Shown here: positions 1 to 64,000 of the stretch, one piece after another | How positions within the stretch are numbered: the stretch's first letter is position 1 | How the letters are laid out: every line of letters starts with the position of its first letter | Origin: Kiritimatiellia bacterium | GTDB lineage: Bacteria > Verrucomicrobiota > Kiritimatiellia > CAIVKH01 | Direction of reading: 5' to 3' | Length of the DNA: 64,000 bases | Assembly (NCBI GenBank): GCA_023953695.1 | Contig: JAMLJG010000015.1 | Span: 2,756-66,755 of the forward strand | The notes under the pieces: model-generated | What the model was told of the DNA's origin: nothing | What the model saw: only the letters and a program-made list of their open reading frames with translations | The model's database searches: none | Program-made: the position numbers and the translations under genes

Positions 1-17
1 TCATCAACCATTCTCCA

Positions 18-1469
18 TCAGCCAACGCTGTGTTCCAATTTCAGTTCGAGCAGCTTGATCGCCTCGACTGAAAACTCCAGCGGCAGCTCCTTGAACACAT
101 CTTTACAAAACCCGTTCACAATGAGCGAAGTCGCGCTCTCTTCATCAATCCCGCGACTCTGCACATAGAACAACTGTTCTTCGCTGATCTTCGATGTGGT
201 CGCCTCATGCTCAATAATTGCAGTGCTCGTCTCGGCTTCAATCACCGGATAGGTATTCGCCGAACACGTGTCGCCAATCAGCATCGAATCGCAGCAGGTG
301 TGATTGCGCGCGTTGAGCGCCGAAGGCAAGACACGGACCAACCCTCGATAGGAATTGGCGGACTCACCCGCCGAGATTCCCTTCGAAATGATCGTGCTGC
401 TCGTGTTCTTTCCGATATGCACCATCTTCGTGCCGGTATCCGCCTGCATCTTCTTGTTGGTGAACGCCACGGAATAGAACTCGCCGACGGAGTTGTCGCC
501 TTCGAGGATCACACTCGGATATTTCCAGGTGATCGCCGCGCCGACTTCCACTTGCGTCCACGAAATCTTCGAGTTCGCGCCGCGGCAATGTCCGCGCTTG
601 GTCACGAAATTGTAGATGCCTCCCTGCCCATTCTCGTCGCCCGCATACCAGTTCTGCACAGTGGAATACTTGATCTGCGCGCCTTCCAGCGCGATCAGTT
701 CGACCACCGCCGCGTGCAACTGATTGTTATCGCGCTGCGGAGCGGTGCAACCCTCAATGTAAGACACATAGGCCCCCTCTTCCGCAACGATCAGCGTGCG
801 TTCAAACTGACCCGTATCGCGCGCGTTGATTCGGAAGTAGGTGGAGAGTTCAACGGGGCAGCGCACGCCCTTGGGAATGAAACAGAACGATCCGTCGCTG
901 AAGACGGCTGAGTTCAGTGCCGCATAAAAGTTGTCGCCCGGCGGCACCACTGTTCCGAGGTACTTGCGCACGAGATCGGGGTGATGCTGCAGCGCTTCGG
1001 ACATGGAGCAAAAGATGATGCCCTTTTCAGCCAGCATCTCGCGATGCGTGGTTGCAATAGACATGCTATCGAACACCGCGTCCACGGCGACGCCTGCCAA
1101 GTGGTTGCGCTCTTCGATCGGAATGCCCAACTTCTCAAAGGTCTTGGCCAACTCAGGATCCACCTCGCCACCCGACTTCAGAGTGTTCTTCGGCGCCGAA
1201 TAGTAACGAATGTCTTGATAGTCGATCGGCGGATATTGAACTTTGGCCCAGCGTGGATATTCCTTTTTCTGCCAGCGCCGAAACGCCTTCAGGCGCCACT
1301 CGGTCATCCACTCAGGCTCTTTCTTCTTCGCCGAAATGGCGCGGACAATGTCCTCGTTCAACCCTTTCGGTAGTTCGTCGGCCTCGACATCGGAGACGAA
1401 GCCGTACTTGTACTCCTGCACAAGTGCGCTGTCGGTCTCCAGTTTGAATGTTGTGTCTGTATCGCTCAT
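18..1469 (-). CDS. sufB: Fe-S cluster assembly protein SufB
   Basis: The translated ORF matches SufB end to end, including the conserved [14 protein letters not shown]-like N-region and the long SufB/SufD core. The likely start is the internal Met (MSDTDT...) at 1469, with GAGGAA 5 nt upstream and no overlap with sufC. The listed ORF extends to 1541. Confidence 0.9.
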
Positions 1470-1501
1470 GAATTTCCTCGTCAGCTCATTCCGCTCTGGG
1501 C

Positions 1502-2275
1502 TCAGACGAGCACTTCCTTGCCAAACTTCTCGCGAATCCAATCGTATCCGTTCTTTTCCACTTCCTTCACCAAGTCGGGTCCGCCTGACATCGCGACCTG
1601 ACCGTCAATCAACACATGGAGATGAGACGGCGCAATATAGCGCAGAATGCGCTCGTAGTGCGTGATCACCAAGAGCCCGAAATTCGGACCCACCATTCGG
1701 TTCACACCCTTGGAAACGATGCGCAGCGCATCAATATCGAGACCGGAGTCGGTTTCATCCATCACGGCCAAGACGGGTTTCAACGTCAACATTTGCAATA
1801 TCTCCATGCGCTTCTTCTCGCCGCCGGAGAAACCGTCGTTGAGAAAACGATTGATGAAGGCTTCGCTCATCTCGAGGAACTTCATATCTTCACGCAATTG
1901 TTTGATAAACTGCGCCGGCTTGATCGTTCCCTGCCCGAATCGAGCGTCGGCCGCGCTTTTCAGAAATTTCGCGACGCTGATGCCGGGAATGGCTACGGGA
2001 TATTGAAACGCGAGAAACAAGCCCAACCGCGCGCGCGCATCGGGATCCAATTCCAGAATGTTCTGCCCTTGGAAGATCACCTCGCCATCCGTCACCTCAT
2101 AGGCCGGATGCCCCATAATGACGTTGGAAAGAGTGCTTTTGCCCGATCCATTCGGCCCCATCAGCGCATGCGTCTCGCCCGGCAGAATGGTCAGGTTCAC
2201 GCCTTTCAGAATCGCCTTGTCTTCCGTCTTCGCGTGCAGGTTGCGAATTTCAAAAAATGGAGTTTTCTCGCTCAT
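1502..2275 (-). CDS. sufC: Fe-S cluster assembly ATPase SufC
   Basis: ABC ATPase with Walker [10 protein letters not shown] and the signature/Walker B FSGGEKKR...[12 protein letters not shown]. The N-terminus is typical of SufC and the gene sits directly upstream of sufB. Confidence 0.9.
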
Positions 2276-2312
2276 ATTCTTCTCTGGTTCCTACTGTAGT
2301 TATCCTTGCTTC

Positions 2313-2683
2313 CTAAACATCAAAGCCCAATTCAAGGCGCGCCTCTTCACTCATTTGCTCGGGTCCCCACGGCGGCTCCCACACCAAGGTCACCTTCGCA
2401 TCGGCAATACCCTTCATATTCAAGCAGGTGTCCTTCACCTGGTGAATCAAATAGGGGCCATAAGGACAACCCGGCGATGTCAGCGTCATGTGGACCGAAA
2501 TGGTTTCACCTGAGACATGCACATCATAGATCAGACCGAGATCAACGATATTGATATGAAGATCGGGGTCAATCACGACGCGCAGCGCTTCTCGCACTTG
2601 ATCGGAACTCCAGGCAATCGCATCACCCGGCATAGAACCGTCGGCATCGGGTTGTGGCGGGGTGGGCTGTTCTTCGTTCATTG
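2313..2683 (-). CDS. SufT-like Fe-S assembly protein (DUF59/MIP18 family)
   Basis: The C-terminal 100 aa (VREALRVVIDPDL..NIVDLGLIYDV..TSPGCP) match the DUF59/MIP18 fold. The probable start is the internal MNEEQ, which abuts the stop of the upstream Rrf2 gene. The gene lies within the suf locus. Confidence 0.65.
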
Positions 2684-3103
2684 CGCGTTCTCCAGAGCGG
2701 ATGGGGTTCGGAATGAGGTCAGTGAAATGTTGTAAATGAAGCGGACCAATTGTGCATGGATGTGTTGGATCGGCTCTTTGATTATACATGCGTGGAGCTG
2801 TGGGCAACGATCAGGCTGCTCGTGACAGTCGGTCAGAAGGATCGGTCCTTCCACCGCCTCAATCACCGCCCCCAAGTTCATACGATCCAGCGGTTGATGC
2901 AGGCGATAGCCCCCCCTCGCGCCCGGCATTGACACGAGCAGCGACGCGCGCGCCAGCGATTGCATCACCTTTCCTAGAAGTTCCGCCGGAATCGAGTAGC
3001 GGTCAGCAATCCCCTTGGCCGTAGCCCACTCGCTCGCAGGCAAATCGGACATGTGCAGGATTGCCATCAACCCATACTCAACTCTCTTGCTCAACATCAA
3101 CAC
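2678..3103 (-). CDS. Rrf2-family transcriptional regulator (IscR/SufR-like, putative [Fe-S] sensor)
   Basis: N-terminal winged-HTH of the Rrf2 type (SKRVEYGLMAILHMS). Three cysteines spaced C-x6-C-x5-C resemble the IscR cluster ligands. It is the first gene of the suf operon. Confidence 0.75.
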   Translation of the reverse strand: MLMLSKRVEYGLMAILHMSDLPASEWATAKGIADRYSIPAELLGKVMQSLARASLLVSMPGARGGYRLHQPLDRMNLGAVIEAVEGPILLTDCHEQPDRCPQLHACIIKEPIQHIHAQLVRFIYNISLTSFRTPSALENAQ

Positions 3104-3266
3104 AGCAAAAAACCGACCTTTTCTGTCGCCTTTTAGACCAAATAAATAGGCAGTCGCAACTGCCGAGACACAGGTAATCTACCGATGAAAGTTGGAATGT
3201 CAATTGCACCAGCGCGCAAATGGCGACGGCGGCGGGAAGGCCCTCCGTCGCGCATGATCGAAAGCG

Positions 3267-3902
3267 TCAATGCGCGATTCGATCCCACGACAGCAAGTCG
3301 TCGCTCGTTTCCGATTTGCGGTCCGGTCCGAGCGACCAAATCAGCGCGCCAGCGCCCAAAACGCGACCATAAATGCTATTCTCGATCGTGACTGCCCCAT
3401 CGTAGTTGCTATCGAGCGCGATCTGATAAGGCGATCCCCACGGATCCAGAAATTCATCGCTGTCATTCAGCCCCGAGAACCCCTTCTGATAGCGCTCTAT
3501 TTCAATGAAGATCATGTGCTGCGGATTCAACCGGGACTCCCGATCCAGCGCATTGGCGTCCGACCGCAAAATTCGCATCAGCACGGCATTAGGTCTGCGG
3601 GCGCCATAGCGGATATCCGCCGCGCCGGGCGACGACTCCGAAGGCCATGTTCCGTATTCACGCTGATATCGCGAGATCGCCGCTTGCATGGCGCGGATAT
3701 CGCTCCGCGCCATAGCGAGCCGATTGTGCCGACGCCATGCCTCCCATGCAGGGAAAAATATTGCCAACAGCAGCGTCAACACGCCAATCAAAACACCCCA
3801 CTCTGGAAGCGAAATCGCAAACGGCGACGCATTGCGCAAACGCGGCAACTCAGGTTTCTGCGCACTCTCGCCGGCTTGTGGAGGCGCCACAGAGCCACCC
3901 AT
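3267..3902 (-). CDS. GspG/PulG-like pseudopilin (type II secretion / type IV pilin-like) with atypical leader
   Basis: One N-terminal hydrophobic helix (WGVLIGVLTLLLAIFFPAW) is followed by the GspG-type periplasmic domain (AMQAAISRYQREYGTWP ... DPWGSPYQIAL). The leader lacks the canonical G|FTLIE; the nearest match is FA|ISLPEW with Glu at +5. The start is 3 nt after the gspF/pilC stop. Confidence 0.55.
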   Translation of the reverse strand: MGGSVAPPQAGESAQKPELPRLRNASPFAISLPEWGVLIGVLTLLLAIFFPAWEAWRRHNRLAMARSDIRAMQAAISRYQREYGTWPSESSPGAADIRYGARRPNAVLMRILRSDANALDRESRLNPQHMIFIEIERYQKGFSGLNDSDEFLDPWGSPYQIALDSNYDGAVTIENSIYGRVLGAGALIWSLGPDRKSETSDDLLSWDRIAH

Positions 3903-3905
3903 CCT

Positions 3906-5210
3906 TTAGCTCAACTTGCCGATAATGGAGATGAGCGGAAGGAATAGTGCGATGACGATTGTACCTACGACCAGTGCCAAGAAGACGATTAACAACGGCT
4001 CGATAACCGATGTCAGCCCAGCGACCGCGTTATCCACTTCATCGTCATACGTGTCCGCAATTTTCATCAGCATCTCGGGCAATTCGCCGGTTTCTTCGCC
4101 GACTTGCACCATGCTGATCACCATCGGCGGAAATACCTTTGTCGCCTCAATCGGCGGCGCCATATTTTCGCCCTCTTTCACCGCATCGTGCACGCTGGAG
4201 ACCGCTCGCGCCAACACTTCATTTCCCGCTGTGTCGCGCACAATATTGAGGGCCTGCAGAACCGGCACACCGGACGACATCAGCGTACCCAGTGTACGGG
4301 TAAAGCGACCGACCGCCGTCTTCTTTGCGAGCGGGCCGAACACGGGCGCGTTGAGCTTGAAGCGATCAATCCACAATGCGCCAGCGCGCGTTTTGGCCGC
4401 CACTTTTAGAACAATAATAACGACAACGACGATCAGCGCCACCAGCAGGATTCCCGGCACCTTCACAAACCCGAGATCCACCATGCCCGCGACCGACGAA
4501 CTGATTCCCATGACGAATTGCGTCAACCCCGGCAAAGCGGCGCCTTCGAGCAATTCGGAAAATATCTCTTTGAATTTCGGAATGATGAAGACCATCAAGA
4601 AAATCAAAATACCGACCGCCATCACCATGACGACAATCGGATACACCATCGCGCTGGTGACCTTGTTCTTGATCTTCTGCGCTTTCTCCATAAATTCCGC
4701 GAGACGGATCAAGACTTTGTCCAAAATGCCGCCGACTTCACCCGCCTTGGCCATATTGACATACAGCTTGTTGAAAATGCGCGGGTGCTGGGCGAGCGCC
4801 TCGGCAAACGTGCTCCCCGTCTGAATGGAATCCGCCATTTCGCGGAGCGCTTTACGAAGCAAGGGGTTCCGCTCCTGCTTCTCCAGCACCTCCAGACTGC
4901 GTACAAGCGGGAGACCGGCATCAACAAGGGTCGCGAGTTGCCGCGTGAAAACCATCAATTCTTTGGGTTTCACGCTTTGCAGAAAGGACGGCAACTTGAG
5001 CTCAATATTCTTGCTCAACGCCCCGCCCTTTTTCGCCGAGCCACGCCCGCCTGATGGTCGTCGAGCCTTGGCTCCGCCTTCCGTCACGCTGGTGGGAAAA
5101 AGCCCTTTCTCACGGATGCGCGCCACGGCGGCATTCTGCGACTCCGCCTCAACTTCTCCTTGGCTTTCGCGCCCGCGCGCATCCATCGCGACATATTGAT
5201 ACTTAGCCAT
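3906..5210 (-). CDS. type II secretion / type IV pilus inner-membrane platform protein (GspF/PilC family)
   Basis: Two T2SSF repeats, each with three predicted TM helices, and the conserved FTRQLATLVDAGLPLVRSL-type motif. Length and architecture are typical. Confidence 0.9.
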   Translation of the reverse strand: MAKYQYVAMDARGRESQGEVEAESQNAAVARIREKGLFPTSVTEGGAKARRPSGGRGSAKKGGALSKNIELKLPSFLQSVKPKELMVFTRQLATLVDAGLPLVRSLEVLEKQERNPLLRKALREMADSIQTGSTFAEALAQHPRIFNKLYVNMAKAGEVGGILDKVLIRLAEFMEKAQKIKNKVTSAMVYPIVVMVMAVGILIFLMVFIIPKFKEIFSELLEGAALPGLTQFVMGISSSVAGMVDLGFVKVPGILLVALIVVVVIIVLKVAAKTRAGALWIDRFKLNAPVFGPLAKKTAVGRFTRTLGTLMSSGVPVLQALNIVRDTAGNEVLARAVSSVHDAVKEGENMAPPIEATKVFPPMVISMVQVGEETGELPEMLMKIADTYDDEVDNAVAGLTSVIEPLLIVFLALVVGTIVIALFLPLISIIGKLS

Positions 5211-5308
5211 TCTTCAATTCCAACTCTCTGGTCGTCACTCTAGCTGAACTCTCGACTCTTTTGCAAGAATGCAAACCTCGTGCCGCGAGCTTTCGCTCCG
5301 CGAACAGC

Positions 5309-7021
5309 TCACGTGTACTTCAGAACTTCTTCCACCGTGGTGAATCCATCCAAAATGCAGCGAATGCCATCTTGCCGCAGGGTGCGCATTCCAAGCTCCA
5401 TCGCTTTGTCGCGAATGACAATCGTCGGCTTACGCTCGTTGATCAAATCGCGGATCGGGTCGCTAACGCGCAAGTATTCATAAATGCCGCGGCGACCTTT
5501 GTAGCCCGTCTCATTGCAACGCAGGCACCCGCTGCCGTGGTAGAACGGCCGATCCTGAACCTGCTCCTGCGAGAGGCCGAGAAGCTCCAAAACATCTTTT
5601 TCGGGCTGATAGGGCTGTTTGCACTCCTGGCAAATCGTTCTCACAAGTCGCTGGGCCAGCACGCCTTCTAGCGTGGAGGAGATGAGGAACGGCTCCACCC
5701 CCATGTCAATGAGTCGGGTGACCGCGCCCGCTGCGTCGTTGGTGTGGAGGGTGGAGAACACCAAGTGACCTGTCAGCGACGCCTGAACGGCGATTTCCGC
5801 CGTCTCTTTGTCGCGAATTTCACCGATCATGATGATATCCGGGTCTTGGCGCAGAAACGCACGCAACACGCGCGCAAAGGTCAGTCCGATAGCTTCGTGG
5901 ACGGGAATCTGGATAATCCCCTCAATGTCATACTCAACCGGCTCTTCCGCCGTGAGCAACTTGGAATCAATGGTATTCAGCCGGCGCAGAGCCGAATAGA
6001 GCGTGGTGGTCTTGCCGGAACCCGTGGGTCCCGTGACAACCACAATGCCATTGGGTTTATCAATATCGAAGCAGAAGGAGTTGAATACATCCTCGGGCAT
6101 CCCGAGGTTCTGAAGATCCAACTGAATCGAGCTGCGGTCCAACACGCGCAACACCACACTTTCGCCAAACTGCGTCGGCAGCGTCGAAACGCGGAAGTCA
6201 ATCTGCTTCCCGCCCACCGGCATCTGAATGCGGCCGTCCTGCGGCAGTCGTCGCTCGGCGATGTTCAGACCCGAAATAACCTTGATTCGAGAGATGACCG
6301 GCAGCGCCAAATGCTTTGGCGGCGGCGCCATTTCATACAGCGCACCATCCACGCGATAGCGAATCTTGAACTCATTCTCGAACGGCTCGAAATGGATATC
6401 GGATGCGCGATCTTTGACGGCCTGAAAGAGGACCAAGTTCACAAAGCGAATCACCGGCGCCTGGTTGGCCATTTCCTCGATTTCGGCCGTCTGATCCGCG
6501 CCTCCGGGGCGAATGGTGGCCTCGCCGACGTGCTCAAGTTCGCTCTCGAGCTCGGAAAGCATGTCGTTTACAGAGTCACTCGTATCGCCATACTGCTGAC
6601 TGAGCACCGCACGAATGTGCTCTTCCGAAGCAACGACAAAGGACACATCGCGCGTCAACACGAAGTTGAGCTCATCCACAAGCTGCGGACTCAATAGGTC
6701 GTAGGTCGCCAACACCACAGAGTGAGCATCCGCTTCAACCGGCACCACGTTATACATGCGCGCCACGCTGCCCGGGATGGACTTGAGGACGGATGGAGAC
6801 AGATCAGAGTGCAGCAGATCCACCACCGTGGACCCGAGATGCGTCGCAATCGCCTGCAACAGATCGGCCTCGCTGATAATATCCATCGCAATCAGCGTGT
6901 CGCGCACAGGTTTCCCTGTTCGCTCGCGCTCGTCCACAACTTCCTCCGCCTGTTGCTGGGTGATGAGCCCATCCTCAACAAGTTGGAGAAGCAAGGGATC
7001 GTTGAAATCTGATTCCGTCAT
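5309..7021 (-). CDS. GspE/PilB-family secretion ATPase (paralog 2)
   Basis: N-terminal GspE_N/MshEN-like domain, Walker [14 protein letters not shown], Asp and His boxes, and a C-terminal tetracysteine (CQEC...CLRC). Confidence 0.9.
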
Positions 7022-7032
7022 GACGATTCTGC

Positions 7033-8121
7033 CTAGCGACGGCCCCTCGGTTGAATTTTTTGCACCGTTGTATCCACGTCTTGCGCGCTGGTGATAACCT
7101 CTTCGTAGCCAATAATTCCGTGCTCGAATAAATCCACCAAATGGTCGTCGAGCGTCATCATTCCGAATTTGGCGCCCGTTTGGATATCGGAGGTGATGCG
7201 GAAGGTCTTGTTGTCGCGAATCAGCGAACGGATCGCGGGCGTCGCGACCATGATTTCAAATGCGGCCACGCGACCGGGGCGATCGTTTCGCACCAGAAGC
7301 AACTGAGAAATAACGGCTTCCAAACTCGATGCAAGCTGCGTGCGCACCTGGTTCTGCTGCTCCATCGGGAACGCGTCCACAATGCGATCCACGGTGCGCG
7401 CCGCGCCCGTGGTGTGCAATGTGGCAAAAACAAGGTGTCCCGTTTCGGCCGCGGTGATAGCCGCCTGGATGGTCTCCAAGTCGCGCATTTCGCCGACGAG
7501 GATCACATCCGGATCCTGTCGCAAGCCGCGTTTGAGCGCCTCTCCAAACCCCGGCACATCCACCCCCACCTCACGCTGCGTGATTACACTCTTCTTGTGA
7601 GGATGATAGTATTCGATCGGGTCTTCCACCGTGATGATGTGCACATCGCGAGTCTCGTTAATCACATTAATCATGCTCGCGAGCGTCGTCGTTTTCCCCG
7701 AACCCGTGGGCCCGGTGACGAGTATCAGCCCGCGCGGCTTGTACAACAATTCCTTGAGGCCTGGCGGCAACCCAATCTCTTCCAAGGACAAAAGGCGCGA
7801 TGGGATCAATCGCAGGACAATCCCGATCATCCCCTTTTGCCGAAACACACTCACACGGAAACGACCGCGATCGTGGTGTCCAAATCCAAAGTCCGTGCCT
7901 CCGTTTTCAGCCAGCCGCTTCTGATGCTCCGGCGGCGTGAACGATTTCATCAACCGCTCGGTATCCTCCGCCTTAAGCGGATCCGTATCAATCGGCTGTA
8001 GGCGCCCGTGCAGACGCAAGACAGGCGGAAGCCCAACGCCAATGTGCAAGTCTGAGGCCCCCTCCTCAATCACGAGATCGAGCAAGTCGCTCATTTGCAA
8101 CTCTGCTGCGCGCAAGCTCAT
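7033..8121 (-). CDS. pilT: PilT-family twitching-motility / retraction ATPase
   Basis: About 360 aa with no N-terminal GspE_N domain. Walker [14 protein letters not shown] and PilT-type signatures are present ([22 protein letters not shown]). Its start codon overlaps the stop of the upstream pilB-like gene at 8121. Confidence 0.85.
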
Positions 8122-9830
8122 CAGTTCGAATCCCCCATCGTGGTGCGAACCACTTCCTCAAGGGTCGTCTGCCCCGCAATCACCTTGCGAATTCCATCCT
8201 CGCGCAGGGTGCGCATCCCCAACTCGCGCGCCCGCGCTCGAAGATGCGACGCCGACACACGTTCGTAGATCATGTGGCGCACTTCATCGTTGATCAGGAA
8301 AATCTCGAAAATGCCTATGCGCCCGCGATACCCCGTTTGTTTGCACTCCGAACACCCGCGCCCGCGGAACAACTGCACCGCCTCCAACTTGCCCGCCAGA
8401 CCGCCGAATGTTCGCAGCTCGGCATCGGTCGGTTTGACGGATTCTTTGCAGCGCTCGCATATTTTCCGAACCAATCGCTGCGCCATAATCGCGCGCGTGG
8501 AAGAGGCGACCAGGAAGGGTTTGACACCAATATCAATCAAACGGGTCACAGCGCTTGGAGCGTCGTTCGTATGCAGCGTGCTGAAAACCAAGTGGCCCGT
8601 TAGTGACGCATTAACGGCGATCTCCGCCGTTTCCAAGTCGCGGATTTCACCGATCATGATGATGTTCGGCGCTTGCCGCAAAATCGAGCGAAGGGCCGCG
8701 CCGAAGGTCAACCCGATGTCCGAGCGGACATGCACCTGGTTGATTCCGGTCATTTGATACTCAACCGGATCTTCCACCGTGATAATCTTGCGATCCGGCT
8801 TGTTGATATGGTTCAAGCACGCATACAGGGTCGTCGTCTTCCCTGAGCCCGTCGGCCCGGTGACGAGAATGATGCCGTCTGACAACCCTATCAAGCGCTC
8901 GAAGGTCTGTTGATCGTCCGAGAAGAAGCCCAATTTCGGAAGGCCCAGCGAGAGGCTCTCCTTGTCCAGAATACGCATGACGATCGTCTCGCCGTGATTG
9001 CACGGAACCGACGACACACGCAGGTCCAAATCGCGCCCCATCACATTGATCTGAATGCGCCCGTCCTGAGGCAAACGCTTTTCCGCGATACTCATGTTTG
9101 CCATGATTTTCACGCGGCTGATGATTGCAGATTGAAGCCGTTTCGGCGGGCTCTCGACCTCATGCAAGACGCCGTCAATGCGATAGCGCACGCGGAACTT
9201 GCGCTCCAAGGGCTCCAAATGAATGTCTGATGCCCGGCTGCGAAACGCCTCGAGAATGATCAAGCTCACCAACTTGATGATCGGCGCGTCGGCGTCGGTC
9301 ACCTCATCTTCACCCTCGAGCTTCGGCGTCCCCTCGCCCGGTGCCTGTATGGATCCCTCCGTCAGCTCATCGAGCATGGAGGCGACCGTGCTCCCTGTAG
9401 CAGGATACATACGGCTCAGCGCGGCTTCGATTTCCTCCGGAATCGCCACCACACCGGCTACATCGCAGCGCAACACGTAGCGCAGACTGTCCAGCGTCTC
9501 CACATCCAGCGGATCGCTCAAAGCGACGGTGATCGTGGACTCTGTGCGATAGACGGGGATGATATGGTAGCGGCGAGCGACTTCGCCAGGAACCAAGTCC
9601 ACCACTTCTTGGTCAAATTCCAAGCCGGATAGACTGACAAACTCCATCCCGAATTGATTGGCCAGTGCCTTCAGTATGTCGGATTTCGTAGCGAATTTGC
9701 GCTCTGCAAGGACATCTATAACAGTCGTGTCAGCGTCCTGAGCGATCTGTAGCGCCTCTGCACCCTGCTGGTGAGTGATCAGGCCAACACTTTCCAGGAT
9801 TTCAATTACGTATTCGTCGTTTGCAGTCAC
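8121..9830 (-). CDS. GspE/PilB-family secretion ATPase (paralog 1)
   Basis: GspE_N domain, Walker [14 protein letters not shown] and a C-terminal zinc-finger-like CERC...CSEC. Same architecture as paralog 2. Confidence 0.9.
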
Positions 9831-9910
9831 GTGTACATCAAAAGCGAAGATAAATGCGCGTACTGCGATTCAGCCTAGCGCGCACCCTTCGCGATGTCAA
9901 CGAGCGCTCT

Positions 9911-11344
9911 TCAGCCAAGTTGCTTTTTTAGCAACTCGCGAACGAGCTGGGGGTTGGCCTTCCCCCGACTCAAACGCATGACTTGCCCCACCAGAAACTC
10001 GAATGCGGCAGGCTTCCCCGCCTGATAATCGGCCACCGACTTGGGATTGGCAGAAATGGCCTGCGCGGCAAATGCCTCCAGCGCACCGGTATCACTCACC
10101 TGCGCCAAGCCGCGTTGTTTGACAATCGCTTCCGGCTCACCCCCTTCTGCCAATACAAGGGCAAGCACCTCCTTGGCGGTCGGCCCGTTGATGACTTTCT
10201 TCTCCACCAACTGCAAGAGCGATGCCAACGCCGCTGGCGTGATGCGCAACGAGTGAATCGAAGCGCCCGTTTCCGAGACGCGCGCCAACAGTTCAGTCAT
10301 GATCCAATTCGATGCGGCCTTCGCCGGCGCGCCAGCCTGTAGCGCGGCCTCGAAAAAGTCGGCGACCTCTTTATCGGCAACCAACACCCCCGCATCATAT
10401 TCCGGCAGCCCATGCGCCTGCACCAATCGCGCGCGCCGCGCAACGGGCAGCTCCGGCAATTCCGCCCGCCAACGGGCGACTTCCTCTTCCGTCAATTGCA
10501 CCGGCGGCAAATCGGGCTCGGGGAAATAGCGATAGTCGTGCGCGTCTTCCTTGCCGCGCATCGCTTCCGTCCGGCCCGAAGCCTCGTCCCACCGGCGCGT
10601 CTCTTGAACAATCGAACGCCCGCGCTCAAGTTCGCGAATCTGACGCGGAATCTCGTGCTGCAGCGCTCGGAACACACCGCGAAAGGTGTTCATGTTCTTC
10701 AACTCGGTCTTGGTTCCCAAGCGCTCAGCGCCAACTTGGCGAACGCTGCAGTTGATGTCGCAGCGGATATTCCCCTGCTCCAAATTACAATCGCTCACTT
10801 CACCATATTGCAGCACCTGCTTGAGGGCCTGCAAAAAGGCCAGAGCCTCCTCCGGCGTGTGCAAATCCGGCTCGGTCACAATCTCCATCAGCGGCGTGCC
10901 GGCACGGTTGAAATCCACGCCGCTGTCCGATCCGAAATGGATATTCTTCGCGACATCTTCCTCCAGATGAATGCGCGTAATCCCAATGCGCCGCGTCTGC
11001 CCATCCACCACAATATCCAAATGCCCGCCGATGCACAGCGGCTCATCATATTGTGTGATCTGATAGTTCTTCGACACATCCGGATAGAAGTAATTCTTCC
11101 GATCGAACTTGCTGCGCAGTCCAATCGTGGAGTCCAACAGCATCCCCGAGCGCACGGTCAATCGAATGGCGTCTGCATTCGCCACCGGCAACGTGCCTGG
11201 ATACCCGAGGCAGGTCGGGCAAACGTGGGTGTTGGGCTCCGCGCCAAAGGCGTTGGGGCACCCGCAAAACATTTTCGTGCGCGTGCGCAGTTGCACATGG
11301 ATCTCAAGGCCGATATCAGCTTGCCAGGACATGATGCTGCTCAC
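9911..11344 (-). CDS. gatB: Asp-tRNA(Asn)/Glu-tRNA(Gln) amidotransferase subunit B
   Basis: Full-length GatB match: IGLEIHVQL start, the GatB/GatE catalytic core and the C-terminal YqeY/GatB domain. Confidence 0.95.
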   Translation of the reverse strand: MSSIMSWQADIGLEIHVQLRTRTKMFCGCPNAFGAEPNTHVCPTCLGYPGTLPVANADAIRLTVRSGMLLDSTIGLRSKFDRKNYFYPDVSKNYQITQYDEPLCIGGHLDIVVDGQTRRIGITRIHLEEDVAKNIHFGSDSGVDFNRAGTPLMEIVTEPDLHTPEEALAFLQALKQVLQYGEVSDCNLEQGNIRCDINCSVRQVGAERLGTKTELKNMNTFRGVFRALQHEIPRQIRELERGRSIVQETRRWDEASGRTEAMRGKEDAHDYRYFPEPDLPPVQLTEEEVARWRAELPELPVARRARLVQAHGLPEYDAGVLVADKEVADFFEAALQAGAPAKAASNWIMTELLARVSETGASIHSLRITPAALASLLQLVEKKVINGPTAKEVLALVLAEGGEPEAIVKQRGLAQVSDTGALEAFAAQAISANPKSVADYQAGKPAAFEFLVGQVMRLSRGKANPQLVRELLKKQLG

Positions 11345-11345
11345 C

Positions 11346-12815
11346 TCAAACGCTTGCCTTCAGTTGCGGCCGACGCAGGTGCCAATCGGTCGCTTGTTCG
11401 TATGCGTGTCCCACGCGCAGGAGCGTCTCTTCCGCCAGCGCCGGGCCAATGACCTGCATGCCGATGGGCATTCCGGTAGCAGAAAACCCGCATGGCACCG
11501 AGAGGGCGCAGCCGCCCGCGAGATTCACGGTCGCGGTGAAAATATCGCTCAAATACATCTGCAAAGGATCGGCGCTCTTCTCGCCAAAACGAAATGCGGG
11601 CGTGGGCGCGGTCGGCGTCAAGAGCGCGTCGCACGAACGAAACGCATCGTCAAACCCTGCCCGAATCCAACGCCTGACTTTCTGCGCGCGCAGATAATAC
11701 GCATCATAGTAGCCACTGCTGAGCACATAGGTGCCGAGAATAATGCGCCGCTTCACTTCGGACCCAAAACCTCTCGCGCGCGTCTGCTCATACAACTCCA
11801 GCGGACTGTCCGCCTTCACGCGCGCGCCATAGCGAATGCCGTCGAACCGCGCCAAATTGGCCGATGCCTCCGCCGTCGCAATCACATAGTAGGTCGGAAT
11901 CGCAAACTTCGTCTGTGGCAAACTAACCGACACAATTTCCGCGCCCAGCGAGCGGCACACGTCCGTCGCCGCGCGGACGGCGCGCTCGACTTCGGGGTCC
12001 AGCCCCGCGCCAAAATATTCGCTCGGCAAACCCAATCGAAGCCCGCGCAAATCGCGACCAAGCGCGGTCGTGAAATCCGGCGTCGGCACATTCAGTGAGG
12101 TCGAGTCGCGCAGATCCAACCCGGACATCACATTCATCAACAACGCCGTGTCGCGAACATCTTTCGTCACCGGCCCAACTTGGTCGAGCGACGACGCATA
12201 AGCGACCACCCCATACCGCGAAATGCGGCCATAGGTCGGCTTCAACCCCACGCACCCACAAAACGATGCGGGCTGCCGAACCGATCCACCGGTGTCCGTT
12301 CCCAATGACGCAAAAGCTATATCTGCCGCCACGGCCGCCGCATTGCCGCCGCTGGAACCGCCAGGCACACAATCGGTATTCCACGGATTCCGCGACGGGC
12401 CCCAGGCGGAATTCTCCGTGCTGGACCCCATCGCAAACTCGTCCATATTGAGGCGACCCACGATCACCGCTCCGGCTTCGCGCAGGCGCGTGATAACGGT
12501 CGCATCGAATGGAGCGATATACCCTTCGAGCATGCGCGACCCGCAGGTGCAAGGCTGCCCTTTCACATTAAAGAGGTCTTTGACCGCAATTGGAACGCCC
12601 AGCAACGGGGCGGATTCCCCGCGTTTGCGCCGCGCGTCGGCGGCCTCCGCTTGGCGCATCGCGTCTTCGCGATCAATGGAAACATACGCGTGAATCGCCC
12701 CATCGTGCTGATCAATGCGCTGCAGCAGCGCTTCCAACAGGGAGGTCGAAGTCGTCCCACCCTCGCTCAACACGCGGACCGCTTCGCTAACGGTTAATTC
12801 GGTAAGCGCTGCCAT
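11346..12815 (-). CDS. gatA: Glu-tRNA(Gln) amidotransferase subunit A
   Basis: Amidase-signature family with [13 protein letters not shown] and the catalytic Ser/Lys context. Located between gatC and gatB. Confidence 0.95.
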
Positions 12816-12818
12816 GGT

Positions 12819-13121
12819 TCACTCGAGAATACGCGGAACAATGAAGAGGCCGAGGCGATGCTCCGGAGCGTTGGCAAGCGCGGCCTCACGATCAACTCCC
12901 GGAGACACTTCGTCGCTGCGTAGAACGTTCTCGGTCTCCACCGCCTGAATCATCGGCGCCAACCCGCTGACATCCGCCTCTTTCAACGCGTCCACATAGG
13001 AAAGAATTTGCTCGAGTTGGCCTTGCAACTGAGCGCGTTCGTTCTCCTCTAAATGAAGTCGCGCCAATCGCGCCACATAGGCGACATCGAAACCGTCGGA
13101 GGGTCGTGCGGAGTCCGTCAT
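12819..13121 (-). CDS. gatC: Glu-tRNA(Gln) amidotransferase subunit C
   Basis: About 100 aa GatC-like protein (VAYVARLARLHLEENE...). The internal Met MTDSA begins right after the serA stop. The listed ORF extends 7 codons further. Confidence 0.8.
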   Translation of the reverse strand: MTDSARPSDGFDVAYVARLARLHLEENERAQLQGQLEQILSYVDALKEADVSGLAPMIQAVETENVLRSDEVSPGVDREAALANAPEHRLGLFIVPRILE

Positions 13122-13126
13122 ACGCA

Positions 13127-14701
13127 TCACAATTCTATACAAAAATAATCACTCGCCTGAATATTATCGGCAATCTTCTTCAGACTATCCGGCGGCACAG
13201 CGCGGTTCACCTTGAATATGGCGATGGATTCCTGACCTTTCGAGTCGTGCGGATTCCGCACATCGTCAATGTTAATGTCCACCGCAGCCAACGCCGCGCC
13301 AATCTGACCCAGCACACCCGGGCGATCCCTATAGGTGAAGACCAAGGTGTGGCCGCGCGGCACAAAATAGAGATCATGGAAATCATCAATCCGCGAGATC
13401 ATGATCGCGTTTTCGCTGACGGTTCCGCGGATGCTGACCGTCCGCATTTCCTTCCCCACGCCGCCCGTCAGATCCAGCGTGATCGAGTTCTTGAATCCCT
13501 TGCGGTCGTCCGTCACTCGATTGGTATACTCGACGCCCATCGCCTCAATATACTTGCGCGCCTCCGCAAACCCAAGAGACCGGTCATATTCCTCGTTCAG
13601 CGCCGCAACAATCGGAACGAAGAGCCACTGCGCGAATGGTTTCAGGTTCCCATAGAAGCTCGTTTCGATCAGCTTCAGGTTCGCATCTTTCCCGAGGAAC
13701 GCCCGCGTCAATTTCGCCAGCATATAAGCCAGCTCCACAAAGGCTTTGTTCAGCTCCACCGGAATGTTTCGGTTCACAATGTATGGCGAAATCCCCTTCT
13801 CATCGAACTCGATCAACTCCTGCGCGGCGAGCGAGGCGGCCTTTGTGTTGGCCTCTTTCGTGCTGGCGCCGAGGTGTGGCAACATGATGTCCGCAATATC
13901 GGACACGGACTTGGGCCCCTCCGCATCTTTCGGATAGACGTCGTTAAGAAAACGAATCCCTCGCTCCGCCTTGGCCTGCCGGAGATCTGCTTCGTTGATA
14001 ATGCCCGAGCGCGCGCAATTCACCAGGGTTGCGCCCTTCTTCATGCGACTCAGCAGCGAGGCATTGATCATCCCGCGCGTCTCTGCGTTTTCGGGAATGT
14101 GCAGCGAGATGAAATCCGCGCGCTCGAAAAGCGTGGGCAAATCCATCAGGGTGACATCAATCTGCTCCGCGCGATCCTTGGAAATCACCGGGTCGTGCCC
14201 AATCAACTGACACTCAAAACCGGAGAGGCGCTTCGCGACGATCTGCCCAATCGCGCCCAACCCCACAATCCCAACGGTCTTCCCGCTCAACTCGCGGCCC
14301 ATGAAACTCTTTTTCTCCCACTTCCCAGCCCGACACGATGCATCCGCCGCAATGAGGTGCCGCGCATCCGCCAATATCAGCGCCACGACCGCCTCGGCCA
14401 CCGCATTGGCATTCGCGCCCGGCGTGGTCATCACGTCAATATTCTTCGTGCGCGCATATTTTGAGTCAATCGTGTCAAATCCCGAGCCCGCGCGAACAAC
14501 CACGCGCAGCGAAGGCAACGCATTGATCACATCCTTTGTCACCTTCTCACTGCGCACGATCAACGCATACGCATCGGGGTGGCGATGCGCGAACTCCATC
14601 AAATCGCTCACCTCCTCCATCACAACGGTGTACTGCCCGTTGGCATCGAGGATATCCTTCACAACCGGGTTCAATTTCGTCGGAATCAAAACCTTCTTCA
14701 T
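13127..14701 (-). CDS. serA: D-3-phosphoglycerate dehydrogenase (long form with ACT domain)
   Basis: Rossmann NAD-binding motif GIVGLGAIG, the catalytic His/Glu region, and C-terminal ASB/ACT domains. The start is taken at MKKVLIP. Confidence 0.9.
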   Translation of the reverse strand: MKKVLIPTKLNPVVKDILDANGQYTVVMEEVSDLMEFAHRHPDAYALIVRSEKVTKDVINALPSLRVVVRAGSGFDTIDSKYARTKNIDVMTTPGANANAVAEAVVALILADARHLIAADASCRAGKWEKKSFMGRELSGKTVGIVGLGAIGQIVAKRLSGFECQLIGHDPVISKDRAEQIDVTLMDLPTLFERADFISLHIPENAETRGMINASLLSRMKKGATLVNCARSGIINEADLRQAKAERGIRFLNDVYPKDAEGPKSVSDIADIMLPHLGASTKEANTKAASLAAQELIEFDEKGISPYIVNRNIPVELNKAFVELAYMLAKLTRAFLGKDANLKLIETSFYGNLKPFAQWLFVPIVAALNEEYDRSLGFAEARKYIEAMGVEYTNRVTDDRKGFKNSITLDLTGGVGKEMRTVSIRGTVSENAIMISRIDDFHDLYFVPRGHTLVFTYRDRPGVLGQIGAALAAVDINIDDVRNPHDSKGQESIAIFKVNRAVPPDSLKKIADNIQASDYFCIEL

Positions 14702-14829
14702 GGCGTCCTTTTTCGGTAGCTGAAAAGCGCGACGGTATCGCCACCCGCCCCCCGAATCAAGTCTCGCCACGTGAAATCTAAAGGCAATCCACTTGACCCG
14801 CCCCCACAGGCTTCCTACTGTCTCCTGTC

Positions 14830-15810
14830 ATGTCGCGCTTCTTTCTGCTTTTCTGTTTCGCCGGTCTGACGCTCGCCGCCCCGCTCAGTGGGTGGGCCAA
14901 GTCCAAACCCTACGAAGAAACCGAGAAGAAGCACTCGTGGTTCAGCTTCAATCGGCCCGCGCGGAACACCCCGCAAAATCAGCTCGCCTGGGCCCGCAAA
15001 CTGCAAAGCAGCGGCGACCTGCGCAAAGCCACACGCGCCTATAAAGCTCTCGTCGTCACCTGGCCGGGCAGCTCGGAAGCCCCCCTCGCCCAGTGGGGAC
15101 TCGCCCAGACACTCGACGCGCGAGGCAAAACCGAAAGCGCATTCGAGGAATATAACAACCTCGCCACCCGCTTCACCGGCGGCTACCCCTACGACAGCAT
15201 CGTGCAGCGCCAATTCGAAATCGCCCAGACCGTGATGAACAAACGGCGGGGCACACTCCTGATTTTTGGCGGATTCAAGGCTCCCGAACGCGCGGTGCCG
15301 CTCTTCGAGAAGGTTGTCCAAAACGCGCCCCGATCCGACTTCGCCGCCGAAGCGCAATACCTCATCGGCCACGCCTACGAACTCAGCGAACAACTCGAAC
15401 TGGCCGTCGTCGCCTACATGACCGCCATGCACCGCTACCCCAACTCTCCCTGGGCCGAGCGCGCAGCTTTTGGGCGAGCCCGCAGCCTGATCCGACTCTC
15501 CGAAGAAAGCCCCAACGACGAAGAAGCGCTCGATCAGGCCTGGGCAGCCGTGATTGTCTACCTCAATGCCTTTCCCCAATCAGAAGACGCAGAACTCGCC
15601 ACCGCGTACCGCGATAATTTGCTCCGCCGACGCGCGAAAAGTGCCTATGATAAAGCCCTGTTTTATGATCGAATTGCCAAACGCTCCGCAGCCGCGGTTC
15701 AATCGTATGAAAACTTTGTGCGCCAATTCCCCAATTCTGAATGGACGGCAATTGCGCGCGCGCGCATGCAGGAATTATCCCCGCTAGTGGAGAAACCAAA
15801 TGAAAACTAA
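14830..15810 (+). CDS. secreted TPR-repeat protein, BamD/YfiO-like outer-membrane assembly factor candidate
   Basis: Signal peptide followed by TPR-like helical repeats across the whole length. The gene sits divergently from serA and next to an LptE-like lipoprotein. The family assignment is tentative. Confidence 0.45.
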   Translation: MSRFFLLFCFAGLTLAAPLSGWAKSKPYEETEKKHSWFSFNRPARNTPQNQLAWARKLQSSGDLRKATRAYKALVVTWPGSSEAPLAQWGLAQTLDARGKTESAFEEYNNLATRFTGGYPYDSIVQRQFEIAQTVMNKRRGTLLIFGGFKAPERAVPLFEKVVQNAPRSDFAAEAQYLIGHAYELSEQLELAVVAYMTAMHRYPNSPWAERAAFGRARSLIRLSEESPNDEEALDQAWAAVIVYLNAFPQSEDAELATAYRDNLLRRRAKSAYDKALFYDRIAKRSAAAVQSYENFVRQFPNSEWTAIARARMQELSPLVEKPNEN

Positions 15811-16312
15811 ACTTCTCGGACTGTTCGCACTCATCGCCCTGCTGCTCGGCTCGATCGGCTGCGTGGGCTACCGGCTCGGCTCCATGCTCCCCCCCGATAT
15901 CCAAACGGTCTATATCCCCTCGTTCCTGAACGAGACTTCGGAGCCGCTCATCGAAGTCGAATGCCACCGCGCCACGGTCGAAGCCCTCCAGCGCGATGGC
16001 TCGCTTCGCATCGGCGACGAGGAAACCTCCGACGCCATCGCCCGCATTCGCCTCCGCGAATATCGCATCGAACCCGTCGTCTACGACACCACCAGCCGCT
16101 CCAACGTCAAGCAGTACCGAATCAAAATGTCGGCATCGCTCGTGATGACCCGGCGCGCGGATGACAAAGTCATTGTCGAGCGCCCCACCGTCCGTGGCGA
16201 GGGCGTCTTCAATGTCGCCGGCGACCTCTCGTCCTCCAAACTCGTCGGCCTCCCGGTCGCCGCGGAAGACCTCGCTCGCAACATCGTTCAACAGATGGTG
16301 GAAGCCTGGTAA
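15800..16312 (+). CDS. lipoprotein, LptE-like (LPS-assembly) candidate
   Basis: Lipobox LLGSIGC within the signal peptide. The roughly 170 aa size and predicted beta-rich fold resemble LptE. The assignment rests on context and topology only. Confidence 0.4.
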   Translation: MKTKLLGLFALIALLLGSIGCVGYRLGSMLPPDIQTVYIPSFLNETSEPLIEVECHRATVEALQRDGSLRIGDEETSDAIARIRLREYRIEPVVYDTTSRSNVKQYRIKMSASLVMTRRADDKVIVERPTVRGEGVFNVAGDLSSSKLVGLPVAAEDLARNIVQQMVEAW

Positions 16313-16350
16313 GGCCCACCCAGCCGCATCGGCGCAACTTCCGCAAAACA

Positions 16351-16380
16351 AAACGGGCGACCCCGAGGGGTCGCCCGTTT
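16351..16380. terminator. bidirectional intrinsic terminator between the LptE-like gene and rpsT
   Basis: Perfect GC-rich hairpin AACGGGCGACCCC-GAG-GGGGTCGCCCGTT, flanked by an A-run on one side and TTTTG on the other. Confidence 0.6.
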
Positions 16381-16400
16381 GCAATCCAAATCAAATGGAA

Positions 16401-16670
16401 TCACGCCACTTTGACGGCGCGCAGATGGCCTGCCGCACGGCCCTTCTTCCGAACGGCCTGATTCTTCTTGATGATTCCCTTCTTCACGGCCTTGTCCAAC
16501 GACGAGCAGAGCCGCTTGTAAAGCTCCGTCGCGCTTGCCTCATCCTTGCCGGCCACCGCCGCCTTGAACTGAGTCTGAACGCGCTTAATCCCGGAGCGAC
16601 CCGCCTTGTTGCGGAGGCGATCCTCCTCGCTCTGCCGATGCCGTTTCAACGCTTGCTTCGTATGTGCCAT
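16401..16670 (-). CDS. rpsT: 30S ribosomal protein S20
   Basis: Starts MAHTKQALKRHRQSEEDRLRN, which is a typical S20 N-terminus. About 89 aa, basic and helical. Confidence 0.9.
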   Translation of the reverse strand: MAHTKQALKRHRQSEEDRLRNKAGRSGIKRVQTQFKAAVAGKDEASATELYKRLCSSLDKAVKKGIIKKNQAVRKKGRAAGHLRAVKVA

Positions 16671-16760
16671 TATCAATCTCCTAAATCGGGTGCTTTTCGC
16701 CCCATCCCGCAGCGCCATTGATCTGCGGAAAAAAGTTGTGTCATACTATAGGCCATAGCG

Positions 16761-17564
16761 ATGAAGTCAACCGGCAATTCTTCGGTATTTCGAGATGCCC
16801 GCGCTTCCTACCGGGAACATCTCCGAAGGCGGCGCGCCCCCGCCGATTTCCGCCAGCGCGCCGCTCAAACGCTCACAGCCAATGCCCCCCTCCTCAAAGC
16901 CACAGCCCACCAGCGCGTACTGCGCGGTATCGGGCCGGATTCCGACCTCGTCTTCAAGTTCTATTCCGACCTCAGCCCCCTCTCGCTCTTCCGCCCCAGC
17001 CGCGCGCGGCGCGCATTCGCCGCCACCCAAGCCGCGCGGGCGCAAGGCATCCCGCTCGCCGAAGCGCTCGGCTATGTCGAATACACCACTGGCATCGCCC
17101 CTTTCACTTCCTGCCTCATCATGCGCTTCATCCCCAACGCCACCACGCTCCACCATTGGATGCGGCGCAACCACCGCCATTTGACGCCCGAGCAGTGGAC
17201 CCTGTGGCGAAAAAGACTGCTCGATTTTTGGCTCAATCTCGAACGGAGCGGCATCTATCACGACGACACCAAGACACTGAATATCCTGATACAAACTCCA
17301 CCCGACGCGCCCACGCAACTTTGGTGGATAGACCCCGAAAGCGTCCACCCCGGCCGACGCCCCAGCCGACGCCAACTCCTGCGGAATCTTGTTCAACTCA
17401 ATGGCTCACTGCGCTCCTGGGTGCCGGATGAGCAACGCCTCCTCTTCCTCCAAGAAGTCGCCCAAATCCATCCTTGGCTCCGCGTTCCTGCGGTAGAGCA
17501 GAAAATTAGGGACTGGACCCGACAGCGACTCCTCAACGAAATCAAGACCCGATGCGGCCCCTAA
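16761..17564 (+). CDS. lipopolysaccharide kinase (Kdo/WaaP/InaA) family protein
   Basis: Catalytic-loop and DFG-like region (IYHDDTKTLNILI ... WWIDPES) match the Kdo/LPS kinase family. Confidence 0.55.
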   Translation: MKSTGNSSVFRDARASYREHLRRRRAPADFRQRAAQTLTANAPLLKATAHQRVLRGIGPDSDLVFKFYSDLSPLSLFRPSRARRAFAATQAARAQGIPLAEALGYVEYTTGIAPFTSCLIMRFIPNATTLHHWMRRNHRHLTPEQWTLWRKRLLDFWLNLERSGIYHDDTKTLNILIQTPPDAPTQLWWIDPESVHPGRRPSRRQLLRNLVQLNGSLRSWVPDEQRLLFLQEVAQIHPWLRVPAVEQKIRDWTRQRLLNEIKTRCGP

Positions 17565-18244
17565 AGTTTCTCATTGGTCTCTTCCTTCTTCCCGTCGTGT
17601 GGACCGCCATTCGTGCCACCGCGCGACTCATTGCCACTCTGCGCATCGAGGAGTTCGGTGGACATCCACAAGCCGCTTGGTGGCTCGCCGGAGGATTCCT
17701 CTTCTGGCTTCTCCTCTATCTTCTCCTCCCCCGCCCCATGCGCACCTACGTCCTCGGACACGAACTCACCCATGCCTTCTGGGCGCTGCTCATGGGCGCC
17801 CGAGTCTCGCGACTTCGCGTCACCGCGCGTGGCGGCAGCGTCACCGTCTCCAAATCGAATTGGATCATCACGCTCGCCCCCTACTTCTTCCCCTTCTACA
17901 CCATGCTCGTGATCGCCAGCGCCTTCGTCCTCGGCCTCTTCTTCAATCTCCAACCCTACGAACGCCTCACCCTGGCCATAATCGGATTCACCTACGCATT
18001 CCACATCACCTTCACAATCTCCATGCTCACCATCCGCCAGCCCGATGTCCAAGAGCACGGCCGACTCTTCTCCTATACCATCATCATCCTCCTCAACACG
18101 CTCGGCCTCGGCTGCTGGATCGTCGTCGTCGCAGCGCCCACCCTGGCGGACTATGCCTCGCACCTCACCCACGAAGCCCTCCTAACATGGGACTGGCTCC
18201 GCGAGGTCTATGCAATGCTCCTCTCCTTCGCATCCCCGCAATAA
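17552..18244 (+). CDS. polytopic membrane protein with HExxH motif (M50B-like putative zinc metallopeptidase)
   Basis: Five to six predicted TM helices. The HELTHAFWALLMGARV motif resembles the M50/M50B HExxH...G active-site helix. No other homology is evident. Confidence 0.4.
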   Translation: MRPLKFLIGLFLLPVVWTAIRATARLIATLRIEEFGGHPQAAWWLAGGFLFWLLLYLLLPRPMRTYVLGHELTHAFWALLMGARVSRLRVTARGGSVTVSKSNWIITLAPYFFPFYTMLVIASAFVLGLFFNLQPYERLTLAIIGFTYAFHITFTISMLTIRQPDVQEHGRLFSYTIIILLNTLGLGCWIVVVAAPTLADYASHLTHEALLTWDWLREVYAMLLSFASPQ

Positions 18245-18324
18245 ACGCATATGGAGACACCTCGCGGCGCAACTATACGATCGCGCTTTTTGCAGTTTCA
18301 TAACCCACCCATTCTTGCGAAGGT

Positions 18325-19065
18325 TTGCCCATGACCGACCCCACCCTCCACTTCCCCGAAACGGCCGACATCGAAACGGCCTCAGCCCAATACGCCGCGC
18401 GATTCGCAGGCGAAATCGGCGCGTGGATGCTCGCACGCCAAGAGCGGATCACACTGGATTACCTTCGCGCGGCCGACGCCAAATCCGTTCTCGATGTCGG
18501 CGGCGGACACGCCCAACTCGCGCGCCCAATGGCCAGCGCGGGATTCGATGTCACGGTCCTCGGCAGCGATCCGATTTGCCAAGAACGCATCGCCGATCTC
18601 GTTGCCAATGAGCGCTGCAAATTCATGGTCGGAAACGTCGTTCAACTTCCTTTCCCCGACCGCTCCTTTGATGCCGCCGTCAGCGTGCGCCTCTTGCCCC
18701 ATTGCGAGCGTTGGCCCAGCCTGATCCGCGAACTCTGCCGCGTCGCGCGACATACCGTCGTCGTGGACTATCCTCTCGCATCGGGCATGAACACCCTCGC
18801 GCCTTGGCTCTTCGATGCGAAGAAGAAGTTGGAAAAGAACACGCGCACATGGCGCAACTTCACACACGCCGAAGTGCGCAACGCCTTCCAGGCAGCGGGG
18901 TTTCAGCCCATCGGTCGCAGAGGCCAATTCTTCTGGCCCATGGTCATTCACCGCTCGCTCAAGAACCCTTCCATCTCAAATCTGCTGGAAGCCGTCCCCG
19001 GCGGACTTGGCATCACCGCGCGATTCGGAACCCCCGTCCTCGCCGCATTCACGCGCGCTCAGTGA
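18325..19065 (+). CDS. class I SAM-dependent methyltransferase
   Basis: Motif I VLDVGGGHAQLA, motif post-I and the acidic loop are present, giving a typical Methyltransf_11/12-like layout. Confidence 0.7.
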   Translation: MPMTDPTLHFPETADIETASAQYAARFAGEIGAWMLARQERITLDYLRAADAKSVLDVGGGHAQLARPMASAGFDVTVLGSDPICQERIADLVANERCKFMVGNVVQLPFPDRSFDAAVSVRLLPHCERWPSLIRELCRVARHTVVVDYPLASGMNTLAPWLFDAKKKLEKNTRTWRNFTHAEVRNAFQAAGFQPIGRRGQFFWPMVIHRSLKNPSISNLLEAVPGGLGITARFGTPVLAAFTRAQ

Positions 19066-20099
19066 AGCGGAAGCGGCACAAACCGCCAAACATCCGCCTG
19101 CGTGAATTCGCTGGCTGAGAAGCACCAAATGACAACCTTCTTGCCCTTGATGTAGTCCGGCACAGCATTCATCTCCCGCATCAGCGCCATGCGCGAAGCT
19201 GTAGCTCCGGAACCCGTCACACCGATTAGATCCACAGGACTGCCCAGCAATCTCGCCAGATGATCAGACAAACCCGCATTAACCGGGGACTCTCCTTCGG
19301 CGTGAAACGCCAAGACATTTTCATCGCCCAACACCAACACGGGACTGCTACGTGAATAGGTCAGCGCTTCGCCCGCAGACCCGATCGCAATCAACTCGAC
19401 CTCCTCCTCATCCACAAGGCGCAACTGCCGGGCCAAATCGCCGACCCGATGCTGCGCAAGACGAGCCGCTTCCCAGTGATTTGAACCCGCCGTCACCAAT
19501 CCGTCCTGCGCGGATAGCCAGTCAAATATCCGCGCCGCCGCACGCTCAACGCCAATGCCGGACCAACGGGAATCCGTTCTGCAAAACAACTTCCCTTCCG
19601 CAAGCGCCTCCGGCCGCAAGTAATCTTCAGTCAAGTCGAGCGCGGCAATCCCATGGTCCCGCAACACCTCGTAAAACTCCCGAAGCGACGCCAACGCGGC
19701 AAGAGAATCCGCGCGCGAACATCCGAGTGGGGTCGGATAAATCAACGCCTTCGGCGGGACCGGAACAACCAGCAGGCGCACACCCAAGTCTGCGAGCTGA
19801 CGATTGAAATCATCTATCGGCTCCAACGGATCGCGATGCGCCGGATTCTTCGCTGCACCGGTGTCCAATGCGGCCTCGCCCCAAAACCGGCCTAGAGAAA
19901 GAAATCGCAATTCATCCGCCGGATAGAACCAATCCCCCTCACCCCGCAAAACATGCGTCGCCTCGGCCTGCTGATACGCCGCGGAAAAGCAGCTCAAGTC
20001 TGCGGCAAATCCCCACTCCGCGAACAAGGCAAGCGCTCCGATCGCCGCCCTTCTAAATAGACCACACCGCATACGCGCCATTCTCCCATTCCTCATCAA
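19059..20099 (-). CDS. secreted AlgX/AlgJ-like (SGNH-fold polysaccharide acyl-modification family) protein
   Basis: Signal peptide, GEGDWFYPADEL (resembles the AlgJ/X WLF motif) and TDSRWS in place of the DTHW catalytic motif, so the His appears replaced by Arg. The assignment is tentative. Confidence 0.35.
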   Translation of the reverse strand: MMRNGRMARMRCGLFRRAAIGALALFAEWGFAADLSCFSAAYQQAEATHVLRGEGDWFYPADELRFLSLGRFWGEAALDTGAAKNPAHRDPLEPIDDFNRQLADLGVRLLVVPVPPKALIYPTPLGCSRADSLAALASLREFYEVLRDHGIAALDLTEDYLRPEALAEGKLFCRTDSRWSGIGVERAAARIFDWLSAQDGLVTAGSNHWEAARLAQHRVGDLARQLRLVDEEEVELIAIGSAGEALTYSRSSPVLVLGDENVLAFHAEGESPVNAGLSDHLARLLGSPVDLIGVTGSGATASRMALMREMNAVPDYIKGKKVVIWCFSASEFTQADVWRFVPLPLH

Positions 20100-20128
20100 G
20101 CTGTCAATTCGCGCACATCAAAAACTCT

Positions 20129-21382
20129 GTGCGCTGGAACCGCTCTCCCGCTATGATGCGCCCCATGTCCGAGTCCTCCAAATCACAGCCCGCCGTGTGC
20201 CTCTTGATCGGCACATTTCATCCGCGCGTCGGAGGAGGAGAAACACACGCGCGCCTCTTGAGCCGAGAACTCAAGGCGCTCGGCACACCCATCTTCGTCC
20301 TCACGCGCAAACATGAACCCGGCCTCCCCTCGCGCGACGAAGTGGACGGCGTGGAACTTCGCCGCGTCGGCCCCTCCGGCTTCCCGCGCTTCGGAAAATA
20401 CCTGATGATTCCCGCCGCCCTCCGAGCCCTCATCCAAGCGCGAAACGAGTTCGACATCATCTACGTCTGCGGACTCCGCGTCCTCGGCATCGCGGGAATC
20501 CTCGCCGGGCTCCTTCTCCATAAGCGAGTGGTCCTTCGCGCAGAAGCATGCGGCGAATGGTCGGGCGGCTTCTTCTTCACCGGAGCCGGAAATACCGAGC
20601 GAAAACTCAATCCGTTCCTCAGAATCGCCCTGGCCCTGCGAAATCGCCTCTATAGAAGAGCTGATCAATTCCTCGCCATTTCTCGCGTCATCCACAACGA
20701 ATTTTCTACCGGAGGCCTGCCCGATACACAAATCACCACCATCACAAACGGCATAGACTTCCAATCCTTCCAGCCCGTCTCCCCCGAACGGCGCGCCCAG
20801 CTCCGCGCAGACTTCGGCCTCAACAACTCTTTCGTCTTCGCCTATTCCGGGAAACTCAACCGAGGGAAAGGCCTGGAAATGCTCCTCCGCGCATGGCGCA
20901 ACGTCGCGGCCAGCCATCCATCCGCCCACCTCCTCCTCATCGGCGCAGGTGGCACTCAATTTCTCTCCTGTGAACACGAGCTTCGCTCCTTTGTCGAAGA
21001 AAACGCACTGCAAACCAGCGTAACCTTCACGGGCTACACAAACCGAGTGGCAGAATATTTGTGCGCTTCGGACGCATTTGTGTTTCCATCTGAAAGCGAG
21101 GCGTTAGGGTTGGCCCTGATCGAGGCGATGGCGTGCGGCCTGCCCTCGCTGGCCTCGGCAACAGGCGGAATCTTAGATATCGTGACAGATCAAGAAAACG
21201 GGCGACTCTTGCCCGTAGGTGACGAAAACGCATGGCAAACAGCGATGAGCGAATTGATGCAAACGCCGGAACAAGCCACCCAGTGGGCAGCGGCGGGAGC
21301 AGCATCGGTAAAAAAGAGATTCGCCATTCGGGAGATCGCGATTCAACACCAACAGCTCTTCCGCTCGTTGCAGACGAAGTAG
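20129..21382 (+). CDS. glycosyltransferase family 4 (GT-B)
   Basis: N-terminal GT4 sugar-acceptor domain (GGGETHARLLSREL) and C-terminal Glycos_transf_1 domain with the EALGLALIEAMACGLP motif (EX7E). The start may be the internal Met MSESS. Confidence 0.85.
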   Translation: MRWNRSPAMMRPMSESSKSQPAVCLLIGTFHPRVGGGETHARLLSRELKALGTPIFVLTRKHEPGLPSRDEVDGVELRRVGPSGFPRFGKYLMIPAALRALIQARNEFDIIYVCGLRVLGIAGILAGLLLHKRVVLRAEACGEWSGGFFFTGAGNTERKLNPFLRIALALRNRLYRRADQFLAISRVIHNEFSTGGLPDTQITTITNGIDFQSFQPVSPERRAQLRADFGLNNSFVFAYSGKLNRGKGLEMLLRAWRNVAASHPSAHLLLIGAGGTQFLSCEHELRSFVEENALQTSVTFTGYTNRVAEYLCASDAFVFPSESEALGLALIEAMACGLPSLASATGGILDIVTDQENGRLLPVGDENAWQTAMSELMQTPEQATQWAAAGAASVKKRFAIREIAIQHQQLFRSLQTK

Positions 21383-22887
21383 AGTTCGACCCCAACCCGC
21401 CCCCCAACGCCTCCTCCAAGATCGCGCGCAATACCGTCTGGAACCTCATCGGTATGTGCGCACCGATGGCAGTCGCGCTCTTCGCTATCCCACTCCTGAT
21501 CAGCGGCCTCGGCAAAGAGCGGTTCGCCCTGCTCTCCCTCGTCTGGATGCTCGTTGGCTACTTCGGCGTGTTCGACCTCGGCCTCGGACGCGCTCTGACA
21601 AAAATCATTGCAGAAAAAATCGGGAAGCACGGCCCGCGCGAAGTGGCAACTTCCTTCTGGACAGCCATGTCATTGATGCTGGGACTCGGCATTCTAGCCG
21701 GATTCATCGTCTATTTTGGCTCCCCCTGGCTCGCCATGCACGCACTCAAAATTGATCCGAGTCTGCAACCCGAAACGCTGCAATCGTTTCGAGCTGTCGC
21801 ATGGGGGCTGCCCGTTCTAATCACGGTGACGGGTCTCGTTGGATCGCTTGAAGCGTGCCATCGCTTCCCGCTGGTCAATTTGATCCGCATTCCCACTGGG
21901 GCATTCACCTTCATTGGCCCCTTGCTCGTGCTGCCATTCAGCAAGAGCCTCTACGCTGTCGTTCTCGTCCTTCTCGCGGGCCGTCTTATTGAATGGCTCC
22001 TCTTCTTCATCTCCTGCCTGCGCGTCATTCCTGCCGTTCGCGACGGATTCGCATTTCACGCCCGAGAAGTCCCCCACCTCTTGGGCTTCGGCGGCTGGAT
22101 GACCGTCTCCAACATCATCCAGCCCCTCATGGTTCATATAGACCGCTTTCTCATCGGATCCCTTCGCGCTGTTTCCGATGTAACATTTTATGTCACCCCC
22201 GCAGAGATAATCGTCAAAATCCTGATCCTCCCGCGCGCCTGGGTTTCTGTTCTTTTCCCCACATTCGCCGCCGATTTCCGCGACAAACCGGAAGCCACCG
22301 GCCACCTCTTCGCGCAAAGCGTGCGCCTCTTGATGATACTCCTGTTCCCCGTAGTCCTACTCTTGGTCACCTTTGCACCCGAAGGCCTCACCCTCTGGCT
22401 CGGTCCCGAGTTTGGAGTGCGTAGCGCACCCGTCATGCGCTGGCTCACCGCCGGCGTCTTTCTCTATTCGCTCTCCTTCGTCCCGACCTCATTGCTTCAA
22501 GGGATAGGACGACCCGACCTGACCGCAAAACTGCACGCCATCGAGCTTCCGCTCTACCTCGCCAGCGCATCGTTTCTCATTATTCGCTACGGCATTGTCG
22601 GCGCAGCAGCCGCCTGGGTGCTCCGGGCCACATTTGACTTGGCAGGAACCGCGTGGATGGCATCCCGCCGCGCACCCGGCAGCGGCGCATCACTTCGTCG
22701 CGTCTCCATTGCCGCAGCACTCACCCTCCTCATGCTCGCCGCCGCCAGCATTCCAACACACTTTCTTCTCAAGTGCGCAATCTCAGCTCTATTTCTGAGT
22801 ATTTTTGCCCTCTTTAGCTGGAAATGGCTCATCACCCCAGAAGACCGGCGAATCATTTTGAAACGACTTCCAAACAGCGCGCGCTGA
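21232..22887 (+). CDS. polysaccharide/O-antigen flippase (Wzx / MOP superfamily)
   Basis: About 12-14 predicted TM helices and the polysacc_synt-type N-terminal region (NTVWNLIGMCAPMAVALFAIPLL). The true start is uncertain: it could be the ATG at 21232, a GTG near 21281 (both overlap the GT4 3' end) or the ATG near 21454. Confidence 0.75.
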   Translation: MANSDERIDANAGTSHPVGSGGSSIGKKEIRHSGDRDSTPTALPLVADEVEFDPNPPPNASSKIARNTVWNLIGMCAPMAVALFAIPLLISGLGKERFALLSLVWMLVGYFGVFDLGLGRALTKIIAEKIGKHGPREVATSFWTAMSLMLGLGILAGFIVYFGSPWLAMHALKIDPSLQPETLQSFRAVAWGLPVLITVTGLVGSLEACHRFPLVNLIRIPTGAFTFIGPLLVLPFSKSLYAVVLVLLAGRLIEWLLFFISCLRVIPAVRDGFAFHAREVPHLLGFGGWMTVSNIIQPLMVHIDRFLIGSLRAVSDVTFYVTPAEIIVKILILPRAWVSVLFPTFAADFRDKPEATGHLFAQSVRLLMILLFPVVLLLVTFAPEGLTLWLGPEFGVRSAPVMRWLTAGVFLYSLSFVPTSLLQGIGRPDLTAKLHAIELPLYLASASFLIIRYGIVGAAAAWVLRATFDLAGTAWMASRRAPGSGASLRRVSIAAALTLLMLAAASIPTHFLLKCAISALFLSIFALFSWKWLITPEDRRIILKRLPNSAR

Positions 22888-22969
22888 CCGCGTAACCGCA
22901 CGCACCTGCAATCTGAAATTGCCGTCCTTGTACAGGACCCTGAAATCTTCTCGCGCGTCAGTGGCACTG

Positions 22970-23002
22970 AAAAACAGCGCCGACCCTCGCGGATCGGCGC
23001 TG
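22970..23002 (-). terminator. intrinsic terminator downstream of rpsA
   Basis: 9-bp GC stem CAGCGCCGA...TCGGCGCTG followed by a T-run on the minus strand, located in the convergent gap after rpsA. Confidence 0.6.
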
Positions 23003-23027
23003 CCTCTAACACGCTAGATGGAATGAA

Positions 23028-24785
23028 CTAGGTTCCCTCTTCGCCCTTCTTCTGGCCCGGATGCCACTCCTCCGCAGGAGAAACGCCGCCGAAAGCCTCG
23101 TCGAACGCCCCAGCGAGATCCACCAGATCTTCGCCCGGACGCAGCCCTTCCAGCATAGAGTCATCAACAACGAACTGATCATCAGGCAACTTCGCAGCCT
23201 TAATGCTCAGACCGATGCGGCGCTCAACCGAGTCAATCTTGATAACGCGCGCCTCGACCTCTTGGCCCGGCTGCAACGCATCTTTGACCTTCTGAACGCG
23301 CTCCTCGCTGATTTGGCTGATGTGAACCAAGCCGTCCACACCCTCATCAATCTCAACAAACGCGCCGAAGGAGGCCAGTTTCGAAACCTTGCCCTTGACC
23401 ATTTGACCGACCTTGAAGCGCTGCGTGATGCTGCTCCAGGGATCGTTCTGCGCCTGCTTGAGGCCGAGGCCAATCCGCTGATTCGCCGCATCCACCTCCA
23501 AGACAATCGCTTCAACCTCATCGCCCTTCTTCAGAACTTCAGACGGGTGATTGATCTTGCGCGTCCAAGACATGTCGGAGACGTGAATCATGCCGTCAAT
23601 ACCCGGCTCCAGCTCAACAAATGCACCGTAGGAGGTAAAGTTGCGCACCGATCCCTTGACTCGCGAACCAATCGCGTAGTGTTCCTGAGCCTTGCTCCAC
23701 GGGTTCGCTTCCGTCTGACGAATACCGAGCGAGATTTTCTGTTCATCCTGATTCACGTTCAGAACAACAGCGTCTACTTCCTGGCCCACAGCCAGAACAT
23801 CCGCCGCCTTGGCAACGCGCTTCGTCCAAGAAATCTCAGATACGTGCACCATGCCCTCAATGCCCTCTTCGATCTCAATGAAGGCGCCATACGGCACGAG
23901 ATTCACAACCTTGCCCTTCACGCGTGTACCCACCGGATACTTGCGCTCGATATCTTCCCATGGGTTGTGAGAAACCTGCTTCAACCCTAGCGAAATGCGA
24001 TCCTTCTCGCGATCCACGTCGAGAATCATCACATCGAGTTCCTGTCCCACCTTGACCACCTCAGACGGGTGATTGACGCGACCCCAGCTCATATCGGTGA
24101 TATGCAGGAGACCATCCATTCCGTTGAGGTCCACGAAAGCGCCGAAGTCGGTGATATTCTTGACCACGCCATGGCGCACCTGGCCGATTTGTATCTCTTC
24201 CATGAGCGACTTCTTCTGCTCACGGCGGCGCTCCTCAAGCAATTCGCGACGCGACAAAACAATGTTCCGTCGCTCGCGATTGATTTTGATGATCTTGAAA
24301 TCGAGCTGGCGATCATAATATTCCTCGGGGCTCCGGATCGGCACCACATCCAACTGCGAGCCCGGCAAAAAGGCATCCACGCCAACATCCACAATCAAGC
24401 CGCCCTTGACGCGACCTTTGACCGCGCCCGTAATCGTGCCGCCCTCAACATAATTGGCGAGCACCCGGTCCCAGTTGCGCTGCTGCTCCGCGCGGCGCTT
24501 GCTGACCATGACCATGCCTTGGTCATCTTCAAGCTTTTCGAGCAAAACTTCAATTTGATCGCCCGGCTTCACTTCGTCCGGCGATTTGAACTCAGAAATG
24601 GGCAGAATGCCTTCGGATTTGTAACCGATGTCCACAAGGACTTCCTTGGGACGCACATCGAGAACGCGCCCGGTTACAATGGCCCCTTCCGTAAAATCGC
24701 GAAGGGTTCGTTCATAAAGCGCCGCCATTCCGGATGACGCGCTGGTTGGTTGTTTAGTTGATTTAGCCACAATATATCTTTGCAC
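23028..24785 (-). CDS. rpsA: 30S ribosomal protein S1
   Basis: Six tandem S1 RNA-binding domains (repeated GxVxG...V.G..FGAFV motifs). About 560-585 aa. The exact start is uncertain: MQRY... or MAALYERT. Confidence 0.9.
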   Translation of the reverse strand: MQRYIVAKSTKQPTSASSGMAALYERTLRDFTEGAIVTGRVLDVRPKEVLVDIGYKSEGILPISEFKSPDEVKPGDQIEVLLEKLEDDQGMVMVSKRRAEQQRNWDRVLANYVEGGTITGAVKGRVKGGLIVDVGVDAFLPGSQLDVVPIRSPEEYYDRQLDFKIIKINRERRNIVLSRRELLEERRREQKKSLMEEIQIGQVRHGVVKNITDFGAFVDLNGMDGLLHITDMSWGRVNHPSEVVKVGQELDVMILDVDREKDRISLGLKQVSHNPWEDIERKYPVGTRVKGKVVNLVPYGAFIEIEEGIEGMVHVSEISWTKRVAKAADVLAVGQEVDAVVLNVNQDEQKISLGIRQTEANPWSKAQEHYAIGSRVKGSVRNFTSYGAFVELEPGIDGMIHVSDMSWTRKINHPSEVLKKGDEVEAIVLEVDAANQRIGLGLKQAQNDPWSSITQRFKVGQMVKGKVSKLASFGAFVEIDEGVDGLVHISQISEERVQKVKDALQPGQEVEARVIKIDSVERRIGLSIKAAKLPDDQFVVDDSMLEGLRPGEDLVDLAGAFDEAFGGVSPAEEWHPGQKKGEEGT

Positions 24786-24904
24786 TTTTGTATTTCTTCA
24801 TTTCGCTCCATCCACACGGACAGACACGCCGCCCCCGAATCACAACAGGTGATTCAAGAGGCGAAAGCGGGACACTGTATCAGGAGAACAATTCGATACA
24901 AGTG

Positions 24905-24944
24905 CTAAAAAGAAGAGGCCGCTGACCTTTCGATCAGCGGCCTC
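24905..24944 (-). terminator. rRNA operon intrinsic terminator (after 5S)
   Basis: Hairpin GAGGCCGCTGA-(8)-TCAGCGGCCTC followed on the minus strand by TTCTTTTT. Confidence 0.65.
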
Positions 24945-24950
24945 AAAATA

Positions 24951-25075
24951 AACCCGGCAACGTGCTACTCTCCCGTAGCCTACACTACAGTACCATCGCC
25001 GCTGAGGGTCTTAACGGCCGTGTTCGGAATGGGAACGGGTGTTTCCCCCTCGCTATGGTCACCGGGAAATCAGGA
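24951..25075 (-). rRNA. rrf: 5S ribosomal RNA
   Basis: The reverse complement reads a canonical 5S sequence (…CCCGTTCCCATTCCGAACACGG…GGGAGAGTAGCACGTTGCCGGG). Confidence 0.85.
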
Positions 25076-25142
25076 CTCTGCCAAGGGCAGAGAAAAAACA
25101 TTGCATAGGATGGTTCACATACATTCACAGAAAAAGAGAAAA

Positions 25143-28105
<2,963 letters not shown>

Positions 28106-28292
28106 AAAATTATTGGTCGCCATCCGCACCCTTGCGGGTACGAACGGTTACGATCTTCTTCGGTGAAGATTGTATGTTTCCCATCCTATGCAATTGTCAA
28201 AGATCAGCCCTCAGTACAGCGCTCATTTGCGCCTTCCATCGGGAAATCGTTTCGAAGTGATTGGCTCGCCTTTCGCTCGCGCTTCACGCCAT

Positions 28293-28368
28293 GGTGGGCG
28301 TGCCTGGATTCGAACCAGGGACCTCGTCCTTATCAGGGACGCGCTCTAACCAACTGAGCTACACGCCC
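28293..28368 (-). tRNA. tRNA-Ile (anticodon GAT)
   Basis: The reverse complement GGGCGTGTAGCTCAGTTGGTTAGAGCGCGTCCCTGATAAGGACGAGGTCCCTGGTTCGAATCCAGGCACGCCCACCA folds as a cloverleaf with anticodon loop CTGATAA. Confidence 0.9.
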
Positions 28369-28380
28369 GCCGCTAATTGG

Positions 28381-28453
28381 TGGAGGCAACCGGGTTCGAA
28401 CCGGTGACCTTCTGCTTGCAAAGCAGATGCTCTACCAGCTGAGCTATACCCCC
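28381..28453 (-). tRNA. tRNA-Ala (anticodon TGC)
   Basis: The reverse complement GGGGGTATAGCTCAGCTGGTAGAGCATCTGCTTTGCAAGCAGAAGGTCACCGGTTCGAACCCGGTTGCCTCCACCA has anticodon loop TTTGCAA and the G3:U70 Ala identity pair. Confidence 0.9.
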
Positions 28454-28679
28454 AGGACCGTGGTCTCGGGGACGCTGCCCTGGCTCCCGGCTCATCAATC
28501 ACTTCGCTGGAATACTTGCTATGTTAGCTTCGATGTAGAAATGGTGAGGCTTGTGATCGTTATACGCTGGTCTCACGTTGCCGCGAGACCGACATCCTGC
28601 CTATGGCAGGAGAATATCCTATCTTCTTGAATTCACACTTTACTTGCCCGAGGGCAAGCGCCTTGTGATTCCGAAGATG

Positions 28680-30248
<1,569 letters not shown>

Positions 30249-30530
30249 AAAGAGAGTTTGCGATTCGGCACCCTTTCGAATACCGTCTCGTTTTGATTCT
30301 GACAGGCTATTTTGCAATAGCCCCGATTTCTTAATAGTTCAAACTGACGTATAACCTCACACAAGCCACACCACTTCCAAATCGAAGCGGCATAGCAAGT
30401 ATTCCATTTTCAAAGATCAAATCACATGAGACTAAAAAACCCCAGCGTCCCCTCCTAAAACTCGAAGCGGACGTTTGAGCCCTTCTCGCTGTGCGCGTCA
30501 TTGGTCTTTCAACCTCAACGCAGGAAAGAA

Positions 30531-30580
30531 GCTATAGGATGGGCCCCGAAGTGTCAACGGATTTTGATAATTTTTTTCAC
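30531..30580 (-). promoter_or_regulatory. candidate rRNA operon promoter with upstream A/T-rich UP element
   Basis: Read on the minus strand: TTGACA, a 15-16 bp spacer, TATAGC, preceded by AAAAAAATTATCAAAAT. It lies about 280 nt upstream of the mature 16S 5' end, consistent with a leader. Confidence 0.5.
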
Positions 30581-30706
30581 AATCTTTTCGACAGGGCAGA
30601 TAGAACTGCGCAAACAGCTATAGAACAGCACGTTATGAGCATTCCCCTCCGGCGAAGAATCTAGGACTTGTGCGCCATTTTTTCATGTGGCAGGCTGATT
30701 CCCGAC

Positions 30707-31426
30707 ATGAATACTCGTAAACAGACTGAATTGATCGTTGCGCTCGACGTCAACTCCCAGGTAGAGATGATTCGCGCGATTGAATTGTTACCTGTTGATA
30801 TTCAATGGGTTAAGGTCGGACTCGAACTGTTTTGCGCCGAGGGTCCGTCCATTCTCTTGCCTCTGCGCGATAGGAATCTATCGGTTTTCCTCGATCTGAA
30901 GCTTCACGATATCCCAAAAACCGTCGAAAAGGCCGTGAAATCGGCCTCTAAACACGGTGTGCAGTTGCTCACCATCCATGCAAGTGGTAGTCGCGAGATG
31001 ATCCGCGCCGCTTGTGTGGCTGCCCGCGAATTTGGCCAAAATGGGCCGAAAATACTGGCGGTTACGGCGCTGACCAGTTTGCAGGATTCCGATTTGAAGG
31101 ACATCGGTGTGCAGCGTGGAATGTCGGAACAGGTCCGCGCTCTTGCGCAACTAGCGGTTGATGCGGGCGCCGACGGATTGGTCTGTTCTCCCCTAGAAAC
31201 GGCGCTTTTGCGCCGAGAATTGGGGGAAAAGCCCCTACTTGTCACGCCGGGAATTCGCTCTCAAAAAGATGAATTAGGCGACCAGAAGCGCACGCTGTCC
31301 GCGGTCGATGCTGTGCGCGCGGGCGCCACGCATCTGGTTGTGGGCCGCCCGATTCTTGCAGCAGCCGACCCTGCGCGGGCAGCCGCGGAATTGCTCTCAG
31401 AAATTCGTGCGGCGAGTGCGAGCTAG
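30707..31426 (+). CDS. pyrF: orotidine 5'-phosphate decarboxylase
   Basis: ELIVALDV..., the DLKLHDIP catalytic lysine motif and the C-terminal phosphate-binding loop LVVGRPI are all characteristic of the OMPdecase family. Confidence 0.85.
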   Translation: MNTRKQTELIVALDVNSQVEMIRAIELLPVDIQWVKVGLELFCAEGPSILLPLRDRNLSVFLDLKLHDIPKTVEKAVKSASKHGVQLLTIHASGSREMIRAACVAAREFGQNGPKILAVTALTSLQDSDLKDIGVQRGMSEQVRALAQLAVDAGADGLVCSPLETALLRRELGEKPLLVTPGIRSQKDELGDQKRTLSAVDAVRAGATHLVVGRPILAAADPARAAAELLSEIRAASAS

Positions 31427-31431
31427 ACCGC

Positions 31432-32127
31432 ATGAATACAGCGCAAAATTGCATTCGTCACATTGTCTGGGACTGGAACGGAACCTTGCTGGACGATACG
31501 GACATCTGCATTGAGATCATGAACGAACTGTTGGATGAGCGCGCGATGCCGCGAATCAATCGCGAGCGCTATCGCGAAGTGTTTGATTTTCCCGTTCAAG
31601 ATTACTACGCGCGATTGGGATTCAACTTCGCAAAGGATCCTTTCGATATTGTTGGAGCGGAGTTCATTCACCGCTATGAAGAGCGGCGCACAACCGCACC
31701 GCTCCATGCAGCCGCACGAGCGACGCTGCAGGCGTTGGAAATCAATGGATTTTCGCAATCGGTGCTCTCGGCCTATCGTCAAGACACGCTCGAATCGTTG
31801 CTCGCCCACTTCGGGATCCGATCCCATTTCGACGATGTGATTGGCAGCGACAATGTATATGCGCTTGGCAAAATTGAGCGCGGCAAGCAGTGGATTGAAA
31901 TGCGCAATATCACACCCAGTTCCGTGCTGTTGATTGGCGATACGCGACACGATTTTGAAGTCGCGGAGGCCATGCATTGCCCATGCCTTCTCATCGCCGC
32001 GGGCTATCATTCGCGCGAGCGTCTGGAGCCGCTGGGCGCGCCGATCGTGAATACGCTCAGCGAAGTGCCCGCATGGATTGCCCTGCGAAATCAGCCCACT
32101 TTAACGAATGCGGATGACGCACGATAG
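31432..32127 (+). CDS. HAD-superfamily hydrolase (phosphoglycolate phosphatase-like subfamily IA)
   Basis: Motif I VWDWNGTLLDD (DxN rather than DxD), a cap domain, and motifs III/IV (K...GDTRHD). Confidence 0.7.
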   Translation: MNTAQNCIRHIVWDWNGTLLDDTDICIEIMNELLDERAMPRINRERYREVFDFPVQDYYARLGFNFAKDPFDIVGAEFIHRYEERRTTAPLHAAARATLQALEINGFSQSVLSAYRQDTLESLLAHFGIRSHFDDVIGSDNVYALGKIERGKQWIEMRNITPSSVLLIGDTRHDFEVAEAMHCPCLLIAAGYHSRERLEPLGAPIVNTLSEVPAWIALRNQPTLTNADDAR

Positions 32128-34178
32128 AGCGCGCGCGCTTCTTCTCTCAGCAGCGCGTGTTCAGGAGCGCGCAAGCGCGGATCCACCTCAATGAGTCGAA
32201 AGGCTTCCTGACGCGCCTGCTCCAACAGCACTGTATCTCGCAGGGGATCGCCCACGCGCAATACCGCTCCGCCGCTCTGCTCGCGCCCGAGCAAATTGCC
32301 CATGCCGCGTATTCGGAAATCTTCTTCTGCGATTCGGAAACCGTCGTTTGTCTCTTCCATAATTTTGAGGCGCTTCCACGCATCGCGAGAGCGAGGATGC
32401 CCCTGCAGAACACAAAACGATTTATGTGCTCCGCGGCCGATTCGTCCACGCAGTTGATGGAGCTGCGCCAAGCCAAAATGCTCCGCATTCTCCACCAACA
32501 TCACAGTGGCGTTGGGCACATCCACCCCCACCTCAATCACGCTGGTGGCGATCAATACGTGGATATCGCCACGGCGAAATTTTTCCATGATGCGATCGCG
32601 TTCCTCTCCGCGCATCTGCCCGTGAACAAGACCGAGTTGTAGGCTGGCAAGAGGACCCGCGCGCAGCGTCTCCATCATGGCCGTGGCGGCTTTCAAGTCG
32701 AGCTGTTCCGATTCGGAAACGAGCGGATAGACGAGATAGGCTTGGCGGCCCTTCCCCACTTGCTTGCGGATAAAATCGTATGCGTCGGGCAGCAACTTTT
32801 CGCTGATCACGCGCGTGACAATAGGCTGTCTTCCCGCAGGCAATTCGCGAATGGTGCTCACATCCAAATCGCCATACCACGTCATGGCCAACGTGCGCGG
32901 AATCGGTGTCGCGGTCATGACGAGAATGTGTGGATGAAATCCCTTTTCGTAAAGCTGACCGCGCTGCTCAACGCCGAATTTGTGTTGCTCATCAATGATG
33001 ATGAGTCCCAGATCATGGAACGTCACATGCTCTTGAATCAGCGCGTGCGTGCCCACGATCAATTGAATCCGGCCATCCGCCAAAGCGGCGCGCGTCGCAA
33101 TTCGCTCCTCATTCGAAAGTCCACTGGTCAGCACATCCACCCGCACATCGAGCGGCTTCAGGAACGCGCGGAAAGTGCGCGCGTGTTGCTGCGCGAGGAT
33201 TTCGGTCGGCGCCATTACAGCGACTTGTTTTCCACATTCAATCGCGTCCACGGCGGCCGTTGCCGCAACCACGGTCTTGCCTGAGCCGACATCGCCCTGC
33301 AAGAGGCGATGCATCGGCCGTGTACGAGCCATATCCGCCTGAATTTCGGCGAGCGCTTCGCGCTGCGCATTCGTCAAGACGAAGGGGAGCGATAGAAAGA
33401 AGCGCTCACGCAATGCGCCGCCCGGTTGGAGCGCGCGACCATTCGATGCGTGGTCCGCTTGATGCTTCCGCGCAGCCAGGATGAGCTGCATGCACAAGAA
33501 CTCTTCAAAGACCAGGCGCTCGCGCGCGCGAACCGCTTGCGGTTCGGCCTCGGGGTAGTGCGCAAGATGCAGAGCCTGCTGTATCCCCATCAGCTTCCAT
33601 CTCGCGCGCGTATCTTCCGGGAGCGTCTCGGAGAGATGGGGCACAAATGTCTCAAGGGCTGCCGCCACCACGCGCCGCAGGGTGCGCTGTCCCAGATTTT
33701 CCGTCAGCGGATAGACGGGAACGATCCGGCCAACGTGCAGCGACTCATCCTCGCCCTCGCGCGCAACTTCCACTTCGGGATGATCGAAAATCAACTGGCC
33801 CTTGCGCACCGACACACGGCCAAAAAGCATAATGCGCGCCCCGGCAGGAAGCATGCTCTCCAGATAGCGCGCGTTGAACCAGCGGCAAAGAGCCATGCGG
33901 CTGGAGTCGCGCACGGTTGCCTCCAAATAGCCCTTCCCATACCGCGGCTGCGCCCAGCGCGTGTTGACGACCTCCACTTGCACCGCGCTCCATTCGCCGC
34001 CCACTAACTGGCGCAGAGGCCGCAAGAGGCGGCGATCCTCATAGCGGCGAGGCAACATGAGCAGCAGATCGCGAACCGTGTGGATATCCAGCCGCGCGAG
34101 CTGCGCGGCGCGCTGCTCGCCGACACCGCGCAAATATCGAATCGGCTTCGACCAGTCGCTTATCGGTTGTGGATCCAT
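32091..34178 (-). CDS. recG: ATP-dependent DNA helicase RecG
   Basis: N-terminal wedge/OB domain, then the DEAD/DEAH helicase core with Walker A GDVGSGKT, DEQH and helicase C motifs. 695 aa. Confidence 0.9.
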   Translation of the reverse strand: MDPQPISDWSKPIRYLRGVGEQRAAQLARLDIHTVRDLLLMLPRRYEDRRLLRPLRQLVGGEWSAVQVEVVNTRWAQPRYGKGYLEATVRDSSRMALCRWFNARYLESMLPAGARIMLFGRVSVRKGQLIFDHPEVEVAREGEDESLHVGRIVPVYPLTENLGQRTLRRVVAAALETFVPHLSETLPEDTRARWKLMGIQQALHLAHYPEAEPQAVRARERLVFEEFLCMQLILAARKHQADHASNGRALQPGGALRERFFLSLPFVLTNAQREALAEIQADMARTRPMHRLLQGDVGSGKTVVAATAAVDAIECGKQVAVMAPTEILAQQHARTFRAFLKPLDVRVDVLTSGLSNEERIATRAALADGRIQLIVGTHALIQEHVTFHDLGLIIIDEQHKFGVEQRGQLYEKGFHPHILVMTATPIPRTLAMTWYGDLDVSTIRELPAGRQPIVTRVISEKLLPDAYDFIRKQVGKGRQAYLVYPLVSESEQLDLKAATAMMETLRAGPLASLQLGLVHGQMRGEERDRIMEKFRRGDIHVLIATSVIEVGVDVPNATVMLVENAEHFGLAQLHQLRGRIGRGAHKSFCVLQGHPRSRDAWKRLKIMEETNDGFRIAEEDFRIRGMGNLLGREQSGGAVLRVGDPLRDTVLLEQARQEAFRLIEVDPRLRAPEHALLREEARALYRASSAFVKVG

Positions 34179-34253
34179 GAAGAAAAGACCTGCTGCTAGT
34201 GCGGACTATCCTGTATCATTCCCTCTCGCGAGGGCCAATCGCGAAGTCGGCGC

Positions 34254-34958
34254 ATGAACCCACATATTTACAGCGAGCATCACTTGGCGCACCGGCGATT
34301 CCGGGAATACTACCGGAGAACACTCGCCATGGGAGCCGTCGCGCTCGGGCTGGCCATCTGGATGGGCAGCGCGCAGATGCCGATGCCGGGTCCCGGCTTG
34401 TTTGCCAACGCGGGATTCAGCGCTGCGGGGATATTCCTTCTTTGGGCTCTGCGCAACCTACACACCACGCCACCCCGTTCGCGCTGGGGACAACGAGTGA
34501 GAGCACGGAGTGAAAATCAATTTCCCGCGATCGTGATTTGCCTGCAGGGTTGGTTCATCCTCCTGATTGCGCTGCTGATCTGGTTCACCGTGGCCGAGCT
34601 GGGTTTTGCGGCGAATGGCTTTCAACACACGCTGCTGATCGGCATCCTCCTGCTCGCCCCCGTGCGACGCATCCTCGACGGCACCGAACCGCCCCGACCT
34701 TCGCCGCGCCGCGACTTGATCCGGGAGACGCTTGCCTACCTCAACGTCTGTCTCATCACACTTTTCATCGCAGCCGTTCTCACAACGGCGATGCTGCCGC
34801 CCGATGCGCCCGCCACGAGCGAATTGCCCTTCGCTGTCATGTTCATCTGGGTGGTGGTCACGCTCATTCTGCTGACCTGCGCAATTCTCTTGTTGGATCA
34901 CATTGTGCGCAAAATGCCGCCAACCGTCCGCAGCGAGGAGCAGGATACGCTCAACTAA
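34254..34958 (+). CDS. hypothetical integral membrane protein
   Basis: Five to six predicted TM helices and no recognisable family. GC-rich codon usage is consistent with a native gene. Confidence 0.4.
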   Translation: MNPHIYSEHHLAHRRFREYYRRTLAMGAVALGLAIWMGSAQMPMPGPGLFANAGFSAAGIFLLWALRNLHTTPPRSRWGQRVRARSENQFPAIVICLQGWFILLIALLIWFTVAELGFAANGFQHTLLIGILLLAPVRRILDGTEPPRPSPRRDLIRETLAYLNVCLITLFIAAVLTTAMLPPDAPATSELPFAVMFIWVVVTLILLTCAILLLDHIVRKMPPTVRSEEQDTLN

Positions 34959-34988
34959 CCGTGGGCCCCACAGCGCAGCCCTCGAGCC

Positions 34989-36806
34989 CTATTCGCGGCC
35001 AAACTTGCGACGCAACTCGCCGAAACTCATATAGATCAGCGTCGGACGGCCGTGAGGACAGGTATAGGGCATTTCACACAAAGCCAGATCCCGAACAAGT
35101 CGCTCGATTTCCTGCACCGTCAACCGGTCCTGCGCCTTCACCGCCGCCTTGCACGCGGCCATGGCGATCTGCTCTTCGGCCCATCGCTCGGTACCCGCGC
35201 GCCGCCCCCCACGCTCCAATGTGCCTGCAATTTCACCTAACAGCGTTCGAGCAGAAACGGCGCTAAGGAATACAGGCACCGCATCCACCACAAAACTATC
35301 GCCGCCAAAATCAGCGATACCGAACCCCATATCTTTCAAGAGCCCGACATTCAACCGAACTCGCTCGGCCGTCTCCGGCGGAAGATCAACCGACTCCGGC
35401 GCCAACAACCCCTGCATCTTGACCCCTCGCCGCCTCAGGGCTTGCATAAATTGCTCGAATAGCACCCGCTCATGAGCCGCATGCGGATCCATCAAAATCA
35501 ATCCCTCTTCCGTCTCCAACACCACATACAGACCTCCCGCCTGCCCCAAAACGCGGCACCACGACCATGGCGGCGACGGCGCAGGGGTCGGTAGAGGAGA
35601 AACGGAGGCCGAATCAGGATTCGGCACGGTGACATTGAGCAATGTGGCGGAGCGATCCGGTGGCGGCATCGGCTGCCCCTCGGGCGCGGGATCCAGTCGC
35701 GGATAAGGAAAGGCCGGAAGCTCCGGCAAGTCCACAACGCGCAGAGCCGGGAGCGCGCGCGCGGCAACCATCAACTGATTCACCAAGGGATCGGATGGGC
35801 CGCCCGCCGCAGAAAGCTGGATTGCCGACCGAATGGCCGCAATCAGAGCATCGCGGACATTGGAGCTATGCCGAAACCGCACCTCCTTCTTTGTCGGGTG
35901 CACATTGACATCCACTTGATCCGCCGGAAGCTCAATGAAGAGAAAGAGAACGGGGTGTCGCCCGCGCGGAATCAGCGCTTGATAGGCCTCGTTGATCGCA
36001 AATCCCACCACGGGCGCCGAAGCCGGGCGCCCGTTGACAAACAGGTATTGCTCCGACCGATCCGCGCGCGTCACTTGCGGCAGACTCGCCAAACCGTGAA
36101 CGCGCACCCCTTCGCACACCGTGTCTACCGGGCGCAAACCCGCGATCAGCTCATTTCCGAAAAGCTGCTGAATCCGCTCATCCAGCGAAGCGCCCCCCGC
36201 AAGCTGATAGACCTCTCGCTCATCCGCGCGTAGGGTCCAAGCCACATCCGGATGTGCCAACGCGTGCAGCAAAAAAATCTGGCGCGCGTGCGCCAGCTCG
36301 GTCTGCTCGCTGCGAAGGAACTTTCGTCTCGCAGGAACATTGAAAAACAGGTTGCGCACGGCAATCGTGGTCCCCGGCGAACACCCCGTCTCGCGCACAT
36401 CCAGCACGCGCCCACCCGAAACAGTGATCTCCGTGCCGCCCTCCTGCTCGCGCGGCCGCGTCGTCAGCGTGAATCGCGAAACGGACGCCAAGGCCGCCAA
36501 CGCCTCACCGCGAAAGCCCAGCGTCTGCACGTGCTCAACGTCGTGCACATCCCGAATCTTGCTCGTAGCGTGGCGCTCAATGCTCAAGAGCGCATCGTCG
36601 CGCGACATACCGCATCCATCATCAGACACCACCACCGCCTGCCGCCCGCCCCCCACCAAGTCCACGCGGATCGAGGTCGAGCCCGCATCGAGCGCATTTT
36701 CGAGAAGCTCTTTAAGCACTGACGCAGGGCGATCCACCACCTCGCCCGCGGCAATCTTATTGATTACCGCATCGGACAGTACGCGAATCTGAGGAGGAGC
36801 CTGCAT
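34989..36806 (-). CDS. mutL: DNA mismatch repair protein MutL
   Basis: GHKL ATPase N-domain (KELLENALDAG, Bergerat fold), a transducer domain and the C-terminal dimerisation domain. 605 aa. Confidence 0.9.
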   Translation of the reverse strand: MQAPPQIRVLSDAVINKIAAGEVVDRPASVLKELLENALDAGSTSIRVDLVGGGRQAVVVSDDGCGMSRDDALLSIERHATSKIRDVHDVEHVQTLGFRGEALAALASVSRFTLTTRPREQEGGTEITVSGGRVLDVRETGCSPGTTIAVRNLFFNVPARRKFLRSEQTELAHARQIFLLHALAHPDVAWTLRADEREVYQLAGGASLDERIQQLFGNELIAGLRPVDTVCEGVRVHGLASLPQVTRADRSEQYLFVNGRPASAPVVGFAINEAYQALIPRGRHPVLFLFIELPADQVDVNVHPTKKEVRFRHSSNVRDALIAAIRSAIQLSAAGGPSDPLVNQLMVAARALPALRVVDLPELPAFPYPRLDPAPEGQPMPPPDRSATLLNVTVPNPDSASVSPLPTPAPSPPWSWCRVLGQAGGLYVVLETEEGLILMDPHAAHERVLFEQFMQALRRRGVKMQGLLAPESVDLPPETAERVRLNVGLLKDMGFGIADFGGDSFVVDAVPVFLSAVSARTLLGEIAGTLERGGRRAGTERWAEEQIAMAACKAAVKAQDRLTVQEIERLVRDLALCEMPYTCPHGRPTLIYMSFGELRRKFGRE

Positions 36807-36911
36807 GGAGCGATTCTACACCAAGCGCGCCTCCAACAGGAGAGATTTGATCGCCCAATTTTGAGTAGCGACAACCGCCGCCCTGCCCCACGCCGTGCGA
36901 CGCCGGAGCCC

Positions 36912-37328
36912 TCAGTTGATACTGACGACCGAGAGGTTCACCAGCCCCACCTTCGCGCACAGGTCGAGAACGCGCACGAGATCCTCGTGGCGAGATTGCG
37001 CCGAGCAGAGAATCATAATGGTCTGATTCTGACTCAACGCCGCCAATTTCTCGAGGACCACCCCCATCTCCGTGTGCCCCATCGTCCGATCATTGATCGT
37101 GATCACGCCCTGCGGAAGCACCTGAATCCGAATCATGTTCTGCGGCGGCTGCACCTCATCTTTCGGAGGTGTGGGCGACGGTCGGAACACATCGAGATTT
37201 GCCATCGTATCAATGGGCTTCTGCGTCACGAGGAAGAAGATCAGCAGTTGGAACACAACGTCAATCATCGCCGTCATGTTCAACTCGCCCGACTCGCCAC
37301 TCAAATTGCGTTTGCGTTTGCGCGCCAT
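36912..37328 (-). CDS. ExbD/TolR-family biopolymer transport protein (copy 2)
   Basis: Starts at the internal Met MARKRKR. The N-region NMTAMIDVVFQLLIFFLVT is a typical ExbD/TolR TM helix, followed by a periplasmic domain. Confidence 0.8.
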   Translation of the reverse strand: MARKRKRNLSGESGELNMTAMIDVVFQLLIFFLVTQKPIDTMANLDVFRPSPTPPKDEVQPPQNMIRIQVLPQGVITINDRTMGHTEMGVVLEKLAALSQNQTIMILCSAQSRHEDLVRVLDLCAKVGLVNLSVVSIN

Positions 37329-37330
37329 AG

Positions 37331-37744
37331 CTAGCTCGCCTTCTCCTTCACCGCCGAGAACTTCATCTTCCAAAGCCCCGCTTTCGTGCACGCATCCATG
37401 GCGGCGCGCACGGACTCGTGATGGGTGTCGCCATCGGCGCGAATGATCACGGGCACCGTCTGTCCTTGATCGGCAACCGTCTTCTTCATCAGCGTGTAGA
37501 GATAGTCCGCCGTCATGTAGGTGCGCGCAATGGAGATGCGCCCCTCCTTATCCACCTCGATCACCACCTCGCGCGGATCGCGCGTCTCCACCGGCTTGGC
37601 ATGAGGCGCCAAAGCCAGCCGGATGCTCTCATCAATCGCCTTCTGCTGCATATCCGCAGTCGTGACGAAGAAGATGATGAGCTGAAACACAACGTCAATC
37701 ATTGGCGTCATGTTGATGCCCGGCTCTTCAGGTCTTTTCTTCAT
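37331..37744 (-). CDS. ExbD/TolR-family biopolymer transport protein (copy 1)
   Basis: NMTPMIDVVFQLIIFFVTT TM helix plus periplasmic domain. Directly adjacent to a second ExbD copy. Confidence 0.8.
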   Translation of the reverse strand: MKKRPEEPGINMTPMIDVVFQLIIFFVTTADMQQKAIDESIRLALAPHAKPVETRDPREVVIEVDKEGRISIARTYMTADYLYTLMKKTVADQGQTVPVIIRADGDTHHESVRAAMDACTKAGLWKMKFSAVKEKAS

Positions 37745-37765
37745 GATTCGTCGAACTCAATCCAC

Positions 37766-38578
37766 TTATTCGGGCACCACTTCGACATTTCGGAGCGACT
37801 TGACCAAATCCGTCGTCAGCGCCTCCATCTCCAGAATGATCCTCGTGGCCTTATTTCTAAAGTAGTAGAAGAAGCCGACCGCAGGCACGGCCGCTATCAG
37901 GCCCGCAGCAGTGGTGTAGAGCGCCTGCGCGATGTTGATGGCCAGCAACTGCTGCTGCGCCGCTCCCGCCTGCATCGTCGCCAAGTTGGCAAATGCAGCG
38001 ATCATTCCTTGCACCGTACCCAACAGCCCCAACATCGGCGCGAGGTTGGCAACGACGTTCAGATACGTCACGCGCTGGAGAACTTTCTCGCTCTCGAGAT
38101 CGGCAGCCACACCGATGGCTTCCTGAACCGCGTCAAAACCCTCCGAAACATTGCTAAAACCGGCGGAAAGGATGTTCGCCAACGGACCCGGATCCATCTC
38201 ACACTCTTTGAGCGCCTTCATCACATCCCCCTGCTCAATCGCCTCGCGGGCTCGGTTGACCAATTGCGCGGGCGCAATCTTCTTTTCGCGCACGGTGACG
38301 AACGAGTCCACTATCAGCGAGAAGCCTGCGACCGAACAAGCGCCCAGGGCAAGCCACAACACGACGCCCAGCCAGCCGCTACTCATCACAACATTGCCAA
38401 AACTCATCGGCGAAGATTTATTCGCATCGGCCGCTTCCGCCGCCTTCGCCTCCTCCGTCAACTCCATGGCCTGTCCATAAACGGTACCGGCGCTCACCCA
38501 CAATGCGCCCAACAGGGCTATGCCCACAATCCAACGCTTCGCCTTCAGCATATTCGTGCTCCTCATTAACTGATCCAT
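37766..38578 (-). CDS. MotA/TolQ/ExbB-family proton channel (long form with N-terminal signal peptide and periplasmic extension)
   Basis: Three C-terminal TM helices with the conserved ANLAPMLGLLGTVQGMI motif. The N-terminal cleavable-signal-like segment is as seen in Bacteroidetes-type ExbB. Confidence 0.8.
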   Translation of the reverse strand: MDQLMRSTNMLKAKRWIVGIALLGALWVSAGTVYGQAMELTEEAKAAEAADANKSSPMSFGNVVMSSGWLGVVLWLALGACSVAGFSLIVDSFVTVREKKIAPAQLVNRAREAIEQGDVMKALKECEMDPGPLANILSAGFSNVSEGFDAVQEAIGVAADLESEKVLQRVTYLNVVANLAPMLGLLGTVQGMIAAFANLATMQAGAAQQQLLAINIAQALYTTAAGLIAAVPAVGFFYYFRNKATRIILEMEALTTDLVKSLRNVEVVPE

Positions 38579-38583
38579 ACATC

Positions 38584-39402
38584 CTACAGTTTCGCCTGTG
38601 CGCGCTGCGCAAACGGCGTTCCACCAAATTCTTCCACCACGCGGCGATAGAGATCGCGGCTCCGCGGATCGCGCATGCGCTCCAGTCCATCCGCCGCCTT
38701 GAACAGCGCCTCGGGCATCAGTGTCTTCTCCGATTCGAAAAGCATCGCCGTGCGCAAATAGTCCATCACAGCGCCTTCCACCTGACCCTGCGCCAGCTTG
38801 AGATCCCCGCGCATGATCTGCGCGCGCGCCGCATCGGCGCGCGAACCCTTTTCGATCATCTCGCCCAACTGCGGGGCCAGCTTGTCAAACTGCTTCGCAC
38901 CGAGCAACGCATTCAAATAGCCCCAGAGCGCCGCGCTGTCGCGCTTTTGATCGGGCGCCGATTGGAAGAGCCGCTCGAAACTCGCAACAGCCCCCGCTGC
39001 ATCGCCCTTGCTCATCTGAATCTGCGCCGAGAGAGCGCGCGCCTGATTGTCCCAGTTCAAGAAGCGATAATTCTGGATCACCTGCTCCAAGAGCGTCAGC
39101 GCCTCGTCATAGTTCCGCTGCTGTGCCAACCGCAGCGCGCGATCAAATTCGGCGGGGCGCGCCGCTTCAGCGCGCTGATAGCGGCCTTTTTCATAGGTGA
39201 CCTGCCCCTGCGTCGTAGTCAGGATGATGGTTCCGTCGGAACGCGCGCGGATGTCGGTGCCATCCACACGCTGCCCATTCGGCAAAATAACGTAGGGATT
39301 CTGCGCCACTGCGGGTCCCGCAATAACGGAGCCCAACAGCGCCAACGCAATAATCCTGCCCAGTCGCAACTTCATAATCGTCATGGTCGCTTCCTTCATC
39401 AC
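38584..39402 (-). CDS. periplasmic TPR-repeat protein
   Basis: Signal peptide and three to four TPR-like repeats. It lies immediately upstream of exbB, and its stop overlaps the start of the large TPR protein. Confidence 0.6.
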   Translation of the reverse strand: MMKEATMTIMKLRLGRIIALALLGSVIAGPAVAQNPYVILPNGQRVDGTDIRARSDGTIILTTTQGQVTYEKGRYQRAEAARPAEFDRALRLAQQRNYDEALTLLEQVIQNYRFLNWDNQARALSAQIQMSKGDAAGAVASFERLFQSAPDQKRDSAALWGYLNALLGAKQFDKLAPQLGEMIEKGSRADAARAQIMRGDLKLAQGQVEGAVMDYLRTAMLFESEKTLMPEALFKAADGLERMRDPRSRDLYRRVVEEFGGTPFAQRAQAKL

Positions 39403-42230
39403 GGCCCTGTGCTCGGCGTCGCCCCACCATTGGTACTGGCGCGAAGGCTGGCCTCAGAACGCAAACGCCTGACCTCGGCTACCTTGTCACTGGTCGGGAA
39501 CAGCTTCAAGTAAAGTTCACAGGAATCCACGAGATCCTTGAAATGCCCCAGTTCCATGGCCAGCGGCATACCGGCCAGCAGCGCTTCCTGAATGAAGGGG
39601 CGTTGCTCAACTTTGTTGGGATCCGAGAGCAGGGCGACTCGCTGGAAAGACGCCAACGCGCCCGATTTATCGTTGGCCTTGAGCTGCACCTCGGCCAACT
39701 TCATGCTCGCTTGGTTGAGTTGAACAGGGTCTTTGGAGAAGCGGAATATCTCGTTCAGCGATTCGCTCGCCGCACGGAAGTTGCCGGTTTCCGCATACGC
39801 TTCGCACAGAAGAAAGCGCGCCTCGAAAAACAGCGCCGTACGGGGATAGTCCCTGAGCAGCGCATCGAGCGCCTTGATCGCGCCCTCGTTGTTCTTCTGC
39901 TCGAAATAGGCGCGGCCCACGCCATACAACGCGCGCTCCAACAGCGTGCGAGACTCCGGCAAATCTTTTGTGGCCTGGATTTGAGGGTTGTTGGCCACGA
40001 AGCGGAACGCCTCCAACGCCTGGTCGAACAGCTTCGCATCAATCATCAATTGGCCAATCCGGGCGAACTCGGAAGGGGAATATTTGTCTTTGTTGGCCGA
40101 CATCTTTTCAAACGCCATGCGCGCCTGATCATATTGACCAATCTCCATCGCGCTGCTCGCCAACGAAAACAGAGCGTTTCGCCCCTCTTCCGAGTTCGGA
40201 TATTTCGCCGCCAACTCGTCGAAGGTCTTCGTGGCCTCGTCAAACTGGTTCAACCCTAGCTGAACCTGGCCCTGCCCCATCATGGCGCGCGGGGCAAACT
40301 CCGATTGCGGGAACAATTGCAAGAATTGCTGATACCCGCGCATCCCGCGCTCCCGATAGGAGGCCACCTGCTCAACCGTTCCGGTCATGCGCGAGTAGGC
40401 ATTCGCGCGCTGAAAAATGGCGCGCTCCAGCACGCTCATATTCTTCGCGCGATCTTCCTCCGTCGCGGCGTAGGGATTGCCCTTGGGCGCAAGCCAACCG
40501 ATCAACTTTTCGAACTCTGTCGCCGCCGCGCTCCAGTTCGTCTGCCGCACATAACTGTCGGCCAGACTGAACTGGGCATTCGCTCGGTCCGGACTGGGCG
40601 GAACGTCGCTGACCAATCTGGCATACGCCTCTCGCGCTTTGTCGTATTGCTTGAGGTCGTAGTAGCTGCGCGCAATCAGGCGAAGCGCCTTGGGATAATT
40701 CTGATCCTTGGGATAATCGTCCACGATGCGCTGGAAGTAGTGGTCCGACCCCTCAATATCGCCCGCTTTGCGGCGCACACTGCCCAAGTAGTAGAGGATC
40801 GTGCCCGCGCGCTCGTGCTTCGGAAAGTGGGAGAGATAGAGATCGTAGAGCTCAAGCGCAAAGGACTCGTTCTGTTTGCCACTGACCACGCTCGCATTGG
40901 AGAGCAGCGCGGCCGCCGCATCCGCGTTTCCAGCAAATCGCTCCGCGATATATTCAGCCACCGCGCGCGCATACAGCAAGTTATCGGTCTCCACGTAACT
41001 CTGCAGCAGAAAGCCCAACGAGCGGATGGAAGCGGGCGTTTCGGGATAGGCATTGAGCGCGAGGAGATATTGCCGAATCGCCTCGCCAAACTGCTTCTGC
41101 CGAAACAGATTGTCGGCCAGCCGGAATTGCGTCGCAGAGGCTTTCTCCGCCTGCTTTGCCCCAAGATCAATATTGACCGTCTTGCCCATCCCTTCCAACT
41201 GCGCCTTGATTTCGTTGGCGCGCACACCAGCGGGTGGGCCCCAATCGCTTTCTCCATACTTCACAAACACGTTGTAGAACTCTTTGAGGGCGCTGCCCAG
41301 CAGGCCAATGGCCTCATCGCGACGATTCGGATCCTGCAGCGCGGCGGAAGCATCTTCTTGATAGATTTTGCCGAGCAAGAAGCGCGATCCCGCGAGCGGA
41401 CTCATCGCGGTCGAAACTTTCTCCTGCTTAATGAGGTCGTCAATCTCCCCGAGAATATCCGCGTATTGCTGGGTCAGCATCTTCTTCGCCAAATCGCGAT
41501 TCCCGCGCGCCAATTCAATGTTCGCCAGCGTCACGATGGACTGGCCAAACCAAAGGTCAGCCCCACCCCATTGAATGTCTTTGCAAATCTTCTCCGCGCG
41601 CTCCAAATACTGATTCCGCTCATCGCCCGAAAGCTGCAGCGCGCGATCCACCAGCAACTGCGCCTGCTCAGCCAGAAGCGAACGAACCTGCTCCTTGTCC
41701 GCAGTCGCCGAAATCACGCGCCCCAGCGCTTCCGCCGCGCCGCCCAAGTCGCCCGAGAGGCGAAGCATCTGCGCAAAACGATAGGCCGCATCGCTATAGA
41801 ACTTCAGCAAATCCGGGTCCGTCGGCGGCTGCTGGAACCGAGCAAAGAACTCCTGATAAATCTGGCGCGCTCGATCCATGTCGCCACTGCGATAGTAGCC
41901 GTTCGCCAAGGCGAGGCGGATCGAGTCGGCATTGGGATCGCCCGCCGCCATCTCCTTAATGATCGCCTCGGCATCGGCATATTTGCGCGCGGCGATCAGG
42001 CTCTTGGCAGAAATGATTTTTGCGCGGCCAGCTTGATCCGGATACTTCCGAACAATGCTCTCCATCAACTTATTGGCAAAATCGGGGAAACCGCCTTCCG
42101 CCAATTTGTTCGCAAACTCAAACTCCTGATTCAGCGATTGCGCGCGAACTCCCAACGCCGCGCTTCCGAACAACAAACACATTCCTACCGCTGCAATCCA
42201 GGTCGGACGAGATCTCAGTTTGTAAAACAT
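39399..42230 (-). CDS. large secreted multi-TPR-repeat protein (943 aa)
   Basis: Signal peptide, then more than 15 TPR/Sel1-like helical repeats along its length (recurring W/L-G-x-Y, A-x-x-F motifs). Confidence 0.6.
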   Translation of the reverse strand: MFYKLRSRPTWIAAVGMCLLFGSAALGVRAQSLNQEFEFANKLAEGGFPDFANKLMESIVRKYPDQAGRAKIISAKSLIAARKYADAEAIIKEMAAGDPNADSIRLALANGYYRSGDMDRARQIYQEFFARFQQPPTDPDLLKFYSDAAYRFAQMLRLSGDLGGAAEALGRVISATADKEQVRSLLAEQAQLLVDRALQLSGDERNQYLERAEKICKDIQWGGADLWFGQSIVTLANIELARGNRDLAKKMLTQQYADILGEIDDLIKQEKVSTAMSPLAGSRFLLGKIYQEDASAALQDPNRRDEAIGLLGSALKEFYNVFVKYGESDWGPPAGVRANEIKAQLEGMGKTVNIDLGAKQAEKASATQFRLADNLFRQKQFGEAIRQYLLALNAYPETPASIRSLGFLLQSYVETDNLLYARAVAEYIAERFAGNADAAAALLSNASVVSGKQNESFALELYDLYLSHFPKHERAGTILYYLGSVRRKAGDIEGSDHYFQRIVDDYPKDQNYPKALRLIARSYYDLKQYDKAREAYARLVSDVPPSPDRANAQFSLADSYVRQTNWSAAATEFEKLIGWLAPKGNPYAATEEDRAKNMSVLERAIFQRANAYSRMTGTVEQVASYRERGMRGYQQFLQLFPQSEFAPRAMMGQGQVQLGLNQFDEATKTFDELAAKYPNSEEGRNALFSLASSAMEIGQYDQARMAFEKMSANKDKYSPSEFARIGQLMIDAKLFDQALEAFRFVANNPQIQATKDLPESRTLLERALYGVGRAYFEQKNNEGAIKALDALLRDYPRTALFFEARFLLCEAYAETGNFRAASESLNEIFRFSKDPVQLNQASMKLAEVQLKANDKSGALASFQRVALLSDPNKVEQRPFIQEALLAGMPLAMELGHFKDLVDSCELYLKLFPTSDKVAEVRRLRSEASLRASTNGGATPSTGP

Positions 42231-42343
42231 GTTCCAATCTCACTAGGTACGCACACGCGAGAGCCGCATGGGGCAGCATAGTGGCGGAAAACCAGCCTTG
42301 CGGTCAAGTGTTGCGCGATGGAAATGAAATGCACTCACACCCT

Positions 42344-43510
42344 CTATTCATAGACAAACACAGGCGTGCCGATGGAAATCATCCCCAACAGCTTGCTCGC
42401 ATTCCAATTCGACAACCGAAAACATCCGTGCGACTCCGTCTTGCCGATCTTTTCCGGCTCCGGCGTGCCGTGAATCCCATATCCCGGGCGATCGAGACTC
42501 AACCACGCTACGCCCACCGGATTATTCGGCCCTGGCGGAATCATCAATTTTCGACCGATCCCAGCGGCCGCCGGGTCGTCCGAAAACAACGCAGGATCAA
42601 ACGTGTAGTTCGGATTCTCCGCCGCGTTCGCAATGTGCAACTCCCCCACGGGCCGCTTCTCCACCTGCCGCGCAATGGAACAAGGAAAATAGGCGACCAC
42701 CCGCCCCTCCCCATCAAACACCTGCAGGTATTTCGTCGCCAAATGGATTTCAACGCGCGCAGCCCAGAGGCGTTGAACCGAGCGCACATACGGCACGCGC
42801 AGCGCCGTGCCCGGCGGCGGATCCGGCCACTGCGCGCTCGGATTCCACTCGCGCATCGCGCGCTCCGTACTGTGATAGCGTTCGGCAATGGCCTCCAGAA
42901 TCGTCGAAAAACCGAGATGATCTGCGGCCGACTTTTCCACCCATCCCGCCAAACGCGGTCTCAACGCGGCATGCTCCTCCTCCGCGACCACATGCGTGGT
43001 GAACACATCTGCGAGGGCCGCCAACTGCGCGCGCAGCCCCTCATCCACCTCCCCGGTGGGCGCAATTCCCTCCCGCCGCTGCCATGCCATCAGCGCCGCG
43101 CGCGTCTGAGCGCCCCATCGGCCATCCAAACAACCGGGCGAAAAATTGGCTCGGTCGAGCAACACCTGCAAGCGCAAAACCTCATCTTCCAGCGGTGCCG
43201 CCTGCGGCGCTGCAAGTTCAATCGGCGCAGGCGCGGCAACCGGAACTGCCGGGGCGTCGGGCACCGCAACCGGAACCGGCGTCCGCGACGGCGCACCATC
43301 GCCACGCGGCAGCATCGAAACGCGCGAAGCGCTCGTCGGCGCTCTCGGTTCGCGAGGCAAGGGTCGCGGCCGCGCAGCCTTTCGGCCCGGCTGCGCAGGC
43401 ACATGCTCAACCGGAACAGGCGGCAAATCCGGCGGCATCGTGGCGCAACCCGCGAGCGCCAAGAGCGACAGCGAAAAAATCTGCTTCCAAACAGAACTTG
43501 CCCTCATCAT
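42344..43510 (-). CDS. L,D-transpeptidase (YkuD-fold) lipoprotein with peptidoglycan-binding domain
   Basis: Lipobox LLALAGC, PG_binding_1-like segment (LDGRWGAQTRAALMAWQRREGIAPTGEVD) and the catalytic YkuD motif HGTPEPEKIGKTESHGCFRLSN. Confidence 0.75.
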   Translation of the reverse strand: MMRASSVWKQIFSLSLLALAGCATMPPDLPPVPVEHVPAQPGRKAARPRPLPREPRAPTSASRVSMLPRGDGAPSRTPVPVAVPDAPAVPVAAPAPIELAAPQAAPLEDEVLRLQVLLDRANFSPGCLDGRWGAQTRAALMAWQRREGIAPTGEVDEGLRAQLAALADVFTTHVVAEEEHAALRPRLAGWVEKSAADHLGFSTILEAIAERYHSTERAMREWNPSAQWPDPPPGTALRVPYVRSVQRLWAARVEIHLATKYLQVFDGEGRVVAYFPCSIARQVEKRPVGELHIANAAENPNYTFDPALFSDDPAAAGIGRKLMIPPGPNNPVGVAWLSLDRPGYGIHGTPEPEKIGKTESHGCFRLSNWNASKLLGMISIGTPVFVYE

Positions 43511-43621
43511 GCGGCATACTCTACACCGATCTCTAGCAACTGCCCGCAACTTCTTGCTGGCGCCCACTCTTTTTCGCGCCAGCAATATTGAAAAACGCCG
43601 CCCAACTCCCTACCCTGCCGC

Positions 43622-44053
43622 ATGCGTTTGATCGGAAAACTCCTCCATTGGCTCCCCGCCATCGCCTGGGCCAGCACGCTCTACAGCCTCAGCAGCCGCT
43701 CCGCCGTTCCCGACATCCCCTCGTGGTTTTCGGCACACGACAAAGTCACACACGCCATCGCCTTCGGCCTCCTCGCCTCTCTCATCCAGTTCGCCTTGCT
43801 TCGAGCTCATCGCCTGCGCTTCCTCCCCGCCGCCTGCATCGCATGGCTGCTGACCACCGCCTACGGCGGCCTGGACGAACTGCACCAGCGCTTCACACCC
43901 GGCCGCGTTTCCGACATCGCCGACTGGATCGCCGACATGACCGGCGCAGCCCTCGCCCTCGCGATCCTCGCCCTGCTCGCCTATTCGTATCGCCGAATCA
44001 CCCCGCGCACCACCCCGCCAATCACCAGCGACTGCCGCGGCCGAATGAATTGA
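43622..44053 (+). CDS. VanZ-family membrane protein
   Basis: Three to four TM helices with the conserved DKVTHAIAFGLLA and GGLDELHQRFTPGR motifs of VanZ-like proteins. The 3' end overlaps lexA convergently by 73 bp. Confidence 0.6.
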   Translation: MRLIGKLLHWLPAIAWASTLYSLSSRSAVPDIPSWFSAHDKVTHAIAFGLLASLIQFALLRAHRLRFLPAACIAWLLTTAYGGLDELHQRFTPGRVSDIADWIADMTGAALALAILALLAYSYRRITPRTTPPITSDCRGRMN

Positions 44054-44583
44054 TACTTCCTATTCGCCGGATCCAAGCGAACCCCAACGCTGTCCTTCAC
44101 ATAATACTTCAGCGTCCACTCTCCATCCACCTGCGCAACCACAATCTGCCCATTGCGCGGCTGCGAGCCCTTCTCCACCAGCACGATATCGCCCGGATGA
44201 ATCCCCGCATCCACCATCGAGTCCCCATTCACCGTCAGCAGAAACGTCGCCTCCGGACGCCGAATCATATATTCATCCAGACTCAACACATCCGCCGCCG
44301 CCTCCTCCGCCGGCGATGGAAATCCCGCCTGAACAAAACCCAGCATCCGAACCGTCCCCGACAACTGCGCCGTCGGAGACAAATGCCCCGCCGCATCCTT
44401 GGCGAGAAACCCATGCTCAACCAACTTCTTCACCAACCCCGACACCGCATTCGTCGAGCGATAGCCAAAAACATCCAACATCTCCCGATAACTCGGCAGT
44501 CGCTTCTCGCGCCGATAGAAAAGGCGCAATTCCTGAATCTTCTCCTGAATATCAAGCGTGCGCGGCATGGCCAATCTCCCCAT
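43981..44583 (-). CDS. lexA: LexA repressor (S24 peptidase)
   Basis: N-terminal wHTH, an Ala-Gly cleavage region (VQAGFPSPA), catalytic Ser (GDSM) and Lys (KGSQPRNGQIVVAQV..LK) motifs of the S24 family. Confidence 0.85.
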   Translation of the reverse strand: MGRLAMPRTLDIQEKIQELRLFYRREKRLPSYREMLDVFGYRSTNAVSGLVKKLVEHGFLAKDAAGHLSPTAQLSGTVRMLGFVQAGFPSPAEEAAADVLSLDEYMIRRPEATFLLTVNGDSMVDAGIHPGDIVLVEKGSQPRNGQIVVAQVDGEWTLKYYVKDSVGVRLDPANRKYQFIRPRQSLVIGGVVRGVIRRYE

Positions 44584-44680
44584 TCATCCTGTCCAAACCA
44601 TAACTGAACACCCGTTCACCCGCAACACTTTTCCGCAACCCCTCCAAACAACGCGAGAGTCGAACCCGCCCCCAAAAAAC

Positions 44681-44759
44681 TTCCAAGCCTTGGAAGCCCA
44701 TCTCGCACAAACTTCCAACCCTTGGAAGTCAGCGCCCCCCAGACTTCCAATCCTTGGAA
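44681..44759. repeat. array of three 15-bp palindromes TTCCAA-N3-TTGGAA at exact 32-bp spacing in the lexA / lipoprotein divergent intergenic region
   Basis: Copies at 44681-44695 (gcc spacer), 44713-44727 (ccc) and 44745-44759 (tcc). Each is preceded by ACTTCC context. The same motif family occurs upstream of bioA. Confidence 0.7.
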
Positions 44760-44903
44760 CTTCCGTCACCAGCGACCTCCAAAATCGCGCCGCCTCAAAC
44801 TGCACACATCCAACTGTGCATCGCACCGAAACACCACCTCACCCAAAGTGCCCGCCCAGAACTTTCCGATTGAACAACCTACCCACCCCGCCTAGTCTTC
44901 GAT

Positions 44904-45419
44904 GTGCCGTTGAAGCTTGACTCTATGCCAGCTCACATCCGCACGTCATTCGCCATCCTCGCAGTCACACCCCTGCTGCTCGGTTGCCAATATAATCCGT
45001 ATGCGCACCTGTTCACCACAACCCAGCCGAAGCAAGAGCATGTCGCCGGGAGCTACTCGCTCACCCAGCAGACGATTGCGCCGGGAGGATTGAGCCTTCT
45101 CCAGGGTCAGCGGTGTGTGCTGGAGTTGCGTGGAGACGGCACTTTCAGCATCATGAATTACCCGACCTGGTCGGAAGCGTTTTCTCCCACCAATGGGCAG
45201 CTCGTCGCCTCCATCAGCGCGACTGGTCGTTGGTCTTGCGATACGGTTGGCGTTGTCTCCGATGGCCGCAAGAGCCAGCGCTATTGGGGCGTTCAATTTT
45301 CGGACGCAGACACTCAGCTTGATCCACTGACCCTCACCGGCAAGACTCCGCCATATGGCCTCATCATGACGTATGGCGATCCCGATAGTGGCACAGTCAT
45401 GATTTTCGAGAAGAAGTGA
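44904..45419 (+). CDS. hypothetical lipoprotein
   Basis: Lipobox LLLGC after an N-terminal signal (probable start MPAHIRTS at 44925). No family match. Divergent from lexA. Confidence 0.5.
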   Translation: MPLKLDSMPAHIRTSFAILAVTPLLLGCQYNPYAHLFTTTQPKQEHVAGSYSLTQQTIAPGGLSLLQGQRCVLELRGDGTFSIMNYPTWSEAFSPTNGQLVASISATGRWSCDTVGVVSDGRKSQRYWGVQFSDADTQLDPLTLTGKTPPYGLIMTYGDPDSGTVMIFEKK

Positions 45420-45465
45420 GCCGACTTGGATCTATTGGCTAATCGAGCTCGGATGGACGGTCAAT

Positions 45466-45927
45466 GTGAGATCGAAACAATATGTGCGTTCCGAACGGTC
45501 AAAGAAGTCTGCCACAACGGCTGAGCGCAAAGCCGTCGCGCAGGGTGCGCGCTCTTCGAAATGTCCGTCGCCGGAGGAGCGAGAGGCGGCGCGAAGGCCT
45601 TTGGCGTCGCTGATCTCAAAATCGGAAAAGGCGCAACAGAAGCTGAGGCCCGATTCGTGGCAATACGCGATGTTGGCGGAAAATCTGAAGGCGTTGCGCC
45701 TGGCCAATGCGCTGCTCAATGAATCGTCCAGCGCCGCTGCTGCTGCTGCGCAGTCCGAACTTCAGCACGCGCGCCAGCGCCTCGAAGGGCTCTGCCAAAA
45801 GGTTGCGGAAACCCAACGTAGATTCGCCCTCGGCGCCGCTGCGCACACGCTCCAACGCAATCGCCTCGCTGCCCTGCAAACCGCAGCGGCCCTCGTTGCG
45901 CTTCGCGAACGCGAACTCGGCGCGTAG
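45466..45927 (+). CDS. hypothetical small basic/coiled-coil protein (weak call)
   Basis: The only sizeable ORF in a 600-bp gap. Ala-rich and helical with low complexity. An overlapping antisense ORF is also present, so this could be non-coding. Confidence 0.25.
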   Translation: MRSKQYVRSERSKKSATTAERKAVAQGARSSKCPSPEEREAARRPLASLISKSEKAQQKLRPDSWQYAMLAENLKALRLANALLNESSSAAAAAAQSELQHARQRLEGLCQKVAETQRRFALGAAAHTLQRNRLAALQTAAALVALRERELGA

Positions 45928-46021
45928 CGCGCGGATATCGAATCGCTGTTATCTCCGGCCTTCGCGCTTTCTCGATCATTCGCGTTGTGCTAGCATCCCC
46001 CTTTTCAGGGAGCGAATCGAA

Positions 46022-48916
46022 ATGACTCAACACGGATTTGAATGGCTGCGCACGGAAGAAATCGCGGAATACCAAGCGAAGGCGCATCTCTATCGCCACA
46101 TCAAAACGGGAGCGGAACTCCTCTCCATCGAAGTGGCCGATGAAAACAAGGTCTTCGGCATCACCTTCCGCACTCCGCCATCCGATTCCACCGGCGTGGC
46201 GCACATCCTCGAACACTCCGTCTTGTGCGGTTCCCAAAAATATCCCACGAAAGAGCCATTCGTCGAACTCCTCAAGGGATCCCTCCAAACCTTCCTCAAT
46301 GCGTTCACCTATCCCGACAAGACCTGCTATCCGGTGGCGAGTCAGAACCTGCAGGATTTCTACAACTTGATTGATGTTTATCTCGACGCGGTCTTCTATC
46401 CGATCCTCTCCCGCGGAACGTATGAGCAGGAAGGCTGGCACTACGAACTCGAATCGCCGGACAAACCGCTGATCTACAAAGGCGTGGTCTTCAACGAAAT
46501 GAAGGGCGTCTATTCTTCGCCCGACAGCGTATTGATGGAGCAGGCGCAGCGCTCGCTCTTTCCCGACACGACGTATGGTCTGGATTCCGGCGGCGATCCC
46601 GCGCACATCCCCGATCTCACCTACGAGCAACTGACGGGTTTCCACAAGCGATTCTATCACCCTTCCAACAGTCGCATTTTCTTCTATGGCGACGATGATC
46701 TGACAAAGCGGTTAGAATTGCTGGATGCGTGGCTGAGCGCGTTCGACAAGCAGGACCCTAATTCCGCCATTGCCGTGCAGGCCCCCTTCCCCGCGCCGCG
46801 CGATGTGAATCACGGCTATCGAACCGATGCCGAAGAGGGCGGAAAGTCGTTCGTCGCGTTGAACTGGGCCCTCCCTTCCCCGGTGGATGCCACCGCATCG
46901 CTCCACGCAAATATCCTGGCTCACATCCTCATCGGCACCCCCGCATCGCCTCTGCGCAACGCCCTGCTCGAGTCCGGACTCGGCGACGATCTCACCGGAT
47001 GCGGCTTGGAGTCGCACGCGCTCCACATGTTCTTCTCAACCGGTCTTCGCGGGATAGACGCGGAGAACGTCTCCCACGTTGCGCCTCTCATTCGCGAAAC
47101 CTTGGCAAGCCTCGCGCAGAAGGGAATAGATCCGCGCACGGTGGAGGCATCGCTCAACACGCTCGAATTTGCGCTGCGCGAAAACAACACGGGCAACTAC
47201 CCGCGCGGCCTCGCGCTGATGCTCCGCGCGCTCTCGAGTTGGAACTATGACGGCGACCCGATTGCGGCCCTGCGCTTCGCCGAAGCCATGACGGAGTTGC
47301 GCGCGCGCATCGCTTCCGGCGAGCGCGTTTTCGAAGAATTGATCCGCCGCTGGTTCCTCGACAACACGCACCATTCCATCGTCACACTTTCTCCCGATCG
47401 CGAACTCGGCGCGCGCCAAGACGCCGCCGAACGGGCGCGCCTCGATGCCGCGCGCGCGGCGATGAATGCCGACCAAGCCCAAGCGGTCGCGCAACACACC
47501 GCCGAATTGATCGCCGCGCAAGGCGCGCCGGACAGCCCAGAAGCGCTCGCGCGGATTCCGCGCCTCACACTCGCCGACCTGCCCCGCGCAAACAAAGCGA
47601 TCCCCATCCAGAAGCTGTATAGCGCAGGCACGCGCGTCCTCTATCACGACATCTTCACCAACGGCATTCTCTATCTCGATGTCGGCTTCAACCTGCGCGG
47701 CCTCACCCTCGATCAACTCCCCTACGTGCCTCTCCTCGGCCGCGCACTGTTGGAAACCGGCACGGCCTCAGAGGACTATATCTCCCTCAGCCAGCGCATC
47801 GGCAGCCGTACGGGTGGGATCGAACCGCAAACGCTCACCTCGGTTATCCGCGAAACAGAAAGCGGAACCTGCTGGCTTTTCCTCCGCGGCAAGGCCATGG
47901 AGAGTCAGACCGAAGATCTATTAGCGATCCTGCACGATGTGCTGACCGGCGCGCGGCTCGACCTCCGCGCGCGAATCAAGCAAATCGCACTCGAAGAAAA
48001 GGCAAACCTGGAGGCCGACCTCGTGCCCTCCGGCCACACGTTTGTCGGACAACGCATTCGCGCAGGTTTCGACGAAGCCAACTACGCGGAAGAACTGATG
48101 AACGGCGTCAGCTACCTCCAGTTCCTTCGCGAACTGATCAACGAAATAGATACCAACTGGGACTCCGTCGCCAGCGCCCTCGAACGCATTCAGAACACCC
48201 TGCTCAATCGTCGCACCATGACGATCAACGTCGCCATTGATCAGGCGGCATGGGATCGAGTCGCGCCGCGCCTCCACAGCTTCCTCGCCGACCTCCCCAG
48301 TCGCGTCACCCCGCTGCCCGCATGGACGCTCCCCGCCCTGCCCGAGACCGAAGGACTCATCATCCCCGCCGCAGTCAACTATGTCGGCAAGGCATTCAAC
48401 TGGCGCGCGGCCGGTCACGTCTTCTCAGGCTCCGACCTCGTCGTTTCCCGCTTTCTGCGCACCGCCTATCTCTGGGAAAAAGTGCGCGTGCAAGGCGGCG
48501 CATACGGCGGCTTCAGCCAGTTCGATCACCGCGCGGGACTCGTCAGCTTCATTTCGTATCGCGACCCCAATCTCAAGGCCACGCTCGACATTTACGACGC
48601 GACCGCGGACTACCTCACCGCGCTGCAACTCAGCCCGGACGAACTCGAAAAGGCCATCATCGGCTCGATCGGCGACGTGGACAAATATCGCCTTCCGAGC
48701 GCCCAATCGCTCACCTCGCTCAATCGCTTCCTCGCGAACGACACCGACGCATTTCTCCAGCGGCTGCGCGAAGAAATTCTCGGCACGACACTGAAGGACT
48801 TCCATCGCTTCGGCGAAATGCTGCGCGGCATGTCCGCGCAGGGCCGCATCGCGATCCTCGGCAGTAACGACGCGCTCCAGGCGTTCCACCCCCCCGCCCT
48901 CACGCGCATCCTCTAA
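46022..48916 (+). CDS. M16C-family zinc metallopeptidase (PreP/presequence-protease-like)
   Basis: Inverted zinc motif HILEHSV...E within about 964 aa and four M16 half-domains. The start is the internal Met MTQHGFEW at 46022. The upstream part of the listed ORF is non-coding leader. Confidence 0.85.
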   Translation: MTQHGFEWLRTEEIAEYQAKAHLYRHIKTGAELLSIEVADENKVFGITFRTPPSDSTGVAHILEHSVLCGSQKYPTKEPFVELLKGSLQTFLNAFTYPDKTCYPVASQNLQDFYNLIDVYLDAVFYPILSRGTYEQEGWHYELESPDKPLIYKGVVFNEMKGVYSSPDSVLMEQAQRSLFPDTTYGLDSGGDPAHIPDLTYEQLTGFHKRFYHPSNSRIFFYGDDDLTKRLELLDAWLSAFDKQDPNSAIAVQAPFPAPRDVNHGYRTDAEEGGKSFVALNWALPSPVDATASLHANILAHILIGTPASPLRNALLESGLGDDLTGCGLESHALHMFFSTGLRGIDAENVSHVAPLIRETLASLAQKGIDPRTVEASLNTLEFALRENNTGNYPRGLALMLRALSSWNYDGDPIAALRFAEAMTELRARIASGERVFEELIRRWFLDNTHHSIVTLSPDRELGARQDAAERARLDAARAAMNADQAQAVAQHTAELIAAQGAPDSPEALARIPRLTLADLPRANKAIPIQKLYSAGTRVLYHDIFTNGILYLDVGFNLRGLTLDQLPYVPLLGRALLETGTASEDYISLSQRIGSRTGGIEPQTLTSVIRETESGTCWLFLRGKAMESQTEDLLAILHDVLTGARLDLRARIKQIALEEKANLEADLVPSGHTFVGQRIRAGFDEANYAEELMNGVSYLQFLRELINEIDTNWDSVASALERIQNTLLNRRTMTINVAIDQAAWDRVAPRLHSFLADLPSRVTPLPAWTLPALPETEGLIIPAAVNYVGKAFNWRAAGHVFSGSDLVVSRFLRTAYLWEKVRVQGGAYGGFSQFDHRAGLVSFISYRDPNLKATLDIYDATADYLTALQLSPDELEKAIIGSIGDVDKYRLPSAQSLTSLNRFLANDTDAFLQRLREEILGTTLKDFHRFGEMLRGMSAQGRIAILGSNDALQAFHPPALTRIL

Positions 48917-48995
48917 CCACCCGCCGCGCCCCGCGCCGCTTCAAAGCCGAAGACTTTGGTTGCCGCAACGGCGCGCCGAGCGGTACGATCGCCGC

Positions 48996-49934
48996 ATGTC
49001 TTCAAAACGCTATGCAGTCCTCGGAACCGGCGCTCTGGGTGGCTATTACGGCGCGCGCCTGCATCTCGCCGGCCATGAAGTTCACTTTCTCCTGCGCAGC
49101 GACTACGCCCACGTTCGCTCCCACGGCCTGCGCGTGGACACGGCTGACGGAACGCACCAGCTGACCCGCGTTCACGCGCATCAAACCGTGGACACCATGC
49201 CGCCCTGCGACGTCGTCATGGTTGCTCTCAAGACGACGCAGAACCACCTCCTCCCGACGCTGCTGCCCAAGCCACTGGCCCCAAACGGCGTGGCGCTGAT
49301 GATGCAAAATGGGCTCGGCATCGAAGAAGAAGCCGCGGCCCTCGTCGGCGCAGAGCGCGTGATGGGGGGACTCTGCTTCATCTGCGCGAACAAAGTCGGC
49401 CCAGGTCACATTCAACACGTGGACTACGGCGAAATTATGCTCGGTGATTACCGGCCCGATGGAAAACCCGCGCCCATCTCACCCCGCGTGGAATCCATCG
49501 CCGCCGACTTGCGCGCCGCGCAAATCCCCATTTCTCTCGCTGACGATCTCCTGCTCGCGCGCTGGAAAAAACTCGTCTGGAACGTGCCCTACAACGCCCT
49601 CTCCGTCATCCTCCGCGCCACCACCGACCGCATCGCGAAAGACCCCGACGCCTGTGCGCTGGCCGAAGCGCTCATGCGCGAAGTCGTCGCCGCGGCCGCC
49701 GCATACGACAAAGTGATCGGCGAAGATTTCATCGCGCGGATGTTGCTCCACACCGAAAAAATGCGTCCCTATAAAACGAGCATGATGCTCGACTTTGAAG
49801 CCGGTCGCCCACTGGAAGTGGATGCGATCTACGCCCGTCCGCTCGCCGCCGCCCGCGTGCGCGGCGTCGAGTGCCCCCGCATGGAAACCATAACGCAGCA
49901 ACTCCGATTTCTATCCCCACAAGGTGCCTCATGA
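48996..49934 (+). CDS. panE: 2-dehydropantoate 2-reductase (ketopantoate reductase)
   Basis: N-terminal Rossmann VLGTGALGGYYGARL, an ApbA/PanE C-terminal domain and the conserved Lys/Glu region. The start is taken at MSSKRY. Confidence 0.8.
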   Translation: MSSKRYAVLGTGALGGYYGARLHLAGHEVHFLLRSDYAHVRSHGLRVDTADGTHQLTRVHAHQTVDTMPPCDVVMVALKTTQNHLLPTLLPKPLAPNGVALMMQNGLGIEEEAAALVGAERVMGGLCFICANKVGPGHIQHVDYGEIMLGDYRPDGKPAPISPRVESIAADLRAAQIPISLADDLLLARWKKLVWNVPYNALSVILRATTDRIAKDPDACALAEALMREVVAAAAAYDKVIGEDFIARMLLHTEKMRPYKTSMMLDFEAGRPLEVDAIYARPLAAARVRGVECPRMETITQQLRFLSPQGAS

Positions 49935-50815
49935 GATACCTCCTCGCCGCTCTGCTTCTCGCGCTCGGCGCAACGCCCTTGATCGCGCAGCCCTCAGCAA
50001 CGCCACCCCTCACCGCTGAGCCACCGCCGATGCGCTTCGAGGTCTATCCCATCGGCGCCATGGATATGGAATCCACACTCGAATCCGTCCGCGCATTTGT
50101 CGGCGACGAAGGCAACGTCACGCCAGATCCCGTCCACCAGCGCCTGCTCGTCGCAACGACTCCAGCGCGACATGCGCAAATCGCCGACCTCATGAGCAAG
50201 CTCGCCGTACCCGCCCGCAACGTGCGCATTGAAGTCGCGTTCGACTCCGCAGGAAATCAATCGCAGTCCGAGTTGTCCGTTTCCGGCTCCGGCGACATCA
50301 GCCTCGGCTCCGGTGGACTCGGCGGCACCATCAAACTGCAACCGAAGATCATCAATCAGACGACCACGACCACAGGCCGGGAGGTGCAAACGCTCCTCGT
50401 CAGCAGCGGGCGCGAAGCGAGTCTGCGCATCGGCGAGAGTGTTCCCTACCTGCAATGGTTCACAGAATACGGCTTTCATTACGGCTGGAATGTGCCTCAG
50501 CTCGCATGGCAGGAGGTCGGCTCCTTTCTCGTGGTGCAACCCACCGTCATCGGCAACGGCCCCCTCGTCCGAATCAAGCTCACGCCGGAATTGCGCGGCC
50601 TCGTGAATGGCGCGCCGGAACACCTCCGCTACTCAGCCGTCTCGACCGAAGTCGTGGTGAGTGATGGACAAAGCGTCTCCCTCGGTGGACTCGATCAGAA
50701 CCGCGATTTCTATGACCGTTTCCTCGTCGGCATGGCGCGAAACGGCGGAACCGAATCGCTCAACATTCGGCTGACCCCACACATCCAAACCCTCGCGCCT
50801 CCTCCCGCACGCTAG
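49931..50815 (+). CDS. compact secretin-family outer-membrane protein (Secretin_N + secretin core, ~294 aa)
   Basis: Signal peptide. Secretin_N-like domain (RFEVYPIGAMDMESTLESVRAFV...HQRLLVATTPARHAQIADLMSKL) and a C-terminal secretin core (VVVSDGQSVSLGGL...RFLVG...LNIRLTPHI). The ATG overlaps the panE stop in an ATGA arrangement. Confidence 0.5.
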   Translation: MRYLLAALLLALGATPLIAQPSATPPLTAEPPPMRFEVYPIGAMDMESTLESVRAFVGDEGNVTPDPVHQRLLVATTPARHAQIADLMSKLAVPARNVRIEVAFDSAGNQSQSELSVSGSGDISLGSGGLGGTIKLQPKIINQTTTTTGREVQTLLVSSGREASLRIGESVPYLQWFTEYGFHYGWNVPQLAWQEVGSFLVVQPTVIGNGPLVRIKLTPELRGLVNGAPEHLRYSAVSTEVVVSDGQSVSLGGLDQNRDFYDRFLVGMARNGGTESLNIRLTPHIQTLAPPPAR

Positions 50816-50826
50816 TTCGCCACACC

Positions 50827-52437
50827 ATGGCCTCCTTCCTCAACGATCGGCGCGCGTGGTTGGTTCTAATTCTCTTGCTCGCGCTCATTCTCGCCTCCAC
50901 CGCTGCATGGCTCAGCGGGGGCCGCCTTGTCGGCGCGGATCCGCAAACGCTGCTCTTCGCCACACTCGCCGTCTGCTCCGCAACCCTCGTCAACCTCGGC
51001 GTGCGCTGGCTGCGCTGGCACTTTCTGCTTCGCACGATTCACATCCGCCTCCGCGCGCGCGAGTCGCTCCTCGTTTTCACCAGCCTGCTCCCCATGATTC
51101 TCACGCCATGGGCCGCTGGCGAACTTCTCCTCGCGCTCCCCTTGCGCCACCGCACGGCCACCCCGCTGCGCAAAGCCGGAATCGCGTGGCTCGTATCGCG
51201 CGCGGCCGACGCGGCCGCGCTCATCCTCATCGCCGTCCTCGCGCGCTGGGGCGCAGTGCCCGGCGCGCTGGCCTTTATCCTTCTCTCCACGCTCGCCCTC
51301 GCGAGCATCGAACGGCGCGGACGGCGCATCGCGCAGGCGTTTCGCCTCTACCTCTTTCTCGGCTTCTCCCTCATCGCATGGACGTGCGCCGCAACGGGCC
51401 TCTATCTCGCCCTCCACATTCTCCACGCGCCAACGGATTGGATGGCAACGCTCTTCGCGTTTTCCAAGGGCACCATCGCAGGTTCACTCTCCGGCTCGCC
51501 CGCGGGCATCGCGATCACGGGCAGCACGATCATTCGGGAACTTTTCGGCATCGGCATCGCAGAACCCACCGCCATTGGAAGCGTCGCCGCGCTGCGCTGG
51601 GGCACGGTGGGATTCGCCGCGCTGCTCGGACTCCTCGTCGCCGCGCTGCGACACCGATCCCTCCGCGCAATCGTCAGCGGCACGAGACCGGCGAGCCAGG
51701 GTCACTTCGACCACATCGCAGACGAATACGCCGAGGAGATTCCCGCGCACGTTCGCGACCGCCTCGTAGAAACCAAATCCGCGGTCATGCTCGACACCCT
51801 CCAGCGCCTCCACGTCCCCAATGCCGCGCGCGGCCTCGACATCGGCTGCGGCCAGGGCTGGTATCTTGCGCACCTCGCCGCGCGCGGCCACACTATGACC
51901 GGCTGCGACCTCACCGCCGGACAAATTGACCAAGCGAGAACGTTCTGCTCCACCGCCGGCGTGTCAGCCGATCTCCTCGTCGCACCAGCCGATTCCCTTC
52001 CCTTCCCCGACAACTCCTTCGACTTCGCCTACACCATCAACGTGCTCCATCACATCACCGACCGCGCCACCCTCGATCGCTCCCTTCGCGAAATTGTGCG
52101 CGTCCTCAAACCCGGCGCGCCTCTCATCGTCTTCGAGATGAACACACTCAACCCGCTCTTCCGCCTCTACCTCTCCTACCTCTTTCCCTTCATCCGCAAC
52201 ATTGACGACGGCACCGAAGTCTGGCTTCGCCCCGGTCACTGGCCCAACGTGCCCGGCGCCACCTGGAGCGACCACATTGACTTCATCACCTTCATCCCCG
52301 ACTTTCTTCCTCGCGCCGTTCTCTCTTCTCTCGCCAAGCTCGAATCCCTCCTCGAGCGCTCCCCCCTCCGCTCCTTCTCCGCCCACTTCGCCATCGCACT
52401 CGTCAAGCAGCCCTCAGCGCCCACCGCCCAATCATAA
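50827..52437 (+). CDS. fusion protein: N-terminal flippase-like/LPG-synthase-type TM domain + C-terminal class I SAM methyltransferase
   Basis: About 8 TM helices in the first roughly 270 aa. The C-terminal part carries methyltransferase motif I LDIGCGQGWYLAHL and the Methyltransf_11-type core. Confidence 0.55.
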   Translation: MASFLNDRRAWLVLILLLALILASTAAWLSGGRLVGADPQTLLFATLAVCSATLVNLGVRWLRWHFLLRTIHIRLRARESLLVFTSLLPMILTPWAAGELLLALPLRHRTATPLRKAGIAWLVSRAADAAALILIAVLARWGAVPGALAFILLSTLALASIERRGRRIAQAFRLYLFLGFSLIAWTCAATGLYLALHILHAPTDWMATLFAFSKGTIAGSLSGSPAGIAITGSTIIRELFGIGIAEPTAIGSVAALRWGTVGFAALLGLLVAALRHRSLRAIVSGTRPASQGHFDHIADEYAEEIPAHVRDRLVETKSAVMLDTLQRLHVPNAARGLDIGCGQGWYLAHLAARGHTMTGCDLTAGQIDQARTFCSTAGVSADLLVAPADSLPFPDNSFDFAYTINVLHHITDRATLDRSLREIVRVLKPGAPLIVFEMNTLNPLFRLYLSYLFPFIRNIDDGTEVWLRPGHWPNVPGATWSDHIDFITFIPDFLPRAVLSSLAKLESLLERSPLRSFSAHFAIALVKQPSAPTAQS

Positions 52438-52579
52438 TTCGGCGCCGCACTCGCCCTCGCAGCCGTCGCGCGCAGCGAATCGGAACCGAGCGCACGCCTG
52501 AAGTTTGAGCTTCCCTATTCCCAACCAACATGGCACACAGCGCCGAGTGGGGAGCGCGCGGCGCTCCCATTCGTCTAGT

Positions 52580-53203
52580 ATGGACCTGTTGTACATCTTT
52601 AGTATGATCGGCGTTGCGGTTTTCGCCATCAGCGGCGTACTGGCCGCGGGTCGCAAGAACTTTGACTTCTTCGGCGTCGTCGTCATCGCCCTCGTCACCG
52701 CCATTGGCGGCGGAACCCTGCGCGACTTGCTGCTCGATCGCCGTCCGATTTTTTGGATCGGCGATATCAATTATCTCTACATCTCCGTCGCCGCCGCGCT
52801 CCTCGCCCTGCTCTGGGTGCCGCGTCGCCCCATCCCCATACGCGCCCTGCTCTACGCCGACGCGCTGGGCCTCGCCCTCTTCACCATCAGCGGCACCCGC
52901 ATCGCCTACGAACTCGGATTTGACCCCGTCATCTCCGTCCTCATGGGCTGCATCACGGGCGTGGCCGGCGGTGTGATTCGCGACATTCTGAGCGCGGAAA
53001 TCCCGCTCCTCCTGCGCGATCGCGAGGTGTATGCCACCGCCGCGATTATCGGTTCGGTCATCTACCTCGCCGTCCACAAATACTGGAACACCTCGCAGGA
53101 AGTCGCCGCCGAGTGGGGCATCCTCACCGTCGCCACCATCCGCATCATCGCCATCAACTGGCGCCTGCGCGTGCCCGTGTTCAAAGCGCCGGAAAAATAC
53201 TGA
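52580..53203 (+). CDS. UPF0126/TRIC-like (YadS-type) membrane protein
   Basis: Two UPF0126 repeats with the conserved GxxGGGxxRD motifs (AIGGGTLRDLLL and VAGGVIRDIL). Seven predicted TM helices. Confidence 0.7.
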   Translation: MDLLYIFSMIGVAVFAISGVLAAGRKNFDFFGVVVIALVTAIGGGTLRDLLLDRRPIFWIGDINYLYISVAAALLALLWVPRRPIPIRALLYADALGLALFTISGTRIAYELGFDPVISVLMGCITGVAGGVIRDILSAEIPLLLRDREVYATAAIIGSVIYLAVHKYWNTSQEVAAEWGILTVATIRIIAINWRLRVPVFKAPEKY

Positions 53204-53262
53204 CGTCGCCCCGCGCGCGACGCGCAGTCGCGGAGCGCTCGCCGTGCGGCCTCCAGAGCGGC

Positions 53263-54279
53263 CTATTCCTCTTCGTGCACCACTTCGGACAGGTGGAACC
53301 CCGCCTCGGCCATCATCGCCATGTCGTCCTCATAGCCCTGCCCACCGGTCGTCAAGTAGCCCTCGCTGAACATCGAGTTGGCCGGATAGAGCGCCAGCGG
53401 CTGCATGTGCTTGAGCACCACTTCGCGACCGCCGGCAATTCGAATGTCGCGAGTCGGATTCACGAACCGGAACATGCACAAACACTTCAACCCCTCCGCC
53501 GGAGACAGGCGTTCCACGTCCGCAAGCGGCGTGCCGGGGCGCGGGTCAAAAAGATTCACCGGAATGGACTCCACCTCCATCTCGCGCAGCATGAACGCCA
53601 AATCCACACGGTCGTCCAGCGACTCGCCCATCCCCATAATCCCGCCGCAACACGCTTCCATGCCCGCCGCCTTGGCGATCTTCACCGTGCGCACGCGATC
53701 CTCAAAGCTGTGCGTCTGCACCACTTTCGAGAAATAGTTCTTCGAGGTCTCGAGGTTGTGATTGAACCGATCCACCCCCGCCTCGACCAGTCGCGCCGCG
53801 TCCGCTTCGGTCAAGATTCCGAGCGAAGCGCAAATATCAATGTCCATCTCCGCCTTGATGCGCCGCGTCGCCTCGCAAATAATCTCCAGCTCCGCATTCG
53901 ATGGCCCCCGCGTGGCCGTCACCATGCAATACTTCGCCGCGCCCATTTCGTGCGCCTTGCGCGCGCCCTCCAGCAACTCCTCCGGCGTCTGCATCCGATA
54001 GCGCTCAACGCCGCTCTGCGCGCCCATCGCTTGGCTGCAGAACCGACAGTTCTCGCGACAAAGCCCGCTCTTGGCATTGCGCAACACGTGCAGCCGAACA
54101 TCTCGCCCATAAAAACGCTTGCGGACGCGAAACGCCGCATGCAGCAGCGCCAACAACTCATCGTCATCCGCGCGCAAAACCGACATCGCATCCTCGCGCG
54201 TCAGAGCATTCCCTGCCAGCGCCTCATCTGCCAAATGATCCCAACGAGCCATAGCTCCTCCTGAAAAACGCTTCTTCAT
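53263..54279 (-). CDS. bioB: biotin synthase (radical SAM)
   Basis: CxxxCxxC radical-SAM motif (CRENCRFCSQ) plus the BATS domain with auxiliary-cluster cysteines. The start may be the internal MARWD. Confidence 0.9.
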   Translation of the reverse strand: MKKRFSGGAMARWDHLADEALAGNALTREDAMSVLRADDDELLALLHAAFRVRKRFYGRDVRLHVLRNAKSGLCRENCRFCSQAMGAQSGVERYRMQTPEELLEGARKAHEMGAAKYCMVTATRGPSNAELEIICEATRRIKAEMDIDICASLGILTEADAARLVEAGVDRFNHNLETSKNYFSKVVQTHSFEDRVRTVKIAKAAGMEACCGGIMGMGESLDDRVDLAFMLREMEVESIPVNLFDPRPGTPLADVERLSPAEGLKCLCMFRFVNPTRDIRIAGGREVVLKHMQPLALYPANSMFSEGYLTTGGQGYEDDMAMMAEAGFHLSEVVHEEE

Positions 54280-54380
54280 ACACCAACTCGCGAGCTTGGA
54301 ACAGGAAAACCATACACTACCCCAGATGTGTTTGCATTTTGCAGATTCTCCGCCACGATGTTCAGCCTACTGCAACCGCA

Positions 54381-55540
54381 TGAACGAGTGGATCGAACAA
54401 CAGCTCAGCGAAGTGGCCGCGCGCGGTGAATCGCGCCAGCTCACCGCATGGCCCACCCTCGGCCCCTACCTCCAGCGCGCCGACCAACGCATCCTCAACC
54501 TCGCGGGCAACGACTATCTCGGCCTCACCGCGCACCCCGCCGTGCGCGAAGCCGCCGCCCGCGCCGCGCGCGACATCGGAACCGGCGCCACCGCCTCGCG
54601 CCTCCTCGCCGGAACCGCCACTCTCCACGAACAACTCGAAGCAGAACTCGCCGACTGGAAAGGCCATCCCAGCGCCCTCCTCTTCAGCAGCGGCTACCTC
54701 GCCGCGCTCGGCATCCTTCCCCTCCTCGCCGGACGCGATGACCTGATCGTCGCCGACCGCCTTTGCCATGCGTCCCTCCTCGACGCCGCGCGACTCAGCG
54801 GCGCAACCCTCGTTCGCTTCCATCACAACGACATCGCCGACGCCCACAAGCGCCTCGCAAAACGCCCGCACCACCCCCGCTGCCTCATCGTCACCGAATC
54901 GCTCTTCAGTATGGACGGCGACACCGCGCCACTCCCCGAACTCCTCGCGCTCGCCCAATCGCACAATGCCACACTCCTCGTGGATGAAGCCCACGCCCTC
55001 GGCGTCGCCGGCCCGCGCGGCGCGGGCCTCACCGCCGACCAACCGGAAGCGGAAGAAAACCTCGTCACCCTCGGCACCCTCGGCAAGAGCCTGGCCGCCG
55101 CGGGCGGCTTCATCACCGGCCCCGCCAAACTCCGCACGCTGATGATCAACCGCGCGCGCACCTTCATTTTCGACACCGCCCTGCCACCGCCCACCCTCGC
55201 TGCCGCGCGCGCCGCACTAAACGAGATACGCGCGCACCCCGAATGGCCCCGCGCCCTCGCCGAAAAGGCCGCCCGCCTCCGCGCTCGGCTCAGCAGCGCC
55301 GCGCTCGACACCACCCCCTCCCAATCGCACATCATCCCCGTGCGCATCGGAGACAACCACCGCGCCACAGCCATCGCCTCACGCCTCAGCGAACAGAACA
55401 CCCTCGTCGCAGCCATTCGCCCACCCACCGTTCCGCCCGGCACCGCGCGTCTCCGCCTCTCTCTCAGCCTCGCCCACAGCGACACCGACCTCGACGCCGC
55501 CGCTGCCGCCATCCAACGCGCCGCGCAGAATATCCCATGA
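54381..55540 (+). CDS. bioF: 8-amino-7-oxononanoate synthase
   Basis: PLP-dependent AONS/serine-palmitoyltransferase-family fold, with the catalytic lysine context SLGKSLAAAGGFI. The start is taken at MNEWIEQ. The stop overlaps the bioH start (ATGA). Confidence 0.85.
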
Positions 55541-56160
55541 AAGCGCGACTCTTCCCCGGCTGGGCCTTCCCCGAAACCGCACTCCAACCCATCGCCGAAG
55601 CCCTCCACTGCGACATCCGCACAGACACCGGCGGCGACCTCTGGATCGCCTGGTCACTCGGCGGACTCCACGCGCTCACTCAATCGCGCGCCACCACTCC
55701 CCGCGCACTCATCCTCATCTCCTCCACCGCGCGCTTCTGCGCAGACAGCGACCACTGGCCCGGCCTACCCACCGCCAACCTCCGCGCACTCCAGCGCCAA
55801 CTCGCCCGCGCCCCCGAAGACGCCCTTCGCGGCTTCCACAAACTCTGCACCGCAACCGCATCCGCCACCACCCTCGAAACGCGCCTGCGCGACAGCCTCA
55901 CCCTCCCCCTCGCCGATGGCCTCCGCGACCTCGCCGAACTCGACCTCCGCGACCGCCTTGAAACCATCCGCCAACCCACCCTCCTCCTCCACGGCTCCAA
56001 AGACCGCGTAATCCCCATCGCCGCCGCCCACGCCCTCGCCCAGCGCCTCCCACACGCCCAACTGCGCGAACACCCCGAAGCCGAACACGACCTCCCCATC
56101 GCCCACGCCGGCTGGGTCATCGAACAAATACGCGACTTCCTCGGCGCAGATTGGGGATAA
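55537..56160 (+). CDS. bioH: alpha/beta-hydrolase, BioH-like pimeloyl-ACP methyl ester esterase
   Basis: Nucleophile elbow AWSLGG with a C-terminal Asp/His region (HGSKDRVIP...EHDLP). Located between bioF and bioC. Confidence 0.65.
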   Translation: MKARLFPGWAFPETALQPIAEALHCDIRTDTGGDLWIAWSLGGLHALTQSRATTPRALILISSTARFCADSDHWPGLPTANLRALQRQLARAPEDALRGFHKLCTATASATTLETRLRDSLTLPLADGLRDLAELDLRDRLETIRQPTLLLHGSKDRVIPIAAAHALAQRLPHAQLREHPEAEHDLPIAHAGWVIEQIRDFLGADWG

Positions 56161-56348
56161 GCCTCCAAACTCCTTGCTGCACACCCAACAGCCAGCTATC
56201 TTCGCCCATGCTGTGAAAACGCTGGGAAAATCAGCAATTTGTGGAACGAAGCGGCCCTCTGGACACCCCGCAAAGGCGCCGCCCGAATCGCTCTCTTCAC
56301 CGCGACAACAACCGCAACAACACAACCCGAGATTCAGCAGGTGCAGAC

Positions 56349-56987
56349 ATGGATGAATCAAAGAATACTGCAATCATCATGCGAGACGCAGAACATGGCG
56401 ACACCGAAGCCAAATGTATTCTCGGCATGATGTATTTAGATGGACATGGCGTCCCTCAAAGCGACGCGAAGGCGCTCGAGTGGTTCGCCCAGGCCGCAGA
56501 AGAAGGCAATGCCGACGCGCAATTCTATCTCGGCGTCATGTACTACGAAGGCCGGTGCGTACCCCAAAACTACGCAAAAGCCGTCGAATGGTATTCACGA
56601 GCCATTGAACAAAACCACGCCGAATCGCAATTCAACATCGGCTGGCTATACGCCAAAGGGCATGGCCTTCCGCAAGACGACGTAAAAGCTGCCGAATGGA
56701 TCGCAAAGGCCGCGGAACAAGGAGACGCAGACGCGCAATCCGACCTCGGCGTCATGTACTACGAAGGCCGCGGAGTGCCCCAAGACGATACAAAAGCATT
56801 TGAATGGCTCTCAAAGGCCGCCGCGCAGGGCATTGCCACATCGCAAGCCAACCTCGGTGAAATGTATGAAAAAGGCCGAGGTGTGCCACAAGACTACGCA
56901 AAAGCTGCCGAATACTACGCCATGGCCGCCGAACAGGGCCATGACGATGCGCAAAGAAATCTCGACGCGCTGTCCGAGAGAAATTGA
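56349..56987 (+). CDS. Sel1-repeat (SLR/TPR-like) protein
   Basis: Five tandem 36-aa Sel1 repeats (A.AxxWYxKAAEQGxAxAQxNLGxMYxxGxGVPQD). Local GC is visibly lower than the flanking bio genes. Confidence 0.75.
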   Translation: MDESKNTAIIMRDAEHGDTEAKCILGMMYLDGHGVPQSDAKALEWFAQAAEEGNADAQFYLGVMYYEGRCVPQNYAKAVEWYSRAIEQNHAESQFNIGWLYAKGHGLPQDDVKAAEWIAKAAEQGDADAQSDLGVMYYEGRGVPQDDTKAFEWLSKAAAQGIATSQANLGEMYEKGRGVPQDYAKAAEYYAMAAEQGHDDAQRNLDALSERN

Positions 56988-57094
56988 AAGTGAGCCCTAT
57001 GCGCAGCCGCGAGTTGAGCAAAAGCTCAACGAGGCGCGTGGTCAATTCGCAAATCGGACTGCACGACGCGGGGCGCGTTTGATAGATTCGCCCC

Positions 57095-57886
57095 ATGAGC
57101 GTGCATCAACTCAATCAACGGGCTCAGTTTTCCGCGGCGGCGGCGGGATATGATCGCTTTGCGCATACGCAGCGGGCAGTGGCGAATCAGCTCTTCGAGG
57201 GCTTGGCTCACGCAGGTGAAATGCGCCGGATTCTCGATGTGGGCTGCGGAACGGGGGCGCTCACGCGGCACCTCGCGATTGCCTGGCCCGAGGCGGAGGT
57301 GGAGGGCATTGACCACGCGCAGGGGATGATCGAGGAGGCGCGGCGCATCAGCGGAAATGCGGAGCGCCCTCGCTATCTGTTGGCGGATGCGCAGTCGTTT
57401 CGCGCGCCGCTTCCCTATGATTTGATCGCGAGCAGCAGCACGCTGCACTGGATTCAGCCGCTGGAGTTCACGCTGCGGCATTTGGCGTCTCTGTTGGCGC
57501 CGCACGGCACATTTGCCTTCGCGATCATGCTCGAACGGACGCTCTGCGAGCTGCATAGCGCACGGGCACAAATCGCTCCGAACAATACGCCGGCGTCGAA
57601 GATGCCCTCGCATAACGTGGTGATGCAGGGCTTGGCCGGCGCGGGCTTGCGCGTGGTGGCGAGTGAGGTGCAGGAGTTTCTTGTGCATGCCGAGTCGGCT
57701 TCCTCGCTGCTTGGCGATTTGCGCGCGCTGGGGGTCACCGGGGGGCCGCTCTCGCTCGGAGCCCGGCCGCTGACCCGCGGTGAGGTGCATCAACTGCTGG
57801 CGCTCTACGAGCGCAGCTTCCGCGATGAGCGCGGAGTTCGCGCGACGTATCACGTGGGCTATTATTGGGGCCAGCGCAATGATTGA
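57095..57886 (+). CDS. bioC: malonyl-ACP O-methyltransferase
   Basis: Class I methyltransferase with motif I ILDVGCGTGALTRHL, positioned immediately upstream of and overlapping bioD. Confidence 0.8.
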   Translation: MSVHQLNQRAQFSAAAAGYDRFAHTQRAVANQLFEGLAHAGEMRRILDVGCGTGALTRHLAIAWPEAEVEGIDHAQGMIEEARRISGNAERPRYLLADAQSFRAPLPYDLIASSSTLHWIQPLEFTLRHLASLLAPHGTFAFAIMLERTLCELHSARAQIAPNNTPASKMPSHNVVMQGLAGAGLRVVASEVQEFLVHAESASSLLGDLRALGVTGGPLSLGARPLTRGEVHQLLALYERSFRDERGVRATYHVGYYWGQRND

Positions 57887-58571
57887 CGCAGGCCTCATCG
57901 TGGTCGGCACGGATACGGGGATCGGCAAAACGCGGGTTGCGGCGGCGCTGCTGGTCGCGCTTCGCGCACGCAGGTTCGATGTCGTGCCGATGAAGCCGAT
58001 TCAGACGGGCGCGGAGCGCGGGCGCGCGCCCGATTTGGATTTCTGTTTGCAGGCGGCAAATCTTCCGTGCGACGCAGCGTTGTATGACCGACTCGCCCCA
58101 TACCGCTTTGCGCTCCCCGCGTCTCCGCATCTCGCAGCGCGCGAGGCGGGCGCAACGATTGAGGCGCAACGCATTTGGGATGCGTGGACAGCGCTGCGCG
58201 ATGCGGGGCATGGCGTGATCGTCGAGGCGGCGGGCGGGGTGCTAGTTCCGCTGAGCGATTCGCTCCTGCAGATGGATCTGCTTCTCGGGTTCGATCTCCC
58301 CTTCCTCCTCGTCGCGCGGCCGGACCTGGGCACGTTGAATCACACGTTGTTGACACTGGAGGCGCTGAGGAATCGCAATGCGCAGATCGGCGGAATCGTG
58401 CTCAATGCCACGCGCGCGGACAGCGGTTTGATTGAAGAGGATAACGCCCGTACGCTGGCGGCGCGAAACCCCGATGTGCCCCTCCACCGCTTCCCGTTTA
58501 TGCCGGACCCCACCCGCGCGGCCCTGGAAAAGGCGGGCGCGGATCTTCTGGCGACGCTGCACTTCCAATGA
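57879..58571 (+). CDS. bioD: dethiobiotin synthetase
   Basis: P-loop GTDTGIGKT with the BioD-type fold. The start MIDAGL overlaps the bioC stop. Confidence 0.9.
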   Translation: MIDAGLIVVGTDTGIGKTRVAAALLVALRARRFDVVPMKPIQTGAERGRAPDLDFCLQAANLPCDAALYDRLAPYRFALPASPHLAAREAGATIEAQRIWDAWTALRDAGHGVIVEAAGGVLVPLSDSLLQMDLLLGFDLPFLLVARPDLGTLNHTLLTLEALRNRNAQIGGIVLNATRADSGLIEEDNARTLAARNPDVPLHRFPFMPDPTRAALEKAGADLLATLHFQ

Positions 58572-58672
58572 TTGGAAACCGGTCGCGCGCGGACTTCCAA
58601 CGATTGGAAAATTTGCGTGTGAAAGTTCCAAGGGTTGGAAGTATGGTGCGAGGAAATTTCCAAGCGTTGGAA
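58563..58672. repeat. array of four TTCCAA-N3-TTGGAA palindromes at 31-32 bp periodicity upstream of the bioA 5' fragment
   Basis: Copies at 58563-58577 (tga), 58595-58609 (cga), 58626-58640 (ggg) and 58658-58672 (gcg). The last two lie inside the duplicated block shared with the functional bioA upstream region. Confidence 0.7.
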
Positions 58673-58689
58673 ATATGGGGTGATTTTCG

Positions 58690-58869
58690 ATGAGTGTTTC
58701 TGAGGTTCAGCGTTGGGATCGCGCGCATGTGTGGCGCCCGTACACCAAGGCTTCCACGCTTGAGGCGGGGCCGGCGCCGGTCATTGTGCGGGGGCCACCC
58801 GGGGTCTGCCACCCGGGGTCAACCCTTGAAAGGCCGTTGAAAAACTCGCTGTTGCCGATGTCTGTTTAG
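58690..58869 (+). pseudogene. orphan 5' fragment of bioA (first 35 codons) truncated by an insertion
   Basis: MSVSEVQRWDRAHVWRPYTKASTLEAGPAPVIVRG is near-identical to the N-terminus of the full bioA at 61686. The reading frame then continues into unrelated sequence and stops. Confidence 0.7.
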
Positions 58870-59411
58870 ACGAAACGGGGGACGAGCCCCCATCGCCGCA
58901 TCTTTTCCCAGCATGGAGGGATGCGGCCCGTGAATGCGGCGATGCCGACGCCCGCCCGTTCAATAGCGGTCACCGCGGTTCGGACCATTTTACCGGGCGC
59001 CTTTCCGGCTGCCCGGATGATCCGCTGCCGGTGCGTGGGGCACTGCGCCGGCCTCCACCATGCACCGAACAGCCGGACCAAACCCGTACGCCTTATCGCC
59101 ACCCACCGTGGTCGGTTCGATGCCCAGCGCAAAACGACTGCGCTCGGTCATGAGGCCCGCCGCCTGTCCTTCTGGCACAAGCGACGCTCCGAGGTGATGC
59201 CGTGCAGATATCCCAGCGCCATCATGCGGATCAACACTTCAGGATCGATCGAAGGGCGGCCCGTGTGGCTGTAGAGCGAGCGGGTCTGTTCTTCCACAGC
59301 AGAGAAATCGATGTAGCGGTCGATCTTGCGCAAGAGGTGGTCGGCGGGAACAAGATCCTCAACTCGAACCATCGAGAACATCGGCTCCGCGCGTCGTTGC
59401 TTACCTCGCAT
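58866..59411 (-). pseudogene. IS5/IS1182-family (InsH-type) transposase remnant with frameshift/internal deletion
   Basis: N-terminal InsH-like domain (MFSMVRVEDLVPADHLLRKIDRYIDFS...HTGRPSIDPEVLIRMMALGYLHGITSERRLCQ). A second, frameshifted piece contains the DDE-region motif GDKAYG. Most of the catalytic core is missing. Confidence 0.6.
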
Positions 59412-59591
59412 GGGAACGTCTCCTTATGTCGGCTCGAATGCCGACCTCACTCCAACGACTCAAGGCCCAGACGTGTTCATCGTTTATCCGAGTTTTTCAA
59501 TAGCCATTATTCCACTGACCCCTATTCCACAGACGTTCGCCCCACGGCATGACTGCTTTACGGCTCTCTAGCGTCATGATATGATAGCGCC

Positions 59592-59780
59592 ATGATTCAG
59601 AAGGTGATACAGCGACATGCACTGAAGGATGAAGGCAAGCCATCTCTAGAGTTGAGCTATTGGCTTAAGGTATCTCCGGAAAAGCGTGTTGAGGCAGTTG
59701 AACTCCTCCGCAGGCAGCATTATGGAAGCTCAACCCGACTACAGAGAACTGCTCGAATTATTCAACGCCCAAGGGGTTGA
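59592..59780 (+). CDS. small hypothetical protein (possible partner of downstream nucleotidyltransferase)
   Basis: 62-aa ORF overlapping the start of the nucleotidyltransferase-fold gene. No family recognised, and it may be spurious. Confidence 0.25.
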   Translation: MIQKVIQRHALKDEGKPSLELSYWLKVSPEKRVEAVELLRRQHYGSSTRLQRTARIIQRPRG

Positions 59781-60186
59781 ATTTCTCATTGTTGGCGCCT
59801 ATGCGCTGGCCTTCTATGGAGCGCCACGTACGACAGGCGACATTAACCTTCTTGTTCATTCAACCCCCGATAATGCGGCGCGCGTTGTCGCCGCTCTTGA
59901 CGCCTTTGGTTTCGGGTCCCTCGGGCTCACAACGGACGACTTTCAAACTCCCGATCAAGTTATTCAACTCGGCGTCCCCCCTGTGCGGATAGATATTCTG
60001 ACGTCTCTCTCGGGTGTCACATGGAATGAGGCAAACGAGGGCAAGGAGCCGGGCAACTACGGGGATGTACCGGTATTCTTCATCGGCAAGACCGAATACA
60101 TAAAGAACAAGAAGGCCACAGGCCGCAAGAAAGATGAAGCCGACGTTGAAGCCTTGGGGCAATCAGGGGCGACCCTTGAGAATTGA
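59722..60186 (+). CDS. nucleotidyltransferase-fold protein (MNT/AbiEii-like minimal NTase)
   Basis: YRELLELFNAQGVEFLIVGAYALAFYG...TGDINLLV matches the minimal nucleotidyltransferase pattern (hG[GS]...D.D). About 155 aa. The start is taken at MEAQPDY. GC content is lower than the host genome. Confidence 0.5.
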   Translation: MEAQPDYRELLELFNAQGVEFLIVGAYALAFYGAPRTTGDINLLVHSTPDNAARVVAALDAFGFGSLGLTTDDFQTPDQVIQLGVPPVRIDILTSLSGVTWNEANEGKEPGNYGDVPVFFIGKTEYIKNKKATGRKKDEADVEALGQSGATLEN

Positions 60187-60367
60187 CAAAGGCGGGGGCA
60201 GCGGGGTCAGCAATCGGCTGTATCGCCGGCGCAAAGGACTGTTCGACGGTCAAGATTATGCGATACCAAGAACTGATCCGCGCCCCCCGCCTACACCGCA
60301 TGGCTCACTCGCGACGGGCTCGCTGTCGGGTGTGGCGTGACCTTAGGCGGACGAAAGAGGAGGCACT

Positions 60368-61129
60368 ATGAGTTTAAGAAGGAAAATTGAGGCGCTTGCG
60401 GGGCACCTGACCGGTAGACGCAAGAATCGCGCACCTCCGCGTGGCATGGATTTCGCCTTGGACATCGCGTATGCCTTGCCGTTGTTTCGCGCGAGCATTG
60501 TTTTTGATGTAGGTGCCAACGTTGGTCAATCCGCGAAACTGTTTTTGGCCAAGTTCCCAGATTCGCACATCTACTGTTTCGAGCCGGTGACCGATACGTA
60601 TCACCTGCTTCAGCACAACTTACATGATACCGAGCGCGTTGATTGTCATCAGTTGGCCTTCGGCTCTACAACGAGAACCGGGGAGATGATTCTCCAAGGC
60701 TCCTCCGACATGTTCTTTTTGCTGGGCCAATCGAGCGAGTTGCCCAACAAAGAGGTGCGAAGCGAGTCCGTAAACATAGACACACTGGATGCCTTTTGCC
60801 GCGCGAACAAGATTGATCGCATCAGCTTCCTCAAGATAGACACCGAGGGAGGAGATCTAGACGTCTTGAGAGGCGCAGAAATGATGCTAGGCGAACAGAG
60901 AATAGATATTGTTCAAGTGGAAGCTGGGATGAGTCCGACTAACAGCAGGCATGTGCCATTTCAATCCCTAAAGAATTTTCTCGAAGACCATGGGTACTAT
61001 CTGTTTGGCATTTACGAACAAGTGAAGGAATGGCCTACTGGAGAACCTCACTTGCGACGGACAAACCCCGTATTTATCTCACAACAGGTGATTGACAAAA
61101 ATCGAAAGCAAAAGAGACCCAGGACATAG
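60368..61129 (+). CDS. FkbM-family methyltransferase
   Basis: Methyltransf_21 signature VFDVGANVGQSAKLF...CFEP...FLKIDTEGGDLDVL. Located in the low-GC cargo of the island. Confidence 0.75.
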   Translation: MSLRRKIEALAGHLTGRRKNRAPPRGMDFALDIAYALPLFRASIVFDVGANVGQSAKLFLAKFPDSHIYCFEPVTDTYHLLQHNLHDTERVDCHQLAFGSTTRTGEMILQGSSDMFFLLGQSSELPNKEVRSESVNIDTLDAFCRANKIDRISFLKIDTEGGDLDVLRGAEMMLGEQRIDIVQVEAGMSPTNSRHVPFQSLKNFLEDHGYYLFGIYEQVKEWPTGEPHLRRTNPVFISQQVIDKNRKQKRPRT

Positions 61130-61235
61130 CAACGCGCTGTAACGGACGGCAATTTCGCTGTGTTCCCTTGCTGCCGGTGAACTTGGGCAGTATGTGTCTA
61201 GATCACTTGGACAACGGCCCCATTAGAAAAGGAGT

Positions 61236-61556
61236 TTGCACATGAGTCATAAAATCTCCGGGGGGTTAGTACATGAGCTGCCCGTTGATTTAGCCAGGGC
61301 ACTGATTGAAAAAGACACCATCGGTGCATGGGAGGCCTTATCACCCATTGGCCGCAATGAATTTATCTGCTGGGTGGAAGATGCCAAACAAGAGAAGACC
61401 AGAGAAAAACGGATTCTTCGAACGGTAGAAGAGCTACTGGAAGGCAAGAAACGACCCTGCTGCTGGGTCGGGTGCATTCATCGTACAGATAAGAAGCCAA
61501 GCAAATGGCAACAAGATGTGTTGATAGACAAAAAGAAAATTGCAAGGAAGAGTTGA
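61236..61556 (+). CDS. YdeI/OmpD-associated (OmdA) family protein
   Basis: Conserved OmdA core GRNEFICWVEDAKQEKTREKRI with the typical roughly 100 aa size. A hairpin TTTGGC-tgac-GCCAAA follows the stop. Confidence 0.6.
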   Translation: MHMSHKISGGLVHELPVDLARALIEKDTIGAWEALSPIGRNEFICWVEDAKQEKTREKRILRTVEELLEGKKRPCCWVGCIHRTDKKPSKWQQDVLIDKKKIARKS

Positions 61557-61622
61557 GAACGACACATGGCAAGTCGTTCACGGTGCGACGTCTTTGGCTG
61601 ACGCCAAACGCGCGCCTTTATC

Positions 61623-61668
61623 TCCAATCATTGGAAGTATGGTGCGAGGAAACTTCCAAGCGTTGGAA
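61623..61668. repeat. two TTCCAA-N3-TTGGAA-type palindromes upstream of the functional bioA (one degenerate CTCCAA)
   Basis: Copies at 61623-61637 (CTCCAAtcaTTGGAA) and 61654-61668 (TTCCAAgcgTTGGAA), 31 bp apart. The right member is homologous to the palindrome at 58658. Confidence 0.6.
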
Positions 61669-61685
61669 ATGTGGGGTGATTTTCG

Positions 61686-62999
61686 ATGAGTGATTCAGAG
61701 GTTCAGCGTTGGGATCGCGCGCATGTGTGGCACCCGTACACCAAGGCTTCCACGCTTGAGGCAGGGCCGGCGCCGGTCATTGTGCGGGGCGATGGGATTT
61801 ATTTGGTGGATGCGGAGGGGCGTCGTTTTGTGGACGCGATTTCGTCGTGGTGGTGTGCGGCATTGGGGCATGGGCATCCGCGGATTGTCGCGGCGATCCA
61901 GGGTCAGGCGGGGGTGTTGCAGCACAGTATCCTGGCGAATCTGACGCATCCGCAGGCGGCGGAGTTGGCGGCGCGTCTTGCGGGGATGATGCCGACGCGG
62001 GAGCGCCGCGTTCTGTTTGCGAGCGATGGGGCGAGTGCGGTGGAGCAGGCGCTGAAGATTGCGGTGCAGTATTGGAGCAATGTGGGGCGTGGCGCGAAGC
62101 GGAAATTTGCGTGTTTGCATACGGCGTATCACGGGGACACGTTGGGCGCGATGGCGGTGGGCTATCTGGAGGAGTGGCATCGGCCATTTCAGAGCTTGCT
62201 GGCAGAGGTGGTGGCCCTTCCCTTCCCCGTGGGCGCGGGCGAGTTCGGCGTTTGGGAGCGCGCGCTGGAGGCGCATCGCACGGAGTTGGCGGCGGTGATT
62301 GTGGAGCCGCTTTGTCTGGGCGCGGCGGGGATGTTGATGTATGCGCCGGAGCTGTTGCGGGCGTTGGGCGATTGGTGCGCGAGGAATGAGGTGTTGTTGA
62401 TTGATGATGAGGTGGCGATGGGGTTTGGGCGCACGGGTCGGATGTTTGCGTTTGAGCATGCGGGGGTGGATCCGGATTTGGTGTGCGTGGGCAAGGCGTT
62501 GAGCGGCGGGGCGCTGCCGATGAGCGCGACGATTGCGAAGCAGTTTCTCTACGATTCGTTTTCGGACGCGGAGCGGGATCGGACGCTGCAGCACGGGCAC
62601 ACGTTTTGTGGCAATCCGATTGGCGCGGCAGCGGCGAATGAGGCGCTGCAGATTTATGCGGAGATGGATGCGCCTGCGCGCGCGCGATCGCTCGGGGCGC
62701 GGATGGCGAAGCGCTTGGGCGCGCTGCGTGGAAAACGCGGGGTTCGCGATGTGCGCGGTCTCGGATTGATTGGGGTTGTGGAGTTGGAACCGGAGGCGAA
62801 TTGCGGGGCGATTTCGCGCCCGCATCGCATTCGACTGCGTCTTCAGGAGCGAGGTGTTCTCCTTCGCCCGCTTGGGAACGTGCTCTATTTGATGCCGCCT
62901 CTGATTATCTCGGAGGAGGAGCTCGACGCGCTGGTGGAACTCTTTGTCGGGGCAATCGAGAGCGAGCTGGCTATGGCAGGAGCCGCGGAAGGAAAATAA
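61686..62999 (+). CDS. bioA: adenosylmethionine-8-amino-7-oxononanoate aminotransferase
   Basis: Class III PLP aminotransferase with the BioA-specific N-terminus (WHPYT...) and the catalytic lysine context (DEVAMGFGRTG, CVGKALSGG). 437 aa. Confidence 0.9.
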   Translation: MSDSEVQRWDRAHVWHPYTKASTLEAGPAPVIVRGDGIYLVDAEGRRFVDAISSWWCAALGHGHPRIVAAIQGQAGVLQHSILANLTHPQAAELAARLAGMMPTRERRVLFASDGASAVEQALKIAVQYWSNVGRGAKRKFACLHTAYHGDTLGAMAVGYLEEWHRPFQSLLAEVVALPFPVGAGEFGVWERALEAHRTELAAVIVEPLCLGAAGMLMYAPELLRALGDWCARNEVLLIDDEVAMGFGRTGRMFAFEHAGVDPDLVCVGKALSGGALPMSATIAKQFLYDSFSDAERDRTLQHGHTFCGNPIGAAAANEALQIYAEMDAPARARSLGARMAKRLGALRGKRGVRDVRGLGLIGVVELEPEANCGAISRPHRIRLRLQERGVLLRPLGNVLYLMPPLIISEEELDALVELFVGAIESELAMAGAAEGK

Positions 63000-63459
63000 C
63001 GACGCCGACAATGGCCGCCGCGATGGCGGCGAGAAGGACTGCGCCGGCAGCGAGGTCCTTCGCCCGGCCGATGCCGGGATGGCGCTCCGGATGTATCGCA
63101 TCGGCCAATTCCTCGAGAGCCGAGTTAAACGCTTCAGCCGAGAAGACGAGGCCGATAGCAAAGATAACAGCGAGCCACTCCGTGCGGTTGATGTGGAGGG
63201 CGAAACCGAGCGCGATGGCGGCTGTGGCTAGGGCGAGATGGATGCGGGCGTGCACTCCTTTAATTAGGAAGTGAGCGACTCCGCGAAAGGCGTAGCGGAA
63301 GGCCGCGAGGCGACGGCGGAGAGGGTTTTGTCCGATCTCGTTCACAACGCGACGGTTATAGGTATTCCTTCGCTCTCTTTCAAGCGCATTGCGGCTGCGT
63401 GGAGCGCGCTGGATAGAACTTGCGTTTGGTGTTTTCTGCTCGTATGGTCGCTCTTTCAA
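62971..63459 (-). CDS. dgkA: diacylglycerol kinase (prokaryotic DgkA family)
   Basis: Conserved AAFRYAFRG...EAFNSALEELAD...GRAKDLAAGAVLLAAI pattern across three TM helices. The true start is probably the internal GTG near 63345, which gives about 125 aa. The 3' end overlaps bioA convergently by 29 bp. Confidence 0.75.
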   Translation of the reverse strand: MKERPYEQKTPNASSIQRAPRSRNALERERRNTYNRRVVNEIGQNPLRRRLAAFRYAFRGVAHFLIKGVHARIHLALATAAIALGFALHINRTEWLAVIFAIGLVFSAEAFNSALEELADAIHPERHPGIGRAKDLAAGAVLLAAIAAAIVGVVIFLPRLLP

Positions 63460-63476
63460 GTAGAGGTGCTGTGGAC

Positions 63477-64000
63477 ATGACAGATGCTGATTTGAACGCT
63501 GAAAATCTTGACGCCATTGAGACCCGCGACTGGATTGATTCGCTGGAGGAGGTCTATCACTCTCAAGGCGCGGAGCGGGTGGCGAATCTGCTGAAGGATT
63601 TGCAGTTGGAGGCCCAAAAGTTGGGCGTGAAACTGCCGGTGACGTCGAAAACTCCGTATGTGAACACGATTCCGGCGAATTTGCAGCCGGCCTATCCGGG
63701 CGACCGCGAGGTCGAGCGCCGGATCAAGAGTTTGATTCGCTGGAACGCGATGGCGATGGTCGTTCGCGCGAACAAGAAGAATGACGGCATCGGCGGGCAC
63801 ATTTCGTCGTATGCCTCAGCGGCCACGCTCTACGAAGTGGGTTTCAATCACTTCTTCCGCGGGCGCACGGAGAATCAGGACCCGGATTACGTCTATTTCC
63901 AGGGTCACTCGGCGCCGGGATTCTATGCGCGCGCGTTTCTCGAGGGCCGGCTTTCGCCGCAGAATCTGGACAATTTCCGGCGCGAGTTGGCGAAGGATGG
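63477..64000 (+). CDS. aceE: pyruvate dehydrogenase E1 component (N-terminal part, runs off the window)
   Basis: Not in the supplied ORF table because it has no stop in the window. The translation MTDADLNAENLDAIETRDWIDSLEEV...ERRIKSLIRWNAMAMVVRANKK...YFQGHSAPGFYARAFLEGRL aligns closely with homodimeric AceE N-termini. Confidence 0.85.
   Translation, partial: MTDADLNAENLDAIETRDWIDSLEEVYHSQGAERVANLLKDLQLEAQKLGVKLPVTSKTPYVNTIPANLQPAYPGDREVERRIKSLIRWNAMAMVVRANKKNDGIGGHISSYASAATLYEVGFNHFFRGRTENQDPDYVYFQGHSAPGFYARAFLEGRLSPQNLDNFRRELAKD

Follow-up and report, generated by a model that had tools for sequence, protein, structure and literature searches.

A probable motor and platform operon of a type IV pilus-like machine, with two assembly ATPases, in a Kiritimatiellia bacterium

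Genes and junctions of the operon

The stretch of DNA analysed here, a 64-kb window from a Kiritimatiellia MAG, contains an operon whose products are best interpreted as the motors and membrane platform of a type IV pilus-like machine. Its five ORFs all lie on the minus strand, between gatCAB and the suf operon, in the order PilB1-PilT-PilB2-PilC-PsP:

8121-9830, minus strand: PilB1, a PilB/GspE-type assembly ATPase of 569 aa with an MshEN-type N1 domain, N2D, CTD and tetracysteine
7033-8121, minus strand: PilT, a retraction ATPase of 362 aa
5309-7021, minus strand: PilB2, a second PilB/GspE-type assembly ATPase of 570 aa with the same architecture as PilB1
5211-5308, minus strand: the PilB2-PilC spacer, 98 nt, which holds a sigma-54-like GGCACGAGGTTTGC at 5271-5284
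3906-5210, minus strand: PilC, a PilC/GspF-type inner-membrane platform protein of 434 aa
3267-3902, minus strand: PsP, a divergent GspG-like pilin-fold protein of 211 aa with a degenerate class III signal peptide

Every part of this two-motor operon belongs to a known family. What sets the operon apart is the placing of two anciently diverged assembly ATPases on either side of the retraction ATPase, together with an odd GspG-like protein behind the platform gene. The ORF calls agree with the positions and minus-strand order given in an initial annotation of this DNA, and also with its co-directional flanks, which consist of gatB/gatA/gatC/serA upstream and Rrf2 plus suf downstream. The tight packing that it described holds for two of the junctions, the 1-nt overlap of the PilT start with the PilB1 stop and the 3 nt between PilC and PsP, but not for the other two, which measure 11 nt (PilT-PilB2) and 98 nt (PilB2-PilC).

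The 98-nt spacer may hold an internal promoter for pilC-psp. Its length is kept at 48-102 nt in orthologous loci, several of which have TAAAACGATT..GTTGCC in common, and the window has two matches to GGCAC-N5-TTGC where 0.78 would be expected, a weak excess. In two related loci (L008 and L011) pilC-psp stands without the ATPases, in the order gatAB-pilC-psp.

The two PilB/GspE-type ATPases

PilB1 and PilB2 each match the Pfam families T2SSE (464.5 and 460.1 bits, respectively) and MshEN (70.4 and 57.3 bits), and the CxxC...CxxC tetracysteine, which binds Zn, is intact in both; an MshEN-type N-domain and a C-terminal tetracysteine had thus been correctly assigned to the two proteins. With the NCBIfam models, both pass the cutoff for GspE (TIGR02533; 643.9 and 640.6 against 630.25) and fall below that for PilB (TIGR02538; 640.6 and 622.1 against 675.65). 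Orthologues of PilB2, which form at least 120 clusters at 70% or more in Kiritimatiellia MAGs, are named GspE at NCBI and PilB at JGI. Among solved structures, the best relatives of the two ATPases are the T4aP PilB proteins of Geobacter and Myxococcus, which align over the full length at 495-514 bits (495-512 bits for PilB1). Walker A and B, the Asp box, the His box and the RLPQDGR arginines are intact in both, and PilB1 and PilB2 read best as two ancient assembly-ATPase paralogues that are predicted to be catalytically competent.

The two proteins are of nearly equal length, share the same domain architecture and lie only 1.1 kb apart, as might be expected if PilB2 had arisen by recent tandem duplication of an ordinary PilB, or were a copy of it in decay, and lacked a role of its own. 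However, they are just 46% identical overall (31% in N1, 50% in N2D and 54% in the CTD), as against 73-92% among orthologues across species; both copies are retained in every locus from Kiritimatiellia to Verrucomicrobiae; and besides the intact catalytic motifs each clade has a fixed signature, RQAPN instead of RQDPD for PilB1 and EEPVE in the Asp box for PilB2. In a neighbour-joining tree whose backbone is unresolved, the orthologues of PilB1 and of PilB2 form separate clades (bootstrap 100% without the divergent locus L096, 74-75% with it) that have parallel internal topologies, and neither protein is taken in by the proteobacterial PilB clade or by the canonical GspE clade, the latter having 100% bootstrap. 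Because PilB1 and PilB2 are distinct, anciently diverged and conserved together, they are not recent tandem duplicates of a standard PilB, and the initial proposal of two distinct assembly motors stands. Given the divergence, the joint conservation and the intact motifs, the recent-duplicate or decaying-copy explanation of PilB2 was rejected as having next to no probability.

Control by c-di-GMP through the MshEN domain, which had been raised as a possibility, found no support in the motif screen. The c-di-GMP-binding motif was sought as the tandem 24-residue pattern RLGxx(L/V/I)(L/V/I)xxG(L/V/I)(L/V/I)xxxxLxxxLxxQ of the MshEN receptor (PMC5013675) or in a relaxed form. Neither pattern matches PilB1, PilB2 or nine orthologues, and the positive controls (Geobacter, Myxococcus, Acetoanaerobium and Manganitrophus a) all match. 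With the c-di-GMP motif domain model NF053729, PilB2 scores 34.2 against a cutoff of 38.

PilT, the platform protein and PsP

PilT scores 453.2 bits with the NCBIfam model TIGR01420 (pilT_fam), well above the cutoff of 319.1; its only Pfam match is T2SSE (180.9 bits), and its translation carries the motif AIRSLIRD, which is of the PilT AIRNLIRE type. In one source it is entered as 'type IV pilus twitching motility protein PilT'. PilC matches Pfam T2SSF in two stretches (219.5 bits), together with a precomputed T2SSF_N match, but scores 400.1 with the Myxococcus-type PilC model (cutoff 700) and 396.5 with GspF (cutoff 424). Because the Pfam family matches and neither equivalog cutoff is reached, PilC is assigned as a platform protein at the superfamily level.

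PsP has no Pfam match. Its likeness to GspG appears only in profile-profile comparison, in which hhalign aligns it over its whole length with canonical GspG (probability 98.4%, E 9.2e-15); its score with the NCBIfam GspG model, 23.6 bits, stays below the cutoff of 88.85. An AlphaFold2 model (pLDDT 85.7) shows a beta domain behind an N-terminal helix of 52 residues, and its top Foldseek matches in the PDB are EpsG/GspG/PulG, yet with E>0.3. The signal peptide reads A|ISLPE rather than the canonical G|FTLIE, with Ala at -1, Ile at +1, Glu at +5 and Pro at +22. Of 39 members of the PsP family, 35 retain E5 and P22 in register, but the FTLIE core is lost, and position -1 is G or A in 19 and R, K, L or P in 20; more distant homologues all have [GA]FTL[IV]E. 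PsP is a true GspG homologue with a degenerate predicted prepilin cleavage site, so that its initial description as a GspG-type pseudopilin stands as to homology but not as to the equivalog cutoff or a regular class III signal peptide.

PsP is present in 15 loci and in each of them is the next gene after pilC. It is confined to one subclade and absent from most lineages that retain the PilB1-PilT-PilB2-PilC block; it is thus a subclade-specific add-on outside the conserved core. We read it as a pilin-fold protein that is derived from GspG, specific to this lineage and linked to PilC in translation; it most likely serves as a low-abundance accessory subunit or as a base subunit that stays in the membrane, rather than as the major pilin.

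Pfam scans of nearly all long ORFs, together with tblastn, found no PilM, N, O, P or Q in the 64-kb window, in agreement with the earlier observation that no secretin or PilMNOP genes accompany the operon. The Pfam scans gave no peptidase A24 match that would mark a prepilin peptidase, a six-frame regex search of the window found no canonical G/A-FTLIE or other pilin-like N-terminus, and neither GspC/D/L/M nor the minor pseudopilins GspH-K were found in the window. In Kiritimatiellia loci, PilM/N/O/P/Q, PilD and a canonical pilin are likewise absent within 10 kb of the block. The sole secretin-family gene of the window (49871/49931-50815; Pfam Secretin, 37.8 bits) lies about 40 kb from the operon amid unrelated genes. 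It had been noted before and is real, but its product is tiny (294-314 aa).

Conservation, assignment and comparison with known systems

About 35 related loci, ranging from Kiritimatiellia to Verrucomicrobiae, preserve the order PilB1-PilT-PilB2-PilC (5 of them in species genomes, about 30 in metagenomes), and across them ATPase identity drops to 59-64% (49-50% in L096). In four Verrucomicrobiae loci (L087, L088, L092 and L095) a convergent cluster begins about 1 kb after pilC and encodes a PilM-like protein (TIGR01175, 176.8 against a cutoff of 133; Amuc_1101_fam, 579), Amuc_1100-like and Amuc_1099-like proteins, and a TPR-secretin (Amuc_1098_fam, 562), the scores for all four Amuc_1098/1099/1100/1101 families being below the equivalog cutoffs. 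Among close relatives, three loci (L005, L007 and L010) have canonical prepilin genes within 10 kb of the block, and in a further one (L012) such genes come immediately behind PsP. Because the block adjoins the PilM/Amuc_1100-like/TPR-secretin cluster in the four Verrucomicrobiae loci, it is best taken as the motor module of a T4aP-like machine spread over several loci, rather than as a minimal system standing alone.

The initial annotation had instead suggested a minimal secretion or pseudopilus machine. Such a machine would be a self-contained T2SS-like endopilus, a short periplasmic piston made up of the GspE-like ATPases, the GspF-like platform and one GspG-like pseudopilin, and it would expel folded enzymes, perhaps via the 294-aa mini-secretin. 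Both ATPases do exceed the GspE cutoff and bear the GspE name at NCBI, the homology of PsP to GspG extends along the entire protein, a small secretin-family gene lies within the window, and in Xanthomonas (PMC5013675) and a Comamonas T2SS locus there are long T2SS GspEs whose MshEN-like N domain no longer binds c-di-GMP. However, PilT occupies the centre of the operon; GspF and GspG scores are below cutoff; GspC/D/L/M and the minor pseudopilins were not found in the window; both ATPases fall outside the fully supported GspE clade; and the mini-secretin is 40 kb off. In relatives, moreover, most lineages with the four-gene block have no PsP, the block is linked to PilM-type rather than GspL-type genes, and prepilins occur near it; T4aP systems are normally dispersed over several loci (PMC6668835). 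A minimal T2SS-like machine is therefore quite improbable.

The explanation that we favour, with a probability of roughly 60%, is that the five genes encode the cytoplasmic motors and inner-membrane platform of a type IVa-like pilus machine in its Verrucomicrobiota form, whose other parts are encoded elsewhere. A pilus machine is preferred in part because a genuine PilT is present and a T2SS typically has none, pilT being mandatory in the MacSyFinder T4aP model (PMC6668835). PilB1 and PilB2 would act as assembly ATPases and PilT as the retraction ATPase, with PilC as the platform on which the hexameric motors act; the alignment complex, secretin, prepilin peptidase and filament pilins would be encoded at other loci of the present genome. 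For PilB1 and PilB2 we infer a division of labour as sub-functionalised extension motors of one platform: one might prime assembly and the other sustain it, or the two might answer different partners through their divergent N1 domains. Counting against a pilus machine are the GspG-like rather than PilA-like nature of the sole pilin-fold gene of the locus, the intermediate NCBIfam scores (GspE just over cutoff, PilB just under), the GspE name at NCBI, the position of both ATPases outside the proteobacterial PilB clade, the lack of PilM/N/O/P/Q, PilD and canonical pilins in the window and within 10 kb of the block in Kiritimatiellia loci, and the two loci in which the ATPases are missing between gatAB and pilC-psp.

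The operon might also serve two filaments, with PilB1 and PilT driving a retractile surface pilus and PilB2 a separate endopilus or second pilus type, using either PilC and PsP or another platform encoded elsewhere. PilB1 and PilT are translationally coupled by the 1-nt overlap, but 98 nt separate PilB2 from the pilC-psp pair that follows it; an extension ATPase usually serves one particular machine, and the N1 domains, which are thought to dock on the machine base (PMC11656802), are only 31% identical. A candidate second platform is seen in L027 and L038, where seven canonical pilin genes come after a PilC homologue (52% identity) and no ATPase is encoded within 10 kb; clusters of this type are found in Kiritimatiellae and Verrucomicrobia MAGs. 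However, the block has a single platform gene, no genome was found with both the block and an L027-type cluster (the contigs of the two have no lengths in common), the L027-type PilC may be a mere orthologue in another lineage, and pilC-psp occurs without an adjoining PilB2 in L008 and L011. Two filaments are thus unlikely, though less so than a minimal T2SS.

Among the known systems closest to the operon is the PilB-PilT-PilC set of Myxococcus xanthus and Geobacter (PDB 3JC8, 5TSG, 5ZFR), which includes the best solved relatives of both ATPases and shares with the operon the MshEN-N1, N2D, CTD and tetracysteine architecture, the AIRNLIRE-type motif of PilT and the two T2SSF repeats of PilC. 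Unlike that set, the operon has a second PilB paralogue between pilT and pilC, and its two ATPases lack the c-di-GMP motif present in Myxococcus and Geobacter PilB, score below the TIGR02538 cutoff and lie outside the proteobacterial PilB clade. The T2SS GspE-GspF-GspG core, including the Xps-type long GspE, shares with it a GspF-like platform and, between PsP and GspG, the DPWGxPY and GxDxxxxxxDDxxxW regions, and both ATPases score just above the GspE cutoff, though they lie outside the canonical GspE clade; PsP differs from GspG by two insertions and its degenerate signal peptide. The Verrucomicrobiae clusters are homologous to Akkermansia muciniphila Amuc_1098-Amuc_1101, and their secretin matches the TPR plus secretin architecture of Akkermansia PilQ (PMC4960237); unlike those loci, the window and its closest Kiritimatiellia relatives have no such cluster within reach.

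Two adjacent PilB/GspE-type ATPases are also found on a Ca. Manganitrophus plasmid (L056), where the tandem ATPases accompany GspF, PilT and two prepilin genes, and in an Omnitrophota locus (L022). The gene order is unlike that of the present block (ATPase-ATPase-F-PilT), and one Manganitrophus copy retains the c-di-GMP motif; their ATPases group weakly with PilB1 or PilB2 (bootstrap 46-59% in one tree, 14% in the other). A precedent for two extension motors on one T4P is Acinetobacter baylyi PilB and TfpB (PMC11656802), although PilB1 and PilB2 are not TfpB orthologues (NF053534, 489.4 and 463.4 against a cutoff of 850). As in A. baylyi, two phylogenetically distinct extension ATPases occur with PilT, the single shared machine being here a proposal. 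Unlike in A. baylyi, they are encoded in one operon around pilT that is conserved over a phylum-level lineage, and it is within this arrangement that PilB1 and PilB2 are proposed to act jointly.

Organization of the operon and its two assembly ATPases

Five open reading frames run on the minus strand from 9830 to 3267, and ORF calls and Pfam both bear out the gene order proposed in the initial annotation.

Motor, platform and pilin-fold genes of the operon
8121-9830, minus strand: PilB1, PilB/GspE-type assembly ATPase, 569 aa; Pfam T2SSE and MshEN
7033-8121, minus strand: PilT, retraction ATPase, 362 aa; Pfam T2SSE alone
5309-7021, minus strand: PilB2, PilB/GspE-type assembly ATPase, 570 aa; Pfam T2SSE and MshEN
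3906-5210, minus strand: PilC, GspF-type platform protein, 434 aa; two Pfam T2SSF repeats
3267-3902, minus strand: PsP, GspG-like pilin-fold protein, 211 aa; no Pfam match

The tight packing originally described holds for two of the four junctions (a 1-nt overlap at PilB1/PilT and 3 nt at PilC/PsP) but not for the gaps of 11 nt at PilT/PilB2 and 98 nt at PilB2/PilC. On the 5' side lie serA-gatC-gatA-gatB, and on the 3' side the suf operon together with an Rrf2 regulator gene; both flanks share the direction of the five genes. PilT scores 453 against a cutoff of 319 on the NCBIfam PilT/PilU family model, and its translation contains the AIRSLIRD motif; PilC scores equally on the NCBIfam models for Myxococcus-type PilC and for GspF, below both cutoffs. 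The pilB2-pilC spacers of several orthologous loci (L005, L006, L059 and L061) have TAAAACGATT-N4-6-GTTGCC in common; the window spacer (5211-5308) has instead a sigma-54-like GGCACGAGGTTTGC at 5271-5284, a pattern that is statistically weak (2 matches in the window versus 0.78 expected) and is as such not kept in the orthologues. As a lead only, the spacer element upstream of pilC may be a candidate internal promoter for pilC-psp.

PilB1 and PilB2 are 46% identical overall (MshEN-type N1 domain, 31%; N2D, 50%; CTD, 54%). In bootstrapped neighbour-joining trees of the full-length proteins and of the core domain, built with few references and without MshE or TadA, their orthologues form two clades, with support of 74-75% that rises to 100% when the most distant locus is left out, and the internal topologies of the two clades are parallel. 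These separate, parallel clades indicate that the duplication is older than the split between Kiritimatiellia and Verrucomicrobiae. Together with the level of identity, they exclude a recent tandem duplication and uphold the original claim of two distinct assembly ATPases. Each clade has a fixed signature, RQAPN in PilB1 and EEPVE in PilB2. Neither falls inside the clade of canonical gammaproteobacterial GspE (100%) or that of proteobacterial PilB (96%), and a sister relationship of PilB1 and PilB2 receives 30% support on a neighbour-joining backbone that lacks resolution.

The NCBIfam GspE model gives 643.9 for PilB1 and 640.6 for PilB2 (cutoff 630.25), and the PilB model 640.6 and 622.1 (cutoff 675.65). 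Because these scores do not separate the two names, the same ATPases are called GspE in NCBI and PilB in JGI, a conflict that can mislead reconstructions inferring 'type II secretion' in these polysaccharide degraders. Among solved structures, those nearest to both proteins are full-length T4aP PilBs from Geobacter and Myxococcus, at 495-514 bits, with Vibrio GspE behind them at 428-446 bits. NCBIfam also rules out that either is an orthologue of TfpB.

Both paralogues retain Walker A, the Asp box, Walker B, the His box, the RLPQDGR arginines, and the CxxC...CxxC zinc site; judged by these complete motifs, the idea that one copy is a pseudo-ATPase is ruled out. The N-domains had been proposed for a check of the 24-residue MshEN motif for c-di-GMP (as defined in PMC5013675). 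Neither its strict nor its relaxed form occurs in PilB1, PilB2, or any orthologue tested, the positive controls (Geobacter, Myxococcus, Acetoanaerobium, and Manganitrophus) all match, and c-di-GMP control through MshEN is thus ruled out on motif grounds.

Among other uncultivated lineages, tandem PilB/GspE-type ATPases are also seen on the plasmid of Ca. Manganitrophus (CP114559.1; L056), in the order two prepilins, ATPase a, ATPase b, GspF, PilT, and in an Omnitrophota MAG (L022), where a stand-alone MshEN-domain protein precedes two PilB-like genes among housekeeping genes.

Conservation of the motor and platform genes

Proteins of the window have identical copies on contigs of Kiritimatiellae/Kiritimatiellia MAGs. 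A first scan, with one genome per species, yielded the complete five-gene cluster in loci L004-L007 and L010, whose identity to the window is 73-92% for the ATPases and 66-86% for PilC, and just 39-65% for PsP. A further 37 loci came from a metagenome scan that used the PilB2 N-terminus as its seed. PilB1-PilT-PilB2-PilC is unbroken in all metagenome loci of sufficient length, at identities down to ~60%, so that the four-gene block is the conserved unit; gatAB still lies upstream in many of them. Locus L096 has three ATPases ~50% identical to those of the window, with no detectable pilC. From Kiritimatiellia through to Verrucomicrobiae, two diverged PilB motors, PilT, and PilC are kept together in a single operon. 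PsP, searched for also with a family HMM, was found solely in the subclade of the window (L001-L012 and L059-L061), and in a neighbouring clade gcvH comes next after pilC. In two uncultured Verrucomicrobia/Verrucomicrobiota MAGs (L008 and L011) gatA-gatB is directly followed by pilC-psp with the three ATPase genes absent between, and pilC-psp is thus separable from the motor genes.

The block most likely supplies the motors and the platform of a Verrucomicrobiota-type T4aP-like machine. As is established for these families, hexameric PilB motors drive pilin insertion via PilC, and PilT drives retraction; hexameric PilB1 and PilB2 would accordingly push pilins in through PilC, and PilT would power filament retraction. 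PilB1 and PilB2 are conserved together, both have complete catalytic sites, and they diverge in the N1 domain, which suggests that they are specialised extension motors of one machine. There is precedent for two extension motors on one T4P, PilB and TfpB of A. baylyi, and the reason that some bacteria retain several PilB homologues is listed as an open question in a 2024 review of PilB regulation (PMC11656802), for which a lineage with two diverged PilBs in one operon is a natural system.

It is also conceivable, if unlikely, that two filaments or two platforms depend on the operon. This possibility draws on an ATPase-less cluster in related MAGs (L027, L057, and L058 from a Kiritimatiellae MAG; L038 from a Verrucomicrobia MAG), in which a PilC homologue that shares 52% identity with the window copy is colinear with seven canonical prepilin-like genes; the cluster also encodes a 1138-1290-aa protein without a Pfam match and has no ATPase in the 10 kb upstream. 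Among the homologue matches compared, no case was found in which this cluster (L027/L038) co-occurs with the block.

The pilin-fold protein downstream of pilC

PsP belongs to a small family, with 28 clusters at 90% identity in a word-indexed search and 45 representatives at E<=1e-30 when its profile was run exhaustively against 1.84 billion proteins. Compared profile to profile, PsP matches canonical GspG along the whole length at 98.4% probability; relative to GspG, PsP has two insertions and retains the DPWGxPY and C-terminal GPD...DD..W regions. In an AlphaFold2 model (pLDDT 85.7) the N-terminal helix spans 52 residues and leads into a beta domain, and the model's best Foldseek matches in the PDB, without significance, are EpsG, GspG, and PulG. 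More distant homologues all carry [GA]FTL[IV]E; PsP members have, for example, R-LSxPE. Of 39 members, 35 have E5 and P22 in register, and the -1 residue is Gly/Ala in 19 and Arg/Lys/Leu/Pro in 20, so that processing is not conserved across the family; the window copy (A|ISLPE) might still be processed. The GspG likeness named in the initial annotation is borne out by profile homology; the cleavage site has decayed in many members. In L012 six canonical prepilin genes directly follow PsP, which argues that PsP is an accessory and not the major subunit of the filament. PsP marks a discrete GspG-like subfamily with a decayed processing site and could point to a role for the pilin fold outside filaments.

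Taken together, these observations can be accommodated by a tentative reading, to which a probability of about one in four is given. Across Verrucomicrobiota, one platform would be served by an obligate pair of PilB1 and PilB2, in sequential or mixed assemblies, together with PilT; the platform of one Kiritimatiellia subclade would have gained the GspG-derived PsP, which in many members would be uncleavable by prepilin peptidase and hence stay in the membrane, not as a polymerising pilin but as a subunit of the base, as an anchor or as a terminator of the filament.

Missing components and the Akkermansia-type cluster

Pfam scans of nearly all long ORFs and a six-frame pattern search found no PilM/N/O/P, prepilin peptidase, or second pilin within the window. 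As first noted, neither PilMNOP nor a secretin lies alongside the block, and the sole secretin-family gene is far off: 49871-50815, plus strand (49931-50815 from the Met start), 294-314 aa. Annotated as 'hypothetical', this mini-secretin has a signal peptide, a Pfam Secretin match of 37.8 bits to part of the model, and weak PilQ/GspD matches, and its neighbours, panE and a methyltransferase/LPG-synthase gene, are unrelated.

Elsewhere in the window, an envelope-associated cluster that appears unrelated to the pilus genes (37766-42230, minus strand) contains a MotA/ExbB-family gene, then 272-aa and 943-aa TPR proteins and, further along, an L,D-transpeptidase with a peptidoglycan-binding domain. 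A complete rRNA operon (24952-30247, minus strand; 16S, two spacer tRNAs, 23S, 5S) explains a 6-kb stretch without long ORFs and a dip in G+C. Over the first ~56 kb GC skew is negative; past ~60 kb it is positive, and the cumulative minimum lies at ~56-60 kb. The turn at ~54000-60000 may mark an origin or terminus of replication or a switch in strand bias, and the genes near it are for biotin synthesis and methyltransferases, with dnaA not seen among them.

Four more distant loci, on contigs labelled Verrucomicrobiae, carry genes of further pilus-related families next to the block.

Convergent gene cluster beginning ~1 kb past pilC in L087, L088, L092 and L095
5'-3' exonuclease
TPR-secretin, 850-915 aa; NCBIfam Amuc_1098 family, 562 bits
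Amuc_1099-like protein
Amuc_1100-like/PilO-like protein
PilM-like protein, 594 aa; pilM 176.8 versus a cutoff of 133; Amuc_1101 family, 579 bits

One of the cluster proteins is annotated 'Amuc_1100 family pilus-like protein'. The initial annotation had raised the possibility of a minimal secretion or pseudopilus machine; such a machine of T2SS type is a distinctly improbable reading, given PilT in the operon and the PilM and secretin genes that relatives place beside the block. The genes of T4aP systems typically occupy more than one locus; pilT is mandatory among them and usually absent from T2SS (PMC6668835).

No component falls outside known families, and names for them are already assigned by public pipelines. 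In the literature searched, including that on pilB/pilT/gspE in Kiritimatiella, Verrucomicrobia, and Akkermansia, no report was found of a PilB-PilT-PilB-PilC order conserved throughout a phylum-level lineage, of its tie to the Akkermansia-type cluster, of a GspG subfamily that is linked to PilC and whose cleavage site has decayed, or of the motors of the Akkermansia-type pilus-like apparatus. Adjacency to Amuc_1101/1100/1099/1098-type genes points to the products of the block as the likely motors of that apparatus. The Akkermansia PilQ (Amuc_1098) is built of TPR and secretin parts (PMC4960237), and the TPR-secretin of the four Verrucomicrobiae loci has the same architecture.

Follow-up and report, generated by a model that had tools for sequence, protein, structure and literature searches.

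A class-wide, helically phased palindrome family of the Kiritimatiellia in the lexA upstream spacer, separate from the LexA box

The REP and BIME elements of Proteobacteria, REPINs included, are GTAG/CGTC-tagged short palindromes that reach hundreds to thousands of mostly extragenic copies and are arranged as singles, dimers and clusters. Their abundance depends on the species, they lie in operon spacers and convergent regions, and they cause assembly breaks. By definition, one end of a REP carries a conserved tetranucleotide tag, GTAG or CGTC (PMC3733652). REPs also occur inside genes, where they add 20–30 residues, and are found in Opitutus terrae too (PMC3733652). The cyanobacterial element HIP1 (GCGATCGC) is a hyper-abundant 8-mer palindrome distributed quasi-periodically over coding and non-coding DNA at a high taxonomic rank; it is tied to orphan methyltransferases and its function is debated. 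The uptake sequences DUS (Neisseria) and USS (Pasteurellaceae) occur about once per kb, lie within genes in tolerated reading frames, and are conserved across a family or class while their positions turn over. Phased operators and centromere arrays include NrdR boxes 31–32 bp apart, Lrp/FFRP sites, the 43-bp sopC repeats of the F plasmid, and parS and NBS sites. They consist of dimer-bound palindromes that cooperate at whole-turn spacings, and parS and NBS can sit inside coding sequence.

The palindrome TTCCAA-N3-TTGGAA described here was first seen upstream of lexA in a 64-kb stretch of DNA (hereafter the window) from a member of the Kiritimatiellae, in the PVC group. Like REP/BIME elements, it is short, abundant and mostly extragenic, occurs as singles, pairs and clusters in operon spacers and between convergent genes, differs in abundance between species, and is found at assembly breaks. 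Unlike them, it lacks the GTAG/CGTC tag and, in the sample, has no neighbouring RAYT, it forms a perfect 9-1-9 dyad across the class, its spacers are unrelated in sequence and have lengths in helical turns, and its intragenic copies occur without insertion. With HIP1 it shares hyper-abundance at a high taxonomic rank and quasi-periodic placement in coding and non-coding DNA, but the Kiritimatiellia family is a 19-bp dyad whose copies are paired or arrayed at three-turn intervals, and in many lineages it shows a strong intergenic enrichment. DUS and USS are asymmetric 9–12-mers without a helical pairing grammar. The NrdR, Lrp and sopC grammar of dyads at whole-turn spacings is followed by the Kiritimatiellia palindromes, for which binding is predicted; however, NrdR, Lrp, sopC, parS and NBS systems have few to tens of sites per replicon and defined targets, whereas this family has hundreds to thousands of sites and no gene specificity. 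Its sequence is also unrelated to the NrdR, parS and NBS consensus sites. Full-text searches on the motif, on Kiritimatiellae repeats and on Verrucomicrobia REPs found no published description of the family, which is apparently undescribed and is distinguished by its class-wide 19-bp dyad, its whole-turn spacing and its imprint on coding sequence.

In the window, lexA (43981..44568, minus strand) encodes a protein of 195 aa starting MPRTLD, whose closest homologues are the annotated LexA proteins of Kiritimatiellae MAGs. Since these homologues carry a Peptidase_S24 domain, are 195 aa long and begin MPRTLD, the lexA ATG is placed at 44568. The longest ORF starts at 44583 and would encode 200 aa; an exact-protein look-up with it returned no match, because the true start is the downstream ATG. 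The interval 44584–44903 separates lexA from a small plus-strand lipoprotein ORF (44904..45419). The GTG start of this ORF is uncertain (an ATG lies at 44925), and its product has a signal peptide and an LLGC lipobox and matches no Pfam family. A related strain (L001) carries another gene in its place.

An SOS-box search of 44584–44903, the check that the first-pass annotation had put forward against its own suspicion of an unusual regulatory site, returned a separate and conserved canonical box that the annotation had overlooked. This box, TGAACACCCGTTCA (TGAAC-N4-GTTCA; 44605..44618, minus strand), is of the Cheo type GAAC-N4-GTTC, lies 37 bp upstream of the lexA ATG, and is the only perfect TGAAC-N4-GTTCA in the window. 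For comparison, lexA loci were fetched from relatives with LexA 74–99% identical, representing the window's species and five further lineages. The sequence cTGAAC-N4-GTTCAg is found 37–51 bp upstream of the lexA ATG in all eight of these loci (L001, L002, L005–L007, L128, L129, L130). Palindromes upstream of lexA are confined to the window's own species (the window, L001 and L002); none was found at lexA in L005–L007, L128, L129 or L130, although the LexA box is present in each. The L130 locus lacks them even though its LexA is 83% identical and it shares the PreP-lexA-VanZ synteny. LexA operators and the palindromes are both palindromic and both lie upstream of lexA, but as candidates for the LexA operator the palindromes were rejected, as they match no LexA motif and are not conserved at lexA. 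The first-pass annotation had already observed that TTCCAA-N3-TTGGAA differs from every LexA motif it listed, and this was borne out. By motif and conservation, the box at 44605–44618 is the predicted true LexA operator, separate from the palindrome family, and lexA would here be autoregulated through an ordinary Cheo-type box. The array at lexA is a recent arrival in the spacer, specific to this lineage.

Array A, in the lexA spacer, contains three exact palindromes at steps of 32 and 32 bp, as the first-pass annotation had reported: A1, TTCCAAGCCTTGGAA (44681..44695; extended, cTTCCAAgccTTGGAAg), A2, TTCCAACCCTTGGAA (44713..44727) and A3, TTCCAATCCTTGGAA (44745..44759). A decayed fourth half-site read from the sequence, CTCCAA (44777..44782), lies exactly 32 bp past A3. 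Homology with L001 stops about 10 bp beyond this half-site, around 44793. The array is 98–176 bp from the longest-ORF start of lexA, 112–176 bp from the homology-supported ATG (measured to the near edge of each copy), and 145–223 bp from the GTG of the lipoprotein ORF, so the distances given earlier were about right on re-measuring. The core of A1 is kept in strains L001 and L002, with GGC, GGG or GAG as central triplet on the lexA strand. Across the strains of the window's species all 36 core positions are invariant, while central triplets and spacers vary.

The same palindrome array is also present at bioA, as first reported, with copies at 58563–58672 and 61622–61668. Array B lies between bioD and a 5′ fragment of bioA and has steps of 32, 31 and 32 bp. 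The central TGA of B1, TTCCAATGATTGGAA (58563..58577), is the bioD stop codon, and B1 is identical in L127. The next three copies are exact: B2 (58595..58609), B3 (58626..58640) and B4 (58658..58672), which ends 17 bp 5′ of the ATG of the bioA fragment. A 167-bp direct repeat that flanks a 2.8-kb insertion begins at the centre of B3. The duplicated region carries C1, CTCCAATCATTGGAA (61622..61636), a copy with one mismatch, and the exact C2, TTCCAAGCGTTGGAA (61654..61668), which is 17 bp 5′ of the ATG of the intact bioA (61686). In total the window has eight exact matches to TTCCAA-N3-TTGGAA, against 0.00 expected from 100 dinucleotide-preserving shuffles; a count that admits one mismatch gives ten sites, nine of them exact and all of them intergenic. 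As RNA, array B folds far better than its shuffles (z = −4.5). Promoter and terminator scans of arrays A and B were uninformative, and no DnaA-box cluster was found near the GC-skew switch.

A scan of the window at Rfam gathering thresholds returned only rRNA and tRNA, and a permissive scan of arrays A and B yielded nothing beyond chance matches below threshold (CRISPR-DR45, tRNA-Sec and mir-87). CRISPR arrays are recognised by repeats of 23–50 bp, unique spacers of 26–72 bp, few but long arrays, and cas genes. The palindromes, with a 19-bp repeat, 12–13-bp spacers and 2–6 copies at hundreds of loci, were rejected as a CRISPR array, and the CRISPR-DR45 score on the arrays is 15 bits against a threshold of 37.

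Beyond the window, a scan of one genome per species for two palindromes 30–34 bp apart found at least 119 stretches in at least 46 species-level assemblies. A metagenome scan in which the two centres could lie anywhere between 16 and 46 bp apart, and which thus gave an unbiased range of spacings, added at least 120 array-bearing stretches. Both scans required at least one exact pair of palindromes, and single sites thus lie outside these counts. All array-bearing assemblies listed are labelled Kiritimatiellae, Kiritimatiellales or Pontiella, or bear older Lentisphaerae, Verrucomicrobia or Spartobacteria names; only seven viral contigs carry arrays. Among the matches listed, orthologues are only 25–37% identical between some array-bearing genomes, and such divergence indicates that the motif is old.

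The consensus of 396 exact sites among the matches listed is wT-TTCCAA-(T/G)-S-(A/C)-TTGGAA-Aw, a 19-bp dyad of 9-1-9 symmetry. Of these sites, 99% have G or C at the centre, and T..A or G..C pairs are enriched beside it. The flanks carry 0.01–0.1 bit of information more than 2 nt from the core, where complementarity is no greater than in shuffled pairs. A longer hairpin, or a palindromic unit of 31 bp, was therefore rejected. Degenerate copies have a single mismatch in 35 cases and a double mismatch in five, the partner base staying at consensus, so that the mismatches are uncompensated. Among the matches listed, arrays hold two copies (n = 110), three (32), four (17), five (4) or six (4).

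Distances between palindromes are quantised. Among the matches listed, one spacing falls at 16–19 bp, 23 at 20–23 bp (21 of them at 22 bp), two at 24–29 bp, 146 at 30–33 bp, none at 34–39 bp, 21 at 40–44 bp and none at 45–46 bp. Neighbour spacings beyond 46 bp fall at 52, 62–63, 73, 82, 94, 102, 113 and 124 bp. The best-fit period is 10.2–10.5 bp, with a resultant of 0.90, where 300 random sets reach 0.24 at most, and the phase is near zero at 10.4–10.5 bp. Three turns (31–32 bp) are strongly preferred, and two, four, five and six turns are also present. The identical phasing that the first-pass annotation had remarked on at two promoter regions is thus real, but it is no coincidence between two loci, being the rule of the whole family in hundreds of arrays. 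Such quantised spacing would place the sites on one face of B-DNA and points to a protein that recognises DNA in double-stranded form and cooperates from site to site; hairpins of RNA or single-stranded DNA would not be expected to yield it. In principle the periodicity could be inherited from an ancestral 31–32-bp unit, which is made less likely by the 22, 42, 52 and 62 bp classes and by the phased pairs in coding sequence.

The genes around the arrays form no coherent group. Genes in the fetched loci were called with a crude caller of our own, based on ORFs and codon bias, which makes the following context fractions approximate: of 329 arrays listed, 129 lie between tandem genes, 45 between convergent and 32 between divergent genes, 50 are inside a called gene, and 73 are at a contig edge. 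About 22% of the classifiable arrays are therefore between convergent genes, which matches the background of all intergenic regions in the same loci (641 tandem, 161 convergent, 160 divergent) and indicates that arrays occupy every type of intergenic region, including those without a promoter. The 63 proteins flanking arrays fall into 98 Pfam families, an incoherent set that includes sulfatases, tRNA synthetases, EF-Ts, MurJ, MreC and transporters. No family recurs among the 123 genes with an array at most 250 bp upstream, no transposase or RAYT lies between or beside arrays among the roughly 100 genes sampled, and no candidate gene for a binding protein emerged from the array neighbourhoods. 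A search for an autoregulated gene or a conserved target gave 4–7 cross-genome pairs, several of them in large paralogous families, which by a rough estimate is near the chance level. One further array had appeared to adjoin a second bioA-like gene; this candidate was set aside, as the gene is a paralogue only 31% identical, read as probably HemL, and the array lies at its 3′ end.

Array-bearing sequence is also found inside genes. MnmE has two doublets within its Pfam domain envelope, and arrays fall inside the envelopes of AroB, a DHODH-like protein and NamZ as well, with zero added length. Between 9 and 13 of 23 isolated exact sites are in coding sequence. These coding sites are nearly always read in the frame TTC CAA NNN TTG GAA, encoding F-Q-x-L-E; the tolerated frames used are F-Q-x-L-E, F-P-x-x-G-K and S-K-x-W-K. 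In mnmE, four lineages, L096, L138 (Tichowtungia aerotolerans), L260 and L261, retain all four sites of the two doublets at matching codon positions with 0–1 mismatch. The 120 MnmE homologues listed (69–100% identical) are nearly all 453–457 aa long, and the doublet-encoded peptides GS[KN]VWKIADEIFQxxE and VFPNLGKKLDxSFQxLE are kept in all of the first 60. In L139, three of the four mnmE sites have been lost through changes that include synonymous ones (CCA to CCG, CTT to CTC), while most of the peptide remains. As the peptides are conserved even where the DNA site has decayed, the positional conservation could partly reflect selection on the protein. In rsmE, L138 and L260 share a doublet with 53-bp spacing, and L139 and L261 have one site at the same position.

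In samples of 21 kb around mnmE, unselected for the motif, a count allowing one mismatch gives 6, 11, 12 and 20 sites, where our own estimate of the chance expectation is about 0.05. Extrapolated from these Kiritimatiellales samples, the density is roughly 0.3–1 site per kb. Many of these sites are intragenic, and in L138 and L260 the majority are; the intragenic sites come from other orders, whereas all ten sites of the window's lineage are intergenic. The density in unselected DNA and the conserved intragenic positions together indicate that sites arise in place and can be maintained, which the insertion of a mobile unit does not explain. Over-representation in coding and non-coding DNA together with conservation at a high rank, the pattern by which HIP1 is recognised, is thus found here at 6–20 sites per 21 kb and in at least 46 species-level genomes.

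Array positions are mostly not conserved between species, and lineages differ greatly in site density: 20 kb of FR_21 around lexA has none, and 21 kb of L260 has 20. Within an array, a spacer resembles its neighbour slightly more than it would a random one (0.36 against 0.30), 21 of 191 spacer pairs are at least 60% identical where 2.5 are expected, and neighbouring palindromes have the same central base in 120 pairs and the opposite one in 69. The similar spacers and shared central bases suggest that arrays grow partly by tandem duplication of the 31–32-bp unit. REPIN-like inverted doublets were also considered, and are not favoured by the excess of same over opposite central bases. Two rearrangement junctions fall at palindrome centres, namely the left end of the 167-bp duplication (B3) and the point at which L003 diverges (A2). 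The divergence of L003 at the A2 centre could be an assembly artefact.

Taken with the LexA box, these observations make it close to certain that the lexA palindromes are members of the family and not a specific operator. The reading favoured here, which is probable, is that they form a local array of an abundant Kiritimatiellia family of putative dimer-binding dyads that cooperate along one face of the helix. Each palindrome would bind a dimer of a putative sequence-specific protein on double-stranded DNA, and dimers on the same face would associate cooperatively into pairs of dimers or larger oligomers. We infer this mechanism, one dimer per dyad with cooperation at whole turns, from sequence statistics. 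Cooperating dimers on phased dyads would make the sites architectural or 'genome-marking' rather than gene-specific operators. The 31–32-bp unit would duplicate in tandem, after which spacers would decay and cores be kept, and arrays would be gained and lost quickly at a given locus, a cycle partly visible in the spacers and in the turnover between species. In character the hyper-abundant family stands between REP and HIP1. The palindromes at lexA and bioD-bioA are most likely incidental occupants of intergenic DNA, and their local effect would be at most generic, as a roadblock, an insulator or mRNA hairpins. A bolder form of the favoured reading is plausible but held tentatively: a Kiritimatiellia-specific, putative oligomerising DNA-binding protein, whether architectural or a receptor for self-DNA or uptake, would impose a chromosome-wide grammar in which thousands of 19-bp dyads pair at whole turns, and this grammar would be strong enough to fix codon choice in conserved genes, mnmE and rsmE among them.

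Much of the evidence could also be produced by a classical, selfish REP/BIME element, that is, miniature mobile DNA copied by a RAYT that recognises single-stranded hairpins, acting as a stem-loop if at all, with arrays that result from the mechanics of transposition. The palindrome is short, high in copy number and mostly extragenic in the window's lineage and at most MAG loci; it forms dimers and clusters, its density is uneven between FR_21 and L260, its arrays turn over fast at each locus and bear signs of tandem duplication, metagenome contigs break at arrays, rearrangement junctions lie at palindrome centres, and array B has a strong RNA fold. That REPs are known inside genes and from Opitutus terrae also counts towards it. 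We nevertheless judge this explanation unlikely. The end tag is absent and the flanks are nearly informationless, in place of an imperfect stem-loop there is a perfect dyad whose central base is constrained, and single mismatches are uncompensated. Spacings with the period of B-DNA, including those of 22, 42, 52 and 62 bp, are not predicted by a hairpin model; intragenic sites lie without insertion at conserved positions; the same 12 core bases recur across genomes with orthologues 25–55% identical; and the genes sampled beside and between arrays include no transposase. Of the two readings offered in the first-pass annotation, the 'REP-like element' came closer than the regulatory site, but it fails the defining tests of a REP and holds only in a loose sense. 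Somewhat less likely again is a 'genome word' linked to uptake, self-recognition or methylation in the manner of DUS/USS or HIP1, which would accumulate by molecular drive (biased uptake or repair) or mark self DNA, with no architectural site. It would account for some 0.3–1 site per kb in coding and non-coding DNA and in tolerated frames, and for a motif conserved across the class while positions turn over, and HIP1 provides the precedent of an abundant, phylum-conserved palindrome of debated function. The preference for pairs three turns apart points instead to cooperative binding, and we know of no uptake sequences that are dyad-symmetric 19-mers or occur as helically phased pairs. The two ideas are not fully exclusive, because the receptor for such a word would still be a DNA-binding oligomer.

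The first-pass annotation had also suggested that a common factor might control lexA and bioA. As a gene-specific operator, the palindrome would be bound by a transcription factor or a non-canonical LexA that co-regulates lexA, or the lipoprotein gene, with bioA. In the window, lexA, the lipoprotein gene and bioA do each have an array upstream, and NrdR has tandem operators at a spacing of 31–32 bp. This explanation is nonetheless highly improbable, given the separate canonical LexA box conserved at lexA, the lexA upstream regions of five other lineages that have no arrays, the unrelated genes that adjoin the 329 arrays listed, the share of classifiable arrays that lie between convergent genes, the apparent second bioA case, in which the array adjoins a paralogue at its 3′ end, and the overlap of array B with the bioD stop codon inside an operon. 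The unrelated neighbours of the arrays rule out a specific lexA-bioA regulator, and on the genomic evidence a hidden lexA-bioA regulon is effectively excluded.

For the original question about lexA the outcome is deflationary, and the wider result is a whole bacterial class with a hyper-abundant 19-bp palindrome that obeys a helical-turn rule even in protein-coding sequence. A cognate protein, if there is one, would open a new way into chromosome organisation or self-DNA recognition in the PVC group, which has been little studied, and cultured members in which this could be tested are available in Tichowtungia, Kiritimatiella and Pontiella. If the genome-marking grammar is true, its reach would be comparable to that of HIP1, USS or parS, but it would be cooperative and helically phased, a combination for which no description was found. 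The motif is also a compact taxonomic signature for binning, and should be masked in motif-discovery and regulon-prediction pipelines for Kiritimatiellia. It further accounts for the places where contigs break in Kiritimatiellia MAGs: two metagenome contigs have an end in or beside the lexA array; contig L004 starts in the A1–A2 spacer.

Array A, the three phased TTCCAA-N3-TTGGAA palindromes A1–A3 (44681–44759) between lexA on the minus strand and a lipoprotein ORF on the plus strand (44904–45419), lies close to a sharp boundary between strains. When the window is aligned with the lexA locus of L001, a strain of the same species (positions 9400–9790), homology stops abruptly at about 44793, some 35 bp past palindrome A3, and in L001 another small gene stands in place of the lipoprotein ORF; the LexA proteins are 99% identical. 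Close beside the array is a hairpin resembling a tRNA T-arm (44653–44669, minus strand), which reads GCGGGTTCGACTCTCGC and then GTTGTTTGGA and may be the remnant of an att site. In both the window and L001, the spacer between lexA and the PreP gene contains two small ORFs that vary between strains; in the relatives L005 (FR_21) and L130 this spacer is only about 190–235 bp long. In FR_21, a defence island adjoins lexA (L005, 11400–20588), with members including QatB, a KAP NTPase, an Mrr-like nuclease and a type I restriction subunit.

Palindrome B3 (58626–58640) is the third member of the array between bioD and a 5′ fragment of bioA. A 2.8-kb insertion (58794–61622) separates the bioA fragment (58690–58793) from an intact bioA gene (61686–62999), and is flanked on both sides by a 167-bp direct repeat with 95% identity (repeat-to-repeat span 58627–61789). 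The left end of this direct repeat coincides with the centre of palindrome B3. Within the insertion lie fragments of a DUF772 transposase, a gene for an FkbM methyltransferase and an OmdA-like ORF. The same arrangement is found in GCA_024102575.1.

The plus-strand GC skew of this region changes from approximately −0.33 around bioF (54–56 kb) to approximately +0.33 at bioA (61.5–63 kb), even though both genes are encoded on the plus strand (54000–63000). Such a change of sign between two plus-strand genes suggests that an origin or a terminus of replication, or else a rearrangement junction, lies between about 56 and 61.5 kb; a search for clustered DnaA boxes around the switch found none. The bio cluster also includes a Sel1-repeat gene (56241–56987) built from 108-bp periodic repeats, located between a BioH-like hydrolase gene and a methyltransferase gene taken to be BioC-like. 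This Sel1-repeat gene is missing from the otherwise near-identical locus of GCA_024102575.1. Elsewhere in the window, three adjacent minus-strand ORFs (5309–9830) have long repeats in common, recognisable in the DNA although diverged (families D3, D4, D6 and D16).

Palindromes of this family also occur within a coding sequence. In rsmE (Methyltrans_RNA; at about 7–8 kb of the loci compared), a doublet with a five-turn spacing of 53 bp is present in Tichowtungia aerotolerans (CP047593.1) and in locus L260, while a single site remains at the corresponding position of the gene in loci L139 and L261. Phased palindrome pairs are additionally found on seven viral or proviral IMG/VR contigs (L131–L137), where they may lie in host flanks or in true phage DNA.

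Follow-up and report, generated by a model that had tools for sequence, protein, structure and literature searches.

Phased TTCCAA-N3-TTGGAA palindromes beside bioA as members of a lineage-specific extragenic array family

The bio cluster and the palindromes of the window

The stretch of DNA analysed here, to which we refer as the window, is 64,000 nucleotides long and carries a cluster of bio genes, the end of which is adjoined by sites of the short palindrome TTCCAA-N3-TTGGAA (Table 1). The first of these sites (58563) reaches into bioD itself, whose TGA stop codon forms the centre of this palindrome. Between the truncated copy of bioA and the second array lies an insert of lower GC content (approximately 58796-61621), containing an IS remnant (DUF772), a gene for an FkbM-type methyltransferase and an OmdA-family gene.

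Two segments, 58635-58793 and 61631-61789, are duplicates of one another. They align at about 96% identity from the right arm of a palindrome onward and differ in its left arm and centre (TTCCAAGGG versus CTCCAATCA). In this single case, the alignment therefore confirms the earlier proposal that the left boundary of the duplication falls inside a palindrome. It is also worth considering a close relative, 96-98% identical to the window (locus L128), in which the right junction is the same; an assembly artefact is thus less likely at this junction. Both sites of the 61622 array are present in the relative with intact arms, the 17-nt spacer is identical at 12 of its 17 positions, and the flanks are 96% identical. 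Small as this sample is, the comparison agrees with selection that acts on nothing but the arms.

Table 1. Genes, duplicates and palindrome arrays of the window
Feature	Position	Strand	Remarks
lexA	43981-44583	minus	Peptidase_S24
Three-site array	44681-44759		exact starts 44681, 44713 and 44745, spacing 32 and 32 bp; divergent gap between lexA (minus strand) and ORF 44904
bioB	53263-54279	minus	
bioF	54380-55540		
BioH-like hydrolase	55537-56160		
Sel1-repeat gene	56349-56987		
bioC	57095-57886		
bioD	57879-58571	plus	dethiobiotin synthase-like, AAA_26/CbiA; 3' end enters the first palindrome
Four-site array	58563-58672		58563-58577, 58595-58609, 58626-58640 and 58658-58672, all exact; gap between bioD and truncated bioA
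Truncated bioA, 5' copy	58691-58793	plus	about 34 codons; within the left duplicate (58635-58793)
Two-site array	61622-61668		61622-61636 (one mismatch) and 61654-61668 (exact); 3' edge 17 nt upstream of the ATG of full-length bioA
Right duplicate	61631-61789	plus	about 96% identical to the left duplicate; left edge within the palindrome 61622-61636
bioA, full length	61686-62999	plus	Aminotran_3

Exact TTCCAA-N3-TTGGAA occurs eight times in the window, while 0.00 matches are expected from 100 dinucleotide-preserving shuffles. The sequence-only reading that preceded our analysis had listed six sites. Its four copies at 58563, 58595, 58626 and 58658 are borne out as exact matches to TTCCAANNNTTGGAA, and so is the one at 61654; the remaining copy, given as 61623, in fact starts at 61622. 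As this last copy has one arm mismatch (CTCCAA), the arms described as perfectly conserved are so in five of the six sites. Consecutive starts are separated by 32, 31 and 32 bp in the 58563 array and by 32 bp in the 61622 array, in agreement with the reported periodicity of 31-32 bp. The flanking context said to be common to the sites is likewise recovered, since the dyad of the window has the extended form ACTTCCAA-N3-TTGGAAGT. Three of the eight exact matches make up the array at 44681-44759, which was absent from the earlier list. The LexA protein encoded next to it is 99% identical to an NCBI protein named from a Kiritimatiellae bacterium.

Range, anatomy and genomic setting of the arrays

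We scanned one genome each of 185,579 species with a two-site pattern (sites 14-20 bp apart). The matches comprise at least 119 stretches from at least 46 assemblies, and the range and copy numbers given below are lower bounds. All of the matches listed are from MAGs of the PVC group; many of these are labelled Kiritimatiellae, Kiritimatiellia, Kiritimatiellales or Pontiella, and others bear the generic labels Verrucomicrobiota or Lentisphaerae. In some genomes, up to four arrays are found per 8 kb, and among 2.9 million viral contigs seven stretches matched. The 12-base core is common to at least 46 assemblies with orthologous proteins about 55% identical, and only the centre and the flanks vary. 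No description of a TTCCAA-N3-TTGGAA repeat was found in a full-text search of the literature or in Rfam, and the family is apparently undescribed. Such an exact, phased and class-wide intergenic motif is unusual.

The 396 distinct exact sites that we collected share the consensus tTTTCCAA-N-S-N-TTGGAAAa. The unit is thus a perfect short dyad, (T)TTCCAA-N-S-N-TTGGAA(A), surrounded by genome-specific flanks. About 99% of the 396 sites have C or G as their central base, in roughly equal shares, and the bases next to it (positions 7 and 9 of the dyad) are complementary in 53% of cases against 37% expected. The spacers, for their part, hold almost no information beyond A/T-rich edges and a GC-rich middle. 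Their self-complementarity does not rise above the controls past the first two positions, and we rejected a longer hairpin running through the spacer for this reason.

Arrays consist of two to six sites. The existence of arrays with five and six sites also led us to reject an octamer limit, that is, an Lrp-like wrapping of four sites. Distances between sites are 21/22 bp, 30-33 bp (overwhelmingly 31/32 bp) or sums of these, up to 136 bp; the distances of 21/22 and 31/32 bp and their sums therefore correspond to integral numbers of helical turns (two or three). Out of 239 spacings, 229 equal 31 or 32 bp although the seed pairs allowed 29-35 bp, a range that itself biases the array statistics towards 31-32 bp.

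Genomes differ in what may be called their dialects. Genome CAIVKH uses a T-S-A centre and a spacing of 32 bp, genome CAISWQ mostly a G-S-C centre and a spacing of 31 bp, and the window a relaxed centre with AC..GT flanks. In CAIVKH, the spacers even show a weak consensus, with a core identity of 0.50 within the genome versus 0.36 between genomes and 0.40 after shuffling. Neighbouring units of BIMEs alternate in orientation. The TTCCAA unit is symmetric, and its sole polarity is the central base; 120 pairs of neighbouring sites have the same centre (both G or both C), 44 pairs have the order GC and 25 the order CG. The GC order is favoured by CAIVKH.

In the stretches collected here, phased arrays recur and are enriched between genes: of 166 arrays, 134 fall outside the called ORFs, although no more than 13% of the bases are non-coding (p ~2e-86). 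Gene contexts were derived with a rough home-made caller based on codon usage, which miscalled bioD, bioH and bioC of the window, so the context counts are approximate. By these rough calls, 73 arrays lie between co-directional, 24 between divergent and 20 between convergent genes, and an array stands 5' of 108 flanking genes and 3' of 106. An all-against-all blastp of 796 roughly called ORFs revealed no gene family enriched beside arrays, DNA-binding families included, and on this ground we set aside the idea that the gene of the binding protein adjoins the arrays. We further checked ten arrays called as lying inside ORFs against Pfam. Nine of them have no domain over the array and consequently look like artefacts of ORF calling, some of these supposedly internal arrays being clearly upstream of the true start. 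One array, in the linker of a kinase/FGE-sulfatase protein (L054), may be genuinely intragenic.

In some convergent gaps, the array takes up practically the entire distance between the two stop codons. In five such array-filled gaps, Pfam domains were recognised in all but one of the ten flanking ORFs, the pairs being Wzy_C with MurJ, an FeFe-hydrogenase with a Rex-like protein, UxaE with an FAD oxidoreductase, isocitrate dehydrogenase with a PATR protein, and LemA with an ORF lacking a Pfam match. Large arrays adjoin housekeeping genes, namely purM-like, decarboxylase-like, DegT-like aminotransferase, PRTase and YggS-like genes.

Array position can persist, as indicated by three homologous gene pairs from different genomes (products about 55% identical) with the array on the same side in both members. 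Results for lexA and bioA indicate that it often does not. In seven lexA orthologues (65-83% LexA identity), no TTCCAA site is found within 3.4-8.6 kb. Among 80 BioA loci fetched from metagenomes, upstream sites are present in one only, that of the L128 strain, which is about 98% identical; BioA relatives at 36-57% identity have no sites upstream of bioA, and one locus (L141) has scattered sites downstream of it. Overall, arrays turn over at orthologous loci, and their densities differ greatly between genomes.

A same-face platform and its alternatives

Four results, namely the spacing, the arms, the centre and the order of the T- and A-runs, point to recognition of double-stranded DNA by a protein with two-fold symmetry. 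The dyads recur at integral helical turns while the spacer sequence is free. Among in-phase variant sites, we counted 37 single uncompensated mismatches, and the double mismatches were compensated in three cases and uncompensated in two; it is the sequence of the arms that is conserved, not their base pairing. On the sense strand of co-directional genes, the centre is G in 80 sites and C in 83, which amounts to a G:C pair at the dyad without transcript polarity. A centre that is either G or C and excludes A/T represents one state of a base pair but two states of an RNA loop, and this favours recognition of double-stranded DNA. Finally, a T-run precedes and an A-run follows each potential hairpin on both strands, whereas an intrinsic terminator has the opposite order.

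Such evidence induces us to suggest that the arrays are a lineage-specific extragenic repeat serving as a same-face platform for a putative dimeric protein that binds double-stranded DNA, and that this repeat spreads and is homogenised within genomes; we give this reading about an even chance of being right. A two-fold symmetric dimer would bind each site on duplex DNA, and neighbouring dimers, touching on one face of the helix, could coat the array cooperatively. The coated array might then act as an architectural or boundary element and, where it is the sole DNA between convergent genes, possibly as a bidirectional roadblock. Spread and homogenisation within genomes would proceed by a REP-like process. 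An exact, intergenic and helically phased core kept throughout a deep lineage implies both a conserved specific DNA-binding partner and a route of spreading.

The same observations also allow a bolder version, which might be described as chromatin of gene boundaries. A conserved dimeric protein of Kiritimatiellae-type bacteria would polymerise on phased TTCCAA-N3-TTGGAA sites between transcription units and make them an insulator or a bidirectional roadblock terminator, and the genome-specific dialects would reflect co-evolution of protein and motif. In many convergent gaps the arrays are the only element present. This version strikes us as tentative and rather unlikely. If arrays did mark or insulate the boundaries of transcription units, they would be a rare bacterial case of sequence-defined boundary elements.

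Another rival, also rather improbable in our judgement, holds that the arrays are selfish elements of the REP/REPIN type with no dedicated host function, whose hairpins a transposase, either a domesticated RAYT-like HUH enzyme or some other, would recognise as single-stranded DNA and copy. Turnover, differences in copy number and homogeneity within genomes are what is expected of a selfish repeat, and a host function is not required for them. Turnover, density differences, dialects and a junction inside a site are, more generally, what one commonly sees in repeats undergoing spread and homogenisation within genomes. The elements are extragenic, clustered and high in copy number, the last varying widely; genomes have their dialects, and in one of them the spacers share a weak consensus. 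In relatives at 65-83% LexA identity, the orthologous loci lack arrays, and one rearrangement junction lies within a palindrome. However, the copies bear no GTAG/CGTC tag, their arms are perfect, AT-rich and 6-8 bp long, and the core is kept across at least 46 assemblies. Moreover, a copied unit should bring its spacer along, whereas the spacers are unrelated, and helical spacing has no rationale on a single-stranded substrate.

Y1 transposase genes bear on the same question. With RayT of E. coli as the query, tblastn detected four Y1-like genes among the at least 119 loci, three of them confirmed by Pfam (Y1_Tnp); such genes at three or four loci speak for the selfish alternative. What adjoins two of the four speaks against it. 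The IS200-like Y1_Tnp gene of L072 has 38-bp GC-rich repeats on both sides, and the RAYT-like ORF of L114, found by tblastn only and without a Pfam match, is followed on its 3' side by GTAG-type repeats of 27 bp and 42 bp. In neither case are the TTCCAA arrays the flanks of the gene, and we did not retain a RAYT association for these two loci. It follows that classical REP-like repeats and the TTCCAA family coexist. Should the arrays nevertheless prove selfish, miniature repeats would gain a new class that lies outside the REP-RAYT model.

We consider it distinctly unlikely that the arrays act at the RNA level, as 3' UTR or intercistronic hairpins that stabilise or terminate transcripts in the manner of enterobacterial REPs. 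Arrays often begin 0-30 nt past a stop codon, they occur between co-directional genes of the same pathway (bioD-bioA), they fill convergent gaps with no space for another terminator, and a palindrome yields the same RNA from either strand. Transcribed arrays are also predicted to fold strongly, into nested hairpins (z = -6.3 and -5.6), which is a trivial result of the palindromes. Against this, the T-run lies 5' of an AT-rich stem on both strands, the terminator scanner reports no intrinsic terminator at arrays, and in one locus (L125) a canonical terminator already stands 3' of the array. Arms are invariant and mismatches seldom compensated, and a loop centre that is G as often as C on the sense strand, to the exclusion of A/U, is what a DNA base pair, and not an RNA loop, would show. 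An RNA element gives no reason for spacers fixed at 16-17 nt or for distances that are multiples of about 10.5 bp, and divergent genes have upstream arrays equally often. Rfam gave no covariance-model match for the arrays.

A far less probable reading, which we regard as very unlikely to be correct, takes the sites near bioA for an operator array of a biotin regulator (BirA, BioQ or BioR-like) or of LexA that controls bioA. The position of the sites is indeed tempting: the stretch from bioD to the truncated bioA holds four of them, another two stop 17 nt short of the start of full-length bioA, and a further array lies upstream of lexA. The presence of this third, unrelated locus in the window, together with at least 119 stretches in at least 46 assemblies and the absence of an upstream motif at 79 of 80 BioA loci, refutes the bioA operator. 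Nor do the neighbours of the arrays form a single regulon, as the motif adjoins unrelated genes (purM-like, PRTase, YggS-like, GH97, MurJ, isocitrate dehydrogenase and hydrogenase). As for LexA, the seven relatives without the motif upstream of lexA have instead, in all seven cases and just 5' of the start codon, GAAC-N4-GTTC followed by AGT or ACT. The same box is found in the window at 44606-44617 and is the likely operator of LexA, which is therefore excluded as the protein that binds the TTCCAA sites.

The sites do not overlap a sigma-70-like promoter either, the promoter scanner having found no -10/-35 elements over the arrays. We also considered TTGGAA-N17-TTCCAA as a sigma-70 promoter. 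Its spacer length is right, but the second hexamer is unlike a -10 element; this reading is also ruled out by the scanner result and by the occurrence of arrays in convergent gaps. The suggestion that a dimeric regulator binds cooperatively along the bioA promoter thus stands in part. Its specificity for bioA fails, since the proposed comparison of orthologous bioA promoters went against it, with sites only in the L128 strain, while the inference of a cooperative dimer on one face of the helix gains strength from the spacing and the centre. The palindromes near bioA are ordinary members of a lineage-specific extragenic array family and not a biotin or SOS operator, and for bioA the array can be no more than a generic element of the bioD-bioA intercistronic gap. 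Our result withdraws a tempting but wrong regulatory annotation of bioA and leaves biotin biology unchanged.

Least credible of all is the view that the sites form a minisatellite confined to this locus or have clustered by chance: Tandem Repeats Finder does give a 32-bp period at 58595-58678, but with a unit similarity of 76% limited to the palindrome, with spacers below 0.1 bit per position and with no detection of the remaining arrays, the 44681 array included, whereas chance is ruled out by zero expected matches and by the recurrence of an identical core in at least 46 assemblies. Of the earlier suggestion of a minisatellite-like repeat family, then, the minisatellite is lost, because the spacers are unrelated, and the repeat family survives in the form of a REP-like repeat, which is nearer to the data.

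Comparison with known systems

Repetitive extragenic palindromes, with BIMEs and REPINs, are the nearest known kind, but their defining features mostly fail here. REP and BIME elements are extragenic, clustered, regularly spaced, bound by proteins and prone to rearrangement (PMC2817692, PMC3733652, PMC3116915). Likewise, the TTCCAA arrays (at least 119 stretches) are high-copy, extragenic, clustered and regularly spaced; they often lie just past stop codons or between cistrons, are homogeneous within genomes and in one case contain a rearrangement junction. REPs, however, are GC-rich, imperfectly palindromic, 20-40 bp long and marked at one end by an unpaired tag, GTAG or CGTC (PMC3733652), whereas the logo of 396 sites depicts a perfect AT-rich 6-3-6 dyad with arms of 6-8 bp and no tag. 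REPs are species-specific (PMC3733652, PMC2817692), whereas the TTCCAA core, common to at least 46 assemblies, is neither species- nor genus-specific. REPs mostly follow genes, in the gaps of unidirectional and convergent ORF pairs (PMC3733652), whereas the rough gene calls give no 3' preference for the arrays (24 divergent versus 20 convergent contexts; 108 genes with an array 5' versus 106 with one 3'). Another difference is that the spacers between TTCCAA sites are unconserved and yet quantised by helical turns. Finally, REPs flank the RAYT gene to which they belong (PMC2817692), whereas the TTCCAA arrays of L072 and L114 do not flank the Y1-like genes described above.

The alternation of repeats and spacers might also recall CRISPR arrays. 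Unlike these, the TTCCAA family has repeats of 15-19 bp, spacers of 13-17 bp, two to six units per array and many arrays per genome. Its spacers are moreover patterned in composition (A/T edges and a GC centre), cas genes were not seen around the arrays, and Rfam gave no match.

Short exact motifs that are over-represented throughout a lineage and have dialects in its sub-lineages include HIP1 of cyanobacteria, DUS of Neisseria and USS of Pasteurellaceae. The TTCCAA motif resembles them in being short, exact, lineage-wide and divided into dialects. It differs in its organisation: HIP1, DUS and USS occur singly or as inverted pairs and frequently within genes, whereas TTCCAA sites form phased arrays with spacers of fixed length.

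With regard to mechanism, the closest likeness is to NrdR boxes, NtrC enhancer sites and Lrp/FFRP arrays. In these systems, the centres of dyads of 13-17 bp stand 31-32 bp apart along one face of the helix, and operator spacing of three turns implies cooperative contacts between dimers. The TTCCAA dyads, which also lie on one face of the helix, are alike in this respect. The sites of NrdR, NtrC and Lrp-type regulators are degenerate, bound at promoters and specific to a gene or regulon, whereas the TTCCAA arrays have no regulon, stand in convergent gaps and recur several times per 8 kb, with up to six near-perfect sites in one array.

Array layout and stop codons inside the palindromes

In two rumen MAGs, the TTCCAA palindromes (TTCCAA-N3-TTGGAA) form arrays of six sites, with spacings of 22-31-31-30-22 in locus L026 (7580-7730) and 22-30-31-31-22 in locus L071 (5852-6002). 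These layouts are nearly mirror images of each other, which hints at a preferred higher-order arrangement. In our window, the central TGA of the first palindrome (58569-58571) is the stop codon of bioD, whose product ends in …H-F-Q-stop. A crude ORF scan across the loci of the genome-wide array search returned 15 cases of a long ORF terminating at the central TGA of a palindrome, and this was the most frequent single stop-to-array offset.

The insert splitting bioA

After approximately codon 34, bioA is interrupted by an insert (58796-61621) that is lower in GC, at 49-52% in places. Exactly on its left junction lies a perfect direct repeat, two copies of GCCACCCGGGGTCT at 58794-58820. Some 4% of positions distinguish the duplicated bioA 5' ends from one another; because of this divergence, the duplication is not a fresh target duplication. 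BioA encoded by NCBI contig JAGFJQ010000059.1 (GCA_024102575.1) is identical to that of the window, yet directly upstream of the first palindrome this contig and the window show differences of a few bases (locus L120 2759-2878 against window 58444-58563). The assembly behind the window is thus closely related to this one but distinct from it.

Window features considered in this part
Feature	Position	Strand	Remark
rRNA operon, complete	24952-30247	minus	16S, two tRNAs, 23S, 5S
lexA	43981-44583	minus
GAAC-N4-GTTC box, perfect	44606-44617		directly upstream of lexA
Sel1-repeat gene	56349-56987		inside bio cluster, between BioH-like hydrolase gene and bioC
DUF772 IS-transposase remnant	59148-59411	minus	within bioA insert
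ORF without Pfam match	59686-60186		within bioA insert
FkbM-type methyltransferase gene	60368-61129		within bioA insert
OmdA-family gene	61236-61556		within bioA insert

The lexA box and the rRNA operon

The GAAC-N4-GTTC box, followed by AGT or ACT, is kept in all seven Kiritimatiellae-type lexA orthologues examined and probably serves this lineage as its SOS box. The LexA protein of the window gave no Pfam match to the LexA_DNA_bind domain. No TTCCAA sites were found near the rRNA operon.

REP/RAYT-like systems at array loci

At locus L113 (2696-5599), an IS200-like Y1_Tnp domain (aa 238-327) lies in frame within a PriA helicase ORF, between the PriA 3'-DNA-binding domain and the helicase core. 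Locus L072 (6244-7466) carries tandem arrays of GC-rich 38-bp units, unlike the TTCCAA repeat, on both sides of a Y1_Tnp gene, while in locus L114 (4333-4732) GTAG-type repeats with 27-bp and 42-bp units are situated 3' of a RAYT-like ORF that has no Pfam match. The repeats of these last two loci are classical REP/RAYT-like systems, existing alongside the TTCCAA arrays.

Follow-up and report, generated by a model that had tools for sequence, protein, structure and literature searches.

SXT/R391, which integrates in prfC, is a genomic island that replaces the 5′ end of a housekeeping gene. The dusA-specific genomic islands likewise enter a housekeeping gene at its 5′ end, which they replace, and their att sites are 21 nt long (PMC4482086). 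Homology-facilitated illegitimate recombination (HFIR) has been described in E. coli (PMC3240628). It has been proposed to leave displaced remnants in Vibrio T6SS arrays, and the orphan immunity-gene arrays of Vibrio T6SS clusters and the displacement of rhs C-termini are displacement scars (PMC5361080).

We analysed a 64-kb stretch of DNA from an uncultured Kiritimatiellia bacterium (the window), in which bioD is now parted from bioA by foreign DNA of lower GC content (Table 1). Like the dusA islands, this islet adjoins the start of a conserved gene and has imperfect direct repeats on either side, one leading into the intact gene and the other holding a remnant 5′ end. Unlike them, it is only 2.8 kb long and mosaic, its repeat is 167 nt rather than about 21, it shows no sign of excision, a relative carries an unrelated, repeat-free insert at the same junction, and no ORF in 58794–61622 matches an integrase or recombinase family in Pfam or NCBIfam, as the sequence-only reading of this DNA had claimed. 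The resemblance to HFIR scars lies in an apparent homology anchor on one side and an illegitimate joint on the other, in the resident version being kept as an orphan, and in the locus being a mosaic of alleles from several lineages. The Vibrio T6SS and rhs scars displace 3′ ends or immunity genes that are kept by selection, whereas here a 5′ leader and 35 codons with no evident function have been displaced, with an IS remnant at the illegitimate joint.

Table 1. Features of the bioD-bioA region, in window coordinates.
Feature	Position	Strand	Evidence and remarks
bioD (dethiobiotin synthase)	57879..58571	+	Pfam AAA_26, 1.3e-39; synteny with outgroups
Four 15-bp palindromes, TTCCAA-N3-TTGGAA	58563..58672		Starts 58563, 58595, 58626, 58658; spacer between bioD and bioA′
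Left repeat copy (orphan stub)	58627..58793	+	Palindromes 3 and 4, Shine-Dalgarno-like GGGGTGA, bioA codons 1–35
Orphan ORF, 59 aa	58690..58869	+	35 BioA codons, 24 unrelated codons, stop; no Pfam match
Left-junction filler, 21 nt	58794..58814		Flank/IS-end junction CCACCCGGGGTC in tandem, twice; read from sequence
Internally deleted IS1182-family element	58815..59522	-	NCBIfam NF033551, Pfam DUF772, inverted-repeat alignment
NTase-like module	59592..60186	+	Small overlapping ORF 59592–59780; 154-aa DUF6036/DUF2204/AbiEii-like protein 59722–60186
Module boundary	60198..60210		Sister-lineage homology begins here; 8-mer GGGGTCAG at 60203 equals the IS end
FkbM-family methyltransferase	60368..61129	+	PF05050, 70.6 bits (cut-off 22.7); TIGR01444, 98.6 bits (cut-off 37.7)
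OmdA/YdeI-family protein	61242..61556	+	PF13376, 57.1 bits (cut-off 25.6)
Right repeat copy	61623..61789	+	Palindromes 61622–61636 and 61654–61668, Shine-Dalgarno-like sequence, functional bioA codons 1–35
bioA (adenosylmethionine-8-amino-7-oxononanoate aminotransferase), 437 aa	61686..62999	+	Pfam Aminotran_3, 329.9 bits

A repeat search and base-by-base alignment define a two-copy direct repeat of 167 nt, identical at 158 positions (95%). The nine mismatches fall at left-copy positions 58632–58634, 58657, 58675, 58697, 58701, 58736 and 58767; with the loop of the first palindrome excluded, the core (58635–58793) has six mismatches in 159 nt. The left edge lies in or at a 15-bp palindrome. 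The right edge is sharp, immediately past ...GTGCGGGG, and 26 identical bases precede it. Each copy holds two of the palindromes and the first 35 codons of bioA, which read MSVSEVQRWDRAHVWRPYTKASTLEAGPAPVIVRG in the left copy and MSDSEVQRWDRAHVWHPYTKASTLEAGPAPVIVRG in the right. Full-length bioA is reached from the right copy only, the left copy running into unrelated sequence and then a stop. Codon 16 of the left copy encodes Arg, where every functional BioA copy compared has His (WH-P-Y). The sequence-only reading had described two blocks of about 95% identity with the same palindromes and bioA start, the upstream one an orphan ending in a stop and the downstream one continuing; the alignment and the two ORFs bear this out. 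It had also thought a fresh target-site duplication unlikely, and the repeats are indeed far too long and too diverged for one. For annotators of Kiritimatiellia MAGs, the 59-aa ‘gene’ 3′ of bioD is a pseudogene stub.

The insert between the repeats is about 2.8 kb long and consists of at least three modules: an IS remnant, an NTase module (to 60197) and an FkbM-OmdA module (60198–61622). It had been taken for a single island element, a view that does not survive, as the right module recurs in a sister lineage whose left part is different. At the left junction there is a 12-nt tandem footprint and a CGGGG/CCCGGGG microhomology. The IS remnant, as an IS5/IS1182-type assignment had anticipated, has the N-terminal DUF772/IS1182 transposase segment and 34-nt terminal inverted repeats of the IS1182 family (58815–58848 and 59489–59522, starting GGGGTCA), whose local alignment scores above all 500 shuffles. 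Unlike an intact IS1182, only about 708 bp survive. The islet contains no full-length DDE transposase (about 488 aa), only two fragments in different frames (59148–59411 and 58990–59151), which cover positions 3–79 and 300–343 of the 488 in NF033551, the former at 74 bits against a cut-off of 270. There is no target-site duplication, the flanks CCACCC and TATTCC being unrelated, and no further copy was found in the window or the compared loci. The cargo lies outside the IS and so was not brought in by it as in a simple transposon. GGGGTCA occurs eight times in the 64 kb, three of them at islet breakpoints.

The NTase-like module is preceded by a promoter-like site (59557–59585, promoter scan). 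Its 154-aa protein had been read as a minimal nucleotidyltransferase. It has no Pfam or NCBIfam match of its own, and PADLOC AbiEii gives E=0.011; homologues of 65–67% identity carry PF19502, PF09970 or PF08843. Its G-x(n)-D-x-D motif reads ...GAPRTTGDINLLV, with the second Asp replaced by Asn. The FkbM and OmdA proteins, both named earlier, score above the curated cut-offs, and the nearest non-self homologues of the former are 69–71% identical and come from unrelated taxa.

The cargo is compositionally foreign. The NTase module (59524–60197) has 53.1% GC and the FkbM-OmdA module 51.2%, against 65.1% for bioC-bioD and 63.5% for bioA, and equally GC-poor windows of the same size make up 0.2–0.6% elsewhere in the 64 kb. 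Codon usage differs in the same way (GC3 0.49–0.58 in the cargo against 0.73–0.76 in the bio genes). The sequence-only reading had set the whole insert apart from a chromosome of about 62% GC. The window mean is in fact 58.7%, and the contrast holds for the NTase and FkbM-OmdA modules but not for the IS remnant, which occupies the leftmost 730 bp and is host-like (61% GC, transposase GC3 0.73).

Comparison with relatives shows that the ancestral order is GlyTr-bioB-bioF-bioH-bioC-bioD-bioA-DAGK-PDH. In four outgroup loci (L003, L004, L005 and L009) bioD is directly followed by bioA, so that the islet is an insertion, as had been proposed. The identity of bioA is given by its aminotransferase domain and by these orthologues 3′ of bioD; BioA orthologues in the same synteny block are 72–81% identical. 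The bioA′ stub is contiguous with bioD, as the outgroup order has it. In a sister lineage of about 96% identity (L098, L178 and L179), homology runs from 60198 through an identical OmdA/leader junction. To the left of 60198 the sister lineage instead has at least 5.7 kb of other sequence, with DUF4145, SMODS, SLATT_4, GYF_2 and a 177-aa family, none of which matches the window; nor does the tRNA-Ala of its flank. The right junction thus either predates the left junction and the stub or arose independently of them. Another locus, L082, is window-like over 57048–60250 and has an FkbM-OmdA module 98.3% identical to that of L178 and 96.1% to that of the window; alleles of the islet modules are shown to recombine between lineages. 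Defence-type cargo (SMODS-SLATT, AbiEii-like genes) accumulates at the bioD-bioA and bioA-DAGK junctions, both of them variable spots.

The two copies differ at 9 of 167 positions (dS about 0.085), and the right copy differs from the sister copy at 15 of 167 (dS 0.23); window and sister lineage have a dS of 0.07–0.10 in OmdA and PDH. The copies would thus be no older than the split of the lineages, though the right junction is shared across it, and their divergence appears comparable to that between alleles of co-existing lineages. Polarised against the sister lineage, the two copies come out alike (16 and 15 mismatches), neither being clearly ‘foreign’: derived states occur in the right copy at 58697, 58701 and 58767, and in the left at 58632–58633, 58657, 58675 and 58736. 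The age argument is weak, as there are nine differing sites in all and only two of them are synonymous. Between the two origins offered by the sequence-only reading, an element with its own copy of the bioA 5′ region or an old event since diverged, these figures lean towards two juxtaposed allelic versions rather than divergence in place. Gene conversion could also have kept the copies closer to each other than to the sister.

Our reading, to which we give about an even chance, is that the ancestral bioD-bioA junction has been interrupted by a decaying, non-mobile islet of accessory genes, with the 167-bp repeat as the scar of recombination. An incoming molecule, which may have been a circular intermediate or a linear piece of DNA from a co-existing lineage, would have brought the cargo already attached to a bioA leader and first 35 codons of its own, and recombined with the resident locus. 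bioA and the region downstream would have been the homologous anchor, and the opposite end would have been joined illegitimately, at or beside the IS1182 copy. From then on the incoming version would have served as the start of the working bioA, with the leader and 35 codons of the resident locus stranded beside bioD as the orphan stub. The divergence of about 5% would be mainly allelic, between the two parental lineages, with a contribution from stub decay, seen in the change of His16 to Arg and, in two assemblies, in a mutated palindrome. Later on, about 60% of the length of the IS would have been lost, and the left module would have been swapped at a breakpoint marked by the IS-end-like 8-mer. 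On this reading the scar is an ordinary one, at a variable spot of the genome, and represents no new kind of mobile element.

It is possible, if rather unlikely, that a single ancient insertion duplicated 159–167 bp of its target and that identical copies then diverged in place, the stub by neutral decay and the working copy under selection. This could have come about by a Campbell-type single crossover of a circle that bore a copy of the resident sequence, or by repair of a long staggered break. Both copies do have derived changes, among them the loss of the conserved His and the mutated palindrome in the stub; every assembly of the species has the nine differences, which are thus fixed and predate its recent diversification; and the right junction, common to the sister lineage, marks an old insertion. 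An ancient duplication predicts, however, that left and right differ at least as much as right and sister, which is the reverse of the values above unless gene conversion intervened, and the left junction is tied to an IS without target duplication. Sister-lineage Logan contigs also continue unbroken through the leader, and the breaks inside the repeat are confined to window-type contigs, which suggests that the stub is specific to the window lineage. The left end of the sister island lies outside the contigs, and a stub could sit there; one at that far end would favour the single ancient event.

The architecture also matches a dusA-style island aimed at the 5′ end of bioA, with the repeats as putative attL and attR, a working 5′ end at the island, a remnant on the far side, and a crossover core that the sharp right edge and its 26 identical bases could hold. 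We think this improbable, since it requires an integrase to have been deleted from the islet and none is present among the precomputed Pfam matches of the sister block of at least 5.7 kb either, the repeat greatly exceeds a 21-nt att site, and L002 holds an unrelated, repeat-free insert at this junction, which is simply a permissive site. Moreover, no empty bioD-bioA site, circle, donor molecule or same-species empty-site genome was found among 11 contigs with identical BioC or in a metagenome scan. Mis-joining of bioA 5′ strain variants during assembly can be given almost no weight. The source is a MAG-type genome, and short-read graphs branch within the repeat, the Logan contigs ending at 58706/61727; annotators of Kiritimatiellia MAGs should expect the repeat to break short-read assemblies. 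However, Logan contig L198 runs through the left copy into the IS remnant, and four independent same-species assemblies from different projects (GCA_023953735.1, GCA_024102575.1, GCA_046128175.1 and JGI 3300010051), including contigs of 146 and 405 kb, have the identical structure with the same nine differences, as have several Logan runs. This agreement argues that the structure is no assembly artefact.

If the recombination scar is the right reading, what it adds to general knowledge is little. A biosynthetic operon can host a small accessory islet without being inactivated, in this case because the incoming DNA would have supplied a second copy of the gene leader and start, and such scars can be dated against co-existing lineages.

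The insertion had been suggested to have rewired the promoter of bioA, which is not borne out: the 63-bp leader of the working gene retains a palindrome pair, and a promoter scan detected no sigma-70-like promoter in either repeat copy. The insertion left bioA with the two proximal palindromes and a ribosome-binding site; the gene has been deprived of the two distal palindromes and of its direct coupling to bioD, the final gene of the bioF-bioH-bioC-bioD run. Transcription of bioA may begin in the gene’s own leader or arrive by read-through across the cargo. Read-through is equally plausible, given that the cargo genes are all co-oriented with bioD and bioA and that a scan of the bio strand between bioD and the bioA start found no terminator-like site.

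The conserved, phased palindromes 5′ of bioA are the only element here that could open something new, namely an unknown regulator. A motif search gave nine matches in the window against 0.08 expected, and the array upstream of the stub has a phase of 31–32 nt, with the bioD stop codon inside its first member. One and the same palindrome adjoins the duplication at its left edge and two independent inserts at their right edge. It is conceivable, though highly improbable, that insertions return to the bioD-bioA junction because the palindromes are recognition or fragile sites, through a palindrome-targeted insertion or template switch not described before; in a milder form of this idea, an uncharacterised regulator would use them as its operator array, linking bioA with a lexA-adjacent locus at 44.7 kb. 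The relative with 81% BioA identity has the same palindrome pair directly 5′ of bioA, and the start codon is about 10 nt farther from the pair in the window than in that relative.

bioD and bioA are separated by an islet of about 2.8 kb with a lower GC content, flanked by direct repeats. This is the only long direct repeat in the islet region of the window: the repeat search gives 167 nt with 95% identity, and 2,996 nt from start to start. BioA residues 1-35 are encoded by both copies. The right copy forms the N-terminus of a 437-residue class-III aminotransferase (Pfam, 329.9 bits), and the left copy, next to bioD, continues into unrelated sequence and then a stop. Base-by-base comparison of the copies gives nine mismatches: the three loop positions of the first palindrome (58632-58634), two positions in the non-coding leader (58657 and 58675) and four in the coding part (58697, 58701, 58736 and 58767). 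The right boundary of the repeat is sharp, falling after GTGCGGGG at codon 35; the left boundary coincides with a 15-bp palindrome. The sequence-only reading had described this repeat correctly to within a few bases.

It had also proposed that a foreign insert splits bioD from bioA, and comparison with relatives bears this out. The two genes are adjacent in four outgroups, L003 (BioA identity 72%, spacer about 345 nt), L004 (74%, about 84 nt) and L005 and L009 (53%, about 89 nt), and L003 has the complete order GlyTr-bioB-bioF-bioH-bioC-bioD-bioA-DAGK-PDH. The cargo has 51-53% GC and a GC3 of 0.49-0.575, below bioC, bioD and bioA (63-65% and 0.73-0.76); in the rest of the 64 kb, just 0.2-0.6% of same-size windows are as GC-poor. 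The islet is an insertion into an ancestral operon junction. In L002 (BioA identity 81%) this junction is occupied by 4.2 kb of unrelated sequence, with no duplication; the insert encodes a 702-aa GT39/TPR-like protein and a PEP-CTERM protein and contains 224-nt tandem repeats. L002 and L004 have further inserts, between bioA and DAGK. Together these inserts mark the bioD-bioA neighbourhood as a permissive and variable spot.

The tandem repeats of L002 (5950-6860) comprise four units of 187-224 nt, the last three 86-97% identical to each other and the first 60%. In the window, an 817-bp segment between bioH and bioC encodes a Sel1-repeat protein, with a 108-nt internal periodicity and 55% GC. 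None of the ten other same-species assemblies and contigs examined across bioH-bioC has it; they carry about 40 nt there instead. To its left, 270 nt show unusually high divergence (90-97% identity), which suggests that the segment came in with a recombined tract.

An assembly artefact is ruled out by the agreement of four independent assemblies. The identical structure, with the same nine differences, is found in GCA_023953735.1 (405-kb contig), GCA_024102575.1, GCA_046128175.1 and JGI 3300010051 (146-kb contig), the sole variation being one extra substitution, in one of the left-copy palindromes, in two assemblies. The BioA of the window is the same as that of GCA_024102575.1, though the two records differ. 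Short Logan contigs end within the 34-nt stretch over which the two copies are identical, the behaviour expected of a de Bruijn graph, and one passes from the left copy into the IS remnant. Among ten of the eleven contigs with an identical BioC, five extend into the islet and five stop before it, three of the latter (L196, L197 and L199) inside the repeat; none of the ten has an empty site. The islet is real, and fixed in the species.

Features of the islet and its surroundings, in window positions
Feature	Position	Remarks
Palindrome array	44681-44759	three copies, 32-nt phase
Sel1 segment	56231-57047	ORF 56241-56987
bioD	57879-58571	
Palindrome array	58563-58672	
Repeat, left copy	58627-58793	
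Orphan bioA ORF	58690-58869	
Filler	58794-58814	21 nt, tandem repeat of the flank/IS-end junction
IS1182-family element	58815-59522	reduced to ~708 bp, 34-nt terminal inverted repeats
NTase module	59524-60197	small ORF and 154-aa protein
Small ORF	59592-59780	62 aa
NTase-like gene	59722-60186	
FkbM methyltransferase and OmdA/YdeI protein	60198-61622	both exceed curated cut-offs (Pfam, NCBIfam)
Palindrome array	61622-61668	
Repeat, right copy	61623-61789	
bioA	61686-62999	

The IS1182 remnant retains an N-terminal transposase fragment (model positions 3-79 of 488) and, in another frame, a DDE fragment (positions 300-343). Its composition resembles the host (61% GC, GC3 0.73). It lies entirely within the insert, with its own inverted repeats and no target-site duplication, which rules out an IS target-site duplication as the origin of the flanking repeat. 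It is also the single IS remnant, with no second copy in the window or in 200 loci, which rules out a composite transposon. The 154-aa NTase-like protein itself matches nothing in Pfam or NCBIfam, and PADLOC gives just a weak AbiEii match. Its relatives form a large family of about 148 aa, some with DUF6036, DUF2204 or AbiEii domains; its putative catalytic D-x-D is D-I-N, and a PDB sequence search gave noise only. The small ORF and the beginning of the NTase-like gene overlap in different frames, and the pair could be either a two-gene antitoxin-like and NTase module or a frameshifted fusion. Around the FkbM-OmdA module, the only IS-like end is an 8-mer at 60203, with nothing significant at the right end. 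The heptamer GGGGTCA starts both IS ends. Of its only eight occurrences in 64 kb, three fall on islet breakpoints, one of them at 60203, five bases from the module boundary; this hints that the boundary at 60198 was made by IS activity.

Comparison with a sister lineage (L098, L178 and L179; about 96% nucleotide identity, PDH E1 99.4% identical as protein) shows that the islet is a mosaic, whose right part has a separate history. From 60198 rightward the two have in common FkbM, OmdA, the bioA-leader junction with both palindromes, bioA, DAGK and PDH. Left of 60198, the sister lineage has at least 5.7 kb of other genes (L178 1203-6442, also in L179), none matching the window: DUF4145, GYF_2/DUF805, SMODS paired with SLATT_4, and a 177-aa family that is found elsewhere in restriction-modification and IS-rich islands. 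In L178 the block also holds three small ORFs, and the SMODS nucleotidyltransferase with SLATT_4 is a CBASS-like defence pair. The block is preceded by tRNA-Ala(CGC) (L178 662-737, minus strand). A tRNA-integrated island is unlikely, as the block is on the 5' side of the tRNA gene and has no integrase in L178 or L179. Logan contigs of the sister lineage begin some 20 nt ahead of the breakpoint at 60198 and cross the leader into bioA unbroken, which suggests that these genomes have no second similar copy of the leader. The same-species assembly GCA_023953735.1 is window-like over 57048-60250, but in FkbM-OmdA it is closer to the sister lineage (98.3% identity) than to the window (96.1%); it is itself a recombinant. 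Its differences from the window (60250-61500, 61750-62500 and 63000-63500) are clustered, with tracts of 4-5% divergence between near-identical stretches, and this clustering indicates frequent homologous exchange between co-existing lineages.

With the leader of the sister lineage as reference for polarity, derived states in the right copy of the repeat fall at 58697 (Val3 to Asp), 58701 and 58767, and those in the left copy at 58632-58633, 58657, 58675 and 58736, the last changing to Arg the His (in W-H-P-Y) of all functional copies compared. The left and right copies have 16 and 15 mismatches to the sister lineage, respectively, over the 167 nt. The left-right dS of about 0.085, from two synonymous changes only, is comparable to between-lineage values (OmdA 0.098, PDH E1 0.070), and the copies are about as unlike as two alleles circulating in the population. 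A single ancient duplication whose copies diverged in situ fits this awkwardly, because the left-right difference does not exceed the right-sister difference although the right junction is common across the lineage split; gene conversion, had it intervened, would reconcile the two. Since the divergence of the copies matches that between lineages, with the right junction shared, the natural reading would be that recombination placed two alleles of the bioA 5' region side by side.

We hypothesise that the cargo arrived attached to one version of the bioA 5' region (leader and start), and that this DNA recombined with a resident locus of the order bioD-leader-bioA. It would have been anchored by homology in bioA and the sequence downstream, and joined illegitimately, in association with an IS, at its other end. 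The leader and first 35 codons of the resident locus would have been pushed aside and would now be decaying; later, the IS would have been gutted and the left module swapped. The most likely history would be Campbell-type or homology-facilitated illegitimate recombination; published work proposes the latter for the orphan arrays of Vibrio T6SS loci and for rhs genes (PMC5361080; PMC3240628). An island of the dusA type, in which an integrase drives replacement of the target's 5' end, has the same outward architecture, but this explanation fails on the defining recombinase, which is missing, and the att sites of dusA islands are eight times shorter than the islet repeat (PMC4482086). Searches for a donor or empty site gave species-level outgroups only in the genome scan (BioA identity at most 81%), one sister-lineage contig only in the metagenome scan, and no match in a look-up of the exact BioD. 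The islet, a small mosaic that is decaying and immobile, is the scar of a real, moderately old insertion into a permissive junction of the operon.

The islet is of low general interest, and its phased palindromes are the sole component with some potential for novelty. The duplicated 63-nt leader contains two TTCCAA-N3-TTGGAA palindromes and a Shine-Dalgarno-like GGGGTGA. L002 has such a pair immediately ahead of bioA, at -54/-22 relative to its start codon (-64/-32 in the window); L004 has a degenerate pair, and more distant relatives have none. The working bioA therefore retains its conserved proximal control region. It has lost the two distal palindromes and its adjacency to bioD, and the claim that the insertion rewired the bioA promoter is not upheld. 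All cargo genes are co-oriented with bioD and bioA, and there is no terminator-like site on this strand between bioD and the bioA start. The promoter scan finds no sigma-70-like promoter in either repeat copy at its threshold, and one promoter-like site upstream of the NTase module.

A simple biotin-repressor operator is unsupported, since the palindromes are absent from the bioB/bioF divergent promoter and present at the unrelated locus 44681-44759. Rfam gives nothing credible for the leader or palindromes, the sole match being a sub-threshold flavi_FSE (E=0.22) inside the IS remnant. The palindromes look like putative phased operator sites for some as yet unnamed regulator. Perfect 15-bp copies occur nine times in 64 kb, against 0.08 expected, in a fixed phase of 31-32 nt. 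The array at the unrelated locus is flanked by a lexA-like gene (43981-44583, minus strand) on one side and a lipoprotein gene (44904-45419) on the other. The array next to bioD begins within the end of the bioD frame, with the stop codon TGA (58569-58571) in the loop of its first palindrome.
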